This document shows positions 1 through 64,000 of a stretch of 64,000 nt of DNA, one piece after another. The position numbers were made by a program, and so were the translations under genes. The notes beneath the pieces are model-generated. The model had not been told where the DNA came from, ran no database searches, and saw nothing but the letters and a program-made list of their open reading frames with translations. Position 1 is the first letter of the stretch; each line of letters opens with the position of its first letter. Origin of the DNA: Minisyncoccota bacterium (GTDB lineage: Bacteria > Patescibacteriota > Minisyncoccia > Phycocordibacterales > GWA1-40-21); the NCBI GenBank assembly GCA_041659365.1, contig JBAZYH010000001.1, forward strand, positions 37,590 to 101,589, in the 5' to 3' direction.

Positions 1-538
1 TACTTAATAATCTCTTAGCGAGGTCTTCCAACGAAAAAGCAAACTCGAAAACAAATCCGCCTAAATTGTCTACGAAAATCCATTTGTAGAAATCCTCGGC
101 TCCGCCGAGGTTAACAAGAGTATCTTTTTTCTTTTTGTCCTCGTGGAGATAATGTCCGTAAAACCAATCATCAAGAATATTTTTAATCGTTTTGCTTTCC
201 TTTACCGGAATACCAGCAGGAAAACTGATTGTTAAATTTTCATCGTAATCACTTTGGCATTTTTGCAACTCTATTTTTTCGTCGGGCCTAACATATTGCA
301 TAAAAACAGGGAACATTTTCTTAAAACTTGTAGGTTCGCTTTCCATGTAAAGCTTTCGCACATCAAGAATAAACGAGCGAAGCAATTCCTCATTGGGTTT
401 TTGAGCATTTGGCCGCGAGTAGATAATATCGAACAGATTATTTTTCTGAAATTCCGCCATAAATGGTCGGGCGCGTATACGCCCGACCAAATCAACAAAA
501 TCAGTTATTTTTTTGCGGTCAGAATCTATCATCGGCAT
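1..538 (-). CDS. hypothetical protein, partial (C-terminus runs off the window start)
   Basis: Open frame on the minus strand from ATG at 536-538 to position 1 with no stop (MPMIDSDRKKITDFVDLVGRIRARPF...LEDLAKRLLS). Missing from the ORF track because it lacks a stop. No recognisable family. Confidence 0.35.
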   Translation of the reverse strand, partial: MPMIDSDRKKITDFVDLVGRIRARPFMAEFQKNNLFDIIYSRPNAQKPNEELLRSFILDVRKLYMESEPTSFKKMFPVFMQYVRPDEKIELQKCQSDYDENLTISFPAGIPVKESKTIKNILDDWFYGHYLHEDKKKKDTLVNLGGAEDFYKWIFVDNLGGFVFEFAFSLEDLAKRLLS

Positions 539-918
539 CCTATTATTTTATTTTTAATCCACTTAAATACATCAAATTTATTTTTTACTTCGATAAATTT
601 TTGATTATAGGTTTTATTGGAATCCAGTTTTCCTAGTTCGTAATTTTTTTCTTCTTGTATTTTTCCGAGTTTTTCTTCCAAGGCAATTACCCATTCAGAT
701 GTCGTATCATAGTTTATTCTCTCATCACCCCAATTATCTAATACTTGTTTATTTTTATTGGTAAACTCAAATTCAATCTTGTCTATGCTCAAATTATTAT
801 CTTTTAAATTTTTCTCAGCAGATAATTTTTCAACTTCTCTTTTTTCTTTATCTGAAAATAAATTAAATATCATTTTTAATAAATCCATAATTACGTCTTT
901 ATCTTTTCTTACTTGCAT
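529..918 (-). CDS. hypothetical protein (Lys/Glu-rich)
   Basis: ORF 529-1002. The annotated 5' end overlaps the upstream protease gene, so an internal Met at about 918 or 888 is the more likely start. No family recognised. Confidence 0.3.
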   Translation of the reverse strand: MQVRKDKDVIMDLLKMIFNLFSDKEKREVEKLSAEKNLKDNNLSIDKIEFEFTNKNKQVLDNWGDERINYDTTSEWVIALEEKLGKIQEEKNYELGKLDSNKTYNQKFIEVKNKFDVFKWIKNKIIGCR

Positions 919-1841
919 TATTTTACGGCCCACGCATTTAATATTCGACCTAACGATTCTATTTCGCCAAGTGTTGCATATGTGGGCATCCCAATAAAAC
1001 AATTGTTTTTTGTAAGAACCGCAATTCCGCCAGAATTTCCAGCATCAATTTTTGCCGATGTGATAAAATAATCACCGTCAATACCGGAAATAATACCTTC
1101 TGTTGCTGTAATGTCCGTCTTAGAACCTATAGTTGGATAACCCAAAACTAATACGTCATCTCCGATTTTTGGATCACCTTTTTTACAATAATTTTGTATT
1201 TTTCGTGCAATCAAATCTGAATCTGGATTATTTGGGGTTATGACAGCATTATCATAATTTTCTGAGGACAAAACGGCCCCGGCCTCTTCGCCAACTTTGT
1301 AGACTTTATCAATATCTGGGAAAGTGATCTCGCATTTATTTGGTCTATAATTATCACTACTGACTACATGTTTATTTGTATGTACAACAGGAAACCATGG
1401 CCCATAAGAACCATCGGGGTTTACGCGTCGAAGAGATTCCACCCAACCGGAACCTGCAGACATTTCCCCCGAACTCCACGCACAAACAATATAAGCCAAA
1501 CTTTTACGCCAAAAAGAAATTATTTCACCTAAACTCAACCGATCATTTTCTATATTTATCGTACTTTCTAATTGCTGCTGTTTTTCTTTCGTTGTCGCAC
1601 TTTCTTGTTTGAGTTTCTCAATCTCTGATTTCGCTTCTTCCAAAGATTTTTGTTGTGCCTCCGCTAGCTCCCGCATCTTACTTTCTTTATCTTGTGTCGT
1701 CTTCTCTTTTTCGGCTTCTGCTATTTTGTAGTTTTGGTATTGCTCCACACCGACATATCCCACACCACCAATCACAAATATACCGACAATAATAGCAACT
1801 AAAATTGGAATTTGTATAAAACCTTTTTGTTTATTTTTCAT
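918..1841 (-). CDS. trypsin-like serine protease with N-terminal membrane anchor and coiled-coil
   Basis: N-terminal TM helix, a long coiled-coil (EKEKTTQDKESKMRELAEAQQ...), and a C-terminal chymotrypsin-fold core with active-site-like DAGNSGG. Confidence 0.55.
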   Translation of the reverse strand: MKNKQKGFIQIPILVAIIVGIFVIGGVGYVGVEQYQNYKIAEAEKEKTTQDKESKMRELAEAQQKSLEEAKSEIEKLKQESATTKEKQQQLESTINIENDRLSLGEIISFWRKSLAYIVCAWSSGEMSAGSGWVESLRRVNPDGSYGPWFPVVHTNKHVVSSDNYRPNKCEITFPDIDKVYKVGEEAGAVLSSENYDNAVITPNNPDSDLIARKIQNYCKKGDPKIGDDVLVLGYPTIGSKTDITATEGIISGIDGDYFITSAKIDAGNSGGIAVLTKNNCFIGMPTYATLGEIESLGRILNAWAVK

Positions 1842-1902
1842 AACAAAATTATATCATTTACACTTTAATAAAACAAAAAATAATGATTTCCTATTTTGTG
1901 TA

Positions 1903-2640
1903 TATCACGAGTTACTAAATTTTTTAAAATCAACTCCCAGTGGATTTTAAAAAGACGACGAAATATACAGGGAATCTTCCATTACATGGACAGTACAATA
2001 CGATTAATTAAAGGATTTCTATTTTGTGTGGTCAGGAATATTTTCTCGTCGACACTCAAAAATTTCACGACCCTAGCTCGTGATTTTGTTTGCTAACAAA
2101 ATATCACTGCGCTTTCCACAAACTAAAAAACCACTTTTTAAAATCAGCTCCCGGCAGATTTTTAAAAATACGTTACAGGGACGTGAGTACACTTATCTCC
2201 CTCGACTAAAACTTTTTCGTCAAAAAGTTTTGTCTGGGCACCGCCTCGCATTTTTATTTACTAATAAAAATTGGCTCCGGCGTTCGATCCATGACGTGAG
2301 CAAATACTTTTGCTCACTTCGGGTCCACGTGTATCACGAGTTACTAAGTATAATTTTTCGCTACGCTCAAATTCTACGTAAGTACTCGCGACCCCAGCTC
2401 AGTAATTTGCCTGCTGACAAATTATACCTGCACTTTCCACAAACTAAAAAACCGCAGCAGTGCGGTTTTTCTTAACGTTTGTGGACCCGACAGGGATATC
2501 GAAGCTTACAGCTTCAGTACCCCTATTGGCTCACTTATTCGTGATTACACTCTAAGTTTGGCTCAATAGGGCTTCGATCCCTGACGTAAGTGCTATTCAA
2601 AGCACTTACTTCGGGTCCACTCGAAAAACAAAAACCGCCT
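1903..2640. repeat. two tandem copies of a noncoding unit (about 1903-2330 and 2331-2640) containing tRNA-Ala 3'-end-like fragments and hairpins
   Basis: Shared blocks tatcacgagttactaa (1903, 2331) and ctttccacaaactaaaaaacc (2110, 2440). tRNA 3'-half-like GGCGTTCGATCC...CGGGTCCAC (2273-2327) and GGGCTTCGATCCCTGACG...CGGGTCCAC (2568-2620) each carry a perfect hairpin inserted before the acceptor strand. Inverse copy gtggacccgacagggatatcgaagc at 2481-2505. Confidence 0.55.
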
Positions 2641-2664
2641 TAAAAGCGGTTAAGTTTTTCAGAG

Positions 2665-2737
2665 TGGACCCGACAGGGATCGAACCTGCCACCCCCTCAT
2701 TGCAAATGAGGTGCTCTACCAAATGAGCTACGGGCCC
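2665..2737 (-). tRNA. tRNA-Ala (anticodon UGC)
   Basis: Reverse complement GGGCCCGTAGCTCATTTGGTAGAGCACCTCATTTGCAATGAGGGGGTGGCAGGTTCGATCCCTGTCGGGTCCA folds as a cloverleaf. It has a 7-bp acceptor stem with the G3:U70 Ala identity pair, anticodon loop TTTGCAA, and T-loop TTCGATC. CCA is not encoded. Confidence 0.85.
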
Positions 2738-2799
2738 AAAAATATTTAATTATCAACCTAATTGCAAACTCGGGTCACAGATATTTTTTTGGTAAAAAA

Positions 2800-2891
2800 T
2801 TCTTCGACCCCGACTCCTTCACCTTCGTTCAGTCCGTCTTTTCACTTGGGTCCCTAACCCAAGCTCAACTCCACCACCTGAGCTAGGGCCC
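2800..2891 (-). other. tRNA-like fragment / degenerate tRNA (5' half resembles tRNA-Ala)
   Basis: Reverse complement begins GGGCCCTAGCTCAGGTGGTGGAG (acceptor plus D-arm like), but no canonical anticodon or T-arm could be folded. Confidence 0.3.
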
Positions 2892-3073
2892 AATATTTAA
2901 CTAACAAACGAAACAAAATTACTTTTGTAACGCTTGATATATTAGCATATTAATATATTTTTTCCAAGTGATTTAGCAAAATCACAATTATATAATACTT
3001 ATAAAATTTTACTAATACAATTAGTAAGAATTTTAACGAACGACGATAATTCACAGACGTCTATAATCTACGA

Positions 3074-4063
3074 CTAATCACTATCATTCTCTATTTTCTT
3101 ACCATTTAAAGCTAGTGTAATAATATGATCTAGAAAATGAGGAAAAGCACAACCAATAGCTTCTAATGATTTGGGTAATAATGATTCTTTTGTTAGACCA
3201 GGAAGTGAATTAACTTCGAGTATATATATCCCCCTCTTGTGACTTACAATGAAATCAGACCTCGAATAATGTCTTAAACCAAGTACCCTATGGGCTTCTA
3301 CCGCCATATTTTGTATGGTCTCTTTTTCTTTTGAAGAAAAATTACCCGGACATACTTCCTCTGAACACCCAGAATATTTTTCATCATAACCCCAAAAGCC
3401 TATTTCTCTGGGCTTAAGAATCTCGATAGGTAAAAGTGGATAAATACTTTTTTCTCTAAAATTTTCTATGACACCACATGTTGCTTCCCTTCCTTGTATA
3501 AATTCCTCAACAATTAAAAAATCTGAATGTCTAAACGCCTCCTCCATGGCAGGAATTATATCTTTAACGGATTTAACAATAGTAACACCGAGAGAAGAAC
3601 CGCTACCCCCTGGCTTCACAATCGCTGGCATAGGGAATGTTTTAAAAATCTCTTGTGCTTTTTCTTCCGTATTTTCACCTTTTTTAACAACTATATAAAC
3701 AGGAGTTTTTAGTCCAGCTTTTATAAAAAAATCTTTTGCAAGTACTTTATTCATACCAATAGCAGAAGCCAGAGCTTTGGAACCAGTGTATTTTACACCA
3801 AAATGATTCATCAACTGTTGAACTTTTCCGTCTTCACCATATTCACCATGAAGAGCATTAAAAACAACATCAACATCTCGAAAAACTTTTGCAGGAGCTA
3901 CTGAAACACCATCAACATACCACCCACCATTTTTAGAAATAAAAACATCTGTGGGAATATATTTATCAGGTAAATTTTCTAAAACACTCTTCCCTGTTTT
4001 AAAAGAAACTTCTGATTCCCTGCTAGGTCCGCCACGTAAAACAGCTACTTTTATTCTTTTCAT
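3074..4063 (-). CDS. ddl: D-alanine--D-alanine ligase
   Basis: Full-length ATP-grasp Ddl pattern: KVAVLRGGPSRESEVSFKTG, ALHGEYGEDGKVQQLMNHFGVKYTGS, KPGGSGSSLGVT, EVNSLPGLT. Confidence 0.9.
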   Translation of the reverse strand: MKRIKVAVLRGGPSRESEVSFKTGKSVLENLPDKYIPTDVFISKNGGWYVDGVSVAPAKVFRDVDVVFNALHGEYGEDGKVQQLMNHFGVKYTGSKALASAIGMNKVLAKDFFIKAGLKTPVYIVVKKGENTEEKAQEIFKTFPMPAIVKPGGSGSSLGVTIVKSVKDIIPAMEEAFRHSDFLIVEEFIQGREATCGVIENFREKSIYPLLPIEILKPREIGFWGYDEKYSGCSEEVCPGNFSSKEKETIQNMAVEAHRVLGLRHYSRSDFIVSHKRGIYILEVNSLPGLTKESLLPKSLEAIGCAFPHFLDHIITLALNGKKIENDSD

Positions 4064-4142
4064 AATAATATTATATCACTTATAAAAACAAAATTAAAAT
4101 AAAATACCGCCCTCATTAAAGAGAAGCGGCATTTTCAAGCTT

Positions 4143-4538
4143 TTATTCGCTTATGGATGTAAATTCAACTTCTTTACCGATAACACTGACTTTATACAAC
4201 TTTCCAATCTCAGGAATAGCCATATACTTACGATCAGTCAGCCAAGTAAAAACATTGCAAAGTATAGGTTCCCTCTCTTTTCCCTCCATTACATCAAGAA
4301 GTATGTAAATTCCATGTATATTGCGACAATAACACAGTATTTTTACAACACGACCGCCTATTTCACCAGCGAAATCTCTTGTTGGTTTACCAAGACTTTT
4401 CTTGCTACCAGAAGCAATTCCCTTATTAAAAGCTACCCCTTTCGCGTCATTAAGGACAAGAAGCATCCCTAAAAATAAGAAAACAGCAAAGATAAAAACT
4501 GTCATAAAGACCCGAAACCAAAACATACTCATGTACAT
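4143..4538 (-). CDS. hypothetical single-pass membrane protein
   Basis: N-terminal TM helix followed by a 100-aa soluble domain. No family recognised. Confidence 0.4.
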   Translation of the reverse strand: MYMSMFWFRVFMTVFIFAVFLFLGMLLVLNDAKGVAFNKGIASGSKKSLGKPTRDFAGEIGGRVVKILCYCRNIHGIYILLDVMEGKEREPILCNVFTWLTDRKYMAIPEIGKLYKVSVIGKEVEFTSISE

Positions 4539-4600
4539 CCTGAACCTCCTTTATTCAAACGTTTAAAAAACAACTCCATCGAGAATACTATATCTTTATT

Positions 4601-5932
4601 CTATTTTGTAAAGATAGACCTTTTTTCTCTATGATATTTAATAGCAAACCTATGAGCTTCACTGTTTGCAAGTAAAATATCGTTTGAATACTTTTCTGTT
4701 ATATTTTTAGATCCCAATATTGCTTTCGGTTTATGATATTCATCTTTTAAGACAGAAACAATCTCAATTTTAGATACTTCGCTCACCAAGGTCTCTCCTT
4801 TTTGAGGATTCAAGGAAAGACCTTTCTTCATTTCATTCAAAACTTTTCTAGCAACATTTATCTGAGCTTTTCCACCATCTACCACAATAATCTGAGGGAA
4901 AGCCCATTCTAAATGTTTAAACCTTCTCTCTAAAATTTCTCTCAAAGCATCAGTATCACTCCCCTTACTATTTCTTATAATAAATTTTCTATATTCATTT
5001 TTATTTATTTCTCCGTTTTCTATTACAGTCATTACACCAACATTATTTGTACCTGAAAGATGAGCTACATCATAAGCTTCAATACGAAACAGATGCGGAC
5101 TAGACGCGGATTTTATGCTGACTTGACGCGGAAAATTAAAAACATTTTCTTCATTATATTCAATATTCGACATTCTGTATTCATCTTTTATAAGAGCTAC
5201 ATCTTGAATATGATTTAGTGCGAAAATAGTTTTTTTAATATTATTTGCTTTTTCGAATTGTTGATTCTTAGCAAAAATGTTCATCTCTTTTTCAAGATTT
5301 TTTATTATTTGTTTTTTTCTACCTTCAAAAAATAATTTTATATTTTTAATGGTTTTTTGATATTCTTTCTTTGTAACCAAACCAACACAAACACCAGGAC
5401 AAAGTCCTATTTGATAATTAAAACATGGTTTATCCTGACCAATCTTACATTTATCTCTAAAAGGGAAAATTTTCCTTACTATTTTTATAGCTTCTTTAAG
5501 CTGACTTCCGTTTGTGTATGGTCCAAATTTTTCTTTAATCGAGTATTCTAATTTTTCAATATTTTCTAAATTTCTTCCACGTTCAACTAAAACTCTAGGA
5601 TAGTCCTCTTTTGTAATAACAACATAATTAAAACTCTTATTATCTTTTTCTTTTGTATTATATTTTGGTTGATGTTTTTTTATAAGCTCAGCTTCTAAAA
5701 TAATTGCCTCGAGAACTGAGTCTGTTTCTATATAATCAATTTTATCTGCAAGAAAAACCATATCCACAATAAGAGGACTTCTCATGGCTATCAAATCACT
5801 AGAAAAATAACTTTTTACTCTATCTTTAAGAGATGTAGCTTTTCCAATATACAAAATCCCTTTTCCTTTTTTGAAAAGATAGACACCAGGATTTTCTGGT
5901 AAAATATTATTTTTTATATATTGACTATTCAT
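4601..5932 (-). CDS. uvrC: excinuclease ABC subunit C (UvrC), short form lacking C-terminal HhH domain
   Basis: GIY-YIG N-terminus (PGVYLFKKGKGILYIGKATSLKDRVKSYF), UVR-like motif (FEKANNIKKTIFAL), and RNaseH-like endonuclease domain (RIEAYDVAHLSGT...IIVVDGGKAQI). 443 aa against about 600 typical. Confidence 0.85.
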   Translation of the reverse strand: MNSQYIKNNILPENPGVYLFKKGKGILYIGKATSLKDRVKSYFSSDLIAMRSPLIVDMVFLADKIDYIETDSVLEAIILEAELIKKHQPKYNTKEKDNKSFNYVVITKEDYPRVLVERGRNLENIEKLEYSIKEKFGPYTNGSQLKEAIKIVRKIFPFRDKCKIGQDKPCFNYQIGLCPGVCVGLVTKKEYQKTIKNIKLFFEGRKKQIIKNLEKEMNIFAKNQQFEKANNIKKTIFALNHIQDVALIKDEYRMSNIEYNEENVFNFPRQVSIKSASSPHLFRIEAYDVAHLSGTNNVGVMTVIENGEINKNEYRKFIIRNSKGSDTDALREILERRFKHLEWAFPQIIVVDGGKAQINVARKVLNEMKKGLSLNPQKGETLVSEVSKIEIVSVLKDEYHKPKAILGSKNITEKYSNDILLANSEAHRFAIKYHREKRSIFTK

Positions 5933-5995
5933 ATTTAATATGATTACATATTATCAGAAGTTATTAAACAACTCAAACAAAAAAAGGAGCTGATT

Positions 5996-6262
5996 ATGTT
6001 TTGGTCTTATGTTATGCAATCCCGCATTCTTACTGGAATACTTATCATTATTCCTGTAATTCTTTTTTTACTCTCCACGTTTGACAAAAGAGACGAAAAA
6101 AAAGAGATACTGGAACTTGAGCTTGTCGATACAAGTGATTCTGAAACAGATATGGTGGGAATAAGAAAAAAGGGAGTATTGTTTAGACGTAAACTTTACG
6201 CCGTTGCGATAGTTTTTATTATACTTTGTCTACTCAAAGAGTGCTTCTTTTGGCACTTCTGA
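5996..6262 (+). CDS. small two-TM membrane protein
   Basis: Strong RBS aaggag 8 nt upstream; two hydrophobic helices; followed by terminator accccgcgtacacaacgcggggt plus T-run at about 6268-6300. Confidence 0.5.
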   Translation: MFWSYVMQSRILTGILIIIPVILFLLSTFDKRDEKKEILELELVDTSDSETDMVGIRKKGVLFRRKLYAVAIVFIILCLLKECFFWHF

Positions 6263-6376
6263 ACCCTCTACCCCGCGTACACAACGCGGGGTAAGTTTTT
6301 ATTTCTTTATCATTTTTTCATAGCCCAGTAACACAACTCTGTTGCAGGATGAAGTCAGTCACAAGACAGGTTTACC

Positions 6377-7975
6377 TTACTTTTGTTTCTTATTTAATAC
6401 TCTCTTTAAGTATTTTCCTGTGAAGCTCTTCCCATTCATCGCAATATCTTCAGGAGTACCTTTTGCTATAATTTGTCCACCTTTATCTCCACCTTCTGGA
6501 CCAATATCTATAACATAATCAGCAGATTTTATGAGATCCATATTGTGTTCAATAACCATTACTGTATTTCCATTGTCTACAAGCTTTTGTAAAATCTCTA
6601 TAAGTTTTTTTACATCTTCATAATGAAGACCGATAGTTGGTTCGTCCAAGAAATAAATCGTCTTATACATTCCTGGTCTGTAAAGTTCTGAGGAAATTTT
6701 TACTCTTTGTGCCTCTCCACCCGAAAGGGTTGTTGCAGACTGTCCAAGCTTCAAATATCCAAGACCAACGTCATTTAGACATTTTATTCTATCGTAAACA
6801 TTGGGTATATCTAAAAAGAAATCCTGCGCCTCTTCTACAGTCATATCAAGTACTTGATGAACATTTTTTCCTTTATATTTTACTTCCAAAGTTTCTTTCA
6901 TAAATCTTTTTCCATTACAAATATCACAAGGTACATAAACCGTAGGAAGAAAATGCATTTCAACTTCTATGTTTCCATTACCTTCACAAGTTTCGCAACG
7001 CCCACCTTTTACGTTAAAAGAAAATCTATTTGCCTTCCATCCCCTTTCACGAGCCATCACAGTTGAAGCAAAAAGCTCACGAATAAATGTCCAACATCCA
7101 GTATATGTCGCCGGGTTTGAACGAGGAGTTCTACCTATTGGAGACTGATCTATCATTACAGTTCTGCTTATATATTCTGAACCAGTAAATGACGCGCAGT
7201 TATGAGTCTCCGTTGATCTCATTTTTCTCTCAAGTCTTGCCTGAAGATTTTTATATAATATTTCATATATAAAAGAAGATTTTCCAGAACCAGAAACTCC
7301 AGTGACACAAACAAGTTTACCTAGAGGAACATCAATATCCATATTTTTAATATTAAATATCTTTCCCCCTCTTATTTTTAATTTTCCTTTATCTTGATCC
7401 CTTCTTTTTTCTGGAATCTCTATTCTATCTTCTCCACGCAAATAACTAAGAGTAAGTGATCCACTTTCATTTTTCTTTGCTGTTAAAAGTTCGTCGAGAT
7501 ATCCAGTGACGACAACTTCTCCACCATGGACCCCAGCACCAGGACCAATATCTACGATAAAATCGGAAGCATACATGGTATCTTCGTCATGTTCCACAAC
7601 AATAATAGTATTACCTAAATCTCTAAGATCTGTAAGCGTTTTTATGAGTTTGTCATTATCTCTCTGGTGTAGTCCTATGGTTGGTTCATCGAGCACATAA
7701 AGCGCACCTACGAGCCCAGAGCCGAGCTGGGAGGCAAGACGGATCCTTTGAGCCTCTCCTCCAGAAAGTGTGTTTGCTCTTCTATTTAATGATAAATATT
7801 CTATACCAACATTGGTCATAAACAAAAGTCTAGAATCTATCTCTTTCAAAATAACATTCGATATTTCTTTTTCTGTTTCAGTAAGTTTTACTTCATTAAT
7901 AAAAGTTTTTGCATCTGTAATAGATTTTGCAACGTAGTCTACAATATTTAGACCATTTATAAGTATATGAAGTGC
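6377..7975 (-). CDS. uvrA: excinuclease ABC subunit A (UvrA), C-terminal segment, in frame with the upstream segment
   Basis: The same frame continues straight after the TAA: ALHILINGLNIVDYVAKSITDAKTFINEVKLTETEKEISNVILKEIDSRLLFMTNVGIEYLSL, then LSGGEAQRIRLASQLGSGLVG, the second ABC domain and LSGGEAQRVKI. The first Met of the track ORF is at 7849. Confidence 0.85.
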   Translation of the reverse strand, partial: ALHILINGLNIVDYVAKSITDAKTFINEVKLTETEKEISNVILKEIDSRLLFMTNVGIEYLSLNRRANTLSGGEAQRIRLASQLGSGLVGALYVLDEPTIGLHQRDNDKLIKTLTDLRDLGNTIIVVEHDEDTMYASDFIVDIGPGAGVHGGEVVVTGYLDELLTAKKNESGSLTLSYLRGEDRIEIPEKRRDQDKGKLKIRGGKIFNIKNMDIDVPLGKLVCVTGVSGSGKSSFIYEILYKNLQARLERKMRSTETHNCASFTGSEYISRTVMIDQSPIGRTPRSNPATYTGCWTFIRELFASTVMARERGWKANRFSFNVKGGRCETCEGNGNIEVEMHFLPTVYVPCDICNGKRFMKETLEVKYKGKNVHQVLDMTVEEAQDFFLDIPNVYDRIKCLNDVGLGYLKLGQSATTLSGGEAQRVKISSELYRPGMYKTIYFLDEPTIGLHYEDVKKLIEILQKLVDNGNTVMVIEHNMDLIKSADYVIDIGPEGGDKGGQIIAKGTPEDIAMNGKSFTGKYLKRVLNKKQK

Positions 7976-8986
7976 TTATTCTCTAAGTCTCGCACCCTTA
8001 CACTTTTCACAATCTTCATCAGAGAAAAAATCTTTTGTTCCAAGACCATTACACTCACTACATGCTCCATAGGGTGAGTTAAAAGAAAAAAGTCTAGGCT
8101 CTATCTCAGGATAAGAATATCCATCATAAGGGCACATGAATTTTACAGAAATCATTTTCTCTTCTTCAGGAGTTTCTATCTTAAGTAAACCTTTTGACTC
8201 ATCTATAGCTTTTTCTACAGCATCAGATAAACGCTCCTTAATAGCATCTTTTTTATCCTTAAACTCACTTATATAAAATTCATCGACAAGAACGTCTATG
8301 TCGTGTTTTTTATTTTTTGAAAGAATTATTTGATCCCTAAGCTTTTTAAGTTGACCATCTATTTTTACTGATTCATATCCTTTTTCAAGTAAATCATAAA
8401 GAAGCTGATAATATTCTCCTTTTCTTCCCACAACTACAGGTGAAAAAATTTTTATTTTATCACTTACAACTTCTACTCCAAGAATTTCCCTAGAATTCTT
8501 TGGTGCTTTAATTGCATAAACTGTATGAAAAATTGTTTCTAAGATTTCTTCCTTTGAAAGCTTCTTTATTTCTCTTCCACAAACCAAACAATGTGGTCTA
8601 CCAATTCTTGCAAAAAGAATTCTAAGATAATCATAAATTTCTGTAATAGTAGCTACTGTGGAACGAGGGTTATTTGAACGAGATTTTTGATCTATAGAAA
8701 TAGCTGGTGAAAGACCAATGATTTCATCCACATCCGGCTTCTGCATCTGATGTAAGAATTGTCTTGCATATGAAGAAAGTGACTCTATATATCTACGCTG
8801 GCCTTCCGCAAAAATAGTATCAAAAGCAAAAGATGACTTCCCTGAACCGGAAAGGCCTGTAACTGCTATCATCTTATTTCGAGGCATCTCAACTGTGATA
8901 TTCTTAAGATTATGAGTTCTAGCACCCCTTACAATAATCTTGTCAGAATTATGATTTACATCTGTTTTTGTTTTTTTTGTATTCAT
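7976..8986 (-). CDS. uvrA: excinuclease ABC subunit A (UvrA), N-terminal segment ending at an in-frame TAA
   Basis: UvrA N-terminus with Walker A ([25 protein letters not shown]) and zinc-finger region ([32 protein letters not shown]). Stop TAA at 7976-7978. Confidence 0.85.
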
Positions 8987-9082
8987 ATAACATTAAATGC
9001 CCTCTAGGTTTGCCCTAGGGGTTTATACTGAATTTATATAGTAACAATTAGTATGAAGATTGTAAATAGGTATACTTATTTT

Positions 9083-9111
9083 GACAATCAACTACATAAA
9101 CGATAACATAA
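9083..9111 (+). promoter_or_regulatory. sigma70-like promoter candidate for the NUDIX gene (TTGACA, 17 nt, TAACAT)
   Basis: ttgacaatcaactacataaacgataacat lies 8 nt upstream of the ATG at 9119. A near-identical tttgacaatcaa core also occurs at 13201. Confidence 0.35.
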
Positions 9112-9118
9112 ATAAAAA

Positions 9119-9550
9119 ATGATCTATCTTAAAAAACCTAAAAAATTCAATAGCATATTTGAAGTTGTAAGTTGTTTCTTTGAAAAAGATGGAAAAATTT
9201 TACTATTACACCGCCAGGACTACAAGCCACAAGGAAATACTTGGGGTGTTCCCGCAGGAAAAGTTGAAGTTAATGAAATTCCCATAGACGCTATTACTCG
9301 AGAACTCAAAGAAGAAATTAGCTACAAAATCAATACAGATACTTTTAAACTCACTAAAACAATTTATGTAAAATATCCTAAATACGATTTTATATATCAC
9401 ATATATTATTTACCTATAACAAAAAATTTTGAAATAAAAATTGACCCAAAAGCCCACAAAGATTTTAAATGGATAACACCTAAAGAAGCTTTAAATATGA
9501 ATTTGATTCAAGATTTAGATGCTTGTATTAAAATACAATATAATATTTAA
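9119..9550 (+). CDS. NUDIX hydrolase
   Basis: Nudix box GVPAGKVEVNEIPIDAITRELKEEISY. Confidence 0.85.
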   Translation: MIYLKKPKKFNSIFEVVSCFFEKDGKILLLHRQDYKPQGNTWGVPAGKVEVNEIPIDAITRELKEEISYKINTDTFKLTKTIYVKYPKYDFIYHIYYLPITKNFEIKIDPKAHKDFKWITPKEALNMNLIQDLDACIKIQYNI

Positions 9551-9570
9551 AAATAAAAACTTTAAAAAAT

Positions 9571-9665
9571 AATTATAATTTACACATATCAGCTATAGCT
9601 GATATGTGTAAATTATAATTATTTTAATACAAGAAGACGACTCGCAAAGCGAGTCGTCTTCTTGT
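9571..9665. terminator. bidirectional terminator region between convergent genes: 50-bp perfect palindrome plus a second perfect hairpin
   Basis: aattataatttacacatatcagctatagctgatatgtgtaaattataatt (9571-9620) and acaagaagacgactcgcaaagcgagtcgtcttcttgt (9629-9665), flanked by A/T runs. Confidence 0.55.
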
Positions 9666-9703
9666 ATTTATTTTAAAAATTTTATGAACTTTTTACTTCT
9701 ATC

Positions 9704-10084
9704 CTATCCCAAAACTTTCTCTGCAGCTTCAACTATTTCATCAAGAGAAAGTATAGCTTTAACCAGAAACATTCTTGCACCGAGTCTGGTCCCTCTCTCC
9801 ACATCAGATTTCTGTCCAAGATTCGAAAGAATAATGACTGGGGTGCCTTTTGATCTCTCATCTAAATTAAGATTCTCCATAACCTCAAAACCATTTACTT
9901 TGGGTAAAAGTAAATCAAGCAAAACTAAATCATACCTATTTAACTTAATCATAGAAATAGCGTCCTCACCATTTGAAGCCCGCCCGATGAGGGCCTTCTC
10001 ATCTATAAATTTCTTTGCAAGCATTTCGCTTAGAAGATTATCATCTTCAACTATCAATATTTTTTTACCATCAAATTTTGCCAT
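9704..10084 (-). CDS. response regulator, stand-alone receiver (CheY-like) domain
   Basis: KILIVEDD...phospho-acceptor D in LVLLDLLLP...conserved T/K region (VIILSNLG...K). 126 aa with no output domain. Confidence 0.85.
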   Translation of the reverse strand: MAKFDGKKILIVEDDNLLSEMLAKKFIDEKALIGRASNGEDAISMIKLNRYDLVLLDLLLPKVNGFEVMENLNLDERSKGTPVIILSNLGQKSDVERGTRLGARMFLVKAILSLDEIVEAAEKVLG

Positions 10085-10098
10085 TTTATTTTTAAAAA

Positions 10099-10809
10099 TT
10101 ATTCAAGTAGTAACAATATTGTAACCGTTGTCCCTTCATTTAGAGTTGAATCTATTTTAATACTACCACCATTCATTTCAAGTATTTTTCTTGTAGTATA
10201 AAGACCAATTCCACTTTTTCCAGGTTTCATTTCTATAGTATTTTCACCCTTAATAAATCCATCAAAAATATTTTTTAATCTTTCTGGGGAAATACCGACA
10301 CCTGTATCTTTTACAATTAGTCTTAAACTACTACTAATTTTATCAACAGAGATAATAACCTTACCGTTTGGCGAATATCTAAGTGCGTTGTCTACAACGT
10401 TTATAATAGCAAGTTCTATCGTCTCCATATCAGCAAAGGCGGTGGCCTCAGTACATCTATTATACTCAACTATATTATTTTTTTCTTGAACTAAATATTT
10501 TAAATTTTTTAAGACATTATCTATCAATAAACATAGATTAAATCTCTCTTTTTTAAAATCAAGCTTTTTACTGTCTTTAAAAAGATTTAATACTTCCTCT
10601 GTAATATTTATAGACTCCAAAACTTTATTATAAGACTCTTTTACTAATTGAATATCTCCGTCCTTTTTTTCTGAAATAATTGACTCAAGTAGCCACCTTG
10701 CACCATTTAATGGAGTACGAAGTCTATGAACAAGAGCCATAATTAATGTTTTATCAAAACTACACATCCTTAGATCTTCTTCCTTTTCCTTTCTCTTAAA
10801 AAAATTCAT
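10099..10809 (-). CDS. sensor histidine kinase (soluble; HisKA + HATPase_c)
   Basis: H-box LVHRLRTPLNGARW, N-box NVVDNALRYS, G-boxes KDTGVGISPERL and GKSGIGLY. Overlaps or abuts the receiver gene, so a two-component operon. Confidence 0.8.
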   Translation of the reverse strand: MNFFKRKEKEEDLRMCSFDKTLIMALVHRLRTPLNGARWLLESIISEKKDGDIQLVKESYNKVLESINITEEVLNLFKDSKKLDFKKERFNLCLLIDNVLKNLKYLVQEKNNIVEYNRCTEATAFADMETIELAIINVVDNALRYSPNGKVIISVDKISSSLRLIVKDTGVGISPERLKNIFDGFIKGENTIEMKPGKSGIGLYTTRKILEMNGGSIKIDSTLNEGTTVTILLLLE

Positions 10810-10860
10810 AAGATGATTATATCACAAGGAACAAAATATTGAACTATAAAAAATACACTA

Positions 10861-10982
10861 AACCTGGATTGCTTCGCTTCGCTCGCAAAGACACAAATTA
10901 TTAATAATGAAAAAACAGATTTCATTTTGTGAAATCTGTTTTTATTATATGTCTTTGCGAGCGAAGCGAAGCAATCCAGGTT
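10861..10982. repeat. composite palindromic element: 33-bp inverted arms (aacctggattgcttcgcttcgctcgcaaagaca) flanking a terminator-like hairpin
   Basis: Arms at 10861-10893 and 10950-10982 are perfect reverse complements. Core: aaaaaacagatttcattttgtgaaatctgttttt. The same architecture recurs at 24442-24553. Confidence 0.6.
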
Positions 10983-10999
10983 GATTTTATTAAAATTTT

Positions 11000-13063
11000 T
11001 TATTTCTTCCTTTTAATAGTTTTGACCTTTGGAGTCATTACCTTTATTTTTTCTTTCAACAATAAAATTTCGTCTCGAAGAATAGAAGCGGACTCGAAAT
11101 CTAATATTTTTACAGCGGCATTCATCTGTATTTCTTTCTGTCGAATAAGCTTTTCTGGATTTTTAACAGAGGATACCTCATCTATTCTCAAAAGCTCCTG
11201 CACGGCTTTATCATGATCACTTCTCAAATGTTCAGTAATATCTTTTATAGCCTTAATTATAGTCCTTGGAGTTATGCCATTTTTTTTATTATAGGCTATC
11301 TGTATATCTCTTCTTCTATTTGTTTCTTCTAAAGCTCTTTCTATAGAACCTGTGATTCTATCTGCATAAAGAACAACCCGTCCAGCTACGTTTCTGGCTG
11401 CACGTCCTATTGTCTGTATAAGTGAGGTATCCGAACGCAAAAATCCTTCTTTATCAGCATCAAGTATTCCTATAAACTCTACTTCTGGAAGATCAAGACC
11501 CTCTCTGAGCAAGTTTACTCCTACAAGACAGTCAAACTTCCCTCTTCTAAAACTTGTAAGAATTTCTATTCTGTCTATAGTTTTTATTTCACTATGTAAA
11601 TATTCTGCTTTAACACCTTTTTCTTTTAAATATTCACTAAGATCTTCTGCCATCTTTTTAGTAAGTGTTGTAGCAATAACTCTTCCGCCTCCTTTTATAA
11701 CTTTTAATGATTCATCTATAAAATCAAAAACTTGAGATTTATTTTTATTCTTCACTTCAGTAATCGGCCTTATTTCTACAACAGGATCAATAAGTCCAGT
11801 AGGCCTAATAACCTGCTCAACTATTTGTTCAGAATTTTCTCTCTCGTAATCTCCTGGAGTTGCTGAAGTAAAAATAACTTGATTTATTCTCTCCTCAAAT
11901 TCATCAAACTTTAGTGGTCTATTGTCCTTTGCAGATGGAAGCCTAAAACCATAATCTATAAGAGTTTTCTTTCTTGAAGCATCTCCCGCATACATACCAC
12001 GAATCTGAGAGACAGCTACGTGTGATTCATCTATAACAGTAAGAAAATCTGGAGTACCATCTTCTTTTTTAGGAAAATATTCAAGCAGACTGTCTGGAGC
12101 TTCTCCTGGATTTTTACCAGAAAAATGTCTGGAATAATTTTCTATACCATTACAATAACCAACCTCTTTTATTAAAGCGAGATCATAAGTAGTTCTCCTT
12201 CGAAGTCTTTCTGCTTCAAGATTTTTACCTTCCTTTTTCAAATCTTCGAGTTGTTTTTCCAACTCCGCTTTTATACTTTTGAAGGCTCTTTCTTGTTGTT
12301 CCTTATCTGTAATAAAATGTTTTGCAGGAAAGATAAAAATCGATTGTATATTATCTTCAACAATATTTCTTGAAACAGAATCTATTCTGGTAATAGCTGA
12401 GACTTCGTCATTCTCAATATCTATCCTTATAATAATCTTTTCGTTTACTGGCATTACTTCAATAGAATTACTTACTGCTCTAAATGTTCCAGATTTGATA
12501 TCAGAATTTGTTCTTTCAAAGTAAACACTTATAAGCTTCCTTACTAAATCTTGTCTTGAATAACTATCTCCTATTTTTAGTTTAAGATTAACTTTTTCAT
12601 ATTCCTTTGGACTTCCTAAACCATATATACAAGAAACTGATGCGACAATTATCACATCTTTCCTTGTAAGAAGTGCCTGAGTAGAAGCATGACGAAGTCG
12701 ATCAATTTCCTCATTTATCATTGCCTCTTTTTCTATATAAGTATCTGTAACAGGCATATAAGCCTCTGGCTGATAATAGTCATAATAAGAGACAAAATAA
12801 TGTACAGCATTATCAGGGAAGAATTCTTTATATTCTTGAGCAAGCTGAGCCGCAAGGGTTTTATTGTGAGCTATTACAAGAGTTGGTTTCTGTATTTGCT
12901 GGATAACATTTGCAACTGTAAAAGTTTTTCCAGAGCCAGTAACACCAAAAAGGGTTTGTTTTTTAAACCCCTTTTTAATCCCTTCAACTAGCTGTTCAAT
13001 TGCATTTGGCTGGTCACCAGCGGGAGCATAATCAGCTCGAATTTTAAACTTATTTTGTGACAT
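11000..13063 (-). CDS. uvrB: excinuclease ABC subunit B (UvrB)
   Basis: ADYAPAGDQPNAIEQLVEGI, Walker A GVTGSGKTFTVANVI, helicase motifs, C-terminal UVR domain. The track ORF starts at 13084, but the likely start is the Met at 13063 (MSQNKFKIRADY), because the upstream codons fall inside the repeat element. Confidence 0.9.
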   Translation of the reverse strand: MSQNKFKIRADYAPAGDQPNAIEQLVEGIKKGFKKQTLFGVTGSGKTFTVANVIQQIQKPTLVIAHNKTLAAQLAQEYKEFFPDNAVHYFVSYYDYYQPEAYMPVTDTYIEKEAMINEEIDRLRHASTQALLTRKDVIIVASVSCIYGLGSPKEYEKVNLKLKIGDSYSRQDLVRKLISVYFERTNSDIKSGTFRAVSNSIEVMPVNEKIIIRIDIENDEVSAITRIDSVSRNIVEDNIQSIFIFPAKHFITDKEQQERAFKSIKAELEKQLEDLKKEGKNLEAERLRRRTTYDLALIKEVGYCNGIENYSRHFSGKNPGEAPDSLLEYFPKKEDGTPDFLTVIDESHVAVSQIRGMYAGDASRKKTLIDYGFRLPSAKDNRPLKFDEFEERINQVIFTSATPGDYERENSEQIVEQVIRPTGLIDPVVEIRPITEVKNKNKSQVFDFIDESLKVIKGGGRVIATTLTKKMAEDLSEYLKEKGVKAEYLHSEIKTIDRIEILTSFRRGKFDCLVGVNLLREGLDLPEVEFIGILDADKEGFLRSDTSLIQTIGRAARNVAGRVVLYADRITGSIERALEETNRRRDIQIAYNKKNGITPRTIIKAIKDITEHLRSDHDKAVQELLRIDEVSSVKNPEKLIRQKEIQMNAAVKILDFESASILRDEILLLKEKIKVMTPKVKTIKRKK

Positions 13064-13078
13064 AATTTTGTTTTTGTG

Positions 13079-13154
13079 TGTCATTCCCGTGAAGACGGTA
13101 ATCCATGAATATTATATTTCTGTCATTGCGAGGTAGTCCGTCGCAATCCAGGTT
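13079..13154. repeat. two short palindromic repeat elements (TGTCATT-hairpin-AATCC family)
   Basis: tgtcattcccgtgaagacggtaatccatg (13079-13107) and tgtcattgcgaggtagtccgtcgcaatccaggtt (13121-13154). Confidence 0.6.
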
Positions 13155-13289
13155 ATATTAACTGATTCTATATTACCCTTGAATGAATAATAATAACATT
13201 TGACAATCAAACAATGATTATGCTACATTTTAAAAGGAAAGACAAGTGTTTTTTTTAAAAAAAAACACAAAGAAAAAGGATAGTACGTT

Positions 13290-13592
13290 ATGGAACTGTC
13301 AAAAGAAAGAATGGGTAAGATTGCAATATTAATGCTCAAGAAAATCTATGAGAGACACCAGAGTAAAATGGGTATTCTCGGCCACATCAATGCCGTGGAG
13401 TTCGTGGAAGATATTTCAGCTGATTGTGCCGACCTTCCCAAGGAAGACGACATCAAGCTCGAAGAATACTTCGCTGTAATGAGTAAGATTCTTCCGAAAG
13501 AAAGTCAGGGAACATACGATGAGGCAGTGAAAAATTTCCTGGAGAAAAAATTAGTTGCTACAAAGTCACCCGAACCCGAATCGAAAAGCTGA
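13290..13592 (+). CDS. hypothetical small acidic protein; GC-rich (about 42%) relative to genome
   Basis: RBS aaaaaggat; clear codon periodicity; followed by GC-rich terminator aaaaccgcgtgcacgacacacgcggttttctt (13655-13690). Confidence 0.5.
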   Translation: MELSKERMGKIAILMLKKIYERHQSKMGILGHINAVEFVEDISADCADLPKEDDIKLEEYFAVMSKILPKESQGTYDEAVKNFLEKKLVATKSPEPESKS

Positions 13593-13654
13593 TCTTTTTT
13601 ACAGCATTTTGACAAAGGTTTTCAAGGACGGAACAATCATCCCTACTTGAAAAT

Positions 13655-13690
13655 CAAAAACCGCGTGCACGACACACGCGGTTTTCTTAT
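13655..13690 (+). terminator. intrinsic terminator (copy 1 of an identical pair)
   Basis: ccgcgtg-cacgaca-cacgcgg stem-loop plus T-run. An identical 36-bp sequence sits at 14204-14239. Confidence 0.6.
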
Positions 13691-13795
13691 TTTTTAAAAA
13701 TTGAGTTCAAACTAAAATTGACTTAATCTGACTTATTATGTAGTCTTTTAACTAGGAAATCAAGTTCTCAAACAAAACGAGTAAAAGGAGCCAGT

Positions 13796-14182
13796 ATGAA
13801 AAGGTTTTTAGTCCGATCATCGAAAGAGAACCAGTTTTGGACTTTTTTGATCAAAAAAAGCCGTAACGGAAAAATGGGGTTATGGTTTGTGATGGTGTAT
13901 GTTAAGAGTCTCAACTTTATTACCCTTTCCCCCGTCTGGAGAAAGATTGAAAATAATGGGTTACCAAAAAATATTGGTACCCATGGCCGTTTCATTCTTG
14001 GTGGAGACATCAAGCTACTTGGTGGTGACGATGCTGGATCAAATGAAAAAGAATACATCTCACAAACAACACAAAGTGGCTCTGTTAAACACACACTTCC
14101 TTGTGACGGTTTTGGCAGAGAAAAAATATTTCGCACTCTTCTCTTACTTTCAAAAGAAAGCTCTGGAGAACAGGTTGTCTAA
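13796..14182 (+). CDS. hypothetical protein; moderately GC-rich
   Basis: Consensus RBS aaaaggagcc, 5 nt, then ATG; followed by the second copy of the identical terminator (14204-14239). Overlapping alternative-frame ORFs (13899-14462 +, 13768-14136 -) are judged spurious. Confidence 0.4.
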   Translation: MKRFLVRSSKENQFWTFLIKKSRNGKMGLWFVMVYVKSLNFITLSPVWRKIENNGLPKNIGTHGRFILGGDIKLLGGDDAGSNEKEYISQTTQSGSVKHTLPCDGFGREKIFRTLLLLSKESSGEQVV

Positions 14183-14257
14183 GGCCCAAAACCTTAGGTT
14201 AATCAAAAACCGCGTGCACGACACACGCGGTTTTCTTCTGTCACTTAAGCGACAAAA

Positions 14258-14725
14258 TCAGTCGAATCGTTTACAATTTCTACCTACAAACCAAGGTTTT
14301 TTCTCTAAATATTCAATAATAAACTCCCCTTTTCTTTTGTGGACATTATACCTTGCCTTAAAAGTTAACCATCCACAAATATCAACATTTCCCTTTTTAA
14401 TTACGTCAACCGGTAATTTAAAAAGAGAACAAAGAGTCAGTCTTGATTCTTTATCAAAATAACCAGATAAAAAATAATCACTATAATTATATTCTATATT
14501 TTCAATACCTGTAATTACAACAGATATAGCAATTGCAGTTGTACTTTTTTCCCATCCTTTTATTGGTTGTAAGAGAATTTTAAAAATTACAGGAAAACCA
14601 AAAGGCGAATTTCCCCCACTACTACCTAATGATGGTAAAGTAATTGAAAGCGAAGTTAAAACACTATGAAGTGAAGGTCCATCATCGATACTTGTAGTTA
14701 CCAGTTCTCTTTTTTCGGTAGTCAT
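14258..14725 (-). CDS. hypothetical protein
   Basis: Good RBS (aaaaaggagagtcgtATG); 155 aa; no family recognised. Confidence 0.45.
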   Translation of the reverse strand: MTTEKRELVTTSIDDGPSLHSVLTSLSITLPSLGSSGGNSPFGFPVIFKILLQPIKGWEKSTTAIAISVVITGIENIEYNYSDYFLSGYFDKESRLTLCSLFKLPVDVIKKGNVDICGWLTFKARYNVHKRKGEFIIEYLEKKPWFVGRNCKRFD

Positions 14726-14885
14726 ACGACTCTCCTTTTTGAATGAACAAGCGTATTAGTTGATGAATACACGATACATCCTTATTTCCAGTTTTACCTA
14801 GAAACGACCCAACCATACAGTCAGGAATTAATTCATTTTTATATTATATATAATATGTAGTAATGTCAATTTTTAGGATTATAAA

Positions 14886-14921
14886 TTTTACACATATACG
14901 CCATGGCGTATATGTGTAAAA
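14886..14921. repeat. perfect palindrome TTTTACACATATACGCCATGGCGTATATGTGTAAAA (copy 1 of 3)
   Basis: Perfect inverted repeat centred on CCATGG, flanked by T- and A-runs. It lies downstream of the tgt stop, so it is probably a bidirectional terminator. Confidence 0.6.
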
Positions 14922-14940
14922 TTAATTTATTAAAATACTT

Positions 14941-15066
14941 AACCTGGATTGCGACGTCAGAATACTTCCTCGCAATGACAGAAGGGGAATTTTGCGAAGC
15001 AAAATTCCCCTCTCTCCTATTTATTTTCTTTTTGTCATTGCGAGTTACTACGTCGCAATCCAGGTT
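14941..15066. repeat. two short palindromic repeat elements in opposite orientation, plus a central hairpin
   Basis: aacctggattgcgacgtcagaatacttcctcgcaatgaca (14941-14980); ggggaattttgcgaagcaaaattcccc hairpin (14984-15010); tgtcattgcgagttactacgtcgcaatccaggtt (15043-15066). Confidence 0.55.
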
Positions 15067-15076
15067 AATTTTTATT

Positions 15077-16378
15077 TTATTTAAGATATTTACTTAAAAA
15101 TTCTTTTCTAAATTTATCAAAATTATTATCTAGTATACTCTGACGGATTTTTTTAACTAGATTAACAATAAAATAGATATTATGTATTGAAGCTAGTGTT
15201 CCACCAAGCATTTCTTTACCATGGAAAAGATGACACAAATAAGCTCTAGAATAATTCTTACATGTATAACACGCGCAATCATCTTCAACGGGTTTTATAT
15301 CTATTCTAAACTCGTTATTCATTATATGAATCTTCCCTGTCTTAGTGTAAATAGTTCCGTTTCTTCCAAGCCTTGTTGGTAATACACAATCAAAAAGATC
15401 TATACCATTTTCGATTCCCATAAATAAATCTTCTGGTTCACCAATACCCAAAAGGTGTCTTGGTTTTTCTTCTGGAAGTATCTCATTTACCCATTTTACA
15501 GCAGTAGACATATCTTCTTTAGCGAAAGAACCACCTATTCCAAAACCATCAAACTTTTCTCCATCTATCTCCATTTCTGAAATTACTTTTGCAGATTTCT
15601 TTCTTAAATTTTCATCTCTACCACCTTGGATAATTCCGAATAATGCTGGGCCAAAAAAATCCTGGATTCCCGCCTCCGCGAGAATGACAGATTCGGTTTT
15701 TGTTTCTTTCAACTTTTCACTTTGAACTTTTAACTTGAGATGTTCTTCCAGACAGCGCTTTGCCCAAGAATGAGTCCTCTCAAGTGCCTCCTCTTGATAC
15801 TTCAAATCTTCGGATGGTGAAGTACACTCATCAAAAGCAAATATCATATCTGCACCTAAGTTATGTTGTATCTGTATAGATCTCTCAGGAGTAATATAGT
15901 GAACAGAACCATCTATATGAGATGTAAAAGAAACTCCATCCTGTCCTATCTTTGCCAGCCTTGGAGCATTTGAATCATCAAATCTTTCAGGAATCAAAAG
16001 AGATGGATTAGTTATTTGTATAACTTTTGATATTTCTTTTCCATAAGCAGCACCAAGAGAAAAAACTTGAAAACCACCAGAATCAGTCATACTCGGTCCG
16101 TGCCAGTTCATCATTTTATTTAAACCACCCATTTTCTTCACAGATTCATCTCCAGGCTGAAGATATAAGTGATATGTATTTGCAAGGACTACTTGAGCTC
16201 CAGTATCTCTCACCTGCTCAGGATTGACCGATTTTACTGTCCCCTTAGTCCCAACCACCACAAAAGCAGGGGTTTCTATTATCCCGTGAGCTGTTTCTAT
16301 AGTTCCTGCTCTTCCAAGCTTTCCTTCAAGCTTTTTTTCTATTTTAAAATTAATAGCTTTCACTTGGTTAATATACAT
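15077..16378 (-). CDS. tgt: queuine tRNA-ribosyltransferase
   Basis: GRAGTIETAHGIIETPAFVVVGTKG, VLANTYHLYLQPG, zinc site CACYTCKNYSRAYLCHL. The track ORF runs to 16477, but that extension overlaps a repeat element, so the Met at 16376-16378 (MYINQVKAINF) is the likely start. Confidence 0.85.
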   Translation of the reverse strand: MYINQVKAINFKIEKKLEGKLGRAGTIETAHGIIETPAFVVVGTKGTVKSVNPEQVRDTGAQVVLANTYHLYLQPGDESVKKMGGLNKMMNWHGPSMTDSGGFQVFSLGAAYGKEISKVIQITNPSLLIPERFDDSNAPRLAKIGQDGVSFTSHIDGSVHYITPERSIQIQHNLGADMIFAFDECTSPSEDLKYQEEALERTHSWAKRCLEEHLKLKVQSEKLKETKTESVILAEAGIQDFFGPALFGIIQGGRDENLRKKSAKVISEMEIDGEKFDGFGIGGSFAKEDMSTAVKWVNEILPEEKPRHLLGIGEPEDLFMGIENGIDLFDCVLPTRLGRNGTIYTKTGKIHIMNNEFRIDIKPVEDDCACYTCKNYSRAYLCHLFHGKEMLGGTLASIHNIYFIVNLVKKIRQSILDNNFDKFRKEFLSKYLK

Positions 16379-16430
16379 GAATAAATATATTACTGCAAAG
16401 AGATAAAAAATGCATTTAAGATAGAGAGTA

Positions 16431-16551
16431 AAGCTGAGCGTTTTAAAAGCCTTACGGAAATAAATTTGTAGCAACAAATTTATTGAGTAGAGAAAAAGCC
16501 CCGCGACGGCGGGACTTTTATCGTGCTTTCAAAACGCTCTGCGAGCGAGCC
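16431..16551. repeat. about 120-bp intergenic repeat (second copy, inverted, at 42118-42246)
   Basis: The reverse complement ggctcgctcgcagagcgttttgaaagcacgata...ttctctactca...ttccgtaaggcttttaaaa...gctcagc matches 42118-42246 with a different internal hairpin. Confidence 0.5.
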
Positions 16552-16552
16552 T

Positions 16553-17014
16553 CTATTTAACTTCCAATAATTCAACCTCAAAAATCAAAGTAGAATTTCC
16601 AGGTATAGGACCGTAATCATTTGGACCATAAGCAAAATCTGGAGGTATCACGAGAAGTCTCTTTCCACCAACTTTCATACCTTCTATACCTATGTCCCAA
16701 CCTTTAATAACCATTCCTGATCCAAGTGTAAATTCAAAAGGAACACCTCTATCTCTAGAACTATCAAACTTCTTACCATCTGCAAACACACCAGTATAGT
16801 GAACCTTTACAGTTTTACCTGCTGTAGCAACATCACCAGTACCTAGAGTTAAATCTTTTTGGTCAATCTGTATAACTTGAGTATCTTCTTGTTGAGTCAT
16901 TTCATTTTTATTATTATCTGAACCTATAAAATTATTTACTAATCCCGCGCCTCCAACCATCGCGAGTATAACTATAATCGAAACAGCGACTGCAATTGAT
17001 GTTTTTTTATCCAT
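16553..17014 (-). CDS. FKBP-type peptidyl-prolyl cis-trans isomerase, membrane-anchored or secreted
   Basis: N-terminal TM/signal; FKBP core [62 protein letters not shown]. Confidence 0.8.
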
Positions 17015-17123
17015 ACTTTTTTAAACTAATAAATTAAACTAATAAATTATTGACCTATCTTATATACAAATATTATATCACACGTAAAAAATAAAAAAAC
17101 GATTACCTTTTAAAAAGATGTGA

Positions 17124-17138
17124 TATAATTTATCCATG
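17124..17138 (+). promoter_or_regulatory. extended -10 (TGaTATAAT) ending 6 nt before the LOG start codon; possible leaderless transcript
   Basis: gatgtgatataatttatccATG; no room for a Shine-Dalgarno. Confidence 0.3.
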
Positions 17139-17867
17139 ATTTTTAAAAATATTTTTTCTAATAAAAAGGAATCCAATGTAGTAAAGGCAGTAAATAATTA
17201 TATATCAGCTGGCCCCATAACTACCAAAAGGATGGAAGAAATTATTAAAAAAAGGACAAAAACCACTGATAGAGAGTTTGAAAAAGGATATAAATTAATA
17301 AAGAAATATCCAAGATCAGTAAGTATCCTAGGTTCAGCAAGATTCAAGGAAGATAATATATACTACAAGCAAGCACGATCTCTAGCATATAGAATAGTAA
17401 AAGAACTAAAATATGCTGTAGTTACTGGTGGTGGTCCGGGGGTAATGGAAGCAGCAAATAGAGGGGCTTTTGAAGGGGAAGGTGTTTCTCTTGGTATCAC
17501 TATCAAACTTCCAAAAGAACAGGGTACGAACAAATATGTTACTGAATTTGCAGAATTTGAATATTTTTTCAGTAGAAAAACAATATTGTTTTTCTCAGCA
17601 GAAACTTATATTTATTATCCTGGAGGTTTTGGTACTATGGATGAATTTTTTGAAATAGTAACATTAATACAAACCAAAAAAATACCTAAAGTTCCAGTAG
17701 TTCTTGTTGGAAAAGAATTCTGGCAACCGCTTCTTGCTCTCATTAAAGAAGAATTATATGAAGATAATGCAACTATAAACGAAATCGACATGGAACTTTA
17801 TAAAATAGTTGATTCTGAAGATGAAATATTAGATATAATTCGAAAAGCTCCATATAGACAGGAATGA
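17136..17867 (+). CDS. LOG-family protein (Rossmann-fold nucleotide-binding; lysine-decarboxylase-like / cytokinin riboside 5'-monophosphate phosphoribohydrolase family)
   Basis: Motifs VVTGGGPGVMEAANRGA and YYPGGFGTMDEFFE. Uses a TGA stop. Confidence 0.8.
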   Translation: MIFKNIFSNKKESNVVKAVNNYISAGPITTKRMEEIIKKRTKTTDREFEKGYKLIKKYPRSVSILGSARFKEDNIYYKQARSLAYRIVKELKYAVVTGGGPGVMEAANRGAFEGEGVSLGITIKLPKEQGTNKYVTEFAEFEYFFSRKTILFFSAETYIYYPGGFGTMDEFFEIVTLIQTKKIPKVPVVLVGKEFWQPLLALIKEELYEDNATINEIDMELYKIVDSEDEILDIIRKAPYRQE

Positions 17868-17966
17868 TAATAAGTTAAAAGTAGAAAGTTTAAAGTTAAA
17901 AGCAATACAAATACAAAAACCACTTAAATTAAGTGGTTTTTGTATTTGTATTAAATTGTCCTTATA

Positions 17967-18326
17967 TTATATTCTATATTCCTCAAGTTTTTTTGCAACA
18001 GCAAGGGCTGTTAAATTTTCTTTTGTTTGTGCTGCACCAGGTAAATTTTCCCATAATTCTAAAATTGACTTAGAAAAAGCTTGCGCATTTTTAGCAAAAT
18101 TAATCCATCCTTCATTAGGACCAAATTCATCTTCTGATACACTAACTGTTTCTGGAGTAATATTAAACTCAGCACCATTTCTATCCCAAGTGAATTTACC
18201 TTCTCCAACCTTTTTTATTCCTTCAAGAGATTCACCATAAATTGGAGCATCCATGTATGCAACTACAGCTTCATCAAACAAGGGTTTATATATTTCTTTT
18301 TTCTCAACATCTTTAATTTCTTCCAT
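17967..18326 (-). CDS. hypothetical acidic protein
   Basis: 119 aa; no family recognised. Terminator-like hairpin aaaaccacttaaattaagtggttttt lies downstream at about 17915-17945. Confidence 0.4.
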   Translation of the reverse strand: MEEIKDVEKKEIYKPLFDEAVVAYMDAPIYGESLEGIKKVGEGKFTWDRNGAEFNITPETVSVSEDEFGPNEGWINFAKNAQAFSKSILELWENLPGAAQTKENLTALAVAKKLEEYRI

Positions 18327-18461
18327 ATTTTTATTATTAAATTACTAATACCCTAATTTTACCCCCCCTATAACTTTTTGCAATAGCAATAACAAAAAGT
18401 TCGGGCGAACACTTTTTACTAAAAGTGTTTTAGCCCCGAAAAATAATGCAAGCATATATTG

Positions 18462-18633
18462 TGTCATTCCCGTACAGACGAGAATCTAGTATTAATCAAT
18501 ACAACCTGGATTCCCTTTTTCAAGAGAATGACAATACAAAAAACTAATTAACCTGGATTGCTTCGTTCCTCGCAAAGACAATACTCATACAAATACTAAT
18601 ACTGGATTCCCGCCTACGCGGGAACGACAATAC
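18462..18633. repeat. cluster of four short palindromic repeat elements (TGTCATT...AATCC family), 9-16 bp apart
   Basis: tgtcattcccgtacagacgagaatctagtatt; aacctggattccctttttcaagagaatgacaatac; aacctggattgcttcgttcctcgcaaagacaatac; actggattcccgcctacgcgggaacgacaatac. Confidence 0.6.
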
Positions 18634-18640
18634 AAAAAAC

Positions 18641-18677
18641 GAGGAGACACCTTTTTGAGGATTTAAGGTCTCACCTC
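18641..18677. repeat. conserved imperfect hairpin element GAGGAGACACC-loop-GGTCTCACCTC (copy a), flanked by A- and T-runs
   Basis: caaaaaacGAGGAGACACCtttttgaggatttaaGGTCTCACCTCgtttttt. Other copies at 25861-25897, 30035-30071 and 30629-30665; partial copy at 46805-46828. Confidence 0.6.
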
Positions 18678-18735
18678 GTTTTTTGTTATTTTCCGCGTAA
18701 GGTCAGCGTGGTTCCGCGTCTTGTCCGCGATAGAT

Positions 18736-19467
18736 CTATTTCAACCCAAATGAAGCTTTAACCGTAACCATAATATTTTTATTTATTTTTGAAGTGTCAT
18801 AAGTTCCATAATCTGAAATTTCAAGGGAATTTGAAGGAAGCACCTGTACAACTCCACTTGAAGCAGATTTCAAAGTACCAACTTTCATGCCTGTACTTTC
18901 TGCCATTTTATTTGCTCTGGCCATTGCATCTTTTATAGCATCACTAAGCAAGCTAACTCTAACTTCAGGAAGCTTTGAATAATAATATTCAACAGGATTT
19001 ACACTAAAAATAACCCCTTGATTTATAAGTTGTTGTGCAGACTGAGCTAAAGATGTTATTTTTGTAATATCCTTAGACGAAACTTCAACCTGCTGTCTTA
19101 AAGTGTATTCTTTTTCTGTTTGAATATTATTATTGTAATTATAATTTTCAAACATAGATACAGTAGAGATTGTTATATCTTTTTCATCTATACCCTGTGT
19201 TTTTAAAAAACTTTTTACTTTAACAAGATCACTCGCAATTTGTTCATAACCCCACTTAAGAGAACTAACCTTTACTATTCTTGTAAATTCACCCGTAAAT
19301 TTTGCATTGTCAGAAACAACCTGTAGGCTAGCAGAGCCAGTCACAGTAAGTGAATCGGAAGAATATCTTGAGCTATAAAATACGGTTGAAAAAATTATTG
19401 TAGACAAAACAAGTCCCCCAGTAATAATAGCGTAACCAAGTATATTTATATTTTTTGTATTTTCCAT
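18736..19467 (-). CDS. SIMPL/DUF541-like periplasmic protein (putative)
   Basis: N-terminal TM, then a domain with the order LTVTGSASLQVVSDNAKFTGEF...ITISTVSMFENY...VQVLP that resembles YggE/BP26-type SIMPL proteins. The match is judged by eye only. Confidence 0.45.
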   Translation of the reverse strand: MENTKNINILGYAIITGGLVLSTIIFSTVFYSSRYSSDSLTVTGSASLQVVSDNAKFTGEFTRIVKVSSLKWGYEQIASDLVKVKSFLKTQGIDEKDITISTVSMFENYNYNNNIQTEKEYTLRQQVEVSSKDITKITSLAQSAQQLINQGVIFSVNPVEYYYSKLPEVRVSLLSDAIKDAMARANKMAESTGMKVGTLKSASSGVVQVLPSNSLEISDYGTYDTSKINKNIMVTVKASFGLK

Positions 19468-19609
19468 TTTTTAATCTTATTATTTTATAAATTTGTCTGT
19501 TCAAGTAGTCTTTATAAACTTTATGAACTTTTTACTTTTAACTTGTTTATATTATACACCCAAAATATACTTATTACTATATATCAATATCTGTGCTATA
19601 TTAAGACAC

Positions 19610-20311
19610 ATGGAAGAAAAAAAAGAAATAAGAATAAACAAGTACCTAGCAGACAAAGGGGTTTGTACGAGAAGAGAAGCTGACAAAATAATTGAAGCCG
19701 GTAAGGTTTTTATTAATGGCAGAAAAGCTATCTTGGGAGACAAAATTAAAGAAACTGATAGTGTTGAAGTCAAAAATAAAACTAAGAAAACCTACCTATA
19801 CTATGCCTACAATAAACCCAGAGGAATAATAACCCATAGTCCACAAAATGGAGAAAAGGATATAGCTTCATCTATAGGACTCAAAGGAGTCTTTCCTATT
19901 GGTAGACTAGATAAAGATTCTGAGGGTCTGATAATACTTACAAATGATGGAAAAATAACAGATAGACTACTTAGTCCAAAATATGAACACGACAAAGAAT
20001 ACGTAGTAAAAACTAAGTCTCCTGTAAAGCAGTTCCATCTTTCTGTAATGGAAGGAGGTATGCAACTCGAAGGTATAGAAACAAAACCATGCAAAACAAA
20101 GATATTAAGTGATGACTCTTTCTCTATAGTTTTAACAGAGGGACAAAAACATCAAATAAGAAGAATGTGTGACAATCTTTCTATACAAATAGAATCCTTA
20201 AAAAGAGTTCGTATTATGAATATAAAAATAAACGATCTAAAGACAAATATGTATCGAAAAATAGAAGGTGAGGAACTAAAAAAGTTTCTTACTTCCCTAT
20301 CTCTAGAATAA
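19610..20311 (+). CDS. pseudouridine synthase, RsuA/RluB family (S4 domain + catalytic domain)
   Basis: S4 INKYLADKGVCTRREADKIIEAGKVFINGRKA; catalytic IGRLDKDSEGLIILTNDG. The track ORF starts at 19493 with an implausible hydrophobic leader, so the start is set at the Met at 19610 (MEEKKEIRI). Confidence 0.8.
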   Translation: MEEKKEIRINKYLADKGVCTRREADKIIEAGKVFINGRKAILGDKIKETDSVEVKNKTKKTYLYYAYNKPRGIITHSPQNGEKDIASSIGLKGVFPIGRLDKDSEGLIILTNDGKITDRLLSPKYEHDKEYVVKTKSPVKQFHLSVMEGGMQLEGIETKPCKTKILSDDSFSIVLTEGQKHQIRRMCDNLSIQIESLKRVRIMNIKINDLKTNMYRKIEGEELKKFLTSLSLE

Positions 20312-20312
20312 T

Positions 20313-21389
20313 TTAGTTTATTTTAATACACTCATTAAAAGATTGAACTTCTTTATTATATAAAGTTGTCGAGTCTTTTATATTTGAGGCAAGATTATTA
20401 AAAATATGAGCTAAGTTATTATACTCAGAGACCTTCTCATTATATTTTACAACATCAGAAGTACTAGCAACTTTTAATTCACCCTCAACTTTTTTAAGGT
20501 TTATCTTTACCACACTTAAAGCATCATTATTTTTTTCTATCGTTGCTTTGTTAGAATTATTTGGCTCAACACAAAAAGACATCGGCTTACTAAAAATCTG
20601 TGCTGATATCCATACTTTTTTACCTTTATATTCACCCTCCCTTGAATATACACCGATTTCTGTATAATTTTTATTTAAAATATTTGCTCGATGTCCTTCA
20701 CTGTCCATCCAAGCCTGAACGATTTCTCTAGAACTACCAAAATTACCCAATGCAATATTTTCACCAATTATTATATATTTATAATTATTTTTTTCTGCCA
20801 GCTTAGAAGCAGAGTCTCCCGTAGGAGAAACATGCTCAAAATAAGTTTTTGCAAACATATCGTCAACACGCCCTTTTGCTATCTTCGTTAGACTATCGCT
20901 TGATTTAAGCTGCGTAAGATTTGTAGCATTTTTATTTCTCTCAATATTTGTCCAATATATTATCTGACCATCATTCAAAATCAAACTATCATTCGGACTT
21001 TCACTATCTACGAGTGGTTGGGGTAAAAGCTTATTTTTTGTTACAATATTCTTTTCTGTAATAATAGGAGTTGTGGTGCTTTCAATACCGATTTTTTCTT
21101 CTTTAACTAACGTAAGATATTCTTTCTCTTTCCCAACACAAACTTTATTACCAAAAAGTACCCTGAATTCACCTTCTTTCCATTGACCATTAGAGACAGC
21201 AAAAAAATATTGAATACAAAATTCTCTTCTTATTTGCTCGGTAATATTACTGTCTATAAAAATAATAATATTATCTATCTTTTGAAAGATTGTGTCTAAG
21301 GCAGAAGCTTTAGTAATAGAGATAGAAAAAATACAAAAAAATATCACCACCAAGAATAGTATTTTTGTGCCAATTTTATACAAATTCAT
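20313..21389 (-). CDS. secreted CAP/SCP (PR-1-like, YkwD-type) domain protein
   Basis: Signal peptide; CAP core GRVDDMFAKTYFEHVSPTGDSASKLAEKNNYKYIIIGENIALGNFGSSREIVQAWMDSEGHRANILNKNYTEIGV. Confidence 0.6.
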   Translation of the reverse strand: MNLYKIGTKILFLVVIFFCIFSISITKASALDTIFQKIDNIIIFIDSNITEQIRREFCIQYFFAVSNGQWKEGEFRVLFGNKVCVGKEKEYLTLVKEEKIGIESTTTPIITEKNIVTKNKLLPQPLVDSESPNDSLILNDGQIIYWTNIERNKNATNLTQLKSSDSLTKIAKGRVDDMFAKTYFEHVSPTGDSASKLAEKNNYKYIIIGENIALGNFGSSREIVQAWMDSEGHRANILNKNYTEIGVYSREGEYKGKKVWISAQIFSKPMSFCVEPNNSNKATIEKNNDALSVVKINLKKVEGELKVASTSDVVKYNEKVSEYNNLAHIFNNLASNIKDSTTLYNKEVQSFNECIKIN

Positions 21390-21450
21390 ATATCAATATA
21401 TTATCACAAAAATACTTTTTTGTATTTTATTTATAGTGTATAATATCTAT

Positions 21451-21858
21451 ATGAATTTTTTGAAAACTATTTTTGGTTATCTTAAATGGCACTATGGAAA
21501 AGCTCTCTTTGCAACATTCTCTTTATGGAAAAATCTTCTTTTTTTCCTGTTACGTTTTTTTTCACTTAAAAGTTTACTCACAAATTTCTTTGCACCATGG
21601 AAAAGACTCACAGAAAGCTATCCTAGAAATTTTGGAATAGACTCAGATACCCTGAAAAAGTATCTAAATACTTTTACTATAAATACAATAATGAGATTGT
21701 TCGGAATGATTTTCAGAACTTTTGCGATTACTATTGGACTAATCTGTTGTCTTACTTTTATTCTCCTACTTCCTTTTACACTAGCTTTTTGGTTAGCTTT
21801 ACCTGTTTTAATAATAGGATCTTTTTTATTTGGGTTAGTCTTAATCTTCTCCTATTAA
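21451..21858 (+). CDS. small polytopic membrane protein (about 135 aa), immediately upstream of the ClpB-like gene
   Basis: Start set at the Met at 21451 (MNFLKTIFGY); 3-4 TM helices. The ClpB-like ORF starts 7 nt after the stop, so probably co-transcribed. Confidence 0.45.
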   Translation: MNFLKTIFGYLKWHYGKALFATFSLWKNLLFFLLRFFSLKSLLTNFFAPWKRLTESYPRNFGIDSDTLKKYLNTFTINTIMRLFGMIFRTFAITIGLICCLTFILLLPFTLAFWLALPVLIIGSFLFGLVLIFSY

Positions 21859-21864
21859 ATTTTT

Positions 21865-24336
21865 ATGAAAATCAACGATTATTTAAAACAAAGTTCCTTA
21901 CATAATGTATTAACCGTAGAATCTATTGTTTCAGAAAACTTCAGAAATAAAATATCTAAATTTTCTGAAAATATGATTTATATTATTATTTTTGTAATAA
22001 TAATATATTTTCTAATAAAAGATACGGAAAAGTTTATTATATACAAACAAGCTATAGACTTCATAATACCTAAAATTATTGGACTACTCTTTATAAATAT
22101 TGGTTTACTATTTTTTTCAAAATTAATAGACTTTTATTTCTCTTCTACATACTACTTTGAAAAAATAACAAAAAATAATTATAGTAAAGATGAAATGTAT
22201 ACTTTTTCTGTTGGAAGGGTTCTTTATGCAGGTAGAAAAACAGATATTTTACATGGCTTCATGGATTCAAAAATAGGAAAGGAAGTTTTTCTAAGACTTG
22301 GTATTGGAGACGAAGATAAAGAAAATTTCTACAATACACAAAAAATAGAACCCGAAGATGTAATGCCTCAATCTAAAGGAGACATAATGAAACTGGAAGA
22401 TATTATAAATTATCTTTGTGATTACAAGAAAAATTTCATTAGTTTCTTAAACGAAAAAGGTATAAATAAAAATGACCTACTAGGAACAATAAACTGGGTT
22501 ATATATGAAATAGAGTCAGAAGAATACGAAAAACAGTGGTGGAGACCAGAAACTCTATTAAAAACAAAAGGTATGTTTGATGATTGGTCTTTTGGCAAAA
22601 CATATGTCCTCGATAAATACAGTAGAAATATATTAGAAGACGAAGAGGTCAACTCTGAGGCGATGATAATATCTAACCGTGAATCAGAAGTAGTACAAAT
22701 AGAAAATGCCCTTTCAAAATCTTCTGGTTCAAATGTAATGCTTGTAGGAAATCCTGGTCAAGAAAAAATTCAGGTAATATGGAGTCTTTGTAGAAACCTC
22801 AAAAAAAGAAAAGTTACTTCAAAAATACTTGGTAAAAAAGCTATACTCCTCTCAGTAAATTCTCTTATTTCTGTGTGCAAAGATAAAAACTCTTTTGAAG
22901 AACAACTAATAAAAATATTAAATGAGGTAACACACTCTGGAAATATTTTTCTTGTTATAGATAATTTTATTCAACTTTCAAATACAGCAAAAAAGCTTGG
23001 CAGCGATTTCACAAATATTTTTAATCCATTCTTAGAAAATTCTATTGTTCAGATAATCGCCCTGGTAAATACAAATGATTTTCACCAGTATATTGAAAAA
23101 GATAAAACATTACTTAATAACTTTGAAGTTATTTATGTTAAACCATTAGCTACAGAAGAAATAATAAAAATAATTTATGCTTCTGCACTAAACACAGAAA
23201 AACATTATGGTATATATTTTACATATCAAGCAATCAAAGAACTCGCCGAAGGTTCCGCGTACTACTTCTCTGATGGGGTTTCGACAGATAAAGCAATATC
23301 TCTTCTAAACGAAATATCTCCTTGGGCTAAAAGAAATGATAAAATTATTATTGGAAAAGATGAAGTTCTAGATTTTATAGAAAAAAAGACAAATATTCCT
23401 ACAAGTGGAAAAATATCGATAGATGAAAAAGATAAACTCTTAAAACTTGAGGAACTAATTCAAAAAAGAGTTATTGGGCAAGATGACGCTATTGTAGCTA
23501 TTAGTAATGCTCTAAGAAGAGCTAGAACAGGCGTAAGGAACCAAAATAAGCCTATAGGGTCATTCTTATTCTTTGGACCAACTGGTGTAGGAAAAACCGA
23601 AACAGCAAAAGCTTTAGCATACGTGTTTTTTGGTAATGAAGAAAACATGATGAGACTGGATATGTCTGAATATCAAACAGATGACGCAATAGAGAAACTC
23701 ACCGGTTCATTTACTACAGGTAAAACTGGAATCTTCTCAGATATGTTAAGAGAAAAACAATACGGTGTTATTCTTTTAGACGAATTTGAAAAAGCAAATA
23801 AAGATGTATTGAACTTATTTCTTCAAATATTTGATGAGGGATTTTTCTCCGATATGTCAGGACAAAAGATAAATACCAGAAATATTATTTTTATAGCCAC
23901 ATCAAACGCTGGAGCAGATACAATATTTGACATAGTAAATAAAGGTGAAAATCCAAAAAATAAAAAAGAGGAAATAATTGCAGATATAGTAAGTAGAGGT
24001 TTATTTAAACCAGAGCTTATAAACCGCTTTGATGGGACAATAATTTTTAAACCACTAGAGCACGATGATTTACTTAAAATTGCAGATATAATGCTAAAAA
24101 AAGTTTCCGAAAGAATACTTGAAAAAGGTCTCTCCATTGAATATGGTGATGACGTAATAGAATATATAATTACAAATGGAACAAACAAAGTTTTTGGTGC
24201 AAGACCTATGAATAGATTTATACAAGACTCCATAGAAGCACAAACAGCAAAACTTATAATTTCTGGAGAAGCAGTTTCTGGACGAACAATAAAATTTATT
24301 ATTGAGAATAATATACTTTTAGCAAAGATTGTATAG
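21865..24336 (+). CDS. membrane-anchored ClpA/ClpB-like AAA+ ATPase with a degenerate first nucleotide-binding domain
   Basis: The N-terminal 100 aa hold 2-3 TM helices instead of a Clp N-domain. D1 Walker A is degenerate (VMLVGNPGQEKIQVIW). D2 is canonical ClpB-like: VIGQDDAIVAISNALRRARTGVRNQNKPIGSFLFFGPTGVGKTETAKALA...ILLDEFEKANKDVLNLFLQIFDEG...FIATSNAG...ELINRFD. Confidence 0.75.
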   Translation: MKINDYLKQSSLHNVLTVESIVSENFRNKISKFSENMIYIIIFVIIIYFLIKDTEKFIIYKQAIDFIIPKIIGLLFINIGLLFFSKLIDFYFSSTYYFEKITKNNYSKDEMYTFSVGRVLYAGRKTDILHGFMDSKIGKEVFLRLGIGDEDKENFYNTQKIEPEDVMPQSKGDIMKLEDIINYLCDYKKNFISFLNEKGINKNDLLGTINWVIYEIESEEYEKQWWRPETLLKTKGMFDDWSFGKTYVLDKYSRNILEDEEVNSEAMIISNRESEVVQIENALSKSSGSNVMLVGNPGQEKIQVIWSLCRNLKKRKVTSKILGKKAILLSVNSLISVCKDKNSFEEQLIKILNEVTHSGNIFLVIDNFIQLSNTAKKLGSDFTNIFNPFLENSIVQIIALVNTNDFHQYIEKDKTLLNNFEVIYVKPLATEEIIKIIYASALNTEKHYGIYFTYQAIKELAEGSAYYFSDGVSTDKAISLLNEISPWAKRNDKIIIGKDEVLDFIEKKTNIPTSGKISIDEKDKLLKLEELIQKRVIGQDDAIVAISNALRRARTGVRNQNKPIGSFLFFGPTGVGKTETAKALAYVFFGNEENMMRLDMSEYQTDDAIEKLTGSFTTGKTGIFSDMLREKQYGVILLDEFEKANKDVLNLFLQIFDEGFFSDMSGQKINTRNIIFIATSNAGADTIFDIVNKGENPKNKKEEIIADIVSRGLFKPELINRFDGTIIFKPLEHDDLLKIADIMLKKVSERILEKGLSIEYGDDVIEYIITNGTNKVFGARPMNRFIQDSIEAQTAKLIISGEAVSGRTIKFIIENNILLAKIV

Positions 24337-24441
24337 AAAGAGTTAAAAGTTTGTAAAGTTCATAAAGCCTGCCCCGTAGCTAACTTTTTCCTTCAAAAAA
24401 GTTATGGTACTGGGGTAAAAAGTTAATAAAATACAAACGTT

Positions 24442-24615
24442 CTAGATTGCTTCGCTTTGCTCGCAAAGACACACAAAAAAAATAACACAAAGAGGTTTTT
24501 GCAAAGCAAAAACCTCTTTGTGTCTTTGCGAGCAAAGCGAAGCAATCCAGGTTTGTATTTATTTTTTTGTTGTCATTCCCATGCAGACAGCCTGCCCGCC
24601 TTAGGAGGGGGAATC
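24442..24615. repeat. composite palindromic element (inverted 30-bp arms around a 37-bp hairpin) plus one more short palindromic element
   Basis: ctagattgcttcgctttgctcgcaaagaca / cacaaagaggtttttgcaaagcaaaaacctctttgtg / tgtctttgcgagcaaagcgaagcaatccaggtt; then tgtcattcccatgcagacagcctgcccgccttaggagggggaatc (24571-24615). Sits between convergent genes. Confidence 0.6.
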
Positions 24616-24705
24616 TATAATTCTAATATAAAAAATAGCCTCATAAAATTTAAAATAAATTTTATGAGGCTATTTTTCGTAATCGTCTGTGTTCATTTTA
24701 TTAAA

Positions 24706-25014
24706 TTAGACGGTCTCAAGTTTTGCTTTGAGAGAATTCTCAACTTTAGCTCTTGCTTTGGTTTTAGATTTCTTCTCCTTACAGTCTAGATAGTAGATGC
24801 TTATCATTGTACCTATTGCGCAACCTAATGCATAAAATAGTACAATCCAAACATTATCTAGGTTATTAATTATTTTATCGAGTACATAATACCAGATTAA
24901 AATATTAATAAATGTGATGGAACCACTCGACAAAACCATGTTTTTAGAAACAAAATGTGTCCAAGTAGTTGCAATTATCATTTCAACGATACCAACAAAG
25001 AATATCATCAACAT
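24706..25014 (-). CDS. hypothetical 3-TM membrane protein
   Basis: 102 aa, hydrophobic, Lys-rich C-terminal tail. Confidence 0.4.
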   Translation of the reverse strand: MLMIFFVGIVEMIIATTWTHFVSKNMVLSSGSITFINILIWYYVLDKIINNLDNVWIVLFYALGCAIGTMISIYYLDCKEKKSKTKARAKVENSLKAKLETV

Positions 25015-25118
25015 AACTGTTTTGGATATTAAATTTTTAAAGTTCGACCAATAAAAATAACAAAGTCGTACTTTGTTATTTACCTTTGTATTATAACATA
25101 TTTTATGTATTTTGCAAG

Positions 25119-25825
25119 CTAAATAAATCCCTTTAAATAAGCTAGTCTTTCCCTTTCTGGAAACTTTTCTATAGCATATCTAAGCATAGTTCTTGGGATC
25201 TTTCTATAATATTTATTTAAAAAAAACTCTTCATCTTTTAAAGATCTCTTTCCTACTTCTCGAAGCATCCAACCGACAGCTTTATGTATAAGGTCATGTT
25301 TATCCCCCATCAATATCTCAGCAATTTTAAAAACATCTTTATACTCTCCATTTTTAATAAAAGTATAAGTAGAAATAATAGAAATTCTTTTTTCCCAAAG
25401 GTTTTTTGATACAGCAAATTTATACAACAAATATTTCGGCTTATCTATCAAGTATTCACCGACTATTCTAGGAGCTGAAAGATCTACCAAATCCCAATTG
25501 TTAGCCTGCTTTGCATTTTTAATATAAAATTCAAAGACTTTTGCTTTTTCTAGACCATTTGCCTTTTCAAATTTATCTACAAGTATAAATAAAGCGCAAA
25601 TCCTTTCTTCGTGTATTTTTGAATACAAAATTTTCTTAACTTCTGATAATTTTAGATCTCTATATTTTTAGCAACCTTTCTCGTATTAGGAACAATAATT
25701 CCTAGAAATATATCTCCTTCTCCATACTCCCCCTTTTTTGTTTTAAAAAACCTCTGCAAAATATTCGCCTTTTCAAAATTTGCAAGACTTATTAACTCAC
25801 TTTTTATATCTTCCACTTTAGCCAT
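25119..25825 (-). pseudogene. DNA alkylation repair glycosylase AlkD/AlkC-like (HEAT-repeat), disrupted by a frameshift at a T5/A5 homopolymer
   Basis: N-terminal fragment 25652-25825 ([57 protein letters not shown]) and C-terminal 169-aa ORF 25119-25628 (..SKIHEERICALFIL..WDLVDLSAPRIVG..IHKAVGWMLREVGKR..) are in different frames. Adding one base to the run at 25665-25669 fuses them into one protein. Confidence 0.6.
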
Positions 25826-25860
25826 ATCCTTATTATACTCATTTTAATGAAATAAAAAAT

Positions 25861-25897
25861 GAGGAGACGCCTTTTTTAATTCTCAAGGCCTCACCTC
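25861..25897. repeat. conserved imperfect hairpin element (copy b) with compensatory change
   Basis: GAGGAGACGCCttttttaattctcaaGGCCTCACCTC; A>G on the left arm is matched by T>C on the right arm, compared with the other copies. Confidence 0.6.
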
Positions 25898-25971
25898 ATT
25901 TTTTAAATTATAAAAATATTTATCAATACTTTATAAACTTTAAACTTTTTACTTTTAACTACTTCAGTTAA

Positions 25972-27399
25972 TTAAACGAAAGTAATCGCTTTACCCTTTT
26001 TACTTCCTCTTCCTGTTCTACCTATTCTATGAACATAGTCATCATAAGTAGCAGGAATATCATAGTTTATAACATGAGTTATATCTGCGACATCTATACC
26101 TCTTGCAGCCACATCTGTAGCAACAAGTATATTAATACCATTATTTTTAAATTGACTTAATGCCCTATCTCTTTTCGGTTGATTTTTATCACCATGAATA
26201 GAGTCAGCTTTAAAACCTCTATCAACAAGAGTATTGGAAAGTCTTTCTACACCATGTTTTGTTCTACCAAAGATAAGGACTTTACTAAATTCTGGTTTAG
26301 TCAACAAATCGTGTAATACATCGATTTTTTCTTGACCAGCAATCCTTACAACATCTTGATCAACATTTTTTGCAGTACTTCCAGTTTTAACAGAAACAGT
26401 TACAGGATTCTTTAAGAACTCCTTAATAAGCTTTTCTATATCTGGAGAGATTGTAGCTGAGAAGAATAAAGTATGTCTAGTCTTAGACATCTTTGACATA
26501 ATAAGCTTCATATCTGCTATGAATCCCATATCAAGCATTCTATCTGCCTCATCGAGTACTATAGTTGAGAAAGGTGCAAGATTGATACATTTTCTATTTA
26601 CCAAATCCTTTATTCTTCCTGGTGTACCTATAATAAAGTTATTCCAATATTTAAGCTCAGAAATCTGTCTACCTATGGGCATACCTCCTACACAACATAC
26701 AGAATATATTTTAAATCCTGCAGTAAAACTTTTTAATTCTTGATCTATCTGCATCGCGAGCTCTCTTGTAGGAACTACTATAAGTATCTCCTCCTTAGGA
26801 TTTAAAAGAACTTTTTGAATAAGGGGAATAAGAAAAGCTGCCGTCTTACCAGTACCAGTATTTGCAATACCAACAACGTCACTTCCACTAAGAATATGAG
26901 GAATTATTTTGTCTTGCACTGGAGTAGGCTCACAGTAACCTTTATCACAGATATTCTTTTTTAATTTTTCATCAATCTTAAAATCCTTAAAAAGATTTTC
27001 TGGAGTAAATTTTTCAACTACTTCATCTGCGACTGCTTTGTTTATAAATTTTGAAAAATGGATATTTTGTCCAGTATTTCTATTTCCACTTGGTCTTCTG
27101 TTTGAAGAAAAACCTCTGCTACCGCCAAAAGATGGTCTACCTGAATTTCCACTAAAAGGTTTTTTGTCACCTCTATTGAAAAATGGTTGTCTTACAAAAC
27201 TACTTGTTGAAGCTGTTCTTGTATTACTTTTTTGGTCTGAGGAAAAAGATTCACCTTTGGGTGAACTAAAATCCTTCCTACCTGTGCTTCTCTTAGATTT
27301 TCCACCAAAGGAAGAACTAAAAGGCGCAACTTTTCTAAATTGTGTCCTATACATATAATTATTTAAAACAGCAAAAATCGCCGTTTTCTTGGCTTTCAA
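25972..27399 (-). CDS. DEAD-box ATP-dependent RNA helicase with N-terminal Gly/Arg/Ser-rich disordered extension
   Basis: Q-motif region PTPVQDKIIP, Walker A ANTGTGKTAAF, DEAD (VLDEADRMLDMGF), SAT, HRIGRTGR. The real start may be an internal Met near 27354. Confidence 0.85.
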   Translation of the reverse strand: MKAKKTAIFAVLNNYMYRTQFRKVAPFSSSFGGKSKRSTGRKDFSSPKGESFSSDQKSNTRTASTSSFVRQPFFNRGDKKPFSGNSGRPSFGGSRGFSSNRRPSGNRNTGQNIHFSKFINKAVADEVVEKFTPENLFKDFKIDEKLKKNICDKGYCEPTPVQDKIIPHILSGSDVVGIANTGTGKTAAFLIPLIQKVLLNPKEEILIVVPTRELAMQIDQELKSFTAGFKIYSVCCVGGMPIGRQISELKYWNNFIIGTPGRIKDLVNRKCINLAPFSTIVLDEADRMLDMGFIADMKLIMSKMSKTRHTLFFSATISPDIEKLIKEFLKNPVTVSVKTGSTAKNVDQDVVRIAGQEKIDVLHDLLTKPEFSKVLIFGRTKHGVERLSNTLVDRGFKADSIHGDKNQPKRDRALSQFKNNGINILVATDVAARGIDVADITHVINYDIPATYDDYVHRIGRTGRGSKKGKAITFV

Positions 27400-27546
27400 A
27401 ATAGTATTGATAAAAGCCGTTATTATTAATCGTTAAATGAAGCACGGATTCTGCGACATTTTCACGCTTAATCAGTGAGATTCCCTACTAAATGGGATTT
27501 CATTAACTTTATAAGTATAGCAAAAATAGGATTAGTTGTCAAGACT

Positions 27547-28188
27547 TTATCGAATACAACGAAATAAACCTATATCACCATCATTGTTATATGTTAAATT
27601 AGGAACAACAACACCATTACCATATTCAACAATATAAAACATTCCACCATCTTCTGTTTCTGTACTAGATAAATAAAAACCAGCTTCACTATTTCTTTTA
27701 AATTTTAAATCATTATTTCCAAAAACTTGATAAGTTAAAGTTTCAATAATTTCATCTTTTGTTGGAAGTCTTTTACCCTTAGAAAAACATTTATCTTTTG
27801 CGTAAGAATAAACACCCTTATCATCTTCATCATCCCATAAATTAAGACTATATTCTGAACATTTATCTGTTGTCTCTCCACAATTAATACCAAAATACAT
27901 TAACTGAGGATTAGGAGTAATTTCTGGTATATAAACCTTACTTTCGTCAGATAATGCTACTTCTAAATCATTTATGGTACCCCCAGGATAATATCCGTTA
28001 TCAGAATAAAACATATTTATAGCATTTTTAACTTGTGCAAGCTGTTGTATTCCAGCAGTTTCTTTTGCTTTTTCTTTTGCATTATTTAAAGAAACTATAA
28101 CAATAGTAGTTAAAAACCCAATGATTGATACAACAACCAGTATTTCTATAAGAGTAAAACCTTTTAAAAATTTATTCCTATTTTTCAT
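27547..28188 (-). CDS. type IV pilin-like protein (prepilin-type N-terminal cleavage/methylation domain)
   Basis: N-terminus KGFTLIEILVVVSIIGFLTTIVIVSL is the class III signal (G/FTLIE) plus hydrophobic helix; the C-terminal globular domain has several Cys. Confidence 0.7.
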   Translation of the reverse strand: MKNRNKFLKGFTLIEILVVVSIIGFLTTIVIVSLNNAKEKAKETAGIQQLAQVKNAINMFYSDNGYYPGGTINDLEVALSDESKVYIPEITPNPQLMYFGINCGETTDKCSEYSLNLWDDEDDKGVYSYAKDKCFSKGKRLPTKDEIIETLTYQVFGNNDLKFKRNSEAGFYLSSTETEDGGMFYIVEYGNGVVVPNLTYNNDGDIGLFRCIR

Positions 28189-28279
28189 AACATTATTATA
28201 TCACTTAATGATTACAAAACCCCATCAGTAATCCTCTCTCTTCCTCCAAATATACAGAACACTTGGTATTCTGTATATT

Positions 28280-29065
28280 TTAAAATAAAGAACCTTTACC
28301 TAAATAATGTCTAAGTGTATATATCCAGTCTTCATCATCATTTTCATTCTCGAGTTTTGAATTCAAAAGCCATTCTAAATATCGTCTGTCGGTCCTCAAC
28401 ACTTCCTCTATTTGTTTATCTTTATATTTTCCAAAAGTAAATATTGTAAAGAGAGATGGTTTTTCTGATATTTCCAACATTTTATCTATTGCATCTATAT
28501 CACTTGGTAATTCTTCTTTTACTTTTAACAAAAGTCTTTGAAAAATAGCATATAAAACATTTACATCACCTTCGGCGTCGTGCGCACTACCTTCTACTTC
28601 AAGATCAAGAAAATATCTTAAATACTGGAGGTTATATTCTGGTATAAGATTTTTAGGATCTAAATATCTAGCAACTCTTAAAGTACAGATCTTTTTAGGG
28701 ACTTTTAATCCTTCTGCTTCAAGCATGGCAATATCAAATTTTGTATTATGAGCTACAAGTATTCCGTCTTTCAACAAAATCTCTAAATCTTTTGACATTG
28801 GACTACCAATGAATGGTGGTTTATCAACCAACATTTTATTTGTAATATGAGTAATACTCATAGATTTTACAGACATAGGAAGCGGTGGTTTAAAGTATTC
28901 AGTAAAGGTCCCCTTTGAGGTTTTATAACAAACCTGACAAAGTCTATCTTTGCCCAATTCATTACCTGTTGTTTCTGTATCTAAAAATATTAATTCTTTC
29001 ATCTGATTTTGCAAAATCACGTCACCCAACTGTCCTCTTAGGGGGACGCAAACTGATTTAGACAT
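28280..29065 (-). CDS. DEDDh 3'-5' exonuclease (DnaQ/ExoX-like) with C-terminal DUF3820-like motif
   Basis: Exo I LIFLDTETTG, Exo II VAHNTKFDIAML, Exo III HDAEGDVNVL; C-terminal FGKYKDKQIEEVLRTDRRYLEWLL. Confidence 0.75.
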   Translation of the reverse strand: MSKSVCVPLRGQLGDVILQNQMKELIFLDTETTGNELGKDRLCQVCYKTSKGTFTEYFKPPLPMSVKSMSITHITNKMLVDKPPFIGSPMSKDLEILLKDGILVAHNTKFDIAMLEAEGLKVPKKICTLRVARYLDPKNLIPEYNLQYLRYFLDLEVEGSAHDAEGDVNVLYAIFQRLLLKVKEELPSDIDAIDKMLEISEKPSLFTIFTFGKYKDKQIEEVLRTDRRYLEWLLNSKLENENDDEDWIYTLRHYLGKGSLF

Positions 29066-29233
29066 ATTCTTAAAAATATGACATTATCTATTAAAATTTA
29101 TAAATTAAGTATATCAAAAAATATGATATTAAAATAGAGAAAATAAATCTGGATTGCCAAGAATTAATAGACAAACAAATGAAAAAACAAACTAGGTTTA
29201 ATAAAATAAAAACATATGATATTAAATCAATAC

Positions 29234-29923
29234 TTAATGATTATACTTAATATTCATCTCTCTATCCATATCGTCCATATATTCTTTTGTGGTTTTAAGT
29301 TTTATATCTTTTATTGATAAAACAGCATTTACTTCACCGCGACTAATTAATTTAAATACTAATTGCAATTTTGTTGATTCAAATATTGGTTCAGCTGTAC
29401 CATCCATATAATCATCACGAGACATCTGAAGATCTGAACCAATATATCCAATTATTTCAGAATTGTCATTTAAATCTTTAAGAGATACAACAAAATAGTC
29501 TCCATCACCAGCCTTGGTAAATTTATAATTAAAAGTCAAAACTCCACCATCAAAATCTTTCGGAACATCAACTACTGCAAACACACCAGCATTAGCTTCT
29601 TCTTTTATGAGATACTCACCATTATTAAATATAACATCCCCAAATGTTTCAAAAATATTTTTTATTGTGTTTGTATTAAATTCACTTATTGATAAAACTT
29701 TTGATTTTATTGTTGTCGTCCCAACATTTCCATCAGAAACTGTCATATTTACTACTTTATCATTATCAATAATATTATCAGTAGTCGTTGTTGCTATTAT
29801 GGAGATAGTATTTTGTACATTTATTTTTTTATTTACATAAATATAAAAACCCCCACCAATTAATAACAAAATAATAACTGCAATTATTATTGAAAGTTTA
29901 AAATATTTTTGATTATTTTTCAT
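29234..29923 (-). CDS. hypothetical membrane-anchored extracytoplasmic protein
   Basis: N-terminal TM; Thr/Asn-rich linker; 150-aa domain; no family recognised. Confidence 0.4.
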   Translation of the reverse strand: MKNNQKYFKLSIIIAVIILLLIGGGFYIYVNKKINVQNTISIIATTTTDNIIDNDKVVNMTVSDGNVGTTTIKSKVLSISEFNTNTIKNIFETFGDVIFNNGEYLIKEEANAGVFAVVDVPKDFDGGVLTFNYKFTKAGDGDYFVVSLKDLNDNSEIIGYIGSDLQMSRDDYMDGTAEPIFESTKLQLVFKLISRGEVNAVLSIKDIKLKTTKEYMDDMDREMNIKYNH

Positions 29924-30034
29924 AATAAAATTATATCAAAATCTATTTAATAATGATACTTTAATTTATTTTATAAATACCACTTTGTCTTTACGAGTAG
30001 AAAAAAATAATCCAGATTTAATAAAACAAAAATC

Positions 30035-30071
30035 GAGGAGACACCTTTTTGAAGATTTAAGGTCTCACCTC
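30035..30071. repeat. conserved imperfect hairpin element (copy c)
   Basis: aaaaatcGAGGAGACACCtttttgaagatttaaGGTCTCACCTCaattttt; downstream of the RRM gene stop region. Confidence 0.6.
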
Positions 30072-30131
30072 AATTTTTGTTTAAAAAAAAACACACTTTC
30101 GTGTGTTTTTTTAAAAAACTCTAAGATAATA

Positions 30132-30398
30132 TTAGTATCTGCTTGGTCTTTCTTCCTTTGGTCTTGCTTCGTTTACTGTCAATTTTCTGCCATCAAGCTC
30201 TTGACCATTCCACATCTCTATAGCTGCCTTTGCACCTTCATCTGTTGCCATCTCAACAAAGCCGAAGCCTTTTGATCTACCTGTCATTTTGTCCATGATG
30301 ATAGCTGCTGATGTAACTTCTCCTGCTTTTGAAAAAGCTGCTGATAAAGCGTCCTCTGATGTGCTATAAGAAACACCACCTACATATAATTTCTTCAT
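30132..30398 (-). CDS. RNA-binding protein with single RRM domain
   Basis: RNP-2 LYVGGV, RNP-1 KGFGFVEM; 88 aa. Confidence 0.8.
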   Translation of the reverse strand: MKKLYVGGVSYSTSEDALSAAFSKAGEVTSAAIIMDKMTGRSKGFGFVEMATDEGAKAAIEMWNGQELDGRKLTVNEARPKEERPSRY

Positions 30399-30628
30399 TC
30401 TCTAAATATATTAACACTAACTTAATAAAACCCTAAAATTTTCCAGGAGATAGAAAGATGACTAACCTTTCAAAAATATCCAAGATACTTCTTAGTTATT
30501 GACAAGTATATACCATATTGAATATTTTGTCAACATCAAAAATATCCTATTTTATAAGGGTATCTGTTGATAACTTTAGTTTATACAAACTTAATTACCT
30601 TCTATAGATAAATAGAAATAAAAAAACT

Positions 30629-30665
30629 GAGGAGACACCTTTTTAAAGATTTAAGGTCTCACCTC
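30629..30665. repeat. conserved imperfect hairpin element (copy d), immediately downstream of rpoD
   Basis: aaaaaactGAGGAGACACCtttttaaagatttaaGGTCTCACCTCggtttttt. Confidence 0.6.
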
Positions 30666-30681
30666 GGTTTTTTCTACTTAT

Positions 30682-31923
30682 TTAATAACTCTGCAATCTA
30701 TTTATCTTCTCATGATTTCTTATCTTTTCATGAGCCTTGGCTTCAATCTGTCTTATTCTCTCTCTTGTAACGCCAAATTCTGTTCCCACCTCTTCAAGAG
30801 TGTGAGTAACCCCATCATTTAAACCATGTCTCATTTCAAGTATTTTTCTTTCTTTGAGAGAAAGATCGTCGAGTATTTCTTTTACTTGGTCGGATAATAT
30901 TCTTCTTGAAGATTCTTGATCTGGAGAAAGTATCTTATCATCTGCAACAAAGTCCCCGAGAGTAGACTTACCATCATCACTATCATCACCAACGGGTGCC
31001 TCGAGAGAAACAGTATCTTGGTCAATCTTTTCAATCATATAAACTTTTTCTACTTCAAGACCCATCTCTGTAGCGATTTCATCTGACATTGGTTCTCTAC
31101 CCAAATCTTGTGAAAGTCTTCTGTAAACTTGTTTGTATTTTGCAATAGTTTCAACCATGTGTACGGGGACACGAATAGTTCTTGATTGATCTGCGAGAGC
31201 TCTTGTAATAGCTTGTCTGATCCACCATGTAGCATAAGTAGAAAACTTATAACCCTTTGTCCAATCAAATTTATCTACAGCTTTAAAAAGACCCAGGTTT
31301 CCTTCTTGTATCAAATCAAGAAGTGTAAGATCTGCACTTCTACCAACATATTTTTTTGCAATAGAAACAACAAGTCTAAGGTTTGCTTTTGCAAGAAGAC
31401 TCTTCGCTTCTGTATCACCGGCCTCAATTTTCCTAGCCAAATCTTTCTCCATAGAAGCACTTATAAGTGGGTACTGCCCTATTTCTTTAAGATAAATTTG
31501 TATAGAGTCATAGCTAGCATCTGCTGATCTACCACTATATGTATATTTCTTTACTTGTTCATCAAGAACCTCAAGCATTCCACCTCCTTCAAGAACGTCG
31601 ATACCAGCGACTATAAATTTATTATAAAGTTCATCAAGAAAAATAACATCGTCTTCAATCTTTGGAAATTCTTTTAAAATCTCATCATAAGTAACAAAAC
31701 CTCTTTCTCTACCCTTATTCAATATTCTTTCGGCCTTAATATCACTTTCTCTCCTTTTAATAGAAACTTTGGGAGAAGAAATTGTTTTTTGTTTTATTTC
31801 TTCTTTTTTAGCAACTTTTTTAACAACAGTTTTTTTGACTGGCTTTGCTTTTATAACTTTTGGTTTAGAGACTTTTGCTTTTTTTGCCTTAGATACAACT
31901 TTTGTTTTTTTCTTTGATGACAT
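30682..31923 (-). CDS. rpoD: RNA polymerase sigma factor RpoD (sigma-70 family) with Lys-rich N-terminal region
   Basis: Region 2 [54 protein letters not shown]; region 4 [23 protein letters not shown]. Confidence 0.9.
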
Positions 31924-31927
31924 ATTT

Positions 31928-33670
31928 TTATATAAATTTATTAACTTCTTTTTTAATCTCGCCCAGCCTTTTCATTATTTCATTCAACCTTATTGATATT
32001 GAACTTGCCCTATCTGTAGCTTTTTCACCTTCGGCCTTTTTTAAATCTGACAACAAACTAGTAATCTCTTTTTTAAAATATTCTTCCTGTAAATTTAACA
32101 GGAGGTATTCTATTTCTCTCTTTATTTTATTATCATCTAAATTACCATAATACCCTTCAGCCTCAAATGCAAGTTCACTTTGTTTATCTTTCAGTTCAGT
32201 TTCAAATTTATTATAATTATCTTGTCCTAAGATGTCCTTAATTTTAACTTTCAAACCACCAGAATCTATTATAGTTTTATCTTTTAATGTCTCCTGACTA
32301 GCTATTATAGATGCCAAACTTCTTTCTATAGAACCTTTCTTTAATCTATCTGAACTTATCTCTCTTTCTATTGTTTTATTTTCCTCTTGATTCTTTATTT
32401 GAAACTCTTCATCCAATTTTACTTTATTCAAATCCTCCATTACATATTCTTCTTTCGTCCCTACTATATCTGCAATCTTTGCCACATATCTACCTTTTTC
32501 AGTTTCACTTTGCAAAAGATAAATATACGGTAGTACCCGCTTTTTTATTTCTGGCCAAAGTTTTTTCTTATCTGTAATTTCTGAAGTTATTCTATTTAAA
32601 AGAAAATCAATCAAATGTATAGAATTTTTTATAACATCTTTAAATTTCTCTTTGTCCTTTAATACTAAATCTGCAGGATCAAAACCATCTGGTATTGCCG
32701 CAACTTTAACATCCATTCCTAAAGATAGAGCTAACGCCCACCCCCTTTCTGCAGCTTTTGCCCCGGCATTATCAGAATCAAAAGACATTATTATCTTATT
32801 TGAAATTCTTTTTAATATAGTTAAATGATCAATAGTGAGAGCTGTCCCAGAAGAAGCTACGGTATTTGTAAAACCAGCTTGATGAGACATTATTATATCC
32901 ATTTGACCTTCTACAAGAATAGAAAAATCAAACTTTCTAATAGAGTGTTTTGCTCTATCAAGTCCGTAAAGAATTCTAGATTTATCAAAAACTTCTGTTT
33001 GTGGACTATTCAAGTATTTTGCAGACTTTCCATCATCATGAAGAATTCTTCCTGAGAAAGCAATAACTCTTCCAGCAGTATCAAAGATAGGAAACATTAT
33101 TCTACCTCTGAATCTATCATAAGTGTTTTGACCTTCTGTCTTTATCATACCAGCACGAAGCATTTCATCATCAGTATAACCTTTTGACTTCAAATATTCA
33201 TATATAGTTCTCCATTCATCTCTCACATATCCTACTCTCCACTCTTTAATAGTTTTTTCTGTAAGTCCTCTCTTCTTTAAATATTCAAGAGGTATTTCTT
33301 CGTCCAACAAATTCTTCTCTAAAAACAAAGTTGTAGCTTCAAGTAGTGAAAATATTCTTTCTCTTTTATCATCAACTTTTGGAGCAAACTGTTCTATAGT
33401 AATACCCGCTTTGTCTGCAAGAAGTTTTAATGCACCAATAAAATCTATACTTTCAAACTCTTGAACAAAAGTAAAAATATCTCCCTTTGCCTGACATCCA
33501 AAACAGTAGTAACTTCCGCGATCTGGAGACACAAAAAAAGACGGCGTTTTTTCATTGTGAAAAGGACACCTTGCTTTGAAGTTGTTACCAGCTCTTTCTA
33601 ATTTTATGTAAGAGCCGACAACTTCTTCAATACTTAATTTTTCTTTTATTTGTTCTACGGATGAGGACAT
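31928..33670 (-). CDS. dnaG: DNA primase DnaG
   Basis: CHC2 zinc finger [30 protein letters not shown]; [32 protein letters not shown]...SFDSDNAG. Confidence 0.9.
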
Positions 33671-33681
33671 AAATATAATAT

Positions 33682-34686
33682 TTATTTAATTAAAAAATAA
33701 TTATCACTAGAATCACAAATGTTTTTACCACCTATAAAATCACAAATTTTAATCTTATATTTAGTATTAGTTTTAATGTCATTATCTCCAGGAAAAGATG
33801 ATACAAAAACCCCTTCTCCTAAATTATCAATATAATAACGATTATCCTCTCTTACGATTGAATCATTAGTATCAATAATATAAACCTTAAAATTTGGCAA
33901 CGAAGAATATACACCGTTAATACTAGATGTTGCCGATGGAAAATATTTATTTCCCTCTGAGGTAGTCCACCTAAACATTAAATCTCCGGCCATAATAATC
34001 TGACTATAAGGGATAACTTCACCTCCATTTGGTGAAAGAACAGTAATTGAGGGTTGAATTAAGGTTGCTTCACATTTTTCCTCCCAAACTCTCAAGCATT
34101 TATTTTTTACTTCACACCAAGAATATCCAGCTGAACCTGTACAACCATGAATATCTTTATCACCACCTACAATATTATTCATAAATTTAAATGATGAAAT
34201 AATATTTTGACCAACTAGATATTCTGGTGAAGCCTCTTTAGTTGCTTTACTAACATCTAAATTCCACCAAGATTGAGCAGGCTGGTTACTACCAAAATCA
34301 GCAATAGATTCTATTCGCCCATCTGGCATATATATCAAGACACGATAACTGACCCCGATACTTTGGTATCCTGGAAAATTGTAACGGAGAGGGCTTTCAA
34401 CTGTTATTGATACAGTAACTGCATTTGATGTATTATTAATATTACTTTTATCAATAATTTTCCAATCTGATGGATATTTTACTTCAAATCCACCCCAAGT
34501 ATTTGTATAAGTTTTCCAATCTTTAGTCTCATCTATAGTTGGTGCAGATCTACCAGGAAAACAAAGCGGTGGCCAACAAGGGAAATTACTCTTTGATGTT
34601 TTTATATAGAATATTCCACCGCCAATTGCAAAAATAGCAACAATAGCGATTATTATAGGAATGACGAAACCTTTTTGTGAATTCAT
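33682..34686 (-). CDS. hypothetical membrane-anchored/secreted protein (Cys-containing extracytoplasmic domain)
   Basis: N-terminal TM IPIIIAIVAIFAIGGGIFYI; no family recognised. Confidence 0.4.
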   Translation of the reverse strand: MNSQKGFVIPIIIAIVAIFAIGGGIFYIKTSKSNFPCWPPLCFPGRSAPTIDETKDWKTYTNTWGGFEVKYPSDWKIIDKSNINNTSNAVTVSITVESPLRYNFPGYQSIGVSYRVLIYMPDGRIESIADFGSNQPAQSWWNLDVSKATKEASPEYLVGQNIISSFKFMNNIVGGDKDIHGCTGSAGYSWCEVKNKCLRVWEEKCEATLIQPSITVLSPNGGEVIPYSQIIMAGDLMFRWTTSEGNKYFPSATSSINGVYSSLPNFKVYIIDTNDSIVREDNRYYIDNLGEGVFVSSFPGDNDIKTNTKYKIKICDFIGGKNICDSSDNYFLIK

Positions 34687-34774
34687 AGTTTAATTAATTA
34701 ATCTAATTAATAAACAATTTTTAGGAGTCGGTCTTTATGAAGATAATCCCCGAAACAATCTATTTTTAAAAATT

Positions 34775-34858
34775 CTGGATTGCTTCGGGATTGCCCTCGC
34801 AAAGACGAACTCGATACCCTGAAAGGAACTCTGGATTCCCGTCTTCACGGGAATGACA
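34775..34858. repeat. two short palindromic repeat elements between rpoC stop and downstream gene
   Basis: ctggattgcttcgggattgccctcgcaaagacg (34775-34807); ctggattcccgtcttcacgggaatgaca (34831-34858). Confidence 0.55.
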
Positions 34859-34884
34859 AATACCTTAAAACTATAATCTAAAAT

Positions 34885-37800
34885 CTAATTTTCGTAACTA
34901 TCTCCATCCAACTCTTGTTGAAGATCTTTTATCATTTGGTATTTCTTACTACCCGCAAAACCAGTACCAGCAGGAATTACTCTACCAATAATAACATTTT
35001 CTTTTAGACCAGTTAAACTATCTTTTGTACCCTTAATAGCAGCATTTATAAGTATTCTTACTGTGTGTTGGAATGATGCAGCTGAAAGGAAACTCCTTCT
35101 GGAAAGTGAAGATTCTGTAATACCCATAACCATAAGTTTTGCTTCCATTTCTTTTCCTTTCTTTTCTTTGATATCTCTATTTTCAAGAACTAAATCAAGT
35201 TCATCGATAATATCTCCAATGCAATAATCTGAAGTACCTGGATCAGTAACAACCTTCTTTGAGAACATTTGTTTAACAATAATCTCAATGTGTTTTCTAG
35301 CAACAGCTTCTCCTTGAAGTTCATAAGGTTTACCAACTTCAGTAATAATATAATCCATCGCTCTATCTTTTCCTGCGAATTCAAATATTTCATCTGTATC
35401 TGCAGAACCATCTGTAAGTAGTTGTCCTTTCGCAATCTTTTCTCCAACTTTTACAAGTGGCATTCTTTTTGGACTAAACACATACTCAACTTCACCAGAC
35501 TTCTTTACCTTACCCTTATCTTCTATATCAGCCATAACTGTAATTATTTTTTCTTTACCAAAATCTTTTACAGAAGTTACAAGTCCGTTTACAGTAGCAA
35601 CTATAGCAGGGTTCTTTGGTCTTCTCTTTTCAAAGATTTCTTCAACTCTAGGCAAACCTTGTGTAATATCTCCACCAACAGATGCAGTACCTCCAGAGTG
35701 GAAAGTTCTCATTGTAAGCTGTGTACCTGGCTCACCGATAGCCTGTGCAGCTATTGTACCAACAGCTTCTCCAACATCTATAAGTGCACTTCTTCCAAGA
35801 TCCATACCGTAACATTTTGCACAAATACCGTGTAGTGTTTTACATGACAATGGTGATCTAGCAACAATTCTTTCTACTTCAGCTTGTTCTATCTTTTGTG
35901 CATCATCCTTTGTAAGTAAATGTCCTTTTTCGAACATAACCTTTCCATCTTTTAGAATCACATCTTCAGCAAGTACTCTACCTCTAATATTTTTTGCTAC
36001 AGAAGAGCCTGTGTCCATACCTGAATTTCCTTTTATAATAATACCTTCTTTTGTTCCACAATCTTGTTCTGTAATTATTATATCCTGAGCAACATCAAAC
36101 AATCTTCTTGTAAGATATCCGGCTTTAGCAGTGTTTAATGCTGTGTCTGTAAGACCTTTTCTTGAACCGTGAGTTGTAATGAAATATTCAATAGGTGTAA
36201 GACCTTCTTTTGTAGAACTTATAACTGGGAATTCAATAGTTTCACCCATTGTGTTCTGAATCAAACCTTTCATACCAGCCATTTGTGTAAGAGAACCTAG
36301 AGATCCTCTAGCTCCTGACTTCCACATATCATATACAGAACCATTCTTATCAAGTGCTCCAGGAATAAGTTTCTCGAGCTCACCTTTTGCACCCTGCCAT
36401 ATTTCAACATTTCTTCTAACTCTTTCTTCTTCAGTTAGTAAACCTTCATTAAACTGTTCCATAACTTCCAAAGATTTACCTTTTGCAGATTTAATAACAC
36501 CTCCTTTTTCTACAGGAATTTGTACGTCATCAATACCCCAAGTAACTCCAGAAACTGTTGCATATTTAAATCCAAAATTCTTAATCTTATCCATGATAGG
36601 AGCAATCTTGTCTGGACCATGTTGTATTATAAGATCATCAATAATTTTTGATATTTGTTTTTTATCTATCTCTTTATTTACAAAAGGATAGTCACTAGGA
36701 AGAACACTGTTGAAAAGTAATCTTCCAACACTAGTCTCAAAAAGTTGTCCATTAAACTGAGCATACTTTATTTTTTCTGATGGTAAGATTTTTATTTTTG
36801 TTCTAAATCCTACAATACCAAGATCATATGCAGTAATACCAGCATTTGTAGATGAAAAATATTTACCCTCTCCCTTTTCACCTTCAACAATTTTTGTCAT
36901 CCAGAAACAACCAAGAACGATATCCAAAAGCTTTGCAGAAATTGTTGGTTCTCCATTTCCTGGTCTCAAAACGTTTTTATTAGCAGCCATTATATCTCGT
37001 GCCTCTCTTTGTGCTTCTTCTCCAAGTGGTACGTGAACAGCCATCTGGTCACCATCGAAGTCAGCATTAAAAGCAGTACATACAAGTGGGTGAACTTGAA
37101 TAGCATTACCCTCTATAAGTATAGGTCTGAAAGCTTGAATACCAAGCCTGTGAAGTGTAGGTGCTCTGTTTAAAAGTACATATTTATCTTTAATAACATC
37201 TTCAAGTATTGCCCAAACTTCGGCTACGCCATCATCTATAAGCTTACCTGCACCTCTTATATTGTAAGCTAATTCTTTACTCAAAAGCTGAGAAATAACA
37301 AACGGTCTAAAAAGCTCAAGTGCCATATGTTTTGGCAAACCACACTGGTCAAGATGAAGATCAGGACCAACAACAATAACGGATCTACCTGAATAGTCTA
37401 CACGCTTACCCAAAAGGTTAAGTCTAAACAAACCTCTTTTACCCTTAAGGTTATCTGCGAGAGATTTAAGAGGTCTCTTTTGTGATGCACTTCCTAAAGC
37501 TGAAAATAGTGAGTTACCATGTCTAATAGAATTATCTATAAGAGCGTCTACAGCTTCTTGTAAAATTCTTTTTTCATTTCTTAAAATAACATCAGGAGCA
37601 CTTATTTCTTTAAGCTTAAGTAATCTATTATTTCTATTTATAACTCTTCTGTACAAATCATTCACATCTGATGTAGCAAATCTACCTCCATCAAGCGGAA
37701 CCATAGGTCTAAGTGCTGGTGGTATAACTGGAATTTTTGTAAGGAACATCCACTCAGGTCTTGAACCAGAAGCTATCATAGATCTTATAAGACTAAGTCT

Positions 37801-38562
37801 CTTATTTAATTTTTCACTATCAATAGTATTTGCTTTTTCAAGTTTTCCTTCAATTTTCTTTGCAAGCTCTACTAAATCAAGTTTTTTTAATATTTCATAA
37901 ATAACTTCTCCACCGATACCAGCTTCAAAAGCTGCACCGTATTTAATAGAAAACTTATGGAACATAACTTCATCCAAAACTTTTCCTTCTTGGATACTCT
38001 CAACTTCTTTCTTTGCATTAAGAGCCATCTCTTTAAGAGCCTCCTTCGTCTTTTCGTCTGTAACAGATTTTACTTTGTTTTTGAATTCGTTATCTATTTC
38101 TTTAAGAATTCTTTCTTTTTCTGATTCTGTTGTTTTTATAATTATGTATCCTGCAAAGTATATAACTTTTTCAAGATCACCTACTGACATTCCCATTATT
38201 GCACCCAATCTTGAAGGAGTACCCCTCAAAAACCAGATATGAGAAACAGGTGATGAAAGCGCAATGTGTCCCATTCTCTCTCTTCTTACTATTGATCTTA
38301 TTATTTCAACCCCACATTTTTCACAAACAATTCCCTTATATCTTATACCTTTGTATTTACCACAGTAACATTCATAATCCTTATCTGGACCAAATATCTT
38401 CTCATCGAAAAGTCCGCCTCTTTCTGATCTCTGAGTTCTGTAATTTATAGTTTCTGGTTTTGTGATCTCACCAAAAGACCATCCTTCGATGACTTCTGGA
38501 GAAGCAACACTAATAGATATTATGTTGAAATTTTGATCTGCTGATGATTTATTTATTTTCAT
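34885..38562 (-). CDS. rpoC: DNA-directed RNA polymerase subunit beta'
   Basis: Zinc finger CYCGKYKGIRYKGIVCEKCGVEI, catalytic NADFDGDQMAVH, full-length 1225 aa. Confidence 0.95.
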   Translation of the reverse strand: MKINKSSADQNFNIISISVASPEVIEGWSFGEITKPETINYRTQRSERGGLFDEKIFGPDKDYECYCGKYKGIRYKGIVCEKCGVEIIRSIVRRERMGHIALSSPVSHIWFLRGTPSRLGAIMGMSVGDLEKVIYFAGYIIIKTTESEKERILKEIDNEFKNKVKSVTDEKTKEALKEMALNAKKEVESIQEGKVLDEVMFHKFSIKYGAAFEAGIGGEVIYEILKKLDLVELAKKIEGKLEKANTIDSEKLNKRLSLIRSMIASGSRPEWMFLTKIPVIPPALRPMVPLDGGRFATSDVNDLYRRVINRNNRLLKLKEISAPDVILRNEKRILQEAVDALIDNSIRHGNSLFSALGSASQKRPLKSLADNLKGKRGLFRLNLLGKRVDYSGRSVIVVGPDLHLDQCGLPKHMALELFRPFVISQLLSKELAYNIRGAGKLIDDGVAEVWAILEDVIKDKYVLLNRAPTLHRLGIQAFRPILIEGNAIQVHPLVCTAFNADFDGDQMAVHVPLGEEAQREARDIMAANKNVLRPGNGEPTISAKLLDIVLGCFWMTKIVEGEKGEGKYFSSTNAGITAYDLGIVGFRTKIKILPSEKIKYAQFNGQLFETSVGRLLFNSVLPSDYPFVNKEIDKKQISKIIDDLIIQHGPDKIAPIMDKIKNFGFKYATVSGVTWGIDDVQIPVEKGGVIKSAKGKSLEVMEQFNEGLLTEEERVRRNVEIWQGAKGELEKLIPGALDKNGSVYDMWKSGARGSLGSLTQMAGMKGLIQNTMGETIEFPVISSTKEGLTPIEYFITTHGSRKGLTDTALNTAKAGYLTRRLFDVAQDIIITEQDCGTKEGIIIKGNSGMDTGSSVAKNIRGRVLAEDVILKDGKVMFEKGHLLTKDDAQKIEQAEVERIVARSPLSCKTLHGICAKCYGMDLGRSALIDVGEAVGTIAAQAIGEPGTQLTMRTFHSGGTASVGGDITQGLPRVEEIFEKRRPKNPAIVATVNGLVTSVKDFGKEKIITVMADIEDKGKVKKSGEVEYVFSPKRMPLVKVGEKIAKGQLLTDGSADTDEIFEFAGKDRAMDYIITEVGKPYELQGEAVARKHIEIIVKQMFSKKVVTDPGTSDYCIGDIIDELDLVLENRDIKEKKGKEMEAKLMVMGITESSLSRRSFLSAASFQHTVRILINAAIKGTKDSLTGLKENVIIGRVIPAGTGFAGSKKYQMIKDLQQELDGDSYEN

Positions 38563-38594
38563 ATTTTTGTTTTTAGTTATTTTATTTGCAAAAA

Positions 38595-41500
38595 TTATTT
38601 TTCATCATTATCGTCACTCAAATCTTCATTCTTGAGTTCAACGTTAAGACCAAGACCTTTCATACTATTAAGTAATACAAGGAATGATGCTGGTAAGTTT
38701 GGTTGCTTTAATCTTTCTCCTTTAACTATAGAGTCAAACGCGGCTGATCTTCCTACAATATCATCTGATTTGATAGTGAGCATTTCTCTGAGTGTATAAG
38801 CAGCACCGTAACCCAATAGAGCCCACACCTCCATTTCTCCAAATCTCTGTCCTCCTCCTTGTGCTCTTCCTCCCAAAGGCTGTTGAGTAATCATTGAGTA
38901 AGGTCCGATAGATCTCATGTGTATCTTGTCTTCAACTTCATGGTGCAGTTTCAAGATATACATATATCCAACTGAAATATCTTGTTCAAAATGTTGACCA
39001 TTTCTTCCATCATAGAGTCTCATTTTACCTGATTCATTGTAACCTGATTTTTTAAGTTCTTCTTTTATTTCTTTTTCTGTAGCACCCATAAATGGTGGAA
39101 CAACAGCTTGGTAGTTTAAAGTATTTGCAGCAAGACCAAGGTGGAGCTCAAGAATCTGTCCTAAGTTCATACGAGAAGGAACACCAAGCGGTGTGAGGAT
39201 AAGATCTACAGGAGTACCATCTTCCATATAAGGCATATCTTCAACTGGTAATATTCTTGAGATAACTCCTTTGTTTCCGTGTCTTCCAGCAAGTTTGTCT
39301 CCAACAGAAATATTTCTAAGTTGAGCGATTTCTATATGTATTCTCTTTATTATACCTGATTCAAGCTTATCTCCATTTTCTCTTGAAAAGATTTTTACAG
39401 TAATAATTCTTCCTCTCTTTCCGCTTTCGAGTCTCTTTGATGTATCTTTTACATCTCTTGCTTTTTCTCCGAAAATTGATCTTAGGAGTCTCTCTTCTGG
39501 TGTAAGTTGTGTTTCTCCTTTTGGAGTAATCTTACCTACAAGTATATCTCCAGGAACAACTTCAGCACCAACTCTTATAATACCGTCTTCATCTAAGTTT
39601 TTAAGTTTTGATTCACCAACGTTTGGAATATCATGAGTTGTAACTTCAGGTCCAAGTTTTGTATCGCGAACATTTACAACAAATTCTTCAATGTGGATAG
39701 ATGAGAATTTACTGTTCTTTACCATTCTCTCTGAAATAATTATAGCGTCTTCATAGTTTGAACCGCTCCATGTCATGAAAGCAACAAGTGCATTTTGACC
39801 AATAGCCATTTCTCCGTTTACAGAAGAAGATGTATCAGCGAGTAAATCACCTTTCTTAACTTTCTGTCCAAGATCTACTGATGGTCTCTGATGGAAAGGA
39901 GTAAAACCGTTTGTTCTTGAAAAACTTACAAGTCTGTGCTCTTTTTCTTTTCCACTCTTTGTACCTTTTACAACAATTCTTCTAGCATCAACCGCAGTAA
40001 CAGTACCTTCTTCTTCTGAGAAAATAACTCTTCCTGTATATTTTGCTGCTGCTGCCTCAATACCTGTAGCAACTAAAGGTGCTTCCGCGACAACACAAGG
40101 AACTGCCTGCTTTTGCATGTTTGATCCCATCAATGCTCTGTTTGCATCATCGTGGTTTAGGAATGGAATCATAGATGTAGCAATAGAAAATGCTTGGTTT
40201 GCAGAAACATCTATGTAGTTAACTTCTTCTCTTTTAACAAGAGTTGGAATACCATTTACACGAACTTCAACCTCATCATCTGTGATCTTTCCTTTATCAT
40301 CATAATGAGTAGCACCGTGAGCAATCTTGAAACCTTCTTCTTCTAAAGCGTTAAAATATTTTACTTCATCTGTAACAACTCCTTTTATAACTTTTGCATA
40401 AGGAGTTTCAATCATTCCAAAATCATTAACTCTAGCATATGTTGAGAGTCTCAAAATAAGACCGATGTTCTGACCTTCAGGTGTGTGAATTGGACAAACT
40501 CTTCCATAGTGTGAAGGGTGAACGTCTCTAACTTCAAAACCAGCTCTTTCTCTTGTAAGTCCTCCAGGTCCTAGAGCAGATAATGTTCTCAAGTGTTCAA
40601 TTTCTTCGAGAATGTTTGTCTGTTGCATAAACTGAGACAATTGGTTTGTTGTAAAGAATTCTTTTATTCTAGCTTGTAGGGGTCTTGAAGAAACAAATTG
40701 TACAGGCATAGTAATATCAGGGTCTATAGTAGACATTCTATCCTGAATATTTCTTTTCATCTGTGCAATACCAACTCTGATTTTTGCTTGTAGTAATTCT
40801 CCAACGAATCTTATTCTTCTTGAACCCAAATGGTCGATATCATCTTCTACGGCTTCTGGATCATTGTTTAAAGCAACAATGTTTTTTACAATCACAACCA
40901 AATCATCAACAGTAATGTTTTTCTTTTCAAGAGACTCCTCATCCATAGGTTTATTAAATCTCTTGTTGAATTTAAATCTTCCAACTCTTGAAATATCGTA
41001 TCTCTCTTTATTGAAAATAGAATCCACAAAACCTTTTGCGTTTTCTGCAGAAGCTAGATCTCCGTCTCTAAGTCTTTTATATATTTCAAGGAATGAATCA
41101 TCCTGAGTTTTTGCATGATCCTTAAGTATAGTAGTTTCTATAACCTTAAGAGCTTCTTCATCATCTTTAAATAATTCCAAAATTTCTTTTTCTGTCTTTA
41201 TACCCAAAACTCTCAAAAGAGAAGAAATCGCGAACTTTCTCTTTTTATCAATTTTTACGTATATAGCACCGTCAGACTCAGATTCTATTTCAATCCAAGC
41301 ACCTCTTGCAGGAATAACTTTTGCACCGAAGAAATTCTTTCCTTTTGAATCATTCAATGTAAAGAAAATACCGTATGATCTTGCAAGCTGAGGAACAACA
41401 ACTCTTTCAATACCATTGATAATGAAAGTACCGTGATCTGTCATTAGAGGAATTTCTGAAAGGAAAATCTCTTGCTCTTTTGTTGTACCAAGAGTTTTAT

Positions 41501-41843
41501 TTACCAACTTTACTTTAGCTTTAAACTGACCCTCAAAAGAAATTTTCTTTTCTTTAGAATAAAATTCGTCGTACTTTGGAGCTGCAACTTCTAGACCAGT
41601 AAAAGACAATTCAAACTTTTTGTCTGCATAATCCTTTATTGGAGAAAATTCTTTCAAAACATCTCCTATACCTTCACTGAGAAGCCATCTGTAAGACTTC
41701 ATCTGGTGATCCACTAGATTAGGAATGTCGATAAGAGGTTTCTTGAATTTATTGAAATACTTTTTTTCAAGTTTTCCTCCCAACACTCCGTCTATCAAAA
41801 CATTTGCGGGTTTTTTCATCATTGCTCTGTTTATAGTTAACAA
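38595..41843 (-). CDS. rpoB: DNA-directed RNA polymerase subunit beta
   Basis: Full-length 1082 aa with conserved beta-subunit blocks (GEMEVWALLGYGAAYTLREMLTIKSDD; rifampicin-region-like QLSQFMQQTN). Confidence 0.95.
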   Translation of the reverse strand: MLTINRAMMKKPANVLIDGVLGGKLEKKYFNKFKKPLIDIPNLVDHQMKSYRWLLSEGIGDVLKEFSPIKDYADKKFELSFTGLEVAAPKYDEFYSKEKKISFEGQFKAKVKLVNKTLGTTKEQEIFLSEIPLMTDHGTFIINGIERVVVPQLARSYGIFFTLNDSKGKNFFGAKVIPARGAWIEIESESDGAIYVKIDKKRKFAISSLLRVLGIKTEKEILELFKDDEEALKVIETTILKDHAKTQDDSFLEIYKRLRDGDLASAENAKGFVDSIFNKERYDISRVGRFKFNKRFNKPMDEESLEKKNITVDDLVVIVKNIVALNNDPEAVEDDIDHLGSRRIRFVGELLQAKIRVGIAQMKRNIQDRMSTIDPDITMPVQFVSSRPLQARIKEFFTTNQLSQFMQQTNILEEIEHLRTLSALGPGGLTRERAGFEVRDVHPSHYGRVCPIHTPEGQNIGLILRLSTYARVNDFGMIETPYAKVIKGVVTDEVKYFNALEEEGFKIAHGATHYDDKGKITDDEVEVRVNGIPTLVKREEVNYIDVSANQAFSIATSMIPFLNHDDANRALMGSNMQKQAVPCVVAEAPLVATGIEAAAAKYTGRVIFSEEEGTVTAVDARRIVVKGTKSGKEKEHRLVSFSRTNGFTPFHQRPSVDLGQKVKKGDLLADTSSSVNGEMAIGQNALVAFMTWSGSNYEDAIIISERMVKNSKFSSIHIEEFVVNVRDTKLGPEVTTHDIPNVGESKLKNLDEDGIIRVGAEVVPGDILVGKITPKGETQLTPEERLLRSIFGEKARDVKDTSKRLESGKRGRIITVKIFSRENGDKLESGIIKRIHIEIAQLRNISVGDKLAGRHGNKGVISRILPVEDMPYMEDGTPVDLILTPLGVPSRMNLGQILELHLGLAANTLNYQAVVPPFMGATEKEIKEELKKSGYNESGKMRLYDGRNGQHFEQDISVGYMYILKLHHEVEDKIHMRSIGPYSMITQQPLGGRAQGGGQRFGEMEVWALLGYGAAYTLREMLTIKSDDIVGRSAAFDSIVKGERLKQPNLPASFLVLLNSMKGLGLNVELKNEDLSDDNDEK

Positions 41844-42117
41844 ACATTAATAAAGCTAATAAAACAGCCAAATGTTGGTTTTCCCACTGAGAAAAATAAG
41901 TACGATTTTGAGAATAAATTCTCATAAAACTAAAATACAGAAAAAAAGACACCTCTTCCTTTTAAGGTTTCTTTTTCCTCTTTTTTAGTTTTATCTTATT
42001 TTTCTAAGCAAGATATTTTTCCAACTTAATCTGGCCTATACATTTGGCGCTTTACGCCTGCAACTCATTCATATTTAAAGCTAAAGATAGTATATATTAA
42101 TTAATAAAAAAAGTAAA

Positions 42118-42374
42118 GGCTCGCTCGCAGAACTTTTCTAAAGCACGATATAAATTTTTTCGTCAAAAAATTTATTCTCTACTCAGGTAATTTTTTGCTA
42201 AAAATTACCTTCCGTAAGGCTTTTAAAAAGCTCAGCTTCGCTCGCTATTGTGAATTCAATATCCTTGTGAGGTGAGTATTTTTAGTATTGTATTTGTATT
42301 GTCATTCCTGCGTAGGCAGGAATCCAGTATTATCGTATTTGTGTCATTACGAGCAAGGCGTAGTAATCCAGGTT
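42118..42374. repeat. repeat-rich leader upstream of rpoB: about 120-bp repeat (copy of 16431-16551) followed by two short palindromic elements
   Basis: ggctcgctcgcagaacttttctaaagcacgatataaa...ttccgtaaggcttttaaaaagctcagcttcgctcgc (42118-42246); ttgtcattcctgcgtaggcaggaatccagtatt (42299-42331); tgtcattacgagcaaggcgtagtaatccaggtt (42342-42374). Confidence 0.55.
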
Positions 42375-42508
42375 AATTGAATTTCCCCTTATTTATAGAC
42401 ATATTTATGAATTTATACAAAATCATTGACAAATATAGTAATAGGGTGTATAATAGGATGTAGGAAGTAAATCAACCCCAGTAAGGTGATTTTGAAAAGG
42501 AGGGTTTT

Positions 42509-42910
42509 ATGAAAAACTGGATGCTCGGTGCACTAATGATGGGATTAGGGTTTTTACTCTTTGTTTCCGTCTGTACACGTACACTAGGTCCCTGTAATAA
42601 AAAATCAGAGACCCAGACCAAAACCGAAATCGAGGAGGTTGTCGCAACTACCTTGGGTTGGAGGGAAATCAAATCCCTGCCAGTCCCTGTTGTGACTACC
42701 AACGCGAGCATTTATACTTATGTCAGTCAGCTGAAATTCGGATTCGGTGATGGGCCGATTCACACTGCACTGATTACCAAAGTAGTGACTTTTAAGTACT
42801 GGAAAATCGGTGACGAAGTTCTCGTCGTAATGGTTCCAGGAACAGTCGGCAACATTCCGACACCAACCTTCATCGTGATCGATTATCGTCCACAGGAACA
42901 GAAGAAATAA
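42509..42910 (+). CDS. putative lipoprotein, hypothetical; strongly GC-rich (about 47%) relative to genome
   Basis: Strong RBS aaaaggagggtttt-ATG; signal peptide with lipobox-like FVSVC; followed by terminator agcacctagcgaaagcgggtgct plus T-run (42947-42978). Confidence 0.5.
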   Translation: MKNWMLGALMMGLGFLLFVSVCTRTLGPCNKKSETQTKTEIEEVVATTLGWREIKSLPVPVVTTNASIYTYVSQLKFGFGDGPIHTALITKVVTFKYWKIGDEVLVVMVPGTVGNIPTPTFIVIDYRPQEQKK

Positions 42911-42981
42911 TCCTGTAGTTCGATGAACACAATCACAAACAGCAGCACCTAGCGAAAGCGGGTGCTGTTTTCTTTTTCCCC

Positions 42982-43020
42982 GTCATTGCGAGAAGGTAAT
43001 CCGACGTCGCAATCCAGGTT
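42982..43020. repeat. short palindromic repeat element
   Basis: gtcattgcgagaaggtaatccgacgtcgcaatccaggtt. Confidence 0.55.
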
Positions 43021-43023
43021 AAT

Positions 43024-43605
43024 TTACAAAAACTTCTTAATCTTAAAATCTTCAAACAACTGTAACCCTTTAATCTGTTCTGGAGTTATTTTAGTAGAGT
43101 CATATTTAATATCAAAAGTATCAGGGTCATAAAAAGTCACATCACTTACCCCAGCTTTTTTAAGCTCATAAACTATAAGTGGTGCATGCCCTGTACATGG
43201 TATATCTATCTGAACTTTTAATTCACTCAAGTCACTAGCGAGTACAAAATTTGCTCCACTTTTTATATTTGTCATCCAAGGGAACACAACATAAAAAAGT
43301 AAAACATTTACAAGTATCATACTAGAAAAAAGAATCGATATATGTCTGACTTTATTTGTACAACATTGTTTCTTAAAATAAAAATATGAATATACAGAAG
43401 CAATAATAAAAGAGAGAATTACTGAAGCAGGAAAAATCCATTTACTAGATAAAAAGTTTTTTAAAAAAGCTGTTCCAAAACCAACCCCAGTGATCATAAG
43501 TATTGCAAAAGCAATACACCCTATATGAGGAATAATTGAAAGTAAAATCCCCTTTCCTATACCAGAACCAATATTATTTTTTTGTTTGTTTTGCTCTTTT
43601 TGCAT
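43024..43605 (-). CDS. hypothetical membrane protein (4 TM) with C-terminal soluble domain
   Basis: Hydrophobic helices; C-terminal IDIPCTGHAPLIVYELKKAGVSDVTFYDP domain; no family recognised. Confidence 0.45.
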   Translation of the reverse strand: MQKEQNKQKNNIGSGIGKGILLSIIPHIGCIAFAILMITGVGFGTAFLKNFLSSKWIFPASVILSFIIASVYSYFYFKKQCCTNKVRHISILFSSMILVNVLLFYVVFPWMTNIKSGANFVLASDLSELKVQIDIPCTGHAPLIVYELKKAGVSDVTFYDPDTFDIKYDSTKITPEQIKGLQLFEDFKIKKFL

Positions 43606-43646
43606 TACTAAATAATTATAACATATAAAATAATGAAATATTTTTT

Positions 43647-43717
43647 TGTCATTGCGAGGTAGTCCGTCGCAATCCAGGTTTTATAAATTCTGGATTCCCG
43701 TCTACACGGGAATGACA
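43647..43717. repeat. two short palindromic repeat elements
   Basis: tgtcattgcgaggtagtccgtcgcaatccaggtt (43647-43680; identical to 13121-13154); ctggattcccgtctacacgggaatgaca (43690-43717). Confidence 0.6.
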
Positions 43718-43747
43718 ATACAAAAATCAAGGTTAAACCTTAGTTTT

Positions 43748-44830
43748 TTATTCAACCCTAAAATTCACCCTTCCTATCACCTTTCCTTTCAAGGTTAAAA
43801 TATTAACTCTCCACTCACCTAAAGAAACGCTGTATTTTTCTGAATATGTCCTGTAACCATCATCTCTACCACCGACAATCGAAAGATTAACCCTACCCGA
43901 AGTAATCCATTCTTTTTTAATTTCGTCATAATACTGCCACTCGTGTATTATCTTTGTATCAAATTTTGTCGGAGAAAAAATCGAAGTAAAAACATACGTA
44001 GGCTCACCTTCTATTTTATGATAGATCTCATAAACTCTAAAATAATCTCTCCAGGTTTTCATCTCTCCTTTTAAAATATATTCACCATTTTTATCCTTAC
44101 TAACAAAGCGGTAAACCCCCGCATCTTTCAAAGCAAGAGGTATTGGAGGAATAATATTTCCAAAATACATTCCATTCATTATTATAAAAGTTCCTAAAAT
44201 ACTATAGATTAGTCCTCTCTTACTTTTAACAAACTTTTCCTTTGCAAAAATTATAAGTATCTTAGCTATCAACCAAATAAAAAATAAACTTAATATTCCA
44301 CTATAAATAAAAACGTCATCTCCAATTCTTCCAAAAAATACTGGTAATAAATAAATCAAAAACATATATACAGAAAGAAACAAAGTAACTAGTTGTAATG
44401 TAAGTTTAGAATAATGTTTTACCCAAATTTCATTACCTATTAGTAGAGCAAATATTATCAAAATAAAAGGCCAACTCAAAAATAAGGTAGAACTTCTAAA
44501 ATAAAAAACTATATAAGTACTAAATAAATTACCAAAAGCAAACTGTATAATAAAGGTCAGCCAAAAATCTATATCGTTACCATATTCACTTTTAATTTTT
44601 CCTGCCTTAACTTTGTTATCTAAATAATGTAAAAATATAATTCCAAATACAGCTATAAATAACTGTATTAATATCCAAAGATTATTCGTAAGATTATCTA
44701 CCCTAGTTAAAGTAAGTGGTGTTATTATTAAACCAAGAATAAGACCAGAAGATGAAAAAAATCTACTATACTTTTCAAAAAGTTTTATTAGGTTTCCTAT
44801 TATTTTTTTTAATTTAATTATAAAATTCAT
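43748..44830 (-). CDS. hypothetical polytopic membrane protein (about 8 TM) with C-terminal beta-rich domain
   Basis: Multiple hydrophobic helices; C-terminal about 100-aa soluble domain; no family recognised. Confidence 0.5.
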   Translation of the reverse strand: MNFIIKLKKIIGNLIKLFEKYSRFFSSSGLILGLIITPLTLTRVDNLTNNLWILIQLFIAVFGIIFLHYLDNKVKAGKIKSEYGNDIDFWLTFIIQFAFGNLFSTYIVFYFRSSTLFLSWPFILIIFALLIGNEIWVKHYSKLTLQLVTLFLSVYMFLIYLLPVFFGRIGDDVFIYSGILSLFFIWLIAKILIIFAKEKFVKSKRGLIYSILGTFIIMNGMYFGNIIPPIPLALKDAGVYRFVSKDKNGEYILKGEMKTWRDYFRVYEIYHKIEGEPTYVFTSIFSPTKFDTKIIHEWQYYDEIKKEWITSGRVNLSIVGGRDDGYRTYSEKYSVSLGEWRVNILTLKGKVIGRVNFRVE

Positions 44831-44877
44831 TTTTAAAATATGTAATCATAGAAAAAAATTAGTATTTGCTTTGTATT

Positions 44878-44956
44878 GTGTCATCCTCGCGTATGCGGGG
44901 ATCCAGTATTTGAATTATTTTAAAAATCCTGGATTCCCGTCTGCACGGGAATGACA
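44878..44956. repeat. two short palindromic repeat elements
   Basis: tgtgtcatcctcgcgtatgcggggatccagtatt (44878-44910); cctggattcccgtctgcacgggaatgaca (44928-44956). Confidence 0.55.
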
Positions 44957-44975
44957 TACAAATAGAAAAATTAAT

Positions 44976-45494
44976 TTACATTTTTCTAGAATCATATGCC
45001 CAGTGTAATAATGTCTGCCTTTGTTTTGTTCTACAATAAATATCTTTTACCCTACAATTATTCCTTATTTGTCCAACATGTCTTCTCATCTTTTTCCATC
45101 TAGAGATTTGTTTTCTGTCTTCGTCTTGTAGCCTCCTTCCCATATAATACCGACAATACCACTGAAACCATCCTCTAGGGTCACATTCATTATTTATCCA
45201 ACCTTTCCTTCTCCAAACCAACAAAGATTGACTAGCATTTACTCCAAAATAATTTAATTTAGGGTCATGCACATCGTGACAAAGTTTTGCTTTTTTAAAC
45301 CAATCTTTTGGAAATTCCTTTTGACAATCTGTCATATATTTTCCACCAAAAACTCCAAGCTCAAGCATTTCATTAGGAGATAAATCTGGTTTAAAATCTT
45401 TATCAAAATTCTTCCCTACCGGTTCAGTAAGTTCGTACTTATAATTTTCCTGCATTAAATCATTTACTAAAATCTTTTTCATCTTTAAAAACAA
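44976..45494 (-). CDS. conserved-looking hypothetical protein, Trp/Cys/Arg-rich
   Basis: 172 aa; motifs GWFQWYCRYYMGRR, RQTLLHWAYD. Overlaps the M29 gene's 3' end by 10 nt, so operonic. Family not recognised. Confidence 0.5.
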   Translation of the reverse strand: MFLKMKKILVNDLMQENYKYELTEPVGKNFDKDFKPDLSPNEMLELGVFGGKYMTDCQKEFPKDWFKKAKLCHDVHDPKLNYFGVNASQSLLVWRRKGWINNECDPRGWFQWYCRYYMGRRLQDEDRKQISRWKKMRRHVGQIRNNCRVKDIYCRTKQRQTLLHWAYDSRKM

Positions 45495-46756
45495 TACTGT
45501 CCATTTTCAAATATTATTTTTTCTTTTCCATCTTTCAAATAAGCAGTGATTTTTCTATCAGTTGTACTAATAATATCATTATGTACAGAAGAATTATTAT
45601 AACCAAGTTTTTCCCAAGTATTTTTTGAAACTTTATCTGGATTTCCTATATAACAATCGTGATATGAATTACCAATAGCAATATGCGTATTACCATATTT
45701 ACCACCAAAATTTTCATCATATAAGGTATTCGCCATAAACTTTGTTATCCTTGAAAATCTTTTATCGGTCATAGAAAATTCTCCGATTTTATTTGCTCCT
45801 TCAGTAGCAATAATCTCTTTTAGAAGTTTTTCATTCTTTTCCGCCTTACTTTTTATAATAATACCATCTTTAAATTCGAGTTCTATACCTTCAATAAAAT
45901 TCCCAAAAGCATAAAGCGGCTGATTAAATTTAACATGACCATTTGTACCCCTCCAATCTGGAGAAGTAAAAATCTCAAAACTCGGGATATTTCTTCCACT
46001 ACCACCAACCCATTTTCTCTTATCACCTATCTTAATCCATAAGTCTGTACTCTCACTTTCAATATGAACTTGATCAATATCCATATTGTTTAATTTCTCC
46101 TTATAAATCTCCATTTCATCATAAACAGATTTCCATTTTGCAACAGGGTCTTTCTCATCTAAGAAACATGATTTAATTATTTGATTCCAATATTCCTTAA
46201 AAGTCATTCTAGACTCCTTAGCAATCTCCTCAGTAGCATAAGTACCCAAAGTCCAAGTAAATTTTCCTGCATTTTCTTTTTTGTCTCTCCACTCTCTCCA
46301 TGGTTTAAAAATCTTACTTCTAGACATTATTTTTTTGGAATCTATTTTTTGTAATGATCTTAAGTTAGTTTCACTATCAATAAAAATAGAATGATCAACT
46401 TGATTGAGCAAACCTTTCATATAAGAAGCTGGAAAAAATTCTACTTGATGGTCTTCAGAATACAAATAAAAATCTTGATCGACGTTATAATCTTTATCAT
46501 TTGAAGGACGGTAATCAGATATAACATGTCCACCAGCTTTCCATATAGCCCTTCTTATCTCTATATACAAAGGTTTAGCAACTTCCTGTACTATAAGTTG
46601 AACTACCTCGCCCTTTTTAATTCCAGCTCCACTACCCAAAGCAAAATTTACTAATACATTTGCATAATTTTCTAAAATTCTTTTTGACGGGCAGTAAACT
46701 TTTTTCATGTGATTTTGTATTTTTGAAAAAATGAGGTGATGATCTTGCAAGATCAT
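45485..46756 (-). CDS. aminopeptidase, M29 (AmpS/aminopeptidase T) family
   Basis: N-terminal ILENYANVLVNFALGSGAGIKKGEVVQL and downstream HIAIG/metal-ligand blocks resemble M29 aminopeptidases. Judged by eye. Confidence 0.65.
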   Translation of the reverse strand: MILQDHHLIFSKIQNHMKKVYCPSKRILENYANVLVNFALGSGAGIKKGEVVQLIVQEVAKPLYIEIRRAIWKAGGHVISDYRPSNDKDYNVDQDFYLYSEDHQVEFFPASYMKGLLNQVDHSIFIDSETNLRSLQKIDSKKIMSRSKIFKPWREWRDKKENAGKFTWTLGTYATEEIAKESRMTFKEYWNQIIKSCFLDEKDPVAKWKSVYDEMEIYKEKLNNMDIDQVHIESESTDLWIKIGDKRKWVGGSGRNIPSFEIFTSPDWRGTNGHVKFNQPLYAFGNFIEGIELEFKDGIIIKSKAEKNEKLLKEIIATEGANKIGEFSMTDKRFSRITKFMANTLYDENFGGKYGNTHIAIGNSYHDCYIGNPDKVSKNTWEKLGYNNSSVHNDIISTTDRKITAYLKDGKEKIIFENGQYCF

Positions 46757-46804
46757 GTCGCGTAGTGTCCGTTGAAACGCGACGCAAACTAATAGAAAAC
46801 TTCC
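46752..46804 (-). promoter_or_regulatory. conserved leader hairpin abutting the M29 start codon (second copy at 58091-58142)
   Basis: mRNA sense: GGAAGTTTTCTATTAGTTTGCGTCGCGTTTCAACGGACACTACGCGAC-ATG. Stem GTCGCGT/ACGCGAC here; GTCGCGC/GCGCGAC in the other copy, a compensatory pair. Confidence 0.45.
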
Positions 46805-46843
46805 TTAAATCTTAAAAAGGTGTCTCCTCATTTTTTCTTCTCT

Positions 46844-47590
46844 CTACTTCTTTATAAATCCCTCAAGAGCTTTCAACGCTTCAACAGGAACCATATATAC
46901 AACAGTATTAGACTGGTCTGAAGACATATCATTTATAGACTGAAGAGTTCTCAAATGAAGAGCACCTGGTGTAGCAGCAAGCATCGCAGCTGCTTTTGAA
47001 ATATTTTCAGATGCAGCAAGCTCTCCTTCAGAATTAATAATAACGGCTCTCTTTTCTCTTTCTGCTTCTGCTTGTTTACCAATAGTTCTTTCCATTTCAG
47101 CAGGAAGACTTACATCTTTAAGCTCAACGTTCTGAACCTTCAAACCCCAGGCATCTGTTTCTTTGTCTACAATTTCTCTTATTCTGTCAGCAATCTTATC
47201 CCTACTTGAAAGAAGTTCATCGAGAGTAACCTCACCCACAATATTTCTCATCGTTGTCTGAGCGTATTGTGATATTGCGTATCTAAAATCCTCAACCTCA
47301 ATAATTGCCTTGTTTGCATCAGAAACTTTATAATAAATAACAGCATTAACTTTTACAGAAACATTGTCTCTTGTAATAGCATTCTGATCTGGAACATCTA
47401 CGGCTTTTATTCTAACATCTACCTTTTGATAACTTTGAAAAATAGGCAAAACAATTCTCCACCCAGGCTCCATAATTCCCGAAAACTTTCCTATTGTAAA
47501 TCTTACACCTCTTTCATATTGATTAATCTGTTTAATAGAAATCAATAATACAAAACCAACAAAAAATAATAAATCCCAAAAAATATTCAT
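46844..47590 (-). CDS. SPFH/band-7 (stomatin/prohibitin-like) membrane protein
   Basis: N-terminal TM; SPFH core YERGVRFTIGKF...VDVPDQNAITRDNVSVKVNAVIYYKV; C-terminal coiled coil. Confidence 0.8.
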   Translation of the reverse strand: MNIFWDLLFFVGFVLLISIKQINQYERGVRFTIGKFSGIMEPGWRIVLPIFQSYQKVDVRIKAVDVPDQNAITRDNVSVKVNAVIYYKVSDANKAIIEVEDFRYAISQYAQTTMRNIVGEVTLDELLSSRDKIADRIREIVDKETDAWGLKVQNVELKDVSLPAEMERTIGKQAEAEREKRAVIINSEGELAASENISKAAAMLAATPGALHLRTLQSINDMSSDQSNTVVYMVPVEALKALEGFIKK

Positions 47591-48012
47591 AATATTATTA
47601 TTAAATTAACTTATAATACATTGATTATATCATATGGGATTTCATTACAAATTTAAATTAAGTCTATTTACATAATCATCATTAAACGGCTTAAAATATA
47701 ACTATAAAAAGTTATCCACAACATATGTTTGACGCTAATGCAAAATGTTGTCATCATATAAATATGCATATTAAAAGATATTGCGAATTAAATAGAAATT
47801 ACATGCCGATCTCTCACGTCGGTCTCTTTAGTATTTATACCTCAGATAAAATGTTCAATATTTCGTTTAGCCGCGATATTTTTAAAAGGTCACGCAGATC
47901 TTAAAAAATAAATCTCTTTCTTAATTAGAAAAATCTCGGCTGAGCAAAAGTCGAGATTTTTGTTTGGCATTGTTCTTTAAACTGTTCCTTAACAACTCAA
48001 AAAAGGTGGTAA

Positions 48013-49203
48013 ATGATGAAAAAGTCAGTCGTAGTATGTTATTTATCTATTCTTTCCCTCTTCACTATGGGGATAGGATTTCACGCAGGAATTTACTCAA
48101 ACTTCTTGCGTTCTGCCGGACTAGATGAACTTCAAATAAATCTAGTAAATGTGTTCTTCTTCGTGACACTGTTTCTGTTTGAAATTCCAACAGGTATCTT
48201 TGCAGATGTGTATGGTCGTAAGAAATCTTTCTTGATTTCTTGTTCCCTACTTTCTGTATCAATGCTTGTGTATTCTTTCTCAGAAACGTTCTGGGGTTTC
48301 TCTTTTGCAGAAACCATCGCAGCAATAGGTATAACTTTCTACAGCGGTGCTTTCCAAGCATGGTTTGTAGATAGTTTAAAACACCATGGATATGGAGGAA
48401 AATTAAACAAAGTATTTGCATGGGAGAGCACGACAAGATCACTTTCTTGTATAGCAAGTGCGATTGTTGGTGGATACCTTGCAGATATTTCATATTCCCT
48501 ATCATGGCTCGCTGGAGGAATATTCTATATCATTACACTCGTGATTTCAGCAGTTGTAATGAAAGAAGAATACTTCAAACATAAGCACCACTCACTTGGA
48601 GAAGCTCTAAGTGTAATGAAGTTAACAGCAATTGGGAGTATTCGTTTCACTCGTAGAAATAAAGCATTTCGTTTTGTCGTCATTATCGGCACAATACAAA
48701 TGTTTTGTTTTATGGCTCCCAATATGCAATGGCAAAAAATATTCATTGATAAAGTAAATTTGAATGTCTATATGGGGATTGTTATGGCATTCATACAAAT
48801 CATGGTCATTATTGGTAGTCAAATATCTAGGAAAAATATTTTTAATTTTTCTACAAACGAGAAAGTAGGTATGGCAATAAGCCAACTAATAATCGGTATC
48901 GGAATAACATTCACAGTCATATTTCAAAGTTTTCCGATAACAATAGTATTTTTCTTGATGCACGAGGTCGGAAGAGGTATGTTTGGACCAATCAAAAGTA
49001 GCTATCTTCAGGAAAATATTCCTTCGAAGAAAAGGGCTACTATTGGTTCATTTGAGTCAATGTATACACATATCGGTGGGGCTTTAGGACTTGTCGCGTC
49101 TGGTTGGATTGCTAAAGATATTGGTATTCCGGCAGCATGGATCATGTCTGGCTTAATCTTAATAGTTATGAGTATCTTTGTGTTTGTTAAAAACAAAAAA
49201 TAA
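48013..49203 (+). CDS. MFS transporter
   Basis: 12 predicted TM helices; MFS signature GIFADVYGRKKSF in loop 2-3. RBS aaaaaggtgg. Confidence 0.8.
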   Translation: MMKKSVVVCYLSILSLFTMGIGFHAGIYSNFLRSAGLDELQINLVNVFFFVTLFLFEIPTGIFADVYGRKKSFLISCSLLSVSMLVYSFSETFWGFSFAETIAAIGITFYSGAFQAWFVDSLKHHGYGGKLNKVFAWESTTRSLSCIASAIVGGYLADISYSLSWLAGGIFYIITLVISAVVMKEEYFKHKHHSLGEALSVMKLTAIGSIRFTRRNKAFRFVVIIGTIQMFCFMAPNMQWQKIFIDKVNLNVYMGIVMAFIQIMVIIGSQISRKNIFNFSTNEKVGMAISQLIIGIGITFTVIFQSFPITIVFFLMHEVGRGMFGPIKSSYLQENIPSKKRATIGSFESMYTHIGGALGLVASGWIAKDIGIPAAWIMSGLILIVMSIFVFVKNKK

Positions 49204-49295
49204 TATATGAACTCGAATAAATATATAAACAAATCGGTCAGTTTTTTCTTTTTAGAAAAAACTGACCGATTTTTGTCTGTTTATATTTTATCCCC

Positions 49296-49649
49296 CTACT
49301 TCCCAATCTTCCCCAACAACAAACTAAACAATTCATAAAAGTTAGATTGTACCTCAGCCTGATCCGTAGCTTTAGTAAACTTCTCCCAACAAGCAAAAGC
49401 ATCTTTGTCTTTTAGAGCTCGTATAGAGTTTTCTAGTTGTAATCTATCTTCAAATGAGACTTCTTTATTACCTCGGAGTACTTTATCTACAAACAACCTA
49501 GTAAATGATAATACATCACTATTAATTCGTTGTTTTTGTTCTATTGTATCTATTTCTTTTATAACGACAAAGTACTTCACAGTGAAGAAGACGTTGCTTA
49601 TTACAAGTGATGCAAACAATATAATTATCAAAACTTTTAATCTATTCAT
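49296..49649 (-). CDS. hypothetical protein with N-terminal TM helix
   Basis: 117 aa; no family recognised. Confidence 0.4.
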   Translation of the reverse strand: MNRLKVLIIILFASLVISNVFFTVKYFVVIKEIDTIEQKQRINSDVLSFTRLFVDKVLRGNKEVSFEDRLQLENSIRALKDKDAFACWEKFTKATDQAEVQSNFYELFSLLLGKIGK

Positions 49650-49663
49650 ACTAATATATCTTA

Positions 49664-52600
49664 TTAATAATTAATCTTTCTACCACGACGAATGATAAAA
49701 ATTGTTACAAAGTATATTAAAGCAATAGAGACTATTAAGGTAAAAATATTCTGTACCTTAAACACCTTCCCCCACCCAAACTCCCCCTTCATCTCCACAT
49801 TCATAAATACACCTTTACTCTCCTCCACTTTGAATGATTCACTCTGGTAATCAGAGTATCCAAGGGCAGTAACTGTAAGGTAATAATCTCCAGGAGGAAC
49901 AAGGAATGAGTATCTTCCTGTCACATCGGTTGTTTGTGGATTCTTTTGTTTGAAATTATCTCCTGGCCAGAGTTCGTAGGTAGAAGTCTCTGGATTCTTC
50001 CAGTAGATAGAAGATACAGCATTAGCAATACGTATTTCTTTGTCACCACCAATCTTCTCATATATATATCCTTCAGGATCAACAAGTACAATCATACTTA
50101 GTTCTCTTTGTTCTTTCGTTTTATCTTCATAACTAATTATGGTCTTTAGTTCATATTGTCCAAGAGTATATGGAGAAGACACATCTGCAGTCCAGATACC
50201 ATTACCACTATCCTTGTAATCAAACTTAGCTACAACAAGTTCTCTTTCCTCTACAGCATCTAGTACTGAAGCATTTTGTTTTACATAACTTTCTTGAAAC
50301 ATTAGATATCCATCGATTCTTTTAGCTTTTGATTCTGGTTTGACTGCAAACTTGAGTAACTGTCCTTGTATAGTGTTTAATTTTTGTGTAGTAAATCCCT
50401 CATTTGATACAGATAGTTTTACATTTAAATCTATAGATTCATCGAATGTTCTTACAAAGATTAAGTTTGTAGGAACTTTATTACTTTGTGTTTGTGTGAA
50501 GTTTGAAATAGAAATATTGTTTGATAGACCAAAGTATTCTGCAAGACCTGGTAATAAAACTCCACCCATAGATAGGTCATTATTTAATGATGTTATAGTT
50601 GGGAACTTATTTATTATGTTCTTGAAAGCTACTGGTAAGTTGATGAGGTTCACCATTTCTGATGGAACTATTTCTCCTATATTATTATTTAAATTAGTTT
50701 GATCTTCTTCTGTAACAGATACTGGTGGAAGAGTAACTTCTGGTACTGGTATTATTGAAGTAATAATATCAATAATCTTTTCTATTGTAGGTGTGGTACT
50801 TAGGGTAACTGAGGTAGAAACAACTGATGAAGCTACGTTTGAAGCATCAAGTGATCTTGCATATACAGTATAGTCCCCATCAGGACAGGTTGTATCTGCT
50901 CCACAGAGATTGTATTCATATGTGGTTTGTACTGGAATGATTATCGCTTTATTGAAATCTGGATTATTAGATATTATTATCAGCTTGGTATCTGTATTGG
51001 GTGTGATATTAAGTGTGACTATTCTATCATCAGTCCTATTTGATGTTCGTATATCAAATAGGTTATCTGGTGTAGTTTGTGATGTTGTTGTAATAGGTTC
51101 TGATGTAGTTGTTCCACCGCTACTACCTCTTACTCTATATGTTATGTGAGTTGTACTACTTGTAGAGTCAGAATTATTGTAAGAATCATTACATGCAATG
51201 TATATGTCTTTAGTACCTGAAGTAAATGATGGTAGTGTACATGAGATTAATAAACTATTTGATGTACATGAGATGTCTGCTGACATATCATCATATGATT
51301 TGTTTGTAATGGCTAGTCTACAATCTCCATTTTCACTTATAGTGAAAGTTACAAGTTGACTTGCACGTGAGATATAGGAGTCGTCTGCAGGGGAAACACT
51401 TGATACTGTCGGTGCACTAGCATCCCATGTAAGTATATATTCATCATATGTAGAATTTCCTGCATTATCTGTGACTGTAAGTCTAATTGTATAAGTACCA
51501 TCTGTAGTTGCAGATATTGTTGTTGATGAAGCTGTAGTTGTACCGAATGTTATACCTATACCAGACCAAAGATATGAAGCTATACCTGAAGTAGTATCGC
51601 TTGATGTAGAAGTCTGAGTGAAGGTGGATGATCGAGTTTGATCTAATCCAACAGTAGTCGTTGGAACTGTGATATCAAGTATAAATGACCCCATAGAAGT
51701 AAAACTAGACGCAAGCGATCCATCATTATTTTGTGCACACCAATAATATGTACCATCCAAACCGATAGTAGATGATGGGGTGTAGGTAGTTGTGGCAGAA
51801 TCAGAAACAGTTTCTGTAGATGTACCAGAATTTACAATGTTTAAATTATTTAAACAATCATTTGCTGTAGTAGAAGATATACGATAGTTGGTAGTACCAG
51901 TATCTCCAGTATTTGGATCTGAATAATAAGCTGAGAGTGTCGGAGTGTTGTCGTTTGTATAAGAAGCGTTTGACGGAGATACTAATGTTGGTATGTTTGG
52001 AGCAGAGTTGAATGTCCAATTTGTATTATTACCACTATCTACAGAGTTCATTGGAGCTATTGCTTTCCCACTTGCAGTAGAATCTTTTATATTTAAATAG
52101 TTTGCTATGACAGTAGCTGGATTACTTACATTAATATTCCACTTGGTGCCAGAGATACTTGATATCAAACTAAGTAAATTATTTGCTATACCACTGAGTG
52201 TAAGAGAATTAGATATATTTGTAGTAGAGTTTGCCGCAAACGTAAGAGTACTGCTACTTGTAACTGATTTTACAAAATTATAGAAAGTATTTGAACCTGT
52301 TATGGATTGATTTTCTCCATTGAAAGTTATTGTAGAGCTACCTGTGTTGAAAGTGCCGGAGTTGGTGAGGTTTCCACTGAGGTTTATGTTGTGGTTGTTG
52401 GTTGTAAAAATAGAATTCGCACTGATTGTAAAATCACCCAAGAATGTTACTGGATTTTGTAGACTAATTGTTGAAATACTTAAATCAACTTCATTTCCAG
52501 AACCCAAATTATAAATATCATCTATTTCACTTTGCGTTAAGGCAACATTATAAATCCTAATATCATCCAAGCTTCTTTCCTGATTGTTTACTGAAGGTAG

Positions 52601-55600
52601 AGAACCTAATAAAAATGACAAACCCGTTGTATCTACTGAAGCAGAAGATGTCAAAGGTGATGTTGCCAAAACTCCATTAATATATGTTTTCCAAGAGCTA
52701 CCATCTCTCATAAATGTTAGATGCGTCCATTCTCCACCACTTATGGGCATAGAATATTGTCCTTCTCCAGCTGGAGTATTAAACGCAATTCTACCACTAT
52801 TACTCCAATATGAATAAATAACATAATTACTGAATCCAAACAAACCAGCATGAGAAGAACTATTTGACATTCTCGCCCAGAAAGATATTGTCCAATTATT
52901 AGTTCCACTAAAAGTATCTTTAATAACAGAGGCATCTATATTATTTTCTCCTGAAAATGCCAAGGCAGTATTTATTTTTCCTGAGGTTGTTAATATACTT
53001 GTATCTTGAGAAGCCGTCACATCAAAATTATTTGAGGTATTATCATCCACTGTTGTTCCACTCGTATCATTCATCCTATAATGAGCAACAAGTCCATTTG
53101 CGACTGAAGAAAAAATTGATACATCATTCAAATTAGAAACCCCCACATCCAAAGACGTAGTCGCCCCGTTAAGAGTCAACGTTCCACCATTTGCATTAAA
53201 ATTATCAGAGTTTGTAAAATTACCAGAGACAGTAAGATTACCAGAAGTAGAGTTAAATGTTCCAGAATTGATTAATAAATCTCCAGTTAAAGTAATACTG
53301 TTCGTTCCTCCATTAAATACTCCATTGTCTTGAGTAAAATCACCTGAAATAGAAAGTGTACCAGAGGTTGAATTAAATATTCCATCTGATATAGATAAGT
53401 TACCACTTAGAGTTATGGCTCCTGTTCCTCCATTGAAAGTTCCATTGCTTTGAGTGAAACCACTCGTACTAAGTGTATTTGATATTGTAAGAGTTCCTAC
53501 ATTTAGTATTACCCCACCAGTAAAGGTATTAGCTCCTGTAAGAGATAATTCTCCTGTACCAGCTTTTGTCATAGAGTATGCACCAGAGACTATTCCTCCG
53601 ACAGTAAGTTTAGCGGTGTTGTTTGTGGTAATGATACGATTTGCTGGTAAGGTAATATTTGCAGTACCCAGATTCAAATCATTAGTTCCACCAAAAGTAA
53701 TATCACCACTCCATGTCTGCGCATTATTTCCAGACAGTGTCACAGCACTAACTGAAGTATTATCTATTGTTCCACCTACTATAATAAGTGAACCTGCACC
53801 AATAGCACCAGCACTATTTATATTTAATGTACCAGCATTTAGAGTTGTAGATGTTATTGTGTTTGAGTTTATTAAAGTCAGTATTCCATCATTTTGAGTA
53901 ATGGAAGTTGCTGTAATAGTATATGATGATGTTTGAGTTATTGTGCCTGTATAACCTGTAGCAATAGTAAGAGTACCAGTAGTAACATTTGTATCTATAT
54001 CACAATTTGTTGTGTCGGCACTATCAAAAGTTACTGGTTGTCCTGCCTCAGGAACTCCAGCTCCACCTGCACCTCCAGAAGTTAATGACCAATTGTTTGT
54101 ATCATTCCAACTAGATGTTGAACCTACCCAATATTTAGATACTGAAGGAGTTGAAGGAATAGCCACTTCTCCTGCTATCCATGTTGGTCCACTTATTAAT
54201 GTTCCATTATTTGCACTATCTGAGAAATCAGAAACTGCTGTTCCTGTACCTTCATCAAAATGATAACCAGCAACTAAACCACTATTAAACGGAGCTACTG
54301 TTTTGTCTCCATAAACTCCAGTACCACTATTATATAGACCGAGTATTTCTGGAGCTGATAAAGTACGGTTCCAGATATTTATTTCGTCCAAACCACCATT
54401 CAAAAACCAAGATGAATCAGCACCCATGCCGAAATATTTAATATTGACGATATTTGTGATTGGTTTAGAGTCTTGGTATTGCGCACCGTCAATATAAAGT
54501 GTTGCGGTTCGTCCAACTCCTTCTGTATATGACTCTGTTAGAGTGACTAAATGCCAACCAGTCCAAGTAAGACCATCCATACCCATCCAATTAATTTGGA
54601 CGCCATCAGTATTTGAGCCAAAATAAAGATTATTATCAGAATACCAAAGACCAAAGTATGCCACATTTACACCTGTACCTCCAATCAAAGCATTGGATGC
54701 TGTAAAATCCTTTACCCATAGTGAATATGTCATATCAACACCACTGTCTGCTATTGGAGTTGTCAAATCGACATAACTACTTCCACCAAAACTCAAAGCA
54801 TAACTACCTTCAGTTGGATCAACTACGTAATCCACCTCCACCTCTCCGATAATCTTTAGATCAAAAACATCTGTCGGACTACCAAGCTCAGGTATAAGCT
54901 TTTTATAAAGTCCTTCATGATCAATATTAAATGTAGCGACAAGTTGATTAGTATCTGTAGTATAAGCTTCTATAGTTACAGGAGTAGAACTTGCAGGTTT
55001 GGCATAGATAGTAATATCATTTGCATTAGTAAGTATTTTTTCAAAGGTAACTCTGACATATTGTCCATCTGATAAAGGAGCGTAGTTACCATCTTGTGTT
55101 TTTACAGTGTCATAAATATCAGCAAGTATTTCTTTGTTTGCATCAAGTTGAAAAGCTTTTGAAATAAATATGATTTCAAAAGTCTGGACTGATAAGTGAG
55201 GTACTGTCCATTCTACATAGTCTAGCTTTCCATTGTTGTCGAGGTCATATGCTTTGAAGGTGACATTCTGATCTCCGTTGTTTGACCACTTTATTTTTAT
55301 TTTATCTTCTTGTCCTACTTTATATATTTCAGGAATGTTTGTAAAAGCCAGAACGTTTGTTATTGGTATTTCTCCTTCTACAGAAGAAACAGTAACTACC
55401 TTACCTGTGTCTGTTGTAGCTTCGGCTATTGTAGGGGCTGGAGTTTCATATTCAACAGTAACCAAGTCGGTTGATGTTGCAGTTGTAGAAGTAGAAGTTG
55501 TACTTGTTATAAATGTTGGAATTGATGTAGATGCTAATTCATCTAAAACTTTTATATCTTCATTTGACGAACCTCCACCACCTCCACCTGTTGTGATTTC

Positions 55601-56443
55601 TTCTTCTGCTTGTCCATTTTCTAGAGTGGATGTAGCTATATCTTCTGCTTGCCCGTTTTCTAGGGTTGTTGTAGAAACATCTGTCTCATCGGTAGTAGTT
55701 GCTACTTCGTCTGTGGTAGTACCTACGTCTGTAATTATTATCTCTTCTGTGGTAGTTGATACCAATTCTGTTGATGTGGAAACTTCTTCAATAGTAGATA
55801 CTACTTCGTCTGTTGTACTTGCTAATTCATCTACAACATCTTCAATAACTACATCATTTACAACATTTGTACTTTCTTCATTTATAACTTCTTCAATTAC
55901 AACAGGTGTTTCTTCTTCTGGTATGTCAACTACAGCAGAAACATCTACAGTAACCATTTCTGGTTCTGTAGAAGCTTCATCTACAGTAGCAAAAGAAGAA
56001 CCTACTTTTGAGAAGGCTCGACTTATTGAAGCAAAGAAACCTTTTGTATTTTGTTTCTTTACTAATTCAGCTAGAGCAAGTGATGCTTCTGATTTACTTC
56101 TTTCGTTTGATAATTTAGATAGTTTAATTCTGTCTTCGTTTGTGAGTTTAGAAGATGTTTGTATTTTGTTATTACTTACTGTAGATGTAGATATTTTTAT
56201 ATCATTAGCAATACTAGGAATCTCTACTAGATGTTGTAACCTATTTATATCGGAAACACTTACTGTTTTTATCCATCTAATTGGCTCACCTCCAAGTGAT
56301 GGGAGTTGCTTTATACTAAAGTTACTTACAATGGATTTGTTGCCTGTACTTGGAGCAAAGTAAAACAAAGCAAAAGCTATAATGAATGATCCGAGAATAG
56401 GAGAGATTGTTTTTATGCTTTTAAAAATGTTTTGTTTGTTCAT
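49664..56443 (-). CDS. giant cell-surface protein (2259 aa): N-terminal signal-anchor, Thr/Ser-rich low-complexity, two LamG/concanavalin-like lectin domains, beta-helix-like repeats, carboxypeptidase-regulatory-like beta-sandwich, C-terminal TM helix plus RRGRK tail
   Basis: LamG-like motifs LDEINIWNRTLSAPEI and SLDDIRIYNVALTQSEIDDIYN; repetitive TLT/GN segments (NTAKLTVGGIVSG...GTGELSLTGANTFTGGVILNVGTLTISN); CarbopepD_reg-like TGRYSFLVPPGDYYLTVTALGYSDYQSESFKV; C-terminus FTLIVSIALIYFVTIFIIRRGRKINY. Confidence 0.8.
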   Translation of the reverse strand: MNKQNIFKSIKTISPILGSFIIAFALFYFAPSTGNKSIVSNFSIKQLPSLGGEPIRWIKTVSVSDINRLQHLVEIPSIANDIKISTSTVSNNKIQTSSKLTNEDRIKLSKLSNERSKSEASLALAELVKKQNTKGFFASISRAFSKVGSSFATVDEASTEPEMVTVDVSAVVDIPEEETPVVIEEVINEESTNVVNDVVIEDVVDELASTTDEVVSTIEEVSTSTELVSTTTEEIIITDVGTTTDEVATTTDETDVSTTTLENGQAEDIATSTLENGQAEEEITTGGGGGGSSNEDIKVLDELASTSIPTFITSTTSTSTTATSTDLVTVEYETPAPTIAEATTDTGKVVTVSSVEGEIPITNVLAFTNIPEIYKVGQEDKIKIKWSNNGDQNVTFKAYDLDNNGKLDYVEWTVPHLSVQTFEIIFISKAFQLDANKEILADIYDTVKTQDGNYAPLSDGQYVRVTFEKILTNANDITIYAKPASSTPVTIEAYTTDTNQLVATFNIDHEGLYKKLIPELGSPTDVFDLKIIGEVEVDYVVDPTEGSYALSFGGSSYVDLTTPIADSGVDMTYSLWVKDFTASNALIGGTGVNVAYFGLWYSDNNLYFGSNTDGVQINWMGMDGLTWTGWHLVTLTESYTEGVGRTATLYIDGAQYQDSKPITNIVNIKYFGMGADSSWFLNGGLDEINIWNRTLSAPEILGLYNSGTGVYGDKTVAPFNSGLVAGYHFDEGTGTAVSDFSDSANNGTLISGPTWIAGEVAIPSTPSVSKYWVGSTSSWNDTNNWSLTSGGAGGAGVPEAGQPVTFDSADTTNCDIDTNVTTGTLTIATGYTGTITQTSSYTITATSITQNDGILTLINSNTITSTTLNAGTLNINSAGAIGAGSLIIVGGTIDNTSVSAVTLSGNNAQTWSGDITFGGTNDLNLGTANITLPANRIITTNNTAKLTVGGIVSGAYSMTKAGTGELSLTGANTFTGGVILNVGTLTISNTLSTSGFTQSNGTFNGGTGAITLSGNLSISDGIFNSTSGTLSISGDFTQDNGVFNGGTNSITLTGDLLINSGTFNSTSGNLTVSGNFTNSDNFNANGGTLTLNGATTSLDVGVSNLNDVSIFSSVANGLVAHYRMNDTSGTTVDDNTSNNFDVTASQDTSILTTSGKINTALAFSGENNIDASVIKDTFSGTNNWTISFWARMSNSSSHAGLFGFSNYVIYSYWSNSGRIAFNTPAGEGQYSMPISGGEWTHLTFMRDGSSWKTYINGVLATSPLTSSASVDTTGLSFLLGSLPSVNNQERSLDDIRIYNVALTQSEIDDIYNLGSGNEVDLSISTISLQNPVTFLGDFTISANSIFTTNNHNINLSGNLTNSGTFNTGSSTITFNGENQSITGSNTFYNFVKSVTSSSTLTFAANSTTNISNSLTLSGIANNLLSLISSISGTKWNINVSNPATVIANYLNIKDSTASGKAIAPMNSVDSGNNTNWTFNSAPNIPTLVSPSNASYTNDNTPTLSAYYSDPNTGDTGTTNYRISSTTANDCLNNLNIVNSGTSTETVSDSATTTYTPSSTIGLDGTYYWCAQNNDGSLASSFTSMGSFILDITVPTTTVGLDQTRSSTFTQTSTSSDTTSGIASYLWSGIGITFGTTTASSTTISATTDGTYTIRLTVTDNAGNSTYDEYILTWDASAPTVSSVSPADDSYISRASQLVTFTISENGDCRLAITNKSYDDMSADISCTSNSLLISCTLPSFTSGTKDIYIACNDSYNNSDSTSSTTHITYRVRGSSGGTTTSEPITTTSQTTPDNLFDIRTSNRTDDRIVTLNITPNTDTKLIIISNNPDFNKAIIIPVQTTYEYNLCGADTTCPDGDYTVYARSLDASNVASSVVSTSVTLSTTPTIEKIIDIITSIIPVPEVTLPPVSVTEEDQTNLNNNIGEIVPSEMVNLINLPVAFKNIINKFPTITSLNNDLSMGGVLLPGLAEYFGLSNNISISNFTQTQSNKVPTNLIFVRTFDESIDLNVKLSVSNEGFTTQKLNTIQGQLLKFAVKPESKAKRIDGYLMFQESYVKQNASVLDAVEERELVVAKFDYKDSGNGIWTADVSSPYTLGQYELKTIISYEDKTKEQRELSMIVLVDPEGYIYEKIGGDKEIRIANAVSSIYWKNPETSTYELWPGDNFKQKNPQTTDVTGRYSFLVPPGDYYLTVTALGYSDYQSESFKVEESKGVFMNVEMKGEFGWGKVFKVQNIFTLIVSIALIYFVTIFIIRRGRKINY

Positions 56444-56531
56444 GCAAAAATAATATAAAAGAAGATCTCTTTTTATGGAGTAATTTTATCATGATAGTGA
56501 AGGTAAATAAAGGAGAAATGGGTGTGGATAA

Positions 56532-56996
56532 TTATTTGTTTAACCAAGTGATTGTAAGTTGCAAAATAGTTGCGAAAGAGACCCAAAGTAAATAAGGAAT
56601 ATTAATATAAGCAACCCAGGTAACATATGGAAAAATAATAATAATAGACCAGATAAGTGTTCCGAGAATTAATAATATATCCATCGCAGCCAATAGGTTA
56701 TTTTGTAAACTAAACTGAAAGTATGTAAAAGAAAAATTAAAAACTAAGTTTAATATAAAAGGTAATAAAACAATAAAAGGAATTTTGTTTGTAAAATATA
56801 AATAAATAACATATCCAAAAGAAATAGCAATAAGTATATAAAGAAAAGTCCAAACTGGACCAAATATCCAAGAAGGTGGAGCAAAAAATGGTCTGATTAA
56901 TGTGGAATACCAATTATATTGAGTCATAAAAAAATAAATTATTTTAATAAATATACGTAGCCCATCCTCACTTTTTATATTAATATTATATAACAA
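56532..56996 (-). CDS. TspO/MBR family tryptophan-rich sensory protein
   Basis: WYSTLIRPFFAPPSWIFGPVWTFLYILIAISFGY plus 5 TM helices. The probable start is the internal Met (MTQYNWY) near 56927. Confidence 0.7.
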   Translation of the reverse strand: MLYNINIKSEDGLRIFIKIIYFFMTQYNWYSTLIRPFFAPPSWIFGPVWTFLYILIAISFGYVIYLYFTNKIPFIVLLPFILNLVFNFSFTYFQFSLQNNLLAAMDILLILGTLIWSIIIIFPYVTWVAYINIPYLLWVSFATILQLTITWLNK

Positions 56997-57034
56997 ATAT
57001 CAAACCCCCGCACTCATAATGCAGGGGTTATCAT

Positions 57035-57298
57035 TTATCTGGTATAGTAGCTTTTTGTGGGATTAGTAATACCGATAAAAAAAAGACCGAAAATACCAAA
57101 AGAAAAACATGTAAGGATATGCGGCTTATGTAATTGGGATATCTTGAATCTGATTCCCTTTTGAGTAAAAATCGATGTAATCAAAAAAGTAAAAATACCA
57201 GATAAAAAATAAATCCATAAAAAATCAATTCCTATCACCAACCAAAGTATCATCATTAAAGTAAATAATACAAGGGCAACACTTTTTTTCATATTCAT
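57035..57298 (-). CDS. small 2-3 TM membrane protein
   Basis: 87 aa, hydrophobic. Confidence 0.35.
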   Translation of the reverse strand: MNMKKSVALVLFTLMMILWLVIGIDFLWIYFLSGIFTFLITSIFTQKGIRFKISQLHKPHILTCFSFGIFGLFFIGITNPTKSYYTR

Positions 57299-57418
57299 AC
57301 GAATCCTCCTTTTTTGTTTAAAAACAACAAGTTCATTAATAGGTATAATTTATTGTTGTTTACTTGTCAATTTAAATCCTATTTTTTCTAATTAGTTTAC
57401 TATAGGTAATTCATTAAT

Positions 57419-57452
57419 TTCACACATATACGCCATGGCGTATATGTATGTT
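57419..57452. repeat. 34-bp palindrome (copy 2, one mismatch) overlapping the stop codon of the Cas2-like ORF
   Basis: ttcacacatatacgccatggcgtatatgtatgtt. Confidence 0.6.
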
Positions 57453-57840
57453 AATTAAAAATATTATTTTTTTCTGAATATTCTTTTGCTAATCTAAAAG
57501 TTTTTAAATTATCTTTCAATCCTATAGATTTAATATAATCAACAAAACTTTTTGGTAACGGAGAAGGTCCAACCCAAACACTCCTCTGAATCATTACATA
57601 ACCAAACTTTTTTAAATGTCTACGAAGCCAATCTCGTTCAGTCTTTTGATCGTGTGAGATATCATACATAACAATTAATTTTTTAGGTGATTCTTTTTTG
57701 AAATTTGATTGAAACGAAACATTGTATGTATCTCTTACTTTATTTTTTCTATTTTCTTTTTTTCTTTTATCAAAATCAGGACTACTTGTTGGAATACCAA
57801 AAGAATTAACCCACACCCCTTTATAGTTATGTTTACTCAT
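57451..57840 (-). CDS. Cas2-like ferredoxin-fold small protein with a 50-aa basic N-terminal extension; solitary, no other cas genes or array
   Basis: Residues about 54-100 (KKLIVMYDISHDQKTERDWLRRHLKKFGYVMIQRSVWVG) match the Cas2 beta-alpha-beta core (lvvYDis..krRrkvaklLkryG.rvQySVFec). C-terminal LKDNLKTFRL resembles the Cas2 DSVRIYRL strand. Bracketed by identical palindromes. Confidence 0.4.
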   Translation of the reverse strand: MSKHNYKGVWVNSFGIPTSSPDFDKRKKENRKNKVRDTYNVSFQSNFKKESPKKLIVMYDISHDQKTERDWLRRHLKKFGYVMIQRSVWVGPSPLPKSFVDYIKSIGLKDNLKTFRLAKEYSEKNNIFN

Positions 57841-57855
57841 TTTAATATTATATAC

Positions 57856-57893
57856 TTTTTACACATATACGCCATGGCGTATATGTGTAAAAA
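57856..57893. repeat. 34-bp perfect palindrome (copy 3) immediately upstream of the Cas2-like ORF
   Basis: tttttacacatatacgccatggcgtatatgtgtaaaaa. Confidence 0.6.
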
Positions 57894-57954
57894 GTAATAA
57901 ATTATTTTTTTAAATAATACTTTTATATTATTATTGTTGTGTTAGTATAGATAT

Positions 57955-58079
57955 TGAATTTCCGATTTGGGTGTAGGTAGTCCTCTACCGAATAACGAGG
58001 CGTCGGATAAAACGCCTACAAGGGTTTTCGGGCCTAGAGACCCAACTTCTACCAGCTCTGCACATGAGAGCTGGTTTTT
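57955..58079 (+). ncRNA. candidate small structured RNA (GC-rich island ending in intrinsic terminator); family unknown
   Basis: About 115 nt at about 48% GC in a 25% GC spacer, with internal helices (aggcgtcggataaaacgcct; gggcctagagaccc). Ends with cagctctgcacatgagagctgg plus TTTTT (58053-58079). Attempts to fold it as tRNA, tmRNA or SRP RNA failed. Confidence 0.25.
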
Positions 58080-58090
58080 CATTTAGCAAA

Positions 58091-58142
58091 ATGATGTCGC
58101 GCAATTGTCCATTAAAGCGCGACACAAACTAATAGACATCTC
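58091..58142 (-). promoter_or_regulatory. second copy of the conserved leader hairpin element (see 46752-46804)
   Basis: Minus-sense: GTGGAGATGTCTATTAGTTTGTGTCGCGCTTTAATGGACAATTGCGCGAC-ATCATTTTGCTAAATG, followed by a short GC-rich Arg-rich frame without an ATG. Confidence 0.4.
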
Positions 58143-58162
58143 CACATTTTTTATTTTTGTCA

Positions 58163-58852
58163 TTATCTGAAAGATTTTTCATATTTTGAATCTAAATAAA
58201 TCCTATCAATTACTACCTTTAGAAAATTTGCAATAAATGAATTATCAATTCTATAGAAAAACTTCTTTGCACGAGATAAGAATACTGTGCTTTCTTTAAA
58301 GACTATCAAAGTACAATTTCCTGACAACGGCTCGTTTAAAAAACGAGCTGAGCCACTTCTATCCTTTATCGCATTATTCTCATTATTACTAAGTGCCAAC
58401 TTAAAATAATGTAATGCTTTTAAACTACCAATACCTTTTAAAATAATCCCCTTATTTGAAATCTTCTTCTGCCAATTTAAAAAATTAATTCGATCATTAA
58501 ATAAAGACTTTATTTCCTCATCTGTTTCTATTGAATAAATAACCTCACCTTTTTTTAGATTCAATAATTCCTCAAAAAAATTATTGATTTGTGATAAAGA
58601 ATCATTTTGCTTGAACTCACATTTTATATATTTATTATCACATAAAGAATACAAAAAACCATCTTTAATGGTTATTTTTTTTCTATTTAATGTATTCAAT
58701 GAGTTATAAATACTAGTACGAGCAATATTCAACTTTTTACTTATTTCAGATACAGAAAGAAACCTATTTTTTTGAAGTAGATTAAATATCTTTTCTTCAG
58801 TTGGTTTTAATACTAAAAAATCTCTTACTTTCATATATTGAATAGTGTACAT
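58163..58852 (-). CDS. winged-helix transcriptional regulator (TrmB/MarR-like N-terminal HTH) with C-terminal domain
   Basis: N-terminal LKPTEEKIFNLLQKNRFLSVSEISKKLNIARTSIYNSLNTL, typical of wHTH regulators; 229 aa. Confidence 0.5.
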   Translation of the reverse strand: MYTIQYMKVRDFLVLKPTEEKIFNLLQKNRFLSVSEISKKLNIARTSIYNSLNTLNRKKITIKDGFLYSLCDNKYIKCEFKQNDSLSQINNFFEELLNLKKGEVIYSIETDEEIKSLFNDRINFLNWQKKISNKGIILKGIGSLKALHYFKLALSNNENNAIKDRSGSARFLNEPLSGNCTLIVFKESTVFLSRAKKFFYRIDNSFIANFLKVVIDRIYLDSKYEKSFR

Positions 58853-58919
58853 TATATGTACAAATAATGCAAAAAAAACTTCCTTATTGTTTAATGATTA
58901 TAGAAAGGAGATTAAAAGC

Positions 58920-59090
58920 ATGAGAAGAAACAAAAATGAAGAAATTAGAAAAGCAATTGAAAAACTTCAAAAAAAGTGTGAACATGAATGGAAATATTCA
59001 CATCAGTATTGTCCGCACGGTCTAATGCGAAGTGTTCACTCCAAAGATATCTATGTATGTTCTGTATGTGGTGTAAAAGAAGAAAGGTGA
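58920..59090 (+). CDS. small zinc-ribbon protein (about 56 aa)
   Basis: RBS aaaggagattaaaagcATG; Cys/His ligands CEHEW...CPHG...CSVCG. Followed by terminator ctccaggaaagaattcctggag plus T-run (59100-59130). The track ORF start at 58845 is probably too far upstream. Confidence 0.45.
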   Translation: MRRNKNEEIRKAIEKLQKKCEHEWKYSHQYCPHGLMRSVHSKDIYVCSVCGVKEER

Positions 59091-59131
59091 CCTAAACCTG
59101 GCTCCAGGAAAGAATTCCTGGAGCTTTTTAT

Positions 59132-60274
59132 CTAAATCTTAAACTCAATCACATCTCCATCTTTAACTACATATTCCTTCCCTTCTGTTCTTACCAAACC
59201 TTTTTCTCTTGCTTGACCATAAGAACCAACTTCAAGAAGTTTATTCCATTCTATAACCTCAGCACGCACAAACTTTTCTTTAAAATCTCCATGTATAGCG
59301 GTTCCGGCTTCTGGTGCAGTCCACCCCTTTTTAATAGTCCAGGCGCGAGTTTCATCTTCTCCTGTAGTAAAATAAGTCATAAGACCAAGTAAGTCGTAGC
59401 CTGCTTTTATAAGATTATCTACTCCATCTTCCTTAGACAATTTTTCTTCTCCTGCTAAGGCACTTCTCATTTCTTCTTTTTCAGCACCCTCGAAATCTTT
59501 TAATTCTTGCTCTATACCTGCATCTACTATCACATATTTAGAGTTAGTTTCTTTTCCGCCAGAGGCGGATCCGCCTTGGGCGGAAAAGAAATCCATTAAC
59601 TTTTTCCAACGATCATCTTTTATATCATCCAAGTTTTTTCCACCAGTTTTTTTATTTAAAATATAAAGTATTGGTTTTGCAGTAAGAAGACAAAGTTTTT
59701 TCGCTTCTTCTATTTCCTTTTCATCTAAAACTGCAGTACTAGAAAGTTTTCCTACTTCAAGCACAGCGTTTAACTTTACTAATGCACTTTTCTCTATAAC
59801 AGCACTTTTACTTCCTCTTTTGATATCACTTTCTATATTACTAAGTCTTTTGGATACAGTCTGAAGATCAGCAAGAACGAGCTCAAGATTAATAGTCTCA
59901 ATATCTGAAAGTGGATTTATCACTCCATTTACATGAATAACGTTATCATCTTCAAAGATACGGACCACTTCAGCGATAGCATCTGTCTCACGAATATTTG
60001 TAAGGAATTTATTTCCCAAACCTTCACCAGCAGAAGCTCCTTTTACAAGTCCAGCAATATCCACAAATTCAACTGCAGCAGGAATAGTTTTTGCCGCTTT
60101 AGAAAATTCTGAAAGCTTCCAAAGTCTTGGGTCAGGTACAGCAACAACACCTACAGATGGATCTATAGTACAAAAAGGATAATTTTCACAAGCTACAGCC
60201 TTACGAGTAAGCGCATTAAAAAGTGTACTTTTCCCGACGTTTGGTAAACCTACAATTCCGATTGATAATGACAT
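59132..60274 (-). CDS. ychF: ribosome-binding ATPase YchF (Obg-like GTPase family)
   Basis: G1 GIVGLPNVGKSTLFNALT, G3/G4 blocks, C-terminal TGS domain (EFKI). Contains a Gly/Ser-rich insertion. Confidence 0.85.
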   Translation of the reverse strand: MSLSIGIVGLPNVGKSTLFNALTRKAVACENYPFCTIDPSVGVVAVPDPRLWKLSEFSKAAKTIPAAVEFVDIAGLVKGASAGEGLGNKFLTNIRETDAIAEVVRIFEDDNVIHVNGVINPLSDIETINLELVLADLQTVSKRLSNIESDIKRGSKSAVIEKSALVKLNAVLEVGKLSSTAVLDEKEIEEAKKLCLLTAKPILYILNKKTGGKNLDDIKDDRWKKLMDFFSAQGGSASGGKETNSKYVIVDAGIEQELKDFEGAEKEEMRSALAGEEKLSKEDGVDNLIKAGYDLLGLMTYFTTGEDETRAWTIKKGWTAPEAGTAIHGDFKEKFVRAEVIEWNKLLEVGSYGQAREKGLVRTEGKEYVVKDGDVIEFKI

Positions 60275-60381
60275 AATGTAAATACTTTAGCAGATTTTTT
60301 TATTTTAAGATAGGTTTTTTCTATAATAGACTAATCACAATAAATTAAAAAACTTCATAATATATTATGAAGTTTTTTAAT

Positions 60382-60612
60382 TTATTGCATCAGTTTTCTT
60401 AATTCATTCTGATTCTCTCTCATAACTTCCATGGATGCAGACATCTGATCCTTACCTTCCTTCATCTTTTGTTCAATCTTTTTTGCTATATCATTAAAGA
60501 ATTCTGGATTCTTTTCTATAGCTCCTATTATCTTATTTTGTTGATCTTCTGGAAGCCCCTTCATCTGCGACTTCAACATCTGCTTCATCATTATATTTTT
60601 GAAAAATCCCAT
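60382..60612 (-). CDS. hypothetical small Lys/Glu/Met-rich helical protein
   Basis: 76 aa; no RBS evident; low confidence. Confidence 0.3.
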   Translation of the reverse strand: MGFFKNIMMKQMLKSQMKGLPEDQQNKIIGAIEKNPEFFNDIAKKIEQKMKEGKDQMSASMEVMRENQNELRKLMQ

Positions 60613-60786
60613 ATGTTTATTTATCCGACCAAAATTATTTTTGGTTTAGGATTATTATTTAATTTAATAATTATTACTAGATATTTATATCATATTTTTA
60701 ATATTTTTAAAACATATAAAAAATGAAATTTTGCTTCACAAAATTCCCTTTTTTCTTAAAAACCAAAATATCAACTTTTATTTAAA

Positions 60787-62361
60787 TTAATTCTTTCCTG
60801 AAAACAAAATTTTATCGCCTTCATCCAAACCATAGATTATTTCTGTCATTCCATTATCACCCTGAATACCAATATTTATATTTTTAGTAACTATATTATT
60901 TCCATCCATTTTTTGTACGGAATATTTATCATCATTTTCGGATATCGCATACCTTGGTATAGACAAAACATTTTCTTTTTTGTTTACCTCTATCTCTACG
61001 TCTACAGTAAGTCCACTCTTTAATCTATTGTCTATTTTATCAAAGACAATCTTTAGTTTAAAATTTGGAATATTATCTATCAAAGTCTCTGCTGGTTCTA
61101 TATAAACAAGTTTTCCAACAAAATTCTCATTAGGAAAAGCATCCATTGTCATTTTTACAACATTACCAATATTAACTTTCCCTATGTTTATTTCTGGAAC
61201 GTATGCTTCTACTTCAAAGTTCGATATCGATATTACAGAAACCATAACAGTGTTAGGAGAAACTATCTCACCAACTTTTGCTTCCTGCTTAGTAATAATT
61301 CCATCTATGGGAGAATAAATTACGTTTTTTGAAAGCTGAGCCTGAATACCTGCAACTTGAGCCTTAGCACCTTCAACCAATGATTCCTGCGTATTTGTTT
61401 GTTCTAAAGTATATCCAGATTTCTTTACCTTTAACTCGCTTTGAGAAATCTTAGAAGAATAAGATAGTGATTCATATTCATTTATACTCGCTGTTAAATT
61501 GTTTATTGCTAAATTTATATTAGTTCTTGCCGTTGAAATATTTAATTTCCATACATCTATTTCTGCTTGGGTTATATAATCATCAGCTAATATAGAGCTT
61601 AAAGCAAAAGCACTATCATCAAGAAGTTTTTTTACTGCATTTAAATTTATTTTTGAAGTATTGTAGTAAATAGCAAGGTCTGACACTTCAGTTAAACTTC
61701 TGAGAGATTTATTCCAAGAAATAAGAATATCTTCTACATCATTTTTTTCACTCCTAATATCATCCTCCAAACCAGAATCGACACTAAATTTTAAATATGA
61801 ATTATACCTAACCGGATCAACAAAAATTGGGTAAAGTTTATTTCTAACAGAGTCATCTGCTACCGTATATGTGTCTCTAATATTATTCATTAAAGAAATT
61901 TTTGACTGATTAAAATCAGAGCTAGCTTTATCTGTTTTTATATACTGTAAATCAAGCTCTTCTGACCTTGTTCCCTTTATCATTTCAGAAAGTTTTGATT
62001 GCTCCGCAGAAAGATTAGCTTCTACTTGAAGTAAATTCGCATTTAACTCACTAGAATCAAGTCTCACTAGGGACTGCCCTAATTTTACAGTATCCCCAAC
62101 AGAAGCAAAAACATAGGTGACCTTACCACTCTTTTCAAAAGACAAATCAGCAGAAGAAGCAGATTTTGTCTTACCAGAAACACTTACAGTCTGAACAATA
62201 TCACTCCTTTTTACAGTTATTATTTCCTGTGTTTTATTTTTATTATTATTTATTAATGATAAAGATATTAAAATAACAACAATTATTATTGCGGGTATAA
62301 AAAATTTTGGCTTTTTAACAAAATTTAATATTTTATCTTTTGAATTTTTTATTTTTTCCAT
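60787..62361 (-). CDS. HlyD-family membrane fusion (periplasmic adaptor) protein, long coiled-coil form
   Basis: N-terminal TM; beta-barrel/lipoyl hairpin VSGKTKSASSADLSFEKSGKVTYVFASVGDTVKLGQSLVRLD; extended coiled coil. Upstream of the ABC ATPase and permease. Confidence 0.75.
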   Translation of the reverse strand: MEKIKNSKDKILNFVKKPKFFIPAIIIVVILISLSLINNNKNKTQEIITVKRSDIVQTVSVSGKTKSASSADLSFEKSGKVTYVFASVGDTVKLGQSLVRLDSSELNANLLQVEANLSAEQSKLSEMIKGTRSEELDLQYIKTDKASSDFNQSKISLMNNIRDTYTVADDSVRNKLYPIFVDPVRYNSYLKFSVDSGLEDDIRSEKNDVEDILISWNKSLRSLTEVSDLAIYYNTSKINLNAVKKLLDDSAFALSSILADDYITQAEIDVWKLNISTARTNINLAINNLTASINEYESLSYSSKISQSELKVKKSGYTLEQTNTQESLVEGAKAQVAGIQAQLSKNVIYSPIDGIITKQEAKVGEIVSPNTVMVSVISISNFEVEAYVPEINIGKVNIGNVVKMTMDAFPNENFVGKLVYIEPAETLIDNIPNFKLKIVFDKIDNRLKSGLTVDVEIEVNKKENVLSIPRYAISENDDKYSVQKMDGNNIVTKNINIGIQGDNGMTEIIYGLDEGDKILFSGKN

Positions 62362-62372
62362 CTTTTTTGTTG

Positions 62373-63065
62373 TTAACTAATAAATTTATTTTCTCCTGTT
62401 GTATTATCTGCTATCACTCCGTCTGATAATGTTATTACTCTATGAGCTACCATCGCATAATCTTTCTCATGAGTAACCATAACTATTGTCTGTCCCTCTC
62501 TACTAAGCTCCAAAAAAACTTTTAATACTGTCTCTGCCGTCTCACTATCTAAATTTGCCGTTGGTTCATCCGCAAAGATTATTTTTGGACTATGACCTAT
62601 TGCTCTCGCTATACTTACTCTCTGCTGTTGTCCACCAGATAATTGACTGGGAAGATTTTCTAACTTATCCAATAAACCAACTTTCTCGAGAGCAATCCTT
62701 GAAATACGTTCAGCAGTCTTTTTATCTGTACCTTGCATAAGAAGTGGTAACATAACATTTTCAAGAGAATTAAGTTCTGGTATAAGAGCATAATCTTGAA
62801 AAACAAAACCAAGTTCTCTTAATCTAAACTGTGTTTTCTCTTGTGGGTTAAGTTTAGAAATATTTACATTATCAACTATTATATCACCACTATTGGGTTC
62901 ATCTAAAAGACTGAGTTGATACATCAAAGTACTTTTTCCAGAACCAGATCTTCCAGTAATAGCGACAAATTCTCCTTTTTTTACATGTATATCAAGCCCT
63001 TTCAAAACAACAAGTTCAGAATCTCCTACTTTAAATTTTTTTATTATACCTTTTGCTTTTATCAT
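62373..63065 (-). CDS. ABC transporter ATP-binding protein (MacB/LolD-like)
   Basis: Walker A GRSGSGKST, signature LSGGQQQRVSIARA, Walker B IIFADEPT. The start is set at ATG 63063-63065 (MIKAKGIIKKF), because the track's upstream extension (TTG at 63098) runs into a repeat element. Confidence 0.85.
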   Translation of the reverse strand: MIKAKGIIKKFKVGDSELVVLKGLDIHVKKGEFVAITGRSGSGKSTLMYQLSLLDEPNSGDIIVDNVNISKLNPQEKTQFRLRELGFVFQDYALIPELNSLENVMLPLLMQGTDKKTAERISRIALEKVGLLDKLENLPSQLSGGQQQRVSIARAIGHSPKIIFADEPTANLDSETAETVLKVFLELSREGQTIVMVTHEKDYAMVAHRVITLSDGVIADNTTGENKFIS

Positions 63066-63073
63066 TTTTGTAT

Positions 63074-63106
63074 TGTCATTGCGAGCATAGCGTCGCAATC
63101 CAGGTT
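63074..63106. repeat. short palindromic repeat element 9 nt upstream of the ABC ATPase start codon
   Basis: tgtcattgcgagcatagcgtcgcaatccaggtt. Confidence 0.6.
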
Positions 63107-63175
63107 AATTTTATTTTTATTGTCTTTTCTTTATTTTACCATATTCAATATTCAACATTTTATATTCTCTCCAAA

Positions 63176-64000
63176 CTATCTTCCCAATATTGCGTCTAAA
63201 GTATTTTGCCTTACAACTATCTGTGCTGGTATGTATCCTGCGATTATTGTAGCAATCATTAAAAGCCCGACCCTTACCAAAACCCCAGAAATGGTCACCG
63301 AAAGTATTCCATCACTAAAAGGAAAATCTATTGGGTTTGCATCAAAGTAAGGTTTAAGTAAAGCAAAAAGTATTAGACACCCTAAAGCTGTTCCAATAAA
63401 AGCATAAAATATTGCCTGCCTTACATAAGCCGTTTTTATTGCACTTGATTCTATACCTATACCTTTTAATATTCCAATAAATTTTCTTCTAGTAATAGCA
63501 TTAATATAAATCACAATAAAAATAGTTATAGAAGCCACAACAAGTCCAATGCTTCCGACTACATTTCCTAAAAGTGCAAAAGTATTTATAAGGTCGGTAA
63601 GAAATTTTGGTTTTGCTTCATCAAACGTTTGAATCTTTCCATATTTATCTGCACCAGTCATCTTTATCGCATCTCTTACAAGCTCAGGGCTTATACCTGG
63701 TTTTATTTTTATCGCCATTTCATTTACATTGAAATCATTCTTACCTGCAAGTATCCTAAACTGAGATTCGGGCATAAAAACTCTTCTAGATATTTCATCA
63801 ACTTTTGTTTTTACAATACCTTTTATTATCATCTCTCTAGTATTTACACCGATAGTAATCCTCACTTTATCACCAACCTTCGCATCGCTTAAAGTAGAAA
63901 AGCCCGCAGTCTCTACAGGAAAATATTTCTTTAAAAGCATCGAACCTATTATCACTTTATCTGTATCATCTGCTTTTAAATATTCACCTTCTATTAAGAA
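63176..64000 (-). CDS. ABC transporter permease, FtsX-like (MacB/LolE-type), partial (N-terminus beyond window end)
   Basis: FtsX-type motif TRRKFIGILKGIGIESS and 3-4 C-terminal TM helices. The frame stays open through position 64000, upstream of the Met at 63955. Confidence 0.7.
   Translation of the reverse strand, partial: FLIEGEYLKADDTDKVIIGSMLLKKYFPVETAGFSTLSDAKVGDKVRITIGVNTREMIIKGIVKTKVDEISRRVFMPESQFRILAGKNDFNVNEMAIKIKPGISPELVRDAIKMTGADKYGKIQTFDEAKPKFLTDLINTFALLGNVVGSIGLVVASITIFIVIYINAITRRKFIGILKGIGIESSAIKTAYVRQAIFYAFIGTALGCLILFALLKPYFDANPIDFPFSDGILSVTISGVLVRVGLLMIATIIAGYIPAQIVVRQNTLDAILGR

Follow-up and report, generated by a model that had tools for sequence, protein, structure and literature searches.

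Layout of the uvrB-tgt island and of the third cassette

The window, the whole 64,000-nucleotide stretch of DNA analyzed here, comes from an uncultured Paceibacterota (CPR) bacterium. The locus between uvrB and tgt is a small array of stand-alone orphan genes, in which ORF1 and ORF2 are followed by a convergent 155-aa gene (Table 1). A third cassette lies outside this array. An earlier note on this DNA had described the small genes as cassettes, and this was borne out by the finding that each unit has its own promoter, leader, Shine-Dalgarno (SD) site, coding region and hairpin terminator. ORF1, ORF2 and the gene at 42509-42910 are real small protein genes, which occur in one lineage only and are autonomous transcription units.

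Table 1 Features of the uvrB-tgt island and the third cassette, with their positions in the window. Promoters and terminators are predicted.
Feature	Position	Strand	Details
Two REP-like palindromic elements, GTCATTCCCGTGAAGACGGTAATCCA and GTCATTGCGAGGTAGTCCGTCGCAATCCA	13080-13105, 13122-13150	+	Left island edge, just upstream of the uvrB start
Promoter P1 of ORF1	13200-13229	+	TTGACA, 18-nt spacer, TACATT, upstream TG
ORF1, orphan small protein, 100 aa	13290-13592	+	GC 41.6%, GC3s 0.44, SD AAGGA
Terminator T-A, copy 1	13652-13688	+	3' of ORF1; A-tract, 11-bp stem, 7-nt loop, T-tract
Promoter/leader module P2 of ORF2	13718-13795	+	TTGACT, 17-nt spacer ending TG, TAGTCT, leader, SD AAAGGAG
ORF2, 128 aa	13796-14182	+	GC 38.8%, GC3s 0.33, SD AAAGGAG
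Terminator T-A, copy 2, bidirectional	14201-14237	.	Between convergent ORF2 (+) and 155-aa gene (-)
Small palindrome GTCACTTAAGCGAC	14240-14253	.	Adjoins T-A copy 2, 3' of the 155-aa gene
155-aa orphan gene	14258-14725	-	Conserved third island member; SD AAAGGAGAG
Promoter of the 155-aa gene	14869-14841	-	TTGACA, 17-nt spacer, TAATAT; region 14726-14869
Perfect palindromic hairpin, family D7, ACACATATACGCCATGGCGTATATGTGT	14884-14923	.	Within the uvrB-tgt island
Two REP-like palindromic elements	14945-14979, 15034-15062	.	Right island edge, adjoining the tgt stop codon
Two REP-like palindromic elements	42301-42326, 42343-42370	+	Upstream of the third cassette
Sigma-70-type promoter of the third cassette	42426-42508 (with leader)	+	TTGACA, 17-nt spacer, TATAAT; 12/12 consensus
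Small protein of the third cassette, 133 aa	42509-42910	+	N-terminal hydrophobic anchor or signal; GC 45.0%, GC3s 0.46
Terminator of the third cassette, intrinsic	42941-42977	+
REP-like palindromic element	42982-43016	+	Closes the third cassette

An SD-like motif was found in 1 of the 31 long native genes of the window, which agrees with the claim that most native genes lack a strong SD. In 6 of the 31 the sequence TGATATAAT ended exactly 6 nt 5' of the ATG, a placement that suggests leaderless transcripts in native genes. Both ORF1 and ORF2 had been credited with a consensus SD and a GC content of 40-42%. The SD of ORF2 is strong but that of ORF1 is AAGGA only, and the GC range fits ORF1 while ORF2 falls slightly below it. 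The SD claimed for the third gene was found and is strong. Its GC content is raised as described, although at the value in Table 1 rather than about 47%.

P1 is followed by a leader of about 55 nt. The P1 module (GATTATGCTACATTT...) was kept upstream of the ORF1-family genes in L006, L008, L018 and L019, which, with the window, were the only loci among those compared to carry this family. Direct reading of the sequences placed a P1-like module (GATTATGCTAT...) ahead of ORF2-family genes in L002 and L022. The ORF1 family is tiny, with 46% identity between ORF1 and P0021 of L018 and 27% between ORF1 and the syntenic 95-aa gene of L006, and none of the closest relatives, L001, L012 and L017, carries it. 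ORF1 homologues in other genomes end in a different terminator, T-B.

ORF2 represents class A of a family that comprises 16 clusters, is restricted to the clade and stands under different promoter modules in different genomes; the -10 element of the P2 module was assigned by conservation only. The family has invariant motifs, and the AlphaFold model of ORF2 was confident (pLDDT 85.5, pTM 0.79), which together indicate that ORF2 is a real protein. The predicted fold had no significant neighbor in the PDB.

The 155-aa gene is fast-evolving, with 56% identity between the window and L001, compared to 92% for UvrB. Its 5' leader of about 115 nt, with three predicted hairpins, has changed less than the coding region. 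The leader gave no Rfam match. A gathering-threshold Rfam scan of the window returned tRNA-Ala only, and an E-value scan of 13000-15100 returned only sub-threshold chance matches. An RNA explanation of the island was rejected because these scans gave no significant match there.

Palindromic elements had been said to bracket all three small genes. This is the case for the third cassette and for the uvrB-tgt island as a whole, including the reverse-strand gene within it, but not for ORF1 and ORF2 individually. The window contains about 23 REP-like elements in about 11 intergenic regions, most of which are without cassettes, and one element of the GTCATT..AATCCAG type is inserted in frame in tgt at 15663-15688. 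Further copies of the family D7 hairpin were found at about 57418 and about 57857, and in L016 and L017. Within the window, ordinary native genes also end in terminators of repeated families.

The leader of the third cassette, about 50 nt with the SD AAGGAGGG, was kept in L013 and L016, as were the terminator stem, in which changes preserve pairing, and the 3' UTR that precedes it. The cassette was thus kept from the promoter region and leader to the terminator T-run, and it lies in three different gene neighborhoods in the three genomes. Such varied contexts are more readily explained by transfer or relocation than by a fixed hotspot. The description of its product as a lipoprotein found no support. 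The putative lipobox, V-S-V-C, has V at position -1 and so departs from [LVI][ASTVI][GAS]C with a conserved Cys, and the Cys is missing from both homologues. The N-terminal hydrophobic anchor or signal was retained in the homologues. The structure model of this protein was unusable (pLDDT 47.5).

A predicted terminator shared by ORF1 and ORF2

An identical 36-bp repeat had been placed 3' of ORF1 and ORF2, at 13655-13690 and 14204-14239. The repeat, AATCAAAAACCGCGTGCACGACACACGCGGTTTTCTT, is present, but it spans 37 nt and its coordinates are 3 nt lower; it was designated T-A. Identity between the two copies is 100% over 37 nt, and the sequences that flank them are unrelated, as the earlier note had also observed. 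The window holds these two exact copies and no others within 3 mismatches, and none of 100 shuffles (0/100) gave any match.

T-A has the anatomy of an intrinsic terminator, with 6 G-C pairs among the 11 of its stem and a 7-nt loop, followed by TTTTCTT. Predicted folding gave energies of -17.9 to -19.2 kcal/mol (z = -5.0 and -3.5). For the reverse strand the energy was -28.2 kcal/mol (z = -5.7); its hairpin precedes TTTTTGATT, and the 5' A-tract fits a bidirectional terminator. T-A is predicted to be the array's own bidirectional intrinsic (Rho-independent) terminator.

The element was identical to the window copy at 37 of 37 positions in L001 and at 36 of 37 in L006, where the single change falls in the loop. 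In L012 and L017 the conserved core was identical and differences from the window were confined to the T-tail. For the same pairs, identity at four-fold sites of uvrB and tgt was only 0.64-0.73 (window and L001) and 0.47 (window and L006). These comparisons show that T-A is kept across genomes far beyond neutral expectation. The 11 stem pairs were all paired in 9 of the 9 copies compared. L020 and L021 carry three T-A variant copies, AAAAACCGCGCGATGCGACACCGCGCGGTTTT, which are identical to one another and differ from the window by a compensatory U:A to C:G change in the stem; co-evolution of the stem is represented by this single compensatory event. Within a genome, T-A copies did not differ even where the coding regions ahead of them were unrelated or had diverged long ago. 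This identity could also stem from recent duplication of the terminator alone.

The exact T-A pattern had no matches in IMG/VR and one in the JGI metagenomes, in L012, which indicates that T-A is rare and bound to the uvrB-tgt locus. A genome-wide search with the repeat as a cassette marker had been proposed, a use for which T-A is unsuited, being specific to this locus. The counterparts of the small palindrome GTCACTTAAGCGAC differ in sequence and are still palindromic, namely GTGACTTAAGTGGC-type in L001, TCACCTAGGTGA in L006 and GTCACCATATGAC in L017.

Fixed position and variable content in relatives

Comparative inferences were drawn from about ten metagenomic contigs, several of which are shorter than 3 kb and some possibly chimeric. 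The order uvrB (-), ORF2 homologue (+), 155-aa homologue (-) ... tgt (-) was found in L001, L002-L005, L006-L007, L017, L020-L021 and L022, and an ORF2 homologue occupied the uvrB-tgt locus in every relative with visible context. The island lies between uvrB and tgt in the window, L001, L002, L006, L012 and L017.

The genes between these flanks differed between related genomes, confirming that cassettes are present in some relatives and absent from others. The window carries ORF1, ORF2-A and the 155-aa gene; L001 carries ORF2-B and the 155-aa gene; L017 carries ORF2-B, a 150-aa gene, GrpB, a 161-aa gene and GNAT; and L020 carries an 81-aa gene, ORF2-A, ORF2-B and the 155-aa gene. Extra genes in the islands of relatives comprised 69-, 81-, 85-, 102- and 136-aa genes, GrpB and GNAT. 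L012 is a close relative (89.7% nucleotide identity to the window at the 5' end of uvrB), and its island holds only an unrelated coding region, designated X. There the P2 module (90% identity over 73 nt) is followed by X, by T-A with a different T-tail and then directly by tgt. Coding region X had no tblastn match to the window or to any of the loci. As read from the sequence, L012 is a clean cassette replacement.

Regulatory modules were also found in new combinations. The P2 module was 89% identical to the module ahead of ORF2-A in L020, and the promoter of the 85-aa gene in L006 was 91% identical over 47 nt to the ORF2 promoter. In L020 and L021 three tandem cassettes (the 81-aa gene, ORF2-A and ORF2-B) are each closed by the same T-A variant, and the first two junctions also have the -35 region of the next promoter in common. 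The terminator and promoter are thus common to unrelated coding regions. These comparisons show that promoter/leader, coding region and terminator re-assort at a hotspot, with gain, loss, duplication and re-assortment as the apparent events. They also show that the uvrB-tgt hotspot, in a narrow clade of Paceibacterota, is fixed in position and variable in content.

ORF2 was 46% identical between the window and L001, while UvrB was 92% identical. Allele replacement was rejected as the cause, since classes A and B are old tandem paralogues in L020 and L021. The coexistence of A and B in these two genomes indicates that differential paralogue loss explains the incongruence. ORF2-A and ORF2-B of L020 and L021 were 47% identical, and third-base identity at shared four-fold codons was 0.33 (n = 21). 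A value so near saturation marks the duplication as old.

GC content at third codon positions

The earlier note had proposed a check of GC3, and the anomaly of the three cassette genes proved real and located at synonymous sites. Against a reference of 31 long native genes of the window (GC3s 0.175±0.031), ORF1, ORF2 and the gene at 42509-42910 had values of 0.44, 0.33 and 0.46 (z = 8.5, 4.9 and 9.0). None of the 251 native 100-codon windows exceeded a GC3s of 0.354. GC1 and GC2 of the three genes were ordinary, and G and C were both raised at third positions, about equally. Since both bases are raised, the increase resembles a compositional bias more than a preference for codons that end in C.

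Within the island of the window the bias is uneven, because the 155-aa gene is native-like (GC3s 0.13); across genomes its family ranged from 0.13 to 0.49. Noncoding parts of the island were without GC enrichment apart from the hairpins (0.315 vs 0.309). GC3 was ordinary in rpoB and rpoC (0.18-0.22), and other SD-led small genes of the window had mildly raised GC3s (0.23-0.29).

GC3 of the ORF2 family was above that of the flanking housekeeping genes in 9 of the 9 copies compared, at 0.24-0.46 against 0.17-0.24 in the flanks, and at 0.74 against 0.43 in L022. L022 carries the most GC-rich copy of the family and is the genome with the highest background GC3. The third gene had two homologue clusters, with GC3 of 0.49 and 0.36 against 0.12-0.20 in their flanks, on AT-rich contigs. 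These results show that the locus and the family have a persistently raised GC3 in every genome examined. The composition had been taken as a sign of foreign origin, with elevated GC in orthologues of all relatives named as the mark of a native gene; for ORF2, raised GC3 in the orthologues of relatives speaks against foreign origin.

Searches for function and origin

Searches of Pfam, PHROGs, NCBIfam and PADLOC yielded no significant match for ORF1, ORF2, the third gene and the 155-aa gene, or for five other island proteins from relatives. A match of ORF1 to phrog_29024 (E = 7.9e-4) was marginal and was judged not meaningful, as was a match of the 85-aa protein of L006 to AbiGI (15.7 bits against a 300-bit cut-off). 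No homologues outside the narrow clade were found in 5.8 billion clustered proteins, in 1.84 billion representatives or in GTDB species genomes. The three proteins had no tblastn match to GenBank phages or PLSDB plasmids, and scans of IMG/VR with the ORF2 and third-gene alignments recovered no relatives. No integrase, transposase or phage gene lay within about 5 kb of either island, and neither mobility genes nor a tyrosine recombinase were found beside the array at the loci of relatives. The search for a foreign affiliation, which the earlier note had recommended, thus returned homologues in the same narrow Paceibacterota clade only, and no donor or vector. The synteny of ORF2 homologues at uvrB-tgt in relatives with visible context also speaks against recent foreign acquisition of ORF2.

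Discussion

We consider it fairly probable that the cassettes belong to a locus-specific recombining array in which the terminators are identical through concerted evolution and the GC3 excess is intrinsic to the locus. Each unit would comprise a sigma-70-type promoter, a leader of about 50-60 nt, an SD, a coding region and an intrinsic terminator. Uniform T-A copies within a genome may be maintained by concerted evolution, through gene conversion or unequal recombination. The junction modules, together with uvrB and tgt, would then serve as homology arms for cassette swaps by homologous recombination, probably after uptake of DNA from relatives and without a dedicated recombinase. The proteins may be fast-evolving accessory factors, strongly and independently expressed and one of them membrane-anchored or exported, and we speculate that an episymbiotic cell may use them where it meets its host or phages.

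The weakest step of this explanation is that a process intrinsic to the locus would uphold the GC3 excess. The most economical candidate may be GC-biased gene conversion (gBGC), that is, GC-biased repair of frequent recombination heteroduplexes. Recombination has been linked to raised GC3 in bacteria, with higher GC3 in recombining genes (PMC4450053). The locus is similar in that independent signs of recombination or conversion accompany raised GC3 in every genome examined. It differs in that the genome-wide trends described there are much smaller and less local than this effect, which was read from contigs. An excess of this size (+0.15 to +0.3) goes beyond the gBGC effects commonly described in bacteria, which argues against gBGC. 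A bolder form of the proposal is that CPR bacteria possess a recombinase-free 'plug-and-play' array in which uniform junctions act as portable homology arms and gene conversion drives the GC bias, raising GC3 by up to +0.3. In this form of the proposal, recognition of the hairpin by a dedicated factor could further account for the conserved terminator loop. We regard this bolder form as possible but doubtful.

Recent horizontal acquisition from a GC-richer foreign donor, with composition decaying toward the AT-rich state of the host, would account for the strong anomaly at synonymous sites and for the patchy ORF1 family, absent from L001, L012 and L017. It also agrees with the three gene contexts of the third cassette and with the anatomy of the units, which resembles that of phage morons (PMC3594210), and the spread of GC3 (0.13-0.49 in the 155-aa family, 0.24-0.74 in ORF2) is what different residence times predict. 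However, every relative with visible context has ORF2 and the 155-aa gene in synteny, and the excess is always in the same direction and highest in the genome with the highest background. Collections of proteins, GTDB genomes, IMG/VR, phages and plasmids yielded no homologue outside the narrow clade, and no integrase, transposase or phage gene lies nearby. The shared locus, the consistent GC3 excess and the lack of any donor, phage, plasmid or recombinase favor a locus-intrinsic process, and recent import appears unlikely.

Selection tied to expression is a second alternative, in which G/C-ending codons or a GC-richer mRNA are favored, for translation efficiency, mRNA stability or avoidance of spurious AT-rich promoters, and the best terminator was selected twice. 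Promoters at or near consensus (12/12 in the third cassette), strong SD sites and strong terminators are consistent with this, as are the persistence of the excess in orthologues and the mild rise in other SD-led small genes. Yet rpoB and rpoC have ordinary GC3, and the 155-aa gene, with an equally strong SD and promoter, has a GC3s of 0.13, which together weaken the high-expression alternative. G and C rise about equally at third positions, and selection on the terminator would keep pairing but not the loop sequence or exact identity. We therefore judge this explanation to be quite improbable.

Phage morons are independent transcription units of deviant GC that are inserted between phage genes and carry a promoter and a terminator of their own (PMC3594210). 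The cassettes are like them in that a single gene has its own promoter, a factor-independent terminator and a composition unlike its neighbors. They are unlike them in lying outside any phage or prophage, in being syntenic across relatives and in having no viral homologues among those searched. A decayed prophage or satellite remnant, with the cassettes as surviving morons, would fit this anatomy (PMC3594210) and the weak PHROG match of ORF1. We consider such an origin very unlikely, as phage structural, replication and integration genes are absent, the neighbors are housekeeping genes in all genomes and neither IMG/VR nor GenBank phages gave homologues.

Integron gene cassettes are generally promoterless and expressed from the common Pc promoter, and carry attC sites with the cores R'' RYYYAAC and R' GTTRRRY. 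In chromosomal arrays the attC repeats are uniform within a species. The island is similar in its tandem, small, mostly orphan genes that end in the same imperfect palindrome, uniform within a genome, and it differs in that arrays are tiny, with 1-3 cassettes seen. An integron-like site-specific system with the 37-nt hairpin as an attC-type site has next to no chance of being correct and was rejected, since no tyrosine recombinase or other integrase lies near the array in the window or any relative, the hairpin ends (AAAAAAC ... GTTTTCT/GTTTTTT) miss the YYY and RRR of the cores, every cassette has its own promoter-like module and leader, and the hairpin has the full, canonical anatomy of a bidirectional intrinsic terminator.

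The recombining array that we favor is more similar to the minimal mobile elements (MMEs) of Neisseria. As in MMEs, two conserved housekeeping genes, here uvrB and tgt, flank different whole-gene cassettes in related genomes, mobility genes are absent and the borders carry small palindromic repeats, which can be compared with the Correia elements of Neisseria. MMEs rely on homologous recombination without mobility genes of their own; near the island neither a recombinase nor a transposase was found, and homology arms could be provided by the shared modules. The array differs from MMEs in its promoter and terminator modules, which are shared, re-assort with coding regions and are uniform within a genome, and in its persistent GC3 excess. 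The host is a CPR bacterium, in which homologous recombination is read from sequence and competence is putative.

Dispersed palindromic repeats include the REP/BIME of enterobacteria, the Correia elements of Neisseria and the Rickettsia palindromic elements. The GTCATT..AATCCAG elements are likewise short, palindromic and intergenic, and the copy in tgt parallels the occasional in-frame gene insertion of the Rickettsia elements. They differ in that they occupy about 11 intergenic regions, most without cassettes, and any role in cassette turnover is putative.

CPR/Patescibacteria have tiny genomes, in which accessory genes are for the most part unannotated 'dark matter'. The uvrB-tgt locus shows how such genes are organized and turned over, as self-contained units in a fixed slot with reused, uniform regulatory modules. 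It is also a warning for the detection of horizontal gene transfer, since a strong GC3 anomaly and 'foreign-looking' signals can be stably inherited with a locus. Gene expression in CPR bacteria, which currently lack genetic tools, could draw on the shared promoter and terminator modules as candidate parts. If the GC excess is driven by recombination, the locus would be a compact natural system for the study of GC-biased gene conversion in bacteria. If the plug-and-play array is real, it would be comparable to an integrase-free integron and would make an unusually clear natural case of gBGC at a bacterial hotspot.

Composition and signals of the small genes

ORF1 and ORF2, located in the uvrB-tgt island, and a third small gene outside it are GC-rich, and the GC3 comparison indicated that this anomaly is real at synonymous sites. 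The window has a GC content of 32.4%, with nearly all genes on the minus strand. Synonymous third-position GC (GC3s) was 0.175±0.031 in 31 long native genes, and no 100-codon window of native genes was above 0.354. Amino-acid composition does not account for the anomaly, since the three genes had ordinary GC1 and GC2; at third positions G and C each roughly doubled.

Features of the window and of related loci
Feature	Position	Details
ORF1	13290-13592	GC 41.6%, GC3s 0.44, z = 8.5
ORF2	13796-14182	GC 38.8%, GC3s 0.33, z = 4.9
Third gene	42509-42910	GC 45.0%, GC3s 0.46, z = 9.0
T-A copies	13652-13688, 14201-14237	37 nt
155-aa gene	14258-14725 (-)	convergent to ORF2
155-aa gene leader	14726-14869 (-)	~115 nt
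tgt	15077-16477 (-)
REP-like element in tgt	15663-15688	in frame
Genes with TGATATAAT upstream, e.g.	918-1841, 3074-4063, 10099-10809, 17136-17867, 27547-28188, 29234-29923
Further SD-led genes	4143-4538 (-), 5996-6262 (+), 57035-57298 (-), 48013-49203 (+)	GC3s 0.23-0.29
D1 hairpins	18629-18687, 25849-25907, 30023-30081, 30617-30675	59 nt
D7	14886-14953, 57418-57485, 57857-57924
Direct repeat	2065-2132, 2386-2453	68 nt
tRNA-Ala	2664-2737
Further island small-protein genes	L018 634-1044; L019 1399-1707; L002 6922-7131; L020 305-550
GC-rich noncoding stretches	L018 1090-1250; L006 3255-3330	ORF-free
uvrB pseudo-copy	L001 5830-5935	~45 nt
L008 uvrB	L008 3088-5370	760 aa

Promoter-like and terminator-like sites were present where the earlier note had implied them, and the promoter-like site of the third gene matched the consensus at 12/12. 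An SD-like motif was found in only 1 of the 31 long native genes; in 6 of them an extended -10 box, TGATATAAT, ended exactly 6 nt 5' of the ATG, which suggests leaderless transcripts. Core genes thus appear to use leaderless or SD-independent initiation, and a handful of small orphan genes appear to be SD-led. Four further SD-led genes, three small orphans without a Pfam match and one MFS transporter, had mildly raised GC3s and may also belong to this class of autonomous accessory units. Adjoining tRNA-Ala, a relatively GC-rich (40-43%) stretch without a long ORF contains a direct repeat with copies 81% identical.

The three proteins exactly matched WC827_00290, WC827_00295 and WC827_00410, which puts the window on a contig of 118 kb from a MAG labelled Candidatus Paceibacterota. 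No match for any of them was found in Pfam, NCBIfam or PADLOC, and PHROGs gave only one marginal match, for ORF1. The ORF2 family comprises 16 clusters with invariant motifs, and its AlphaFold model was confident (pLDDT 85.5), a fold of six strands and two helices with no significant neighbour in a PDB search. For ORF1, a search of 1.84 billion representative proteins detected only two relatives, 46% and 24% identical; its counterpart at the syntenic position in the related contig L006 was 27% identical. The third gene had two homologue clusters, and its former label of lipoprotein was unsupported, the cysteine not being conserved. Our guess, from the fast evolution of the small proteins, their restriction to one lineage and the membrane anchor of one of them, is that they are accessory host- or phage-interface factors.

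The uvrB-tgt locus in relatives

The comparison of the locus draws on some ten metagenomic contigs, of which several are short. ORF2 homologues always lay a short way downstream of the uvrB start and opposite to uvrB in strand; in most cases the next gene was a convergent homologue of the 155-aa gene, with tgt beyond where the contig extended far enough. ORF1-family genes were present in the window, L006, L008, L018 and L019 and absent from L001, L012 and L017; other genomes carried 69-, 81-, 85-, 102- and 136-aa orphans, or GrpB and GNAT. All small genes compared had strong SD sites and a hairpin terminator each. Given this fixed placement and these differing gene sets, the locus is conserved and its content is not.

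The further small-protein families of L018, L019, L002 and L020 contained no known domain; one was Cys-rich with the common motif IPDGCHNC, another had GPF...KCDG(E/D). The GC-rich noncoding stretches could be small structured RNAs. Across five genomes, the leader of the 155-aa gene was better conserved than its coding region, with three predicted hairpins, two of them with compensatory changes. A uORF was ruled out by a 4-nt indel in relatives, Rfam gave no match, and the leader may be an undescribed cis-regulatory RNA.

REP-like palindromes, formerly thought to bracket each cassette, flank the third cassette and the uvrB-tgt island as a whole. The element within tgt is translated as VILAEAGIQ, and UvrB of L008 is longer than that of the window (694 aa) through inserts of the SRLHGNDRE type. 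In-frame insertion into conserved genes is therefore a trait of these elements, as it is of the Rickettsia palindromic elements.

Re-assortment of modules and probable concerted evolution of the terminator

The proposal of cassettes sharing a terminator was borne out by L012, a close relative (89.7% nucleotide identity at the uvrB 5' end). There, the counterpart of the window's ORF2 promoter/leader (90% identical across 73 nt) and the putative hairpin terminator repeat T-A surround a coding region that has no relative in the window or at the other loci, directly followed by tgt. In a systematic comparison of the flanks of 24 cassettes (upstream 100 nt, downstream 110 nt), promoter/leader modules and terminators were common to different coding-region families; within the ORF2 family, promoter modules differed between genomes by reading of the sequences. 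In L001 a uvrB 5' pseudo-copy adjoins the ORF2 promoter, ~100 nt past the true start of uvrB, and may be a recombination scar at the island edge; L019 contains a similar fragment.

The two T-A copies are identical, as the earlier note had it, and are 37 rather than 36 nt long, placed 3 nt lower. With up to 3 mismatches allowed, no further copy occurred in the window, and shuffled sequence contained no match. As a cassette marker T-A is rare (IMG/VR, 0 matches; JGI metagenomes, 1). Its 11-bp stem and 7-nt loop are framed by an A-tract and a T-tract; it is predicted to fold well on both strands, and lies between the convergent ORF2 and 155-aa genes in the window, L001, L006, L017 and L020. T-A of the window was identical to that of L001 at 37/37 and of L006 at 36/37 positions, whereas four-fold sites of uvrB/tgt in the same pairs were only 0.64-0.73 and 0.47 identical; conservation, loop included, is thus far above that of neutral sequence.

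L020 and L021 contained three tandem cassettes, each ending in an identical T-A variant that differs from the window's by a compensatory replacement of U:A with C:G, the one such event supporting hairpin co-evolution, and in the loop. Two of these cassettes encode ORF2 paralogues 47% identical, with third-base identity of 0.33 at shared four-fold codons (n=21), near saturation. Read from sequence, a terminator that is the same within a genome and different between genomes, behind anciently diverged coding regions, is a signature of concerted evolution, with which the window's identical pair is consistent. In other genomes the ORF1 homologues are closed by another hairpin, T-B, which indicates that the ORF1 cassette took on T-A in the window lineage.

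Hairpin family D1 (four copies, 73-92% identity) lies just 3' of native minus-strand genes in at least three cases, and D7, a perfect 30-nt palindrome (ACACATATACGCCATGGCGTATATGTGT), also occurs in contigs L016 and L017. With such terminator-like repeats behind ordinary genes, terminator reuse is a habit of the genome and no mark of foreign DNA.

The third cassette was conserved from promoter region/leader to terminator T-run in L013, whose contig starts inside that promoter region, and in L016; stem changes preserved pairing, and neighbours differed in all three genomes. Relocation or transfer within the clade would be the better description.

Origin of the raised GC

The earlier note's reading of the genes as foreign is now less likely, since GC3 was raised in orthologues of relatives, which it had itself named as the mark of native genes. 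In 9/9 copies the ORF2 family exceeded the flanking housekeeping gene (0.24-0.46 vs 0.17-0.24); the L022 copy had 0.74 vs 0.43 on a background itself higher, and third-gene homologues had 0.49 and 0.36 vs 0.12-0.20 in their flanks. Protein, phage and plasmid searches found no donor outside the clade, and neither phage or plasmid homologues nor a recombinase were found. Codon selection linked to expression is unlikely to account for the anomaly by itself, as GC3 was ordinary in rpoB and rpoC and GC3s was 0.13 in the 155-aa gene, which is SD-led and belongs to this island too.

With the excess shared by relatives, no donor or vector found and such selection unlikely alone, we favour a process inherent in the locus itself. 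Separate evidence in the island points to frequent gene conversion and recombination, and in bacteria recombination is associated with raised GC3 (PMC4450053). GC-biased conversion would be the most economical link between the shared terminator and the raised GC; the lack of GC enrichment in noncoding parts of the island counts against it, and the GC3 effect is larger than usual for this process.

Comparison with known systems

The array resembles an integron superficially, a candidate that failed on integrase, attC core sites and the integron trait of promoterless cassettes. In anatomy the cassette units match phage morons (PMC3594210), but they are not inside a phage. The island has both structural hallmarks of the Neisseria minimal mobile elements (MMEs; PMC3082526), and we infer the recombination that their definition also includes. 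On sequence grounds, we classify it as an MME-like hotspot, set apart from known MMEs by its CPR host, by the uniform promoter/terminator modules that its cassettes share and by their persistent GC3 excess.

Follow-up and report, generated by a model that had tools for sequence, protein, structure and literature searches.

A gene encoding a 129-amino-acid protein, labelled Cas2 in NCBI and JGI records, is located in the window (the whole 64-kb stretch of DNA that was analysed, from a Candidatus Paceibacterota (CPR) genome, with a G+C content of ~32%) among genes encoding TspO, an 87-aa membrane protein, a wHTH protein and YchF. It is bracketed by two copies of a long palindrome, one in its promoter (O-up) and one adjoining its stop codon at 57451-57453 (O-down), and two solo copies are found elsewhere in the window (Table 1): one between the terminator of tgt and the promoter of a gene encoding a 155-aa protein (TTGACA-17-TAATAT at 14869-14841, minus strand), and the other between the stop codon of a NUDIX gene (9550) and the canonical terminator of that gene (9626-9668). 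The initial annotation had put one palindrome downstream of tgt and one on either side of the Cas2-like ORF, and that is where they lie; the palindrome it described is real, with positions that had to be shifted by one or two bases.

Of the three copies of a 34-bp palindrome that had been counted, two are perfect: the 34-mer TTTACACATATACGCCATGGCGTATATGTGTAAA occurs exactly twice in the window (14887-14920 and 57858-57891) and in none of the dinucleotide-preserving shuffles of the window. The third (57419-57452, TTCACACATATACGCCATGGCGTATATGTATGTT) is identical to it at only 29 of 34 bases, with a perfect inner part of 24-26 bp and a broken outer arm. A related 50-bp palindrome noted at 9571 is also real but larger, being a perfect 60-bp palindrome (9566-9625) with 30-nt arms and no loop; as had been described, it combines the same outer arms as the 34-mer (TTTACACATAT) with a different, still palindromic centre (CAGCTATAGCTG), and its core has a CAGC half-site variant that is present in other genomes too. 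A position-weight matrix trained on ~110 homologous sites detected exactly four sites in the window (47.3, 47.3, 40.4 and 28.9 bits) and, in 20 shuffled windows, nothing that reached 8 bits, and an inverted-repeat scan placed this palindrome family at the same four sites only. The family consensus, TACACATATACGCCATGGCGTATATGTGTA, is exactly the sequence found in the window.

Table 1. Coordinates of the gene, its promoter, the palindromes of the window and the longer family members; locations without a locus name are positions in the window.
Feature	Location	Strand	Remarks
Gene for 129-aa protein, proposed palindrome-binding autoregulator	57451..57840	-	PaaX_M/Cas2 fold in C-terminal part
TATAAT -10 box	57847..57852	-	ends 6 nt before ATG (A at 57840)
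O-up (proposed operator), upstream palindrome of the Cas2-fold gene	57858..57891	.	perfect 34-mer
O-down (proposed operator), downstream palindrome	57421..57450	.	40.4 bits; outer arm degenerate, inner part perfect
Solo copy	14887..14920	.	same as O-up over 36 bp
Solo variant site, perfect 60-bp palindrome	9566..9625	.	30-bp core 9581-9610, 28.9 bits
Paralogue, wHTH + PaaX_M	L066 6380-6859		core GACGGCCGTC
Paralogue, wHTH + PaaX_M	L073 200-682		core GACGGCCGTC
Paralogue, wHTH + PaaX_M	L095 667-1242	-	GAATATAATTCGCGGTCGCGAATTATATTC flanking gene on both sides
Longer family member, wHTH + PaaX_M	L100 48-533		related CGCTATCGCG core, arms spaced wider
Longer family member, wHTH + PaaX_M	L101 3001-3495		related CGCTATCGCG core, arms spaced wider

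Other repeats were noted in the window. Three perfect intergenic palindromes of 47-50 bp with unrelated sequences (60338-60387, 17904-17952 and 24631-24677) could be sites of other factors or bidirectional terminators, and a second, unrelated hairpin family, AAACGAGGAGACACCTT ... AAGGTCTCACCTCG, present at 18632-18686, 25841-25917 and 30017-30089, looks like a set of shared terminator modules. Inverted pairs of a CTGGATTGCGACG...CTCGCAATGACA motif, partly kept in the related locus L099, flank the tgt terminator (~14925-15070), and a 32-nt inverted repeat similar to these pairs is found at 24442-24550. A 17-nt hairpin, CGTGTGTCGTGCACGCG, is present in two exact copies (13662-13678 and 14211-14227) with ~550 bp between them, both terminator-like on the minus strand. 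Comparison of the palindromes and nearby gene-free stretches with Rfam gave only chance matches to miRNA-like hairpins. The ~110-nt leader of the 155-aa gene (14726-14840, minus strand), which has no Rfam match, is more than 90% identical to its counterpart in L099 while the surrounding intergenic DNA has diverged; it is possibly a cis-regulatory RNA adjacent to tgt. The gene-free stretch between O-up and the wHTH gene (57940-58080, plus strand), which has no Rfam match even at E <= 1 and has a canonical terminator at its end (58051-58075, then TTTTT), is a candidate small RNA.

The best Pfam match of the 129-aa protein is PaaX_M (PF20803; 49.8 bits, cut-off 24, E = 3.8e-13). The Cas2 cut-offs of Pfam and TIGRFAM are exceeded narrowly (27.7 bits versus 23.8 for CRISPR_Cas2, PF09827; 32 bits versus 24.5 for TIGR01573), the score for the PaaX equivalog TIGR02277 (18 bits) falls short of its cut-off of 264.55, and no HTH family of Pfam is matched. 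In an AlphaFold2 model (mean pLDDT 80), residues 53-121 adopt the Cas2 fold, preceded by a beta-hairpin and a low-confidence basic helix, the N-terminal part as a whole being modelled with low confidence (pLDDT 53-76); the top PDB matches found by Foldseek are SSO8090 and Cas2 proteins (probability 0.99-1.0, but E-values of only 4e-3 to 1e-1). The N-terminal 50 residues contain a conserved YKGVxVNSFGIP motif followed by a basic stretch, and the protein ends ~10 residues past the Cas2-like domain. More than 600 homologues were found, with ~60% identity across the group, and Asp60, which may correspond to the catalytic aspartate of Cas2, is invariant in the family alignments.

No cas1 or other cas gene was found in the window, nor among the genes listed for four other loci (L008, L011, L094 and L095). 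Tandem Repeats Finder, which reported a single repeat (18-bp, 2.7 copies) in the whole 64 kb, detected no CRISPR array in the window; the other repeat scan covered inverted repeats. The genes bracketed by the palindrome are probably gene regulators that have been wrongly labelled as parts of CRISPR systems.

A profile search of 1.8 billion representative proteins, which returned 458 representatives at E <= 1e-10, revealed that the 129-aa proteins are a compact subgroup within a larger family of 155-200-aa proteins. The longer relatives have an N-terminal winged helix followed by PaaX_M. In an alignment (A2) with relatives of 160-190 aa, the 129-aa subgroup lacks ~38 residues corresponding to the recognition helix and wing, and it retains the YKGVxVNSFGIP motif. 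Because of this deletion, no standard DNA-binding motif is identifiable in the 129-aa protein.

The palindrome accompanies the gene in other genomes. When a single genome per species was scanned for the pattern, four CPR genomes proved to have these arms; in L001 (Nomurabacteria), one copy is located 5-6 nt past the stop codon of the homologue and another ~20 nt before its ATG. Among loci fetched through the protein alone (80 metagenome loci and several from exact-protein look-ups), the palindrome is present upstream in 61 of 65 unique regions and downstream in 49 of 64. Every subfamily has a copy at the stop codon. The gene plus two palindromes is a recurrent arrangement in ~60 distinct loci of uncultured CPR bacteria, and this flanking of homologues by a 30-bp palindrome family upholds the initial suggestion of a specific recognition site that is more than a generic terminator. 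The distance between upstream and downstream copies, tested as a sign of looping, has no helical phasing (Rayleigh p = 0.25-0.37). No description of the arrangement, the protein family or the sites was found in the searchable literature, so that the arrangement seems undescribed so far.

The promoter of the gene has a constant layout. In essentially all 61 unique upstream regions, a TATAAT box precedes the ATG, ending 6-8 nt from it, and a Shine-Dalgarno sequence is lacking between palindrome and ATG. The neighbouring 87-aa gene of the window carries AAGGAGG, indicating that Shine-Dalgarno sequences are used elsewhere in the genome. From the position of the TATAAT box and the lack of a Shine-Dalgarno sequence, the mRNA of the 129-aa protein gene is predicted to be leaderless, and it probably is. 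The distance from the upstream dyad to the ATG is 34-35 nt in 48 of the 61 loci. In the window, O-up is self-complementary over 57853-57896 (22 pairs), with its dyad between 57874 and 57875, 34 nt before the ATG; it covers approximately -49 to -20, taking the place of a -35 element, which is not recognisable in this promoter.

The two half-sites vary together. Across 61 distinct upstream sites, 80.9% of cells pair (68.2% in shuffles), and the covariation score is 0.383 versus 0.157; none of 500 shuffles reached 0.383, and slid controls were far lower. Counting from the dyad, there is no variation at positions 1, 7 and 10 and hardly any at 3 and 9, positions 2, 4, 11, 12 and 14 vary symmetrically across both half-sites, and position 8 is relaxed, with T.T and A.A tolerated. 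Pairing is approximately at chance beyond position 15. The pair next to the central AT alternates between C-G (33 sites) and T-A (20 sites), and the cells that are not Watson-Crick (22 G.T, 20 A.C and 47 others) have no wobble bias. Some sites have extended perfect pairing, as in the 60-bp palindrome of the window and the 19-24 pairs of L014, L043 and L068.

The locus has the same anatomy in one genome after another, its half-sites covary symmetrically, and paralogues are paired with palindromes of their own (see below); these findings lead us to favour, with some confidence, the explanation that the palindromes are the cognate operators of an autoregulated PaaX-like Cas2-fold DNA-binding protein, along with rare solo sites. 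PaaX, whose dimerisation domain is PaaX_M, represses its own gene by binding inverted repeats over the promoter (PMC9493321), a family context that speaks for this explanation. A dimer of the protein would bind the 30-bp double-stranded dyad TACACATATACGCCA|TGGCGTATATGTGTA; occupancy of the upstream copy, which overlaps the -35 region of the predicted leaderless promoter, would block RNA polymerase and repress the gene, in the way of PaaX at the Px promoter. The downstream copy past the stop codon would be a second operator, serving as a roadblock or as an auxiliary site, and the solo copies (14889 and 9581) would be additional targets that are easily gained and lost in evolution, most of them lying just beyond the 3' end of a gene. 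Binding of the site by the protein, and repression as the effect, are what we infer from sequence comparisons; the conserved Cas2-like domain may read the CGC-N4-GCG core and the variable N-terminal segment the outer arms. Several observations do not sit easily with this explanation: the 129-aa protein has no identifiable standard DNA-binding motif, an operator placed at the stop codon is uncommon among plain autorepressors, the spacing of the two copies has no helical phasing, the solo sites are not conserved among close relatives, and perfect extensions to 40-60 bp are beyond what contacts with a protein can explain. A neutral cause, template-switch correction of quasi-palindromes, is possible for these extensions.

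Contigs with the 129-aa gene also carry paralogues of the wHTH + PaaX_M type, every one of them flanked on both sides by a distinct palindrome of its own; the longer paralogues in L066, L073, L095, L100 and L101 have 160-191 aa, and the promoter layout of the paralogues is the same, with a -10 box and a leaderless ATG. Since coexisting paralogues bear different palindromes, the palindromes are specific to the gene and not to the genome, and because they are gene-specific, the simplest arrangement is that each protein binds its own sites. Between clades, altered operators are matched by changes in the protein: the N-terminal segment differs in the clade with AAGTWCRC operators, and the clade with GGCC-core operators has D70N in helix 1. 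This correlation is only suggestive, since it could arise from shared ancestry alone. The same set of proteins raises the alternative, judged unlikely, that a different trans-acting factor (a wHTH + PaaX_M paralogue or another regulator) binds the palindromes and that the 129-aa gene is merely the best-conserved target, its product perhaps modulating the factor through heterodimers of the Cas2-like domains. In favour of such a factor, the 129-aa protein is without the recognition helix and wing that its closest longer relatives retain; a related core, ACGCTATCGCGT, accompanies the wHTH-bearing relative that is nearest to it (L100), and wHTH paralogues coexist with the short form in some contigs. 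In those contigs, however, the palindromes of the paralogues themselves are clearly different, no wHTH + PaaX_M paralogue is encoded in the 64-kb window, and a gene-specific palindrome in every subfamily is most simply explained if each protein binds its own.

The solo sites are sparse: two in the 64-kb window, two in 84 kb of loci fetched by tgt or ychF, and ~10 in gene-centred loci, giving a density of approximately 1 per 40-60 kb, or ~1 per 42 kb in loci fetched independently of gene and palindrome. Most of them are located just past the 3' ends of genes. In four loci (L062, L079, L084 and L092) palindromes bracket a gene adjacent to the regulator gene, and in L005 they bracket another small ORF. 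Relatives keep the order tgt, 155-aa gene, uvrB, histidine kinase, response regulator, but not the palindrome site: in L099 the copy at the orthologous position has decayed, L098 has a copy elsewhere, and L097 has none. Being decayed or shifted among close relatives, the solo sites are too labile to be a conserved regulon.

Further arrangements of sites were noted in individual loci. The interval between tgt and uvrB varies (11482-12144 in L097, 13085-15076 in the window), and in L097, with 94% Tgt identity, an IS200-like Y1_Tnp gene is found where the window has the 155-aa gene, a 128-aa gene and the solo palindrome. In L005 (4370-4970) a module of palindrome and terminator AAAACCCCGCAATGCGGGGTTTT is present twice in direct orientation, flanking an 82-aa ORF beside ligA. 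In L006 (649-770) a 120-bp stretch preceding a cytidylyltransferase/kinase-like gene holds three different CCATGG-centred palindromes of the family in tandem, 1.3 kb from an IS200-like Y1 gene. The only clearly intragenic site seen (L040 5058-5087, 38.7 bits) is inside a dihydrofolate-reductase-like ORF.

A second alternative is that palindrome, promoter, gene and palindrome constitute a selfish mobile or recombining cassette, present or past, in which the palindromes are the ends, the solo copies are footprints or small derivative elements, and the Cas2-fold protein is a nuclease acting on hairpins or cruciforms. The neighbours of the gene differ between the window and its relatives L094 (80% identity) and L095 (71%), and in L011 the gene is situated between rpsG and fusA. 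A synteny comparison for a clean insertion beside ychF met the end of one relative's contig 23 nt after ychF and, in the other relative, a rearrangement downstream of ychF. Because the gene neighbourhood differs even between close relatives, past relocation of the gene is possible, and a cassette would also suit the bracketing of neighbouring genes in the five loci named above, the gain and loss of solo copies among relatives, the invariant Asp60 and the sporadic long perfect palindromes. Against this, target-site duplications were not beyond chance at 41 loci, no transposase or recombinase is present, there is one copy of the gene in the window and typically one per fetched locus, and neither the protein family nor the core sequence is found in IMG/VR. 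With ~60% identity across the group, the gene looks like a housekeeping gene passed on vertically, neighbours such as KhpA or DprA downstream are kept within subclades, and the fixed promoter spacing is accounted for by regulation. The cassette is accordingly improbable, and the earlier idea that the palindromes are ends of a mobile unit carrying the Cas2-like gene is not supported, for want of target-site duplications beyond chance, a transposase and a match in IMG/VR; the absence of the protein family and core sequence from IMG/VR also led to rejection of a phage or viral origin. An unconventional reading, to which we give little credence, is that a Cas2-fold protein with no recognisable HTH is a sequence-specific reader of a 30-bp palindrome, with repeat, gene and repeat as a self-contained module. 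Such a module could be a protein roadblock marking gene boundaries or, alternatively, could be the relic or active form of a recombining cassette, in which case the association of a Cas2-type protein with palindromic repeats would be older than CRISPR or independent of it.

Binding of duplex DNA by the 129-aa protein has also to be weighed against the palindromes acting as nucleic-acid hairpins (terminators, insulators or determinants of stability in 3' UTRs), possibly bound by a Cas2-fold RNA-binding protein or RNase; some Cas2 proteins are RNases. Predicted RNA folding is strong (-19 to -28 kcal/mol, z-scores -5 to -9), the downstream and solo copies lie just past stop codons, and a simple scan flagged three of the four window sites as terminator-like. 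The copy that it did not flag as an intrinsic terminator is that at 57858, in the promoter, before the predicted start of transcription. Separate canonical terminators follow several downstream or solo copies (9626-9668 in the window, and in L008, L019, L027 and L062), so that the palindrome is not itself the terminator. An intrinsic terminator has a U-tract immediately behind a G+C-rich stem-loop where a transcription unit ends; here there is no consistent U-tract, the tails of other copies being weak (AATTTATTAA, ATGTTAATTA). A hairpin is impossible at the covarying pair next to the central AT, since a loop of 2 nt would be left, position 8 tolerates T.T and A.A, and G.U pairs are not enriched among mismatches. 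The central-pair covariation, the lack of G.U enrichment and the copy upstream of the predicted start argue for symmetric recognition of duplex DNA rather than an RNA hairpin. Hairpins are thus very unlikely to be what the palindromes are for, and the initial suggestion of bidirectional terminators fails on the same grounds: the upstream copy in the promoter, the separate terminators, the absence of wobble bias and the covariation of the central pair.

DNA uptake sequences (DUS/USS) number in the hundreds to thousands, with a copy every 1-5 kb or so, and mobile repeats of the REP/RAYT or MITE type have many copies per genome, a transposase that goes with them and target-site duplications. That the palindromes are uptake signals, as had been proposed, or REP-like scattered repeats is scarcely credible: they are indeed extragenic palindromes repeated at unlinked sites, and IS200-like Y1 transposase genes are found in the related genomes L006 and L097, but four sites in 64 kb (and ~1 per 42 kb in independent loci) are far too few, the window lacks a Y1 transposase, nothing that matches the palindrome lies near the Y1 gene of L097, and the strongest association is with one specific gene.

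Very few regulators have been characterised in CPR/Patescibacteria. If the autoregulated operator pair is real, hundreds of genes annotated as "CRISPR-associated endonuclease Cas2" in genomes without CRISPR would be PaaX-like DNA-binding autoregulators, each paired with a sharply defined 30-bp operator, and automatic annotation and CRISPR censuses would be corrected. The pair would provide a ready-made regulator and operator for a lineage with little genetics, and a test case for the use of a Cas2-fold domain in sequence-specific DNA recognition after loss of the winged helix. The conserved, predicted leaderless promoter also documents promoter architecture in Paceibacterota.

Among known systems, REP/RAYT elements and integron attC sites resemble the arrangement in that a gene is bracketed by palindromic repeats with extra intergenic copies, and in that symmetry is more conserved than the sequence of the outer arms. 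They differ from it in copy number, which is low here, and in having an HUH transposase or tyrosine recombinase, of which there is none here, whereas the core sequence is conserved and the promoter spacing fixed in the arrangement described here. Lambda cI (PRM) and LacI (O1 with downstream O2) exemplify leaderless, autoregulated repressors that use an auxiliary operator besides the main one; the likeness is to a predicted small regulator with a leaderless mRNA, a palindrome overlapping the promoter and a second site a few hundred bp downstream. Their fold is unrelated, the second site here is exactly at the end of the gene, and there is no sign of looping or helical phasing. With Cas2, the 129-aa protein has in common the ferredoxin-like fold and the LIVMYDI...QxSVW motifs, but it has an extra conserved N-terminal region of 50 aa, and its gene is a single one that has a promoter to itself and palindromes on either side; unlike for the Cas2 of CRISPR adaptation, no cas1, other cas genes or array were found with it in the window or the listed neighbourhoods.

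PaaX of E. coli and Pseudomonas shares the central Cas2-like PaaX_M domain with the 129-aa protein, and its layout of an N-terminal wHTH followed by PaaX_M is found in the wider CPR family as well. It binds inverted repeats overlapping promoters, including its own Px, and blocks RNA polymerase (PMC9493321). In comparison with PaaX, the 129-aa protein lacks the C-terminal PaaX_C ligand domain and most of the wHTH, the operator is a contiguous 30-bp dyad instead of TGATTC-N27-GAATCA, and there are a second copy after the stop codon and a predicted leaderless mRNA. The architecture is nevertheless one that fits autorepression as in PaaX, with a predicted operator dyad situated 34-35 nt upstream of the ATG and replacing the -35 element.

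Follow-up and report, generated by a model that had tools for sequence, protein, structure and literature searches.

Genomic context of the hairpin copies

The window analysed here, a single stretch of 64,000 nt (64 kb), has a G+C content of about 32% and carries nearly all of its genes on the minus strand. These genes are ordinary chromosomal ones (rpoB, rpoC, dnaG, rpoD, uvrABC, ddl, tgt), accompanied by genes for a ClpB-like AAA protein, pilin-like proteins and an RRM protein, and a homology search found the RpoD of the window to be 100% identical to the MAG protein P0001 (Candidatus Paceibacterota bacterium), after exact-match look-ups of the RpoD and RRM proteins had given no record. Most genes are preceded by TGnTATAAT placed 6-7 nt before the ATG (for example upstream of 918-1841, 3074-4063, 10099-10809, 17136-17867, 27547-28188 and 29234-29923); the mRNAs are therefore leaderless, each gene having its own promoter. 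A ribosome-binding site of the form AAAGGAGG occurs in a few genes only (4143, 14258, 42509, 48013). The RRM-protein gene is preceded, at 30399-30533, by a promoter (TTGACA-17-TATACT) and by a 5' leader about 100 nt long, which is near-identical in five relatives though the flanking intergenic DNA is scrambled, and which may be a regulatory leader RNA. Two further genes are divided: uvrA is present in the window as two ORFs (6377-7849 and 7976-8986), and the DNA-alkylation repair gene (25119-25825) is split into ORFs of 57 and 169 aa, an intact version of 243 aa being found in the related loci L009 and L161.

Among these genes an imperfect hairpin, a repeat unit of about 50 nt with a 37-nt core and an 11-nt loop, occurs in five intergenic copies, or about one per 13 kb. 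All of them lie 15-75 nt past stop codons, namely those of the SIMPL, DEAD, RRM, rpoD and Band-7 genes, which have no common theme. The copies and the hairpins beside them are listed below.

18634..18684 (core 18641-18677), minus strand: copy a, 59 nt past the SIMPL/DUF541 stop codon (gene at 18736-19467, minus strand)
25854..25904 (core 25861-25897), minus strand: copy b, 75 nt after the DEAD-box helicase stop; the variable pair is G-C
30028..30078 (core 30035-30071), minus strand: copy c, 61 nt after the RRM stop and directly behind the generic RRM terminator
30079..30108, minus strand: resident generic RRM terminator, aaaaaaacacacgaaagtgtgttttttt; conserved in relatives without copy c
30538..30563, minus strand: older resident terminator downstream of rpoD, atacccttataaaataggatattttt
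30622..30672 (core 30629-30665), minus strand: copy d, 17 nt after the rpoD stop codon
46725..46837, minus strand: copy e, in opposite orientation, 15 nt after the Band-7/SPFH stop
46740..46804, minus strand: insert of about 65 nt of foreign sequence in copy e, between AAGG and TCACCTC

The core of copy a, read directly from the window, is GAGGAGACACCTTTTTGAGGATTTAAGGTCTCACCTC; on the mRNA it appears as GAGGUGAGACCUU..AAGGUGUCUCCUC followed by a U-run, and its orthologue in a relative lies at L016:1216-1252. The next gene after copy b is leaderless, its TATAAT lying 23 nt downstream of the copy. The stem of the older rpoD terminator differs by one mutation from the intact versions in L158, L159 and L162.

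Copy e had been taken, in a preceding reading made from the sequence only, for a half-copy at 46805-46828. It is actually a whole minus-strand copy, the interior of which is split by an insertion. Its basal arms (46725-46739 and 46823-46837, 15 nt) are 93% complementary with the A·A as the sole mismatch, its left arm and loop occupy 46805-46829, and the arms are 83 nt apart because the foreign sequence has been inserted inside. The insert, unique within the window, contains two small hairpins, GTCGCG..CGCGAC and ATGATCTTG/CAAGATCAT. The stretch 46748-46805 represents a third repeat family (ATGTCGCGTAGTGTCCRTTGAAACGCGAC..AAACTAAKAGA..TTCC), members of which are found in L159 (RpoD 95% identical) at intergenic sites after the RRM and DEAD genes. 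The listed ATG of the M29 aminopeptidase ORF (46756) falls inside the insert, and this gene probably starts instead at the ATG near 46708, which has TACAAAAT in front of it.

Sequence and fold of the repeat

The pattern GAGGAGACNCC-N10-20-GGNCTCACCTC matches four times in the window, against 0.00 matches expected from 100 shuffles of the sequence. The stem comprises 13 pairing positions, and copies a-d all have A·A as the fifth and C·C as the eighth of them; on the mRNA these copies read 5'-GAGGUGAGNCCUU..AAGGNGUCUCCUC-3' followed by a U-run, and the mispairs become U·U and G·G. Stem position 9 has changed from A-T to G-C in copy b, by A>G in the left arm and T>C in the right. All four full copies, and copy e as well (5/5), are flanked by an A-run 5' and a T-run 3'. 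The five copies are each single, without pairs or clusters, and none of them lies inside any credibly called gene of the window. In these respects the sequence-only reading was borne out: the repeated imperfect hairpin, its A-run/T-run context and the compensatory change in copy b are all as it had described them, and the loop sequences match those that it had listed.

A secondary structure is strongly indicated by the comparison of 21 copies from the window and two MAGs, in which 96.8% of cells are paired and two-sided changes occur at six pairs, values of pairing and covariation that were reached by none of 500 shuffles. The predicted RNA folding energies range from -20.6 to -27.3 kcal/mol, with z from -4.8 to -8.5 on both strands, and the mRNA-sense fold is more stable than its complement by 0.8-5 kcal/mol. 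A scan of the window at Rfam gathering thresholds returned tRNA only and no match to the hairpin, and an E-value scan of 18300-18760 gave sub-threshold chance matches only. Literature searches on terminators, REPs, leaderless genes and uptake sequences of Patescibacteria, CPR or Saccharibacteria brought up nothing relevant.

With its A-run, G+C-rich stem and T-run, 15-75 nt past a stop codon, the repeat does have the look of a bidirectional terminator, as proposed earlier, and judging by these features the copies most likely act as bidirectional intrinsic terminators in the genome of the window. About a dozen other A-run/stem/T-run hairpins were counted there, so that the family makes up roughly one quarter of the terminator-like hairpins of the window. 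The family shares with ordinary bidirectional intrinsic terminators a G+C-rich stem-loop with an A-run 5' and a T-run 3', the vicinity of a stop codon and a position between convergent or tandem genes. Ordinary terminators, however, have unrelated sequences and favour perfect stems, whereas the family has one sequence with fixed mispairs, a long loop (11 nt) and related subtypes without a U-tract. As such subtypes are not classical intrinsic terminators, termination is not the common function of the family as a whole.

Distribution beyond the window

Scanning a genome collection with the strict core produced credible matches in two low-GC MAGs only, 20 copies together; one of them (JBAYAG01) is labelled Paceibacterota, and the other (CAYZNH01) is labelled Saccharibacteria, yet is syntenic with the window. 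Six more matches to the strict pattern, in high-GC genomes, look like chance and were set aside. A covariance model run on 172 kb of selected loci recovered 24 copies with scores of at least 59 bits (59-86 bits), the next-best matches, at about 30 bits, being unrelated generic terminators. All 24 copies of this lineage have kept both mispairs, A·A and C·C, while the outermost core pair, position 9 and the adjacent flanking bases covary.

A wider scan of metagenomes employed a degenerate pattern in which three variable pairs were left free and 20 bases fixed, and it returned at least 120 loci. The pattern admits any 13-bp hairpin with the right left arm; the perfect-stem matches and the high-GC group are probably unrelated to the family, and the conservation of the 20 fixed bases in the wider family is partly an artefact, because the pattern itself fixed those positions. 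Among the matches listed, A·A stands at position 5 in 52 of 97 distinct hairpins, positions 8 and 9 are paired or mispaired according to lineage, and the contigs with the core range from 30 to 56% GC, including a Kaiserbacteria-like contig. For one mid-GC contig that was tested, the best named protein matches belong to the Patescibacteria group and to Candidatus Kaiserbacteria. Three subtypes can be told apart by their arms on the mRNA strand.

This lineage: GAGGUGAGACC / GGUGUCUCCUC, mispairs U·U and G·G
G-type: GAGGUGAGACC / GGUCUCUCCUC, mispair U·U only
Mid-GC type: GAGGUGACUCC / GGUGUCUCCUC, two U·U mispairs

A second covariance model brought in copies that break the pattern, having AAGG..CCTT, or CCTC/GAGG instead of CCTT/AAGG, as well as copies with G+C-rich hairpins inserted apically. 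Tandem clusters are found in the mid-GC related contigs L041, L105 and L136. The flanks vary but pair (aaaaaac/gtttttt, ttccc/gggaa), and some related subtypes (e.g., L080, L097) carry a T-run 5' and an A-run 3', or G+C-rich flanks. The conserved part is thus the basal helix with its A·A, the apex being free; the C·C, located in a zone of 2 bp where relatives vary freely, is a feature of the lineage, not of the family. The proposal that both mismatches recur in every copy consequently stands within this lineage, where the covariance-model search recovered all copies with both intact, and fails for the wider family, in which only the A·A is general.

Long-term conservation of the core is seen at an orthologous locus at which the hairpin lies between a xerC-like gene and xth, both in L081/L080 (34-35% GC) and in L034 (54% GC). 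The Xth proteins are 65% identical between the 34% and 54% GC genomes; L081, L080 and L034 share an identical core and some of the loop, and their flanks differ and still pair. This unchanged core, together with the conserved mispair, the covariation and the recurrence of the core in other Paceibacterota lineages, upholds the earlier suggestion of a constraint that acts on both sequence and structure and goes beyond termination. Two sets of matches were rejected: 11 on viral contigs, which are chance-like and have neither the CCTT/AAGG closing pairs nor the family context, and the high-GC metagenome group (GGAAGGAGGTGATGCCTTGACC...), apparently the RBS and start of an orthologous gene that matches the pattern by chance.

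Gain and loss among close relatives

The family is distributed unevenly among genomes that are otherwise close to that of the window.

L161/L160 (RpoD 97%): copy b has its orthologue here, and another copy follows the 823-aa AAA gene; the sites behind rpoD and RRM are empty
L162/L163 (RpoD 98%): no copy in 28 kb
L158 (same MAG as other family copies): no copy in 20 kb; generic terminators only at three sites
L154-L157 and L159 (other relatives): no copies

The window, unlike L161/L160, has no copy after the 823-aa AAA gene, and a search of six other relatives (126 kb, filters off) found no copy. Copy b has an orthologue in L009/L161, where it adjoins an older terminator, and is absent in L158 and L159; the site of copy c is empty in L158, L159, L161 and L162, and that of copy d in L158, L161 and L162. 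In L162 and L159 a different hairpin occupies the position of copy d after rpoD. The loci downstream of the DEAD gene form a series, in which L158 has the resident terminator only, L009 the terminator and the hairpin, and the window the hairpin only. Comparison of filled and empty sites showed no clear target-site duplication, the flanks being too diverged to align.

Units of 37 nt that are identical at non-homologous sites are not independent of one another, and the unit must therefore have been copied as DNA. Of the readings considered, that of a mobile, REP-like element is the best supported by the sequences compared, and its best support comes from these differences in presence and absence between near-identical genomes. 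It was not among the candidates of the sequence-only reading.

Orientation and alternative functions

Orientation was scored against the nearest upstream gene, taken as the closest one with its 3' end towards the hairpin; by this count, 29 copies stand in mRNA sense and eight do not (p = 7.5e-4). G·U wobbles are likewise unequally distributed, with 26 on the mRNA-sense strand versus 10 on the other (p = 0.011, for copies that are not independent). Both biases fit selection for a better RNA hairpin as well as a lagging-strand-template mechanism, and the two readings are inseparable in these data because the directions of genes and of replication are confounded.

A role at the RNA level would make the hairpin a site for a conserved RNA-binding protein or RNase (RNase III-type processing or a 3'-end stabiliser), with the U·U basal helix read by sequence and copying as an incidental process. 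It would be in line with an orientation that tracks transcription (29 to 8), with the greater wobble content of the mRNA-sense strand (26 to 10), with the identity of the core and part of the loop at the orthologous site of genomes with 65% identity, with a fixed basal and free apical part and with the persistence of the core in subtypes without a U-tract. Nevertheless, this explanation appears rather unlikely. Many close relatives have the same core genes and no copy of the family, which speaks against a universal factor that depends on the hairpin; the genes preceding the copies have no theme in common; the identical 37-nt units at non-homologous sites would still need DNA copying; and a single-stranded-DNA mechanism also predicts G·T wobbles and strand bias.

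It is improbable that the repeat is a protein site at the DNA level, such as an operator or a nucleoid-protein or recombinase site, read on the duplex or on a cruciform. The half-sites GAGGAGA and GAGGTGA do stand in inverted order, the stem of the Kaiserbacteria-like subtype is two-fold symmetric as a duplex (GGAGWCACC on both strands), and beside the xerC-like gene a conserved copy precedes a -10 box by 13 nt. However, the distance to downstream promoters runs from 13 to 31 nt or more, the neighbouring genes are unrelated to each other, close relatives do without the family, and the arms covary as a helix, flanks included, which no protein consensus explains.

Known uptake sequences are 9-12-mers that occur about once per kb, many of them within genes, and in Neisseria they often form inverted pairs that act as terminators. 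This resemblance and the pilin-like N_methyl proteins encoded nearby would favour a DNA-uptake signal for transformation via the type IV pilus machinery, one of the candidates of the sequence-only reading, which had pointed to type IV pilin-like proteins. The data speak against it and leave it very improbable: five copies in 64 kb (about one per 13 kb), none in a credibly called gene, orientation-biased relative to transcription, lacking both in the 126 kb searched in relatives and at sites of relatives with 97-98% RpoD identity, and consisting of a structured 37-50 nt element instead of a short word.

That the copies are ordinary terminators, alike by chance or convergence, is hardly credible even with about a dozen other A-run/stem/T-run hairpins in the window, given that generic ones are perfect-stemmed, unrelated and score at most 30 bits versus 59-86 bits for the family, that 0.00 chance matches are expected, and that identical loops and mismatches recur at non-homologous sites.

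Links with translation were also considered. The window contains no 16S gene. The arm TCACCTC(C) presumably equals the 16S rRNA 3' end, and the complementary sequence, GGAGGTGA, makes a perfect Shine-Dalgarno. The possibility of a mini-ORF in the loop was rejected, the codon behind the arm being TTA, TTC or TTG, so that there is no consistent start. Translational coupling was rejected as well, the genes downstream being leaderless and starting more than 25 nt further on. The family is missing from close relatives, which makes a universal role linked to the ribosome unlikely. A fixed promoter element was discarded too, because the -10 box is found at distances of 13 to 31 nt from the hairpin.

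A probable mobile palindrome with a second role in termination

The repeat reported earlier is genuine, and it amounts to more than a plain terminator. The explanation that best covers the observations, and one that we consider probable, is a dispersed family of REP/MITE-like mobile palindromes of about 50 nt, present in some Candidatus Paceibacterota lineages and doubling as a terminator.

The unit combines a basal helix, GAGGAGA..TCACCTC, which is conserved and contains the A·A mismatch (U·U on the usual mRNA strand), with a lineage-variable zone of 2 bp and a free apical part. Once transcribed, the hairpin with its U-tract would release RNA polymerase in either direction, and termination of this kind would close transcription units among leaderless genes whose promoters are set against the ATG. 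New copies would arise when the DNA unit is copied into the short stretch between a stop codon and its resident terminator, which the newcomer could then supplant. Mismatches shared by the copies would reflect descent from a master copy, and the A·A probably also marks the folded strand for a copying or processing factor, a role proposed by analogy with the REPs of E. coli.

In these REPs two conserved stem mismatches form a bulge required by TnpA(REP), and a 5' GTAG motif is essential too (PMC8266576). By definition REPs carry a conserved unpaired tetranucleotide, usually GTAG, 5' of the palindrome (PMC8266576). No such conserved unpaired tetranucleotide lies beside the hairpin in the family copies compared, and no transposase-family match and no Y1_Tnp were found among the ORFs of the window, which covers 64 kb of the genome. 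With neither a GTAG-type tetranucleotide nor a RAYT found, the family is filed as REP-like in behaviour and not as a member of REP/RAYT. The A·A that it has kept may serve as a recognition mark read by an enzyme.

Likeness to the REP/REPIN-RAYT systems of Proteobacteria is nonetheless considerable. It includes imperfect extragenic palindromes of 20-50 nt, found mostly after genes, many copies per genome with vertical inheritance and slow gain and loss, a conserved stem mismatch, a strand or orientation bias and, in some related contigs, tandem clusters. The family departs from these systems in having no GTAG-type tetranucleotide, no RAYT in the window and far fewer copies. REPs usually differ between species, whereas the core of the family is common to lineages of very different G+C, and its hosts are Patescibacteria.

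Imperfect hairpins are also found at the subterminal ends of IS200/IS605 elements, where the irregularities let a Y1 HUH transposase recognise one folded DNA strand, with orientation tied to the lagging-strand template. In contrast to these, the family hairpins are single and flank no transposase gene. A regex screen of six-frame ORFs from about 1.2 Mb of loci brought up one IS200-like Y1 transposase, at L111:5232-5894 (PF01797, E = 5.9e-9), and a tblastn search with it found only itself in the same 1.2 Mb. The hairpin of this element, ATAGAGTCTAAAGCTCTAT (19 nt), is present in three copies, at both ends and once inside the gene, and is absent from the window and 155 other loci; having a different hairpin of its own that occurs only there, this transposase is ruled out as the partner of the family. 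The element (L111:5224-5937) lies between uvrB and tgt in the closest MAG and is missing from the window, the counterpart region of which (2 kb, 13085-15076) contains unrelated ORFs bracketed by CTCGCAATGACA repeats. No insertion sequence that might be the parent of a MITE was seen.

Rickettsia palindromic elements measure 100-150 bp and often lie in coding sequence, and the Correia elements of Neisseria have terminal inverted repeats and a TA duplication. Like the family, these elements and the uptake-sequence terminators of Neisseria are short palindromic repeats of reduced or competent genomes that spread in small genomes and were co-opted as terminators; the likeness is one of description, with no sequence similarity seen.

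One may tentatively go further and suppose that Paceibacterota possibly own a self-spreading, ready-made terminator. It would be REP-like and moved by an enzyme other than a classical RAYT, with the A·A/T·T mismatch read on one folded strand. At least four palindrome families, this one included, would then insert after stop codons and into the loops of one another, continually rebuilding the boundaries of leaderless units in sub-megabase genomes.

Other palindromic repeats of the window

Several further palindromes were noticed in the course of the analysis. A second repeat family is defined by the 12-mer CTCGCAAWGACA, with 10 occurrences in the window versus 0 expected. Three inverted pairs (10882-10961, 14969-15044 and 24460-24532), with arms such as CCTGGATTGCGACG..CTCGCAATGACA, enclose a variable terminator-like hairpin and make up palindromes of about 80-130 nt; single copies lie at 13121, 18569, 43647 and 63074. 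As in the main family, the base is conserved and the apex free.

Another hairpin, AAGGTCTYTCC..GGARAGACCTT (4785-4827), is located inside uvrC (4601-5932, minus strand) and has the same loop, CCTTTTTGAGGATTCAAGG, as the main family. It is in frame, encodes KKGLSLNPQKGETL and looks like an insertion; hairpins with its arms occupy the post-rpoD position in L162 and L159, and the arms resemble the helix of the main family closed at the opposite end. With the same loop and different arms, this hairpin (4789-4823) recalls the in-frame insertions of Rickettsia palindromic elements, although the case is a weak one (23 bits, E = 0.018). Perfect palindromes TTTACACATATACGCCATGGCGTATATGTGTAAA and one variant (9573-9618, 14884-14923 and 57424-57447) look like operators, and one palindrome of this type lies directly upstream of a PaaX/Cas2-like gene (57451-57840).

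Implications

The genomes of Patescibacteria are among the smallest and most streamlined, and the usual view holds them to be repeat-poor. The 64-kb window nevertheless contains at least three small palindromic repeat families, and close relatives carry more. One of these families accounts for about a quarter of the terminator-like hairpins of the window and is gained and lost between near-identical genomes; if the mobile-palindrome reading is correct, this would be a concrete example of a mobile element that supplies the boundaries of transcription units. On the practical side, the repeats can serve as strain-level markers for MAGs, and, the family not being in Rfam, a model of it would improve the annotation of such genomes. 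The conserved mismatch, finally, offers a defined handle for finding the factor that reads the hairpin.

Follow-up and report, generated by a model that had tools for sequence, protein, structure and literature searches.

The stretch of DNA analysed here (64,000 nucleotides, hereafter the window) carries a two-gene unit that is a real unit of ultra-small CPR/Patescibacteria bacteria, in which the gene for a small membrane protein is followed by that for a membrane-anchored descendant of the class-I Clp/Hsp100 proteins. Judging from its motifs, the first ring of this ATPase (D1) is catalytically dead, the second (D2) is the sole one with an intact ATPase site, and the pore-loop tyrosines are gone from both. 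These features suggest a membrane-embedded remodelling complex of the two proteins, specific to Patescibacteria, that would be driven by D2, would work with neither ClpP nor DnaK, and would probably not thread its clients, a reading to which we give about an even chance. The function of the ATPase probably differs from that of the 'ClpC' as which it is annotated.

The two-gene unit, its partner protein and its neighbourhood

Two forward-strand ORFs separated by a 6-nt spacer make up the unit, and both genes, as well as the motifs quoted for them in a preliminary description of this DNA, are present in the sequence. The unit and its upstream flank comprise:

20313..21389, reverse strand: gene for a secreted CAP-domain protein, divergent (Pfam CAP, 1.1e-14)
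21438..21445, forward strand: extended -10-like element TGTATAAT, by sequence reading, 5 nt upstream of the ATG of the small gene
21451..21858, forward strand: gene for the small membrane partner (ORF, 135 aa)
21475..21606, forward strand: conserved N-terminal amphipathic region of the small protein (aa 9-52), with W-H-Y and FFxPW[KR]R signature motifs
21712..21849, forward strand: C-terminal transmembrane hairpin of the small protein (aa 88-133; 46 residues, Kyte-Doolittle 2.1-2.7)
21865..24336, forward strand: gene for the membrane-anchored Clp/Hsp100-like ATPase (ORF, 823 aa)

The position of TGTATAAT is possibly that of a promoter giving a leaderless transcript of both genes. A consensus scan also returned promoter-like sites at 21375-21404, the overall count of such sites being not above chance. 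An alternative GTG start for the small gene at 21292 was ruled out, since it overlaps the CAP gene and every homologue begins at the MNFLK position.

More than 100 loci homologous to the unit were recovered, and the operon-like pairing proposed in the preliminary description is upheld by a gene order conserved across genome and metagenome loci. The small gene lies upstream of the ATPase gene in 7/7 loci found through the ATPase, and when loci were found through the small protein alone a Clp-like gene followed it in 17/17 genome loci and in 42 of the 44 metagenome loci (scanned with an alignment of 11 small-protein sequences). The spacing between both genes is often between -4 and +13 nt, and a pilin-like gene is inserted between them in two loci. 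In a natural fusion (P0200, on a single 4.5-kb contig) the hairpin of the partner stands in place of the ATPase's own.

The membrane-anchored ATPases form one clade apart from canonical ClpB/ClpC in 100/100 bootstraps, with an outgroup of four ClpB/ClpC sequences only, and every named clade member belongs to Patescibacteria; the sequence from the window is identical to that of a Candidatus Paceibacterota MAG (P0001). Intact full-length ATPase ORFs were found in more than 100 loci, with identities down to 31%.

The small protein gave zero family matches in Pfam, NCBIfam and PADLOC, none of 69 diverse members of its family matched a consistent Pfam family, and a profile search against solved structures returned a chance match only (Lon, E 0.12). 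An exhaustive profile search collected 572 cluster representatives at E<=1e-10 and, with the limit set at E<=1e-3, 1,217, nearly all of them 120-140 aa long. This sizeable, uncharacterised family without a Pfam entry now has a clear physical context. Y10, W13, H14, F37, S38, L42, P49 and R52 are fully or almost fully conserved, a weaker amphipathic stretch at aa 16-49 stays under the transmembrane threshold (Kyte-Doolittle 1.2-1.4), and the turn of the C-terminal hairpin holds conserved W114 and P118.

Regarding the neighbourhood, the CAP gene is syntenic with the unit in the subclade of the window, where it occupies the same position in 17 loci; in the scan of upstream neighbours in metagenome loci, 7 of 65 proteins belong to the CAP family. 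The gene is absent from the distant loci L003, L004, L006 and L007. Downstream neighbours in the metagenome loci include PAP2 (8/65) and MraZ (8/65). A Pfam scan placed mraZ-rsmH directly downstream of the unit in three loci (L065, L082 and L103), and L003 has FtsQ upstream and YkuD/Peptidase_S11 downstream. One locus carries GroES-GroEL directly upstream of the unit and a T4SS_pilin gene after the ATPase gene. These neighbourhoods suggest that the unit acts in the cell envelope or in division, and its recurrent place beside mraZ-rsmH and FtsQ is a starting point for learning how tiny CPR cells divide. The links may partly be inherited subclade synteny, with contexts varying by subclade (CAP/PAP2, mraZ, GroESL).

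The neighbourhood also bears on the earlier proposal of a motor for secretion or toxin delivery, comparable to ClpV of type VI secretion or HSP101 of the Plasmodium PTEX translocon. Such a role would suit a Clp/Hsp100 relative placed at the membrane and paired with a membrane protein, as would the partial match to NCBIfam TssH/ClpV (316 bits) and the pilin genes mentioned above. The TssH score is, however, far from its cut-off (TIGR03345, 316 vs 885), no secretion-system genes recur among the 130 neighbour proteins, no T6SS genes were found there or within the window, and the context in the window is one of housekeeping genes. Moreover, the pore loops are lost and, because the anchor is N-terminal, the D2 exit would face the cytoplasm, opposite to PTEX, with the entry rather than the exit face at the membrane. 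The proposal is consequently set aside as very unlikely. A place in anti-phage defence was likewise rejected: the Dodola protein DolB matches D2 only (profile positions 120-277 of 375), and the chromosomal context is housekeeping. PADLOC gave no match for the small protein or the CAP protein.

Membrane anchor, N-domain and the two rings of the ATPase

Solved ClpB structures matched the 823-aa ATPase with E values down to 1e-99 (1e-98 for E. coli ClpB), and its AlphaFold2 model (pLDDT 85.6, pTM 0.76) retrieved ClpC/ClpB chains in Foldseek at E 1e-45 to 1e-36. These results agree with the AAA_2 and ClpB_D2-small matches of the Pfam search and with the Clp/Hsp100 ancestry assigned earlier, and together with the more than 100 homologous loci they lie well outside what chance would give. 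The large subunit is a class-I Clp/Hsp100 descendant, its tandem AAA+ modules, D1 and D2, and its C-terminal D2-small domain being homologous to those of ClpA/B/C. Its order is conserved tail, two-helix hairpin, Clp N-domain, D1 and D2:

21865..21960, forward strand: conserved N-terminal tail (aa 1-32) with near-invariant R27, from family alignments
21961..22017, forward strand: transmembrane helix 1 (aa 33-51; Kyte-Doolittle 2.3, model helix H24-51)
22060..22140, forward strand: transmembrane helix 2 (aa 66-92; Kyte-Doolittle 2.3, model helix H61-102)
22192..22536, forward strand: divergent Clp N-domain (aa ~110-224) with invariant R144
22537..22632, forward strand: family-specific linker WWRxExL...WSFGxTYxLDKYS (aa 225-256)
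22672..23334, forward strand: D1 AAA+ module (aa ~270-490), pseudo-ATPase ring with fold kept and catalytic motifs gone
22747..22770, forward strand: D1 Walker A remnant GNPGQEKI (aa 295-302), aligned with GEPGVGKT of E. coli ClpB
22948..22965, forward strand: D1 Walker B remnant FLVIDN (aa 362-367), aligned with LFIDEL, catalytic Glu replaced by Asn
23548..24033, forward strand: D2 large AAA+ domain (aa 562-723; Pfam AAA_2, 4e-42)
23704..23730, forward strand: D2 pore-loop-1 position GSFTTGKTG (aa 614-622), by alignment with GAPPGYVGYEEGG
24055..24294, forward strand: D2 small domain (aa 731-810; Pfam ClpB_D2-small, 2.5e-20)

The Kyte-Doolittle profile places two hydrophobic helices within residues 1-100, which the AlphaFold2 model shows as long helices, in agreement with the membrane anchoring proposed before. 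This two-helix hairpin recurs in nearly all full-length homologues, and canonical ClpB does not have it; across the family, Kyte-Doolittle values are 2.0-3.0 for helix 1 in nearly all homologues and 1.6-2.6 for helix 2. The N-terminal tail would be cytoplasmic, because it is followed by a hairpin of two helices and the ATPase domains must be cytoplasmic. On the contrary, the idea that transmembrane helices had replaced the N-domain does not hold: the protein carries the double repeat of Clp_N, its N-domain model matches the ClpC N-domain, and the domain is therefore a divergent but genuine Clp N-domain to which the hairpin was added in front. The linker that follows (W225, W226, L231, S242, G244 and K251 invariant in alignment A8) is less variable than the N-domain, with entropies of 1.86 and 2.57, respectively.

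D1 aligns with E. coli ClpB 157-417 (82 bits), with a weak Pfam AAA_lid_9 match. Its Walker A has Glu in place of the last Gly and Ile in place of the Thr, so that the lysine stays and the GK[ST] signature is gone; the KYRG pore loop reads KDKN and the RR of the Arg fingers reads NN. D2 aligns with E. coli ClpB 533-851 (250 bits, ~40% identity) and displays GPTGVGKT (aa 571-578), LLDEFEKA (aa 637-644), ATSNAG and IGQDDAIVAISNALRRARTG. Its Walker A, Walker B, sensor 1, Arg finger (R721) and sensor 2 (R780) are clade-invariant. Functional Walker A and B motifs, which a class I protein would have in both modules, are thus found in D2 (GPTGVGKT, LLDE) and not in D1 (GNPGQEKI, VIDN). The D1 Walker A stays degenerate on realignment, and the earlier view of an inactivated D1 beside a D2 that alone is active is supported.

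Decay of D1 is stepwise within the clade. This progressive loss of motifs, together with truncated and split copies (L070, L048) and forms devoid of rings, might be taken as the mark of a decaying ClpB relic, a nascent and functionless pseudogene. Such a view is already contradicted by the wide occurrence and divergence of intact full-length ORFs, by the invariance of the D2 catalytic residues, by the conserved motifs of N-tail, hairpin and linker, and by the retention of the partner, and we find it scarcely credible.

Pore loops, ringless forms and a proposed mechanism

D2 was earlier called textbook, a description that does not fit its pore loop, which is short, without tyrosine and hypervariable. 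GSFTTGKTG is four residues shorter than canonical GAPPGYVGYEEGG and lacks the tyrosine of GYVG, and its entropy lies at the 96th percentile of D2 windows, that is, among the most variable 4%. F616 occupies the loop in the subclade of the window, with aliphatic residues there in other members. The pore-loop-1 tyrosines (KYRG in D1, GYVG in D2) are absent in all ~50 diverse clade members, and the label 'unfoldase' given before is not supported on these grounds. Because they are missing in both rings, processive threading by pore-loop tyrosines is most likely absent; the absence of tyrosines alone is no proof against threading.

Other missing parts concern partners. No counterpart to the ClpB M-domain (ClpB 417-533) was found, residues 498-507 bridging D1 and D2, and the complex would therefore work without DnaK coupling. 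The [LIV]G[FL] ClpP-docking loop after D2 sensor 1 falls in an alignment gap, the segment being as short as that of ClpB, where the ClpC-like P0085 and P0092 carry LGF, which suggests operation without ClpP. The JGI annotation would instead make the protein an ordinary ClpC/ClpA-type partner of ClpP with an unusual N-terminus, and the counts of Méheust et al., with ClpP in 1,327 CPR genomes and ClpX in only 33, could favour it. The missing docking loop already contradicts this reading, the NCBIfam ClpA score is far below its cut-off (TIGR02639, 359 vs 993), D1 is dead and the pore-loop tyrosines are absent, all of which makes it highly improbable.

Forms without both ATPase rings have at least two independent origins and keep the partner gene. 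They end just past the WWRxExL part of the linker and have drifted apart to 42-88% identity without change of length; 241-aa examples came to light in a homologue search with the N-terminal alignment. Stop-codon recoding (UGA read as Trp at W241) was rejected as an explanation of these proteins, there being no downstream AAA-coding sequence in any frame and a conserved IKPLIK tail. Because such forms arose, kept the partner gene and diverged at constant length, the platform of hairpin, N-domain and partner can stand alone.

In the D2-driven complex that we favour, the ATPase would assemble as a hexamer like its relatives, and the N-terminal position of the anchor would bring its N-domain/D1 face up against the membrane from the cytoplasm. 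D1 would serve as a structural scaffold, like the inactive rings of other double-ring AAA+ proteins, and the partner hairpin may pack against that of the ATPase. Hydrolysis in D2 would then remodel or release membrane or envelope clients held on the platform formed by the N-domain and the partner.

Extraction and quality control of membrane proteins, also proposed before, are kept as a tentative rival, possible yet appreciably less probable. Here a ring with its entry face down, as in FtsH/Msp1, would thread damaged or mislocalised membrane proteins through D1 and D2, and the small protein would be a receptor or a lipid-thinning element. It is favoured by (i) the N-terminal hairpin, which sets the entry face at the membrane in an FtsH-like manner, (ii) the intact D2 site and the retained Clp N-domain, where substrates and adaptors are known to bind, (iii) the GroES-GroEL pair upstream in one locus, and (iv) the rarity of ClpX, hence a reduced quality-control capacity. 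Against it, neither ring conserves an aromatic pore-loop residue clade-wide, the loop of D2 is shortened and ranks with the most variable segments of that ring, ringless forms persist with the partner gene, and no protease or ClpP-docking loop would be at hand to receive what is extracted.

A further reading, which we hold to be unlikely, sees the pair as a bacterial counterpart of Torsin and its cofactor, made by Patescibacteria out of their Hsp100 chaperone, in which a non-threading, membrane-embedded ring and the dedicated small protein would remodel the membrane or the division and cell-wall machinery, with the platform as core and the ATPase dispensable. The handling of lipids or wall precursors could be included, in organisms unable to make lipids of their own.

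Significance and comparison with known systems

Much of bacterial diversity lies within CPR/Patescibacteria, whose 'ClpC/ClpB' routinely passes for an ordinary chaperone of the cytoplasm: Méheust et al. (2019) treated CPR ClpC/ClpB as one family, flagged it as without transmembrane helices and called it equally distributed. No description of a membrane-anchored Hsp100 in CPR was found in the literature. Should a large proportion of the CPR proteins prove to be anchored, with a dead D1 and without ClpP loop, M-domain and pore tyrosines, the proteostasis network inferred for CPR is wrong, and ClpP would be left with no obvious partner in many of these organisms. The clade is also a natural experiment, combining a perfect D2 site without threading loops, graded D1 decay and ringless variants.

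ClpB/Hsp104 gives the closest sequence and structure matches and shares with the ATPase the order N-domain, D1, D2 and D2-small, the lack of a ClpP-docking loop and the intact D2 catalytic motifs. In contrast to it, the ATPase has no M-domain, a dead D1, no pore-loop tyrosine, a transmembrane hairpin and an obligate membrane partner, and its NCBIfam ClpB score is 396 vs a cut-off of 1232 (TIGR03346). ClpC/ClpA shares the name given by the pipeline, chains among the top Foldseek matches, the absence of a long M-domain (cf. ClpA) and a ClpC-like N-domain, whereas the ATPase differs in being membrane-anchored, in its dead D1 and in having no ClpP-docking loop, no UVR or short M-domain and no GYVG.

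With FtsH/Msp1 the protein has in common the N-terminal anchor and the ring entry face at the membrane, the two-helix form of the anchor being common to FtsH. It lacks their membership of the classical AAA clade, single ring and aromatic pore loop, as well as the M41 protease domain of FtsH; Pfam gave no Peptidase_M41 match in the ATPase, and the anchor alone is common. In NSF (D2), p97 (D1) and Pex1/Pex6 (D1) an inactive ring is kept as a structural or assembly scaffold and the other ring works. These proteins belong to another AAA+ clade, and their active ring, unlike here, keeps aromatic pore loops.

Torsin is a Clp/Hsp100 relative without aromatic pore loops, membrane-associated and dependent on a membrane cofactor (PMC5425593). 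The likeness to Torsin with LAP1/LULL1, of the eukaryotic ER and nuclear envelope, which is functional only, lies in the absence of threading aromatic pore loops, the N-terminal hydrophobic segment and the transmembrane cofactor (PMC5425593). The differences are that the ATPase has two rings in place of a single AAA+ module, and that its D2 keeps Arg finger R721 and sensor 2 R780, where Torsin has no Arg finger of its own. Torsin is lumenal and its cofactor has a degenerate AAA+ fold, whereas the partner here, 135 aa long, has no AAA-like domain. The single module, missing Arg finger and AAA-like cofactor that mark a Torsin-like system are thus not those of this unit. Nonetheless, in probably not threading with pore-loop tyrosines, which both rings lack, the complex would be closer in its mode of action to Torsin and its membrane cofactor than to ClpB.

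The two genes and their setting in the window

The window is AT-rich (GC ~32%), and family scans of its gene content identify it as a housekeeping chromosome region. UvrB, Tgt, FKBP, LOG-like, SIMPL, pseudouridine synthase and CAP-protein genes lead up to the two-gene module, after which come genes for DNA-alkylation repair, a DEAD helicase, a pilin-like protein, an exonuclease, RpoD, DnaG, RpoC and RpoB. The module and the adjoining CAP gene are placed as follows.

20313-21389, (-) strand: CAP-domain gene, with orthologues in 17 loci (alignment A6)
21451-21858, same strand as the large gene: small gene, ORF of 135 aa
21865-24336, same strand as the small gene: large gene, ORF of 823 aa

The spacer between small and large genes is 6 nt. 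An extended -10-like element, TGTATAAT, lies at 21438-21445, only 5 nt 5' of the small-gene ATG, and no Shine-Dalgarno sequence is present ahead of that ATG in the window; judged by these signals, the two-gene operon may be expressed from a leaderless mRNA. Elsewhere in the window, a type IV pilin-like protein with the N_methyl motif KGFTLIEILVV is encoded 3 kb downstream of the module (27547-28188, (-) strand). A 2,259-aa ORF containing Laminin_G_3, PKD-like and PATR repeats (49664-56443, (-) strand) probably encodes a giant surface/adhesion protein, a type that episymbiotic CPR bacteria often have, and a 336-aa ORF matching the UvrA interaction domain only (7976-8986, (-) strand), beside uvrB (11000-13084), may be a piece of a split or frameshifted uvrA.

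A Candidatus Paceibacterota MAG encodes the 823-aa protein at 100% identity; NCBI now names this phylum Minisyncoccota, i.e. Patescibacteria/CPR. Curated libraries (Pfam, NCBIfam) contain no family-level model for either the large or the small protein, and a literature search for membrane-anchored Hsp100 in CPR found no description. In the survey of Méheust et al. (2019), CPR "ClpC" proteins were pooled with canonical ones in a family that is listed for 1,355 CPR genomes and has no TM helices flagged; the genomes listed for ClpX number only 33, and those for ClpP 1,327, all CPR.

Architecture of the large protein and decay of D1

Every motif string quoted in the preliminary description is found in the sequence. 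Pfam also returns the two domains it pointed to, AAA_2 at aa 562-723 (4e-42) and ClpB_D2-small at aa 731-810 (2.5e-20), with no match to Clp_N or to an AAA domain on the first module. The top NCBIfam models are ClpB, ClpA, ClpV, ClpK and ClpG, all scoring far under their curated cut-offs (e.g. 396 vs 1232 bits for ClpB). Alignment to solved E. coli ClpB pairs D2 with residues 533-851 (250 bits) and D1 with residues 157-417 (82 bits), leaving the M-domain (ClpB residues 417-533) with no counterpart. The [LIV]G[FL] ClpP-docking loop is likewise not found in the aligned protein, its position being occupied by LGF in ClpC-like sequences of the same alignment.

The transmembrane helices proposed within residues 1-100 are borne out by a Kyte-Doolittle scan, with hydrophobic peaks at aa 33-51 and aa 66-92 that are kept in nearly all full-length homologues and in no canonical ClpB. 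A confident AlphaFold2 model built from a 58-sequence family alignment (pLDDT 85.6, pTM 0.76) renders these peaks as long helices, H24-51 and H61-102. A family-specific linker motif, WWRxExL...WSFGxTYxLDKYS (aa 225-256), leads into D1, which keeps its fold and has lost its catalytic motifs. When aligned to ClpB, its Walker A is indeed degenerate (GEPGVGKT to GNPGQEKI), Walker B changes from DE to DN, the pore loop from KYRG to KDKN and the Arg fingers from RR to NN. The D2 module, initially described as textbook, shows no variation in either Walker motif (A or B), in sensor 1, in the Arg finger (R721) or in sensor 2 (R780). Its pore loop departs from GAPPGYVGYEEGG to a shorter GSFTTGKTG, devoid of tyrosine.

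Full-length homologues form ~83 clusters of 811-853 aa (most 823-830) with identity down to 31%, and wherever their source is named it is CPR. The distant relatives P0086, P0096, P0116 and P0120 also have N-terminal TM helices; a Clp_N that Pfam can detect and the D1 GxxGxGK[ST] are retained in some. The ATPases of 80 further loci, retrieved using the small protein alone, are all N-terminally hydrophobic-anchored, mostly with two peaks (one above threshold in eight). Across ~50 diverse members, D2 never varies in its catalytic motifs and always has a short pore loop lacking tyrosine; in none of them does D1 retain the pore tyrosine or the Arg fingers. Their D1 Walker A motifs form a series, from GEPGVGKK or GEPGTGRK with a Walker B DE in the least decayed, through GxPGQEK[IM] with DN in the window's clade, to unrecognisable versions such as ADDDLQMI and ANTSDIAM. 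A neighbour-joining tree of D2 places all the membrane-anchored members in one clade apart from canonical ClpB/ClpC (100/100 bootstraps), with P0086 and P0096 basal; its small outgroup of four canonical ClpB/ClpC sequences sets the clade apart rather than fixing its exact placement within Hsp100. In two loci the ATPase gene is split or truncated after D1 (L070 552-2138, 528 aa; L048 6392-8008, 538 aa) with D2 apparently in the next ORF; such copies could reflect a frameshift, a sequencing error or a real gene split.

The small partner, its pairing with the ATPase and ring-less variants

The small protein combines a conserved, amphipathic N-terminal region, bearing the signature motifs W-H-Y and FFxPW[KR]R, with a 46-residue hydrophobic hairpin that constitutes the C-terminal end of its 135 aa. 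No family match for it was obtained in Pfam, NCBIfam or PADLOC, and none of 69 diverse members gave a consistent one. An exhaustive profile search collected representatives of 1,217 clusters defined at 50% identity, of which 572 reach E<=1e-10; nearly all are 120-140 aa long.

The two-gene arrangement noted in the window is conserved: the small gene lies directly 5' of the ATPase in 7/7 loci found through the ATPase, the most distant of them included (partners of 116 and 70 aa). Conversely, among loci found through the small protein, the ATPase is directly 3' in 17/17 from GTDB genomes, every one a Patescibacteria MAG, and likewise in 42/44 metagenome loci whose downstream sequence spans >=3 kb. 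The spacing in these metagenome loci often falls between -4 and +13 nt. Adjacency of the two genes is essentially absolute. In two loci (L060 ~6400-7200, L096 ~6400-7230) a type IV pilin-like gene, with an N-terminal KKAFTLIELL methylation motif and a LamG-like domain, sits between them.

P0200 (768 aa; L026 1108-3414), known from a single 4.5-kb contig, is a natural fusion in which aa 1-125 of the small partner are joined to an ATPase that has no TM hairpin of its own and an incomplete N-domain, the partner hairpin standing in place of the ATPase's own. This swap is consistent with a shared topology and physical contact of partner and ATPase.

Other variants lack both rings. Seven clusters of 241-aa proteins (P0293-P0299; 42-88% mutual identity, constant length) comprise tail, hairpin, N-domain and WW motif, and end in ...WWRPExLxxIKPLIK. 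At L025 synteny is fully kept, with CAP gene, small gene, N-terminal fragment (5001-5726) and DNA-alkylation gene, and no AAA-coding sequence is found at the locus. An independent 218-aa truncation with the same boundary occurs in a different subclade (L052 6377-7033). Both forms stop just past WWRxExL and have the small partner gene upstream, with no AAA rings found elsewhere in the two loci; from their sequences, ring-less forms arose at least twice. Given their constant length and kept partner, the membrane platform and partner seem to be kept even where the motor is absent. At L025, the AAA-ring site is occupied by a ~490-nt GC-rich insert (5727-6219) that looks foreign in a surrounding genome of ~30% GC and encodes a small lipoprotein-like ORF (MKLTKEMIAVLVLVLVVACATS...).

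Gene neighbourhoods and proposed activity

In the window's subclade, the secreted CAP-domain gene is transcribed divergently beside the module in 17 loci, and PAP2 is often downstream. The CAP protein carries a signal peptide, and its conserved C-terminal region combines repeated YN..V..YN motifs with conserved cysteines; a ~170-aa membrane protein with H/D motifs (alignment A7) follows its gene in most loci. Distal-clade modules sit immediately 5' of mraZ-rsmH, where the division and cell-wall cluster begins; MraZ accounts for 8/65 downstream neighbours. At L003 the module has an FtsQ-like gene on one side and YkuD/Peptidase_S11 on the other, and at L007 GroES-GroEL precede it. These context signals may partly be inherited synteny. 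The distal clade also has two further conserved small genes upstream of the module (L055 5293-5976; L058 5594-5932; L074 164-873; others), encoding a ~112-aa 2-TM protein (…WTLYxSYNIFT…GIKLIKK) and a ~115-aa soluble one (KIFWTKHS..KMRQYR.SEKRVLRIL…ISAWRYPG), neither matched in Pfam. Secretion, defence and mobile-element genes are not recurrent among module neighbours; with secretion genes not recurring and a housekeeping context in the window, the suggestion of a motor for secretion or toxin delivery is not upheld.

By what is known of the family, the large protein would form a hexamer, its N-terminal anchor setting the N-domain/D1 face against the membrane, with D1 as scaffold and D2 as sole motor. 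There is about an even chance that the module works as an ATP-driven complex that remodels membrane or envelope clients. The main rival, an extractase that would pull membrane proteins out by threading them, is rather unlikely: the D2 pore-loop segment has an entropy at the 96th percentile among 7-residue windows of D2, and so is not constrained as a substrate-gripping loop would be, and the lack of aromatic pore loops, M-domain and ClpP loop makes processive threading improbable.

Owing to the same three absences, the large protein cannot act like the canonical machines: ClpB works by DnaK-coupled disaggregation, whereas the clade protein has no M-domain, and ClpC/ClpA feed ClpP, whereas it has no ClpP loop. 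The likeness to Torsin is functional only, the clade protein lacking the defining Torsin features. Considered by analogy, however, Torsin, a Clp/Hsp100 relative that is without aromatic pore loops, membrane-associated and dependent on a transmembrane cofactor (PMC5425593), is the nearest functional precedent for the module.
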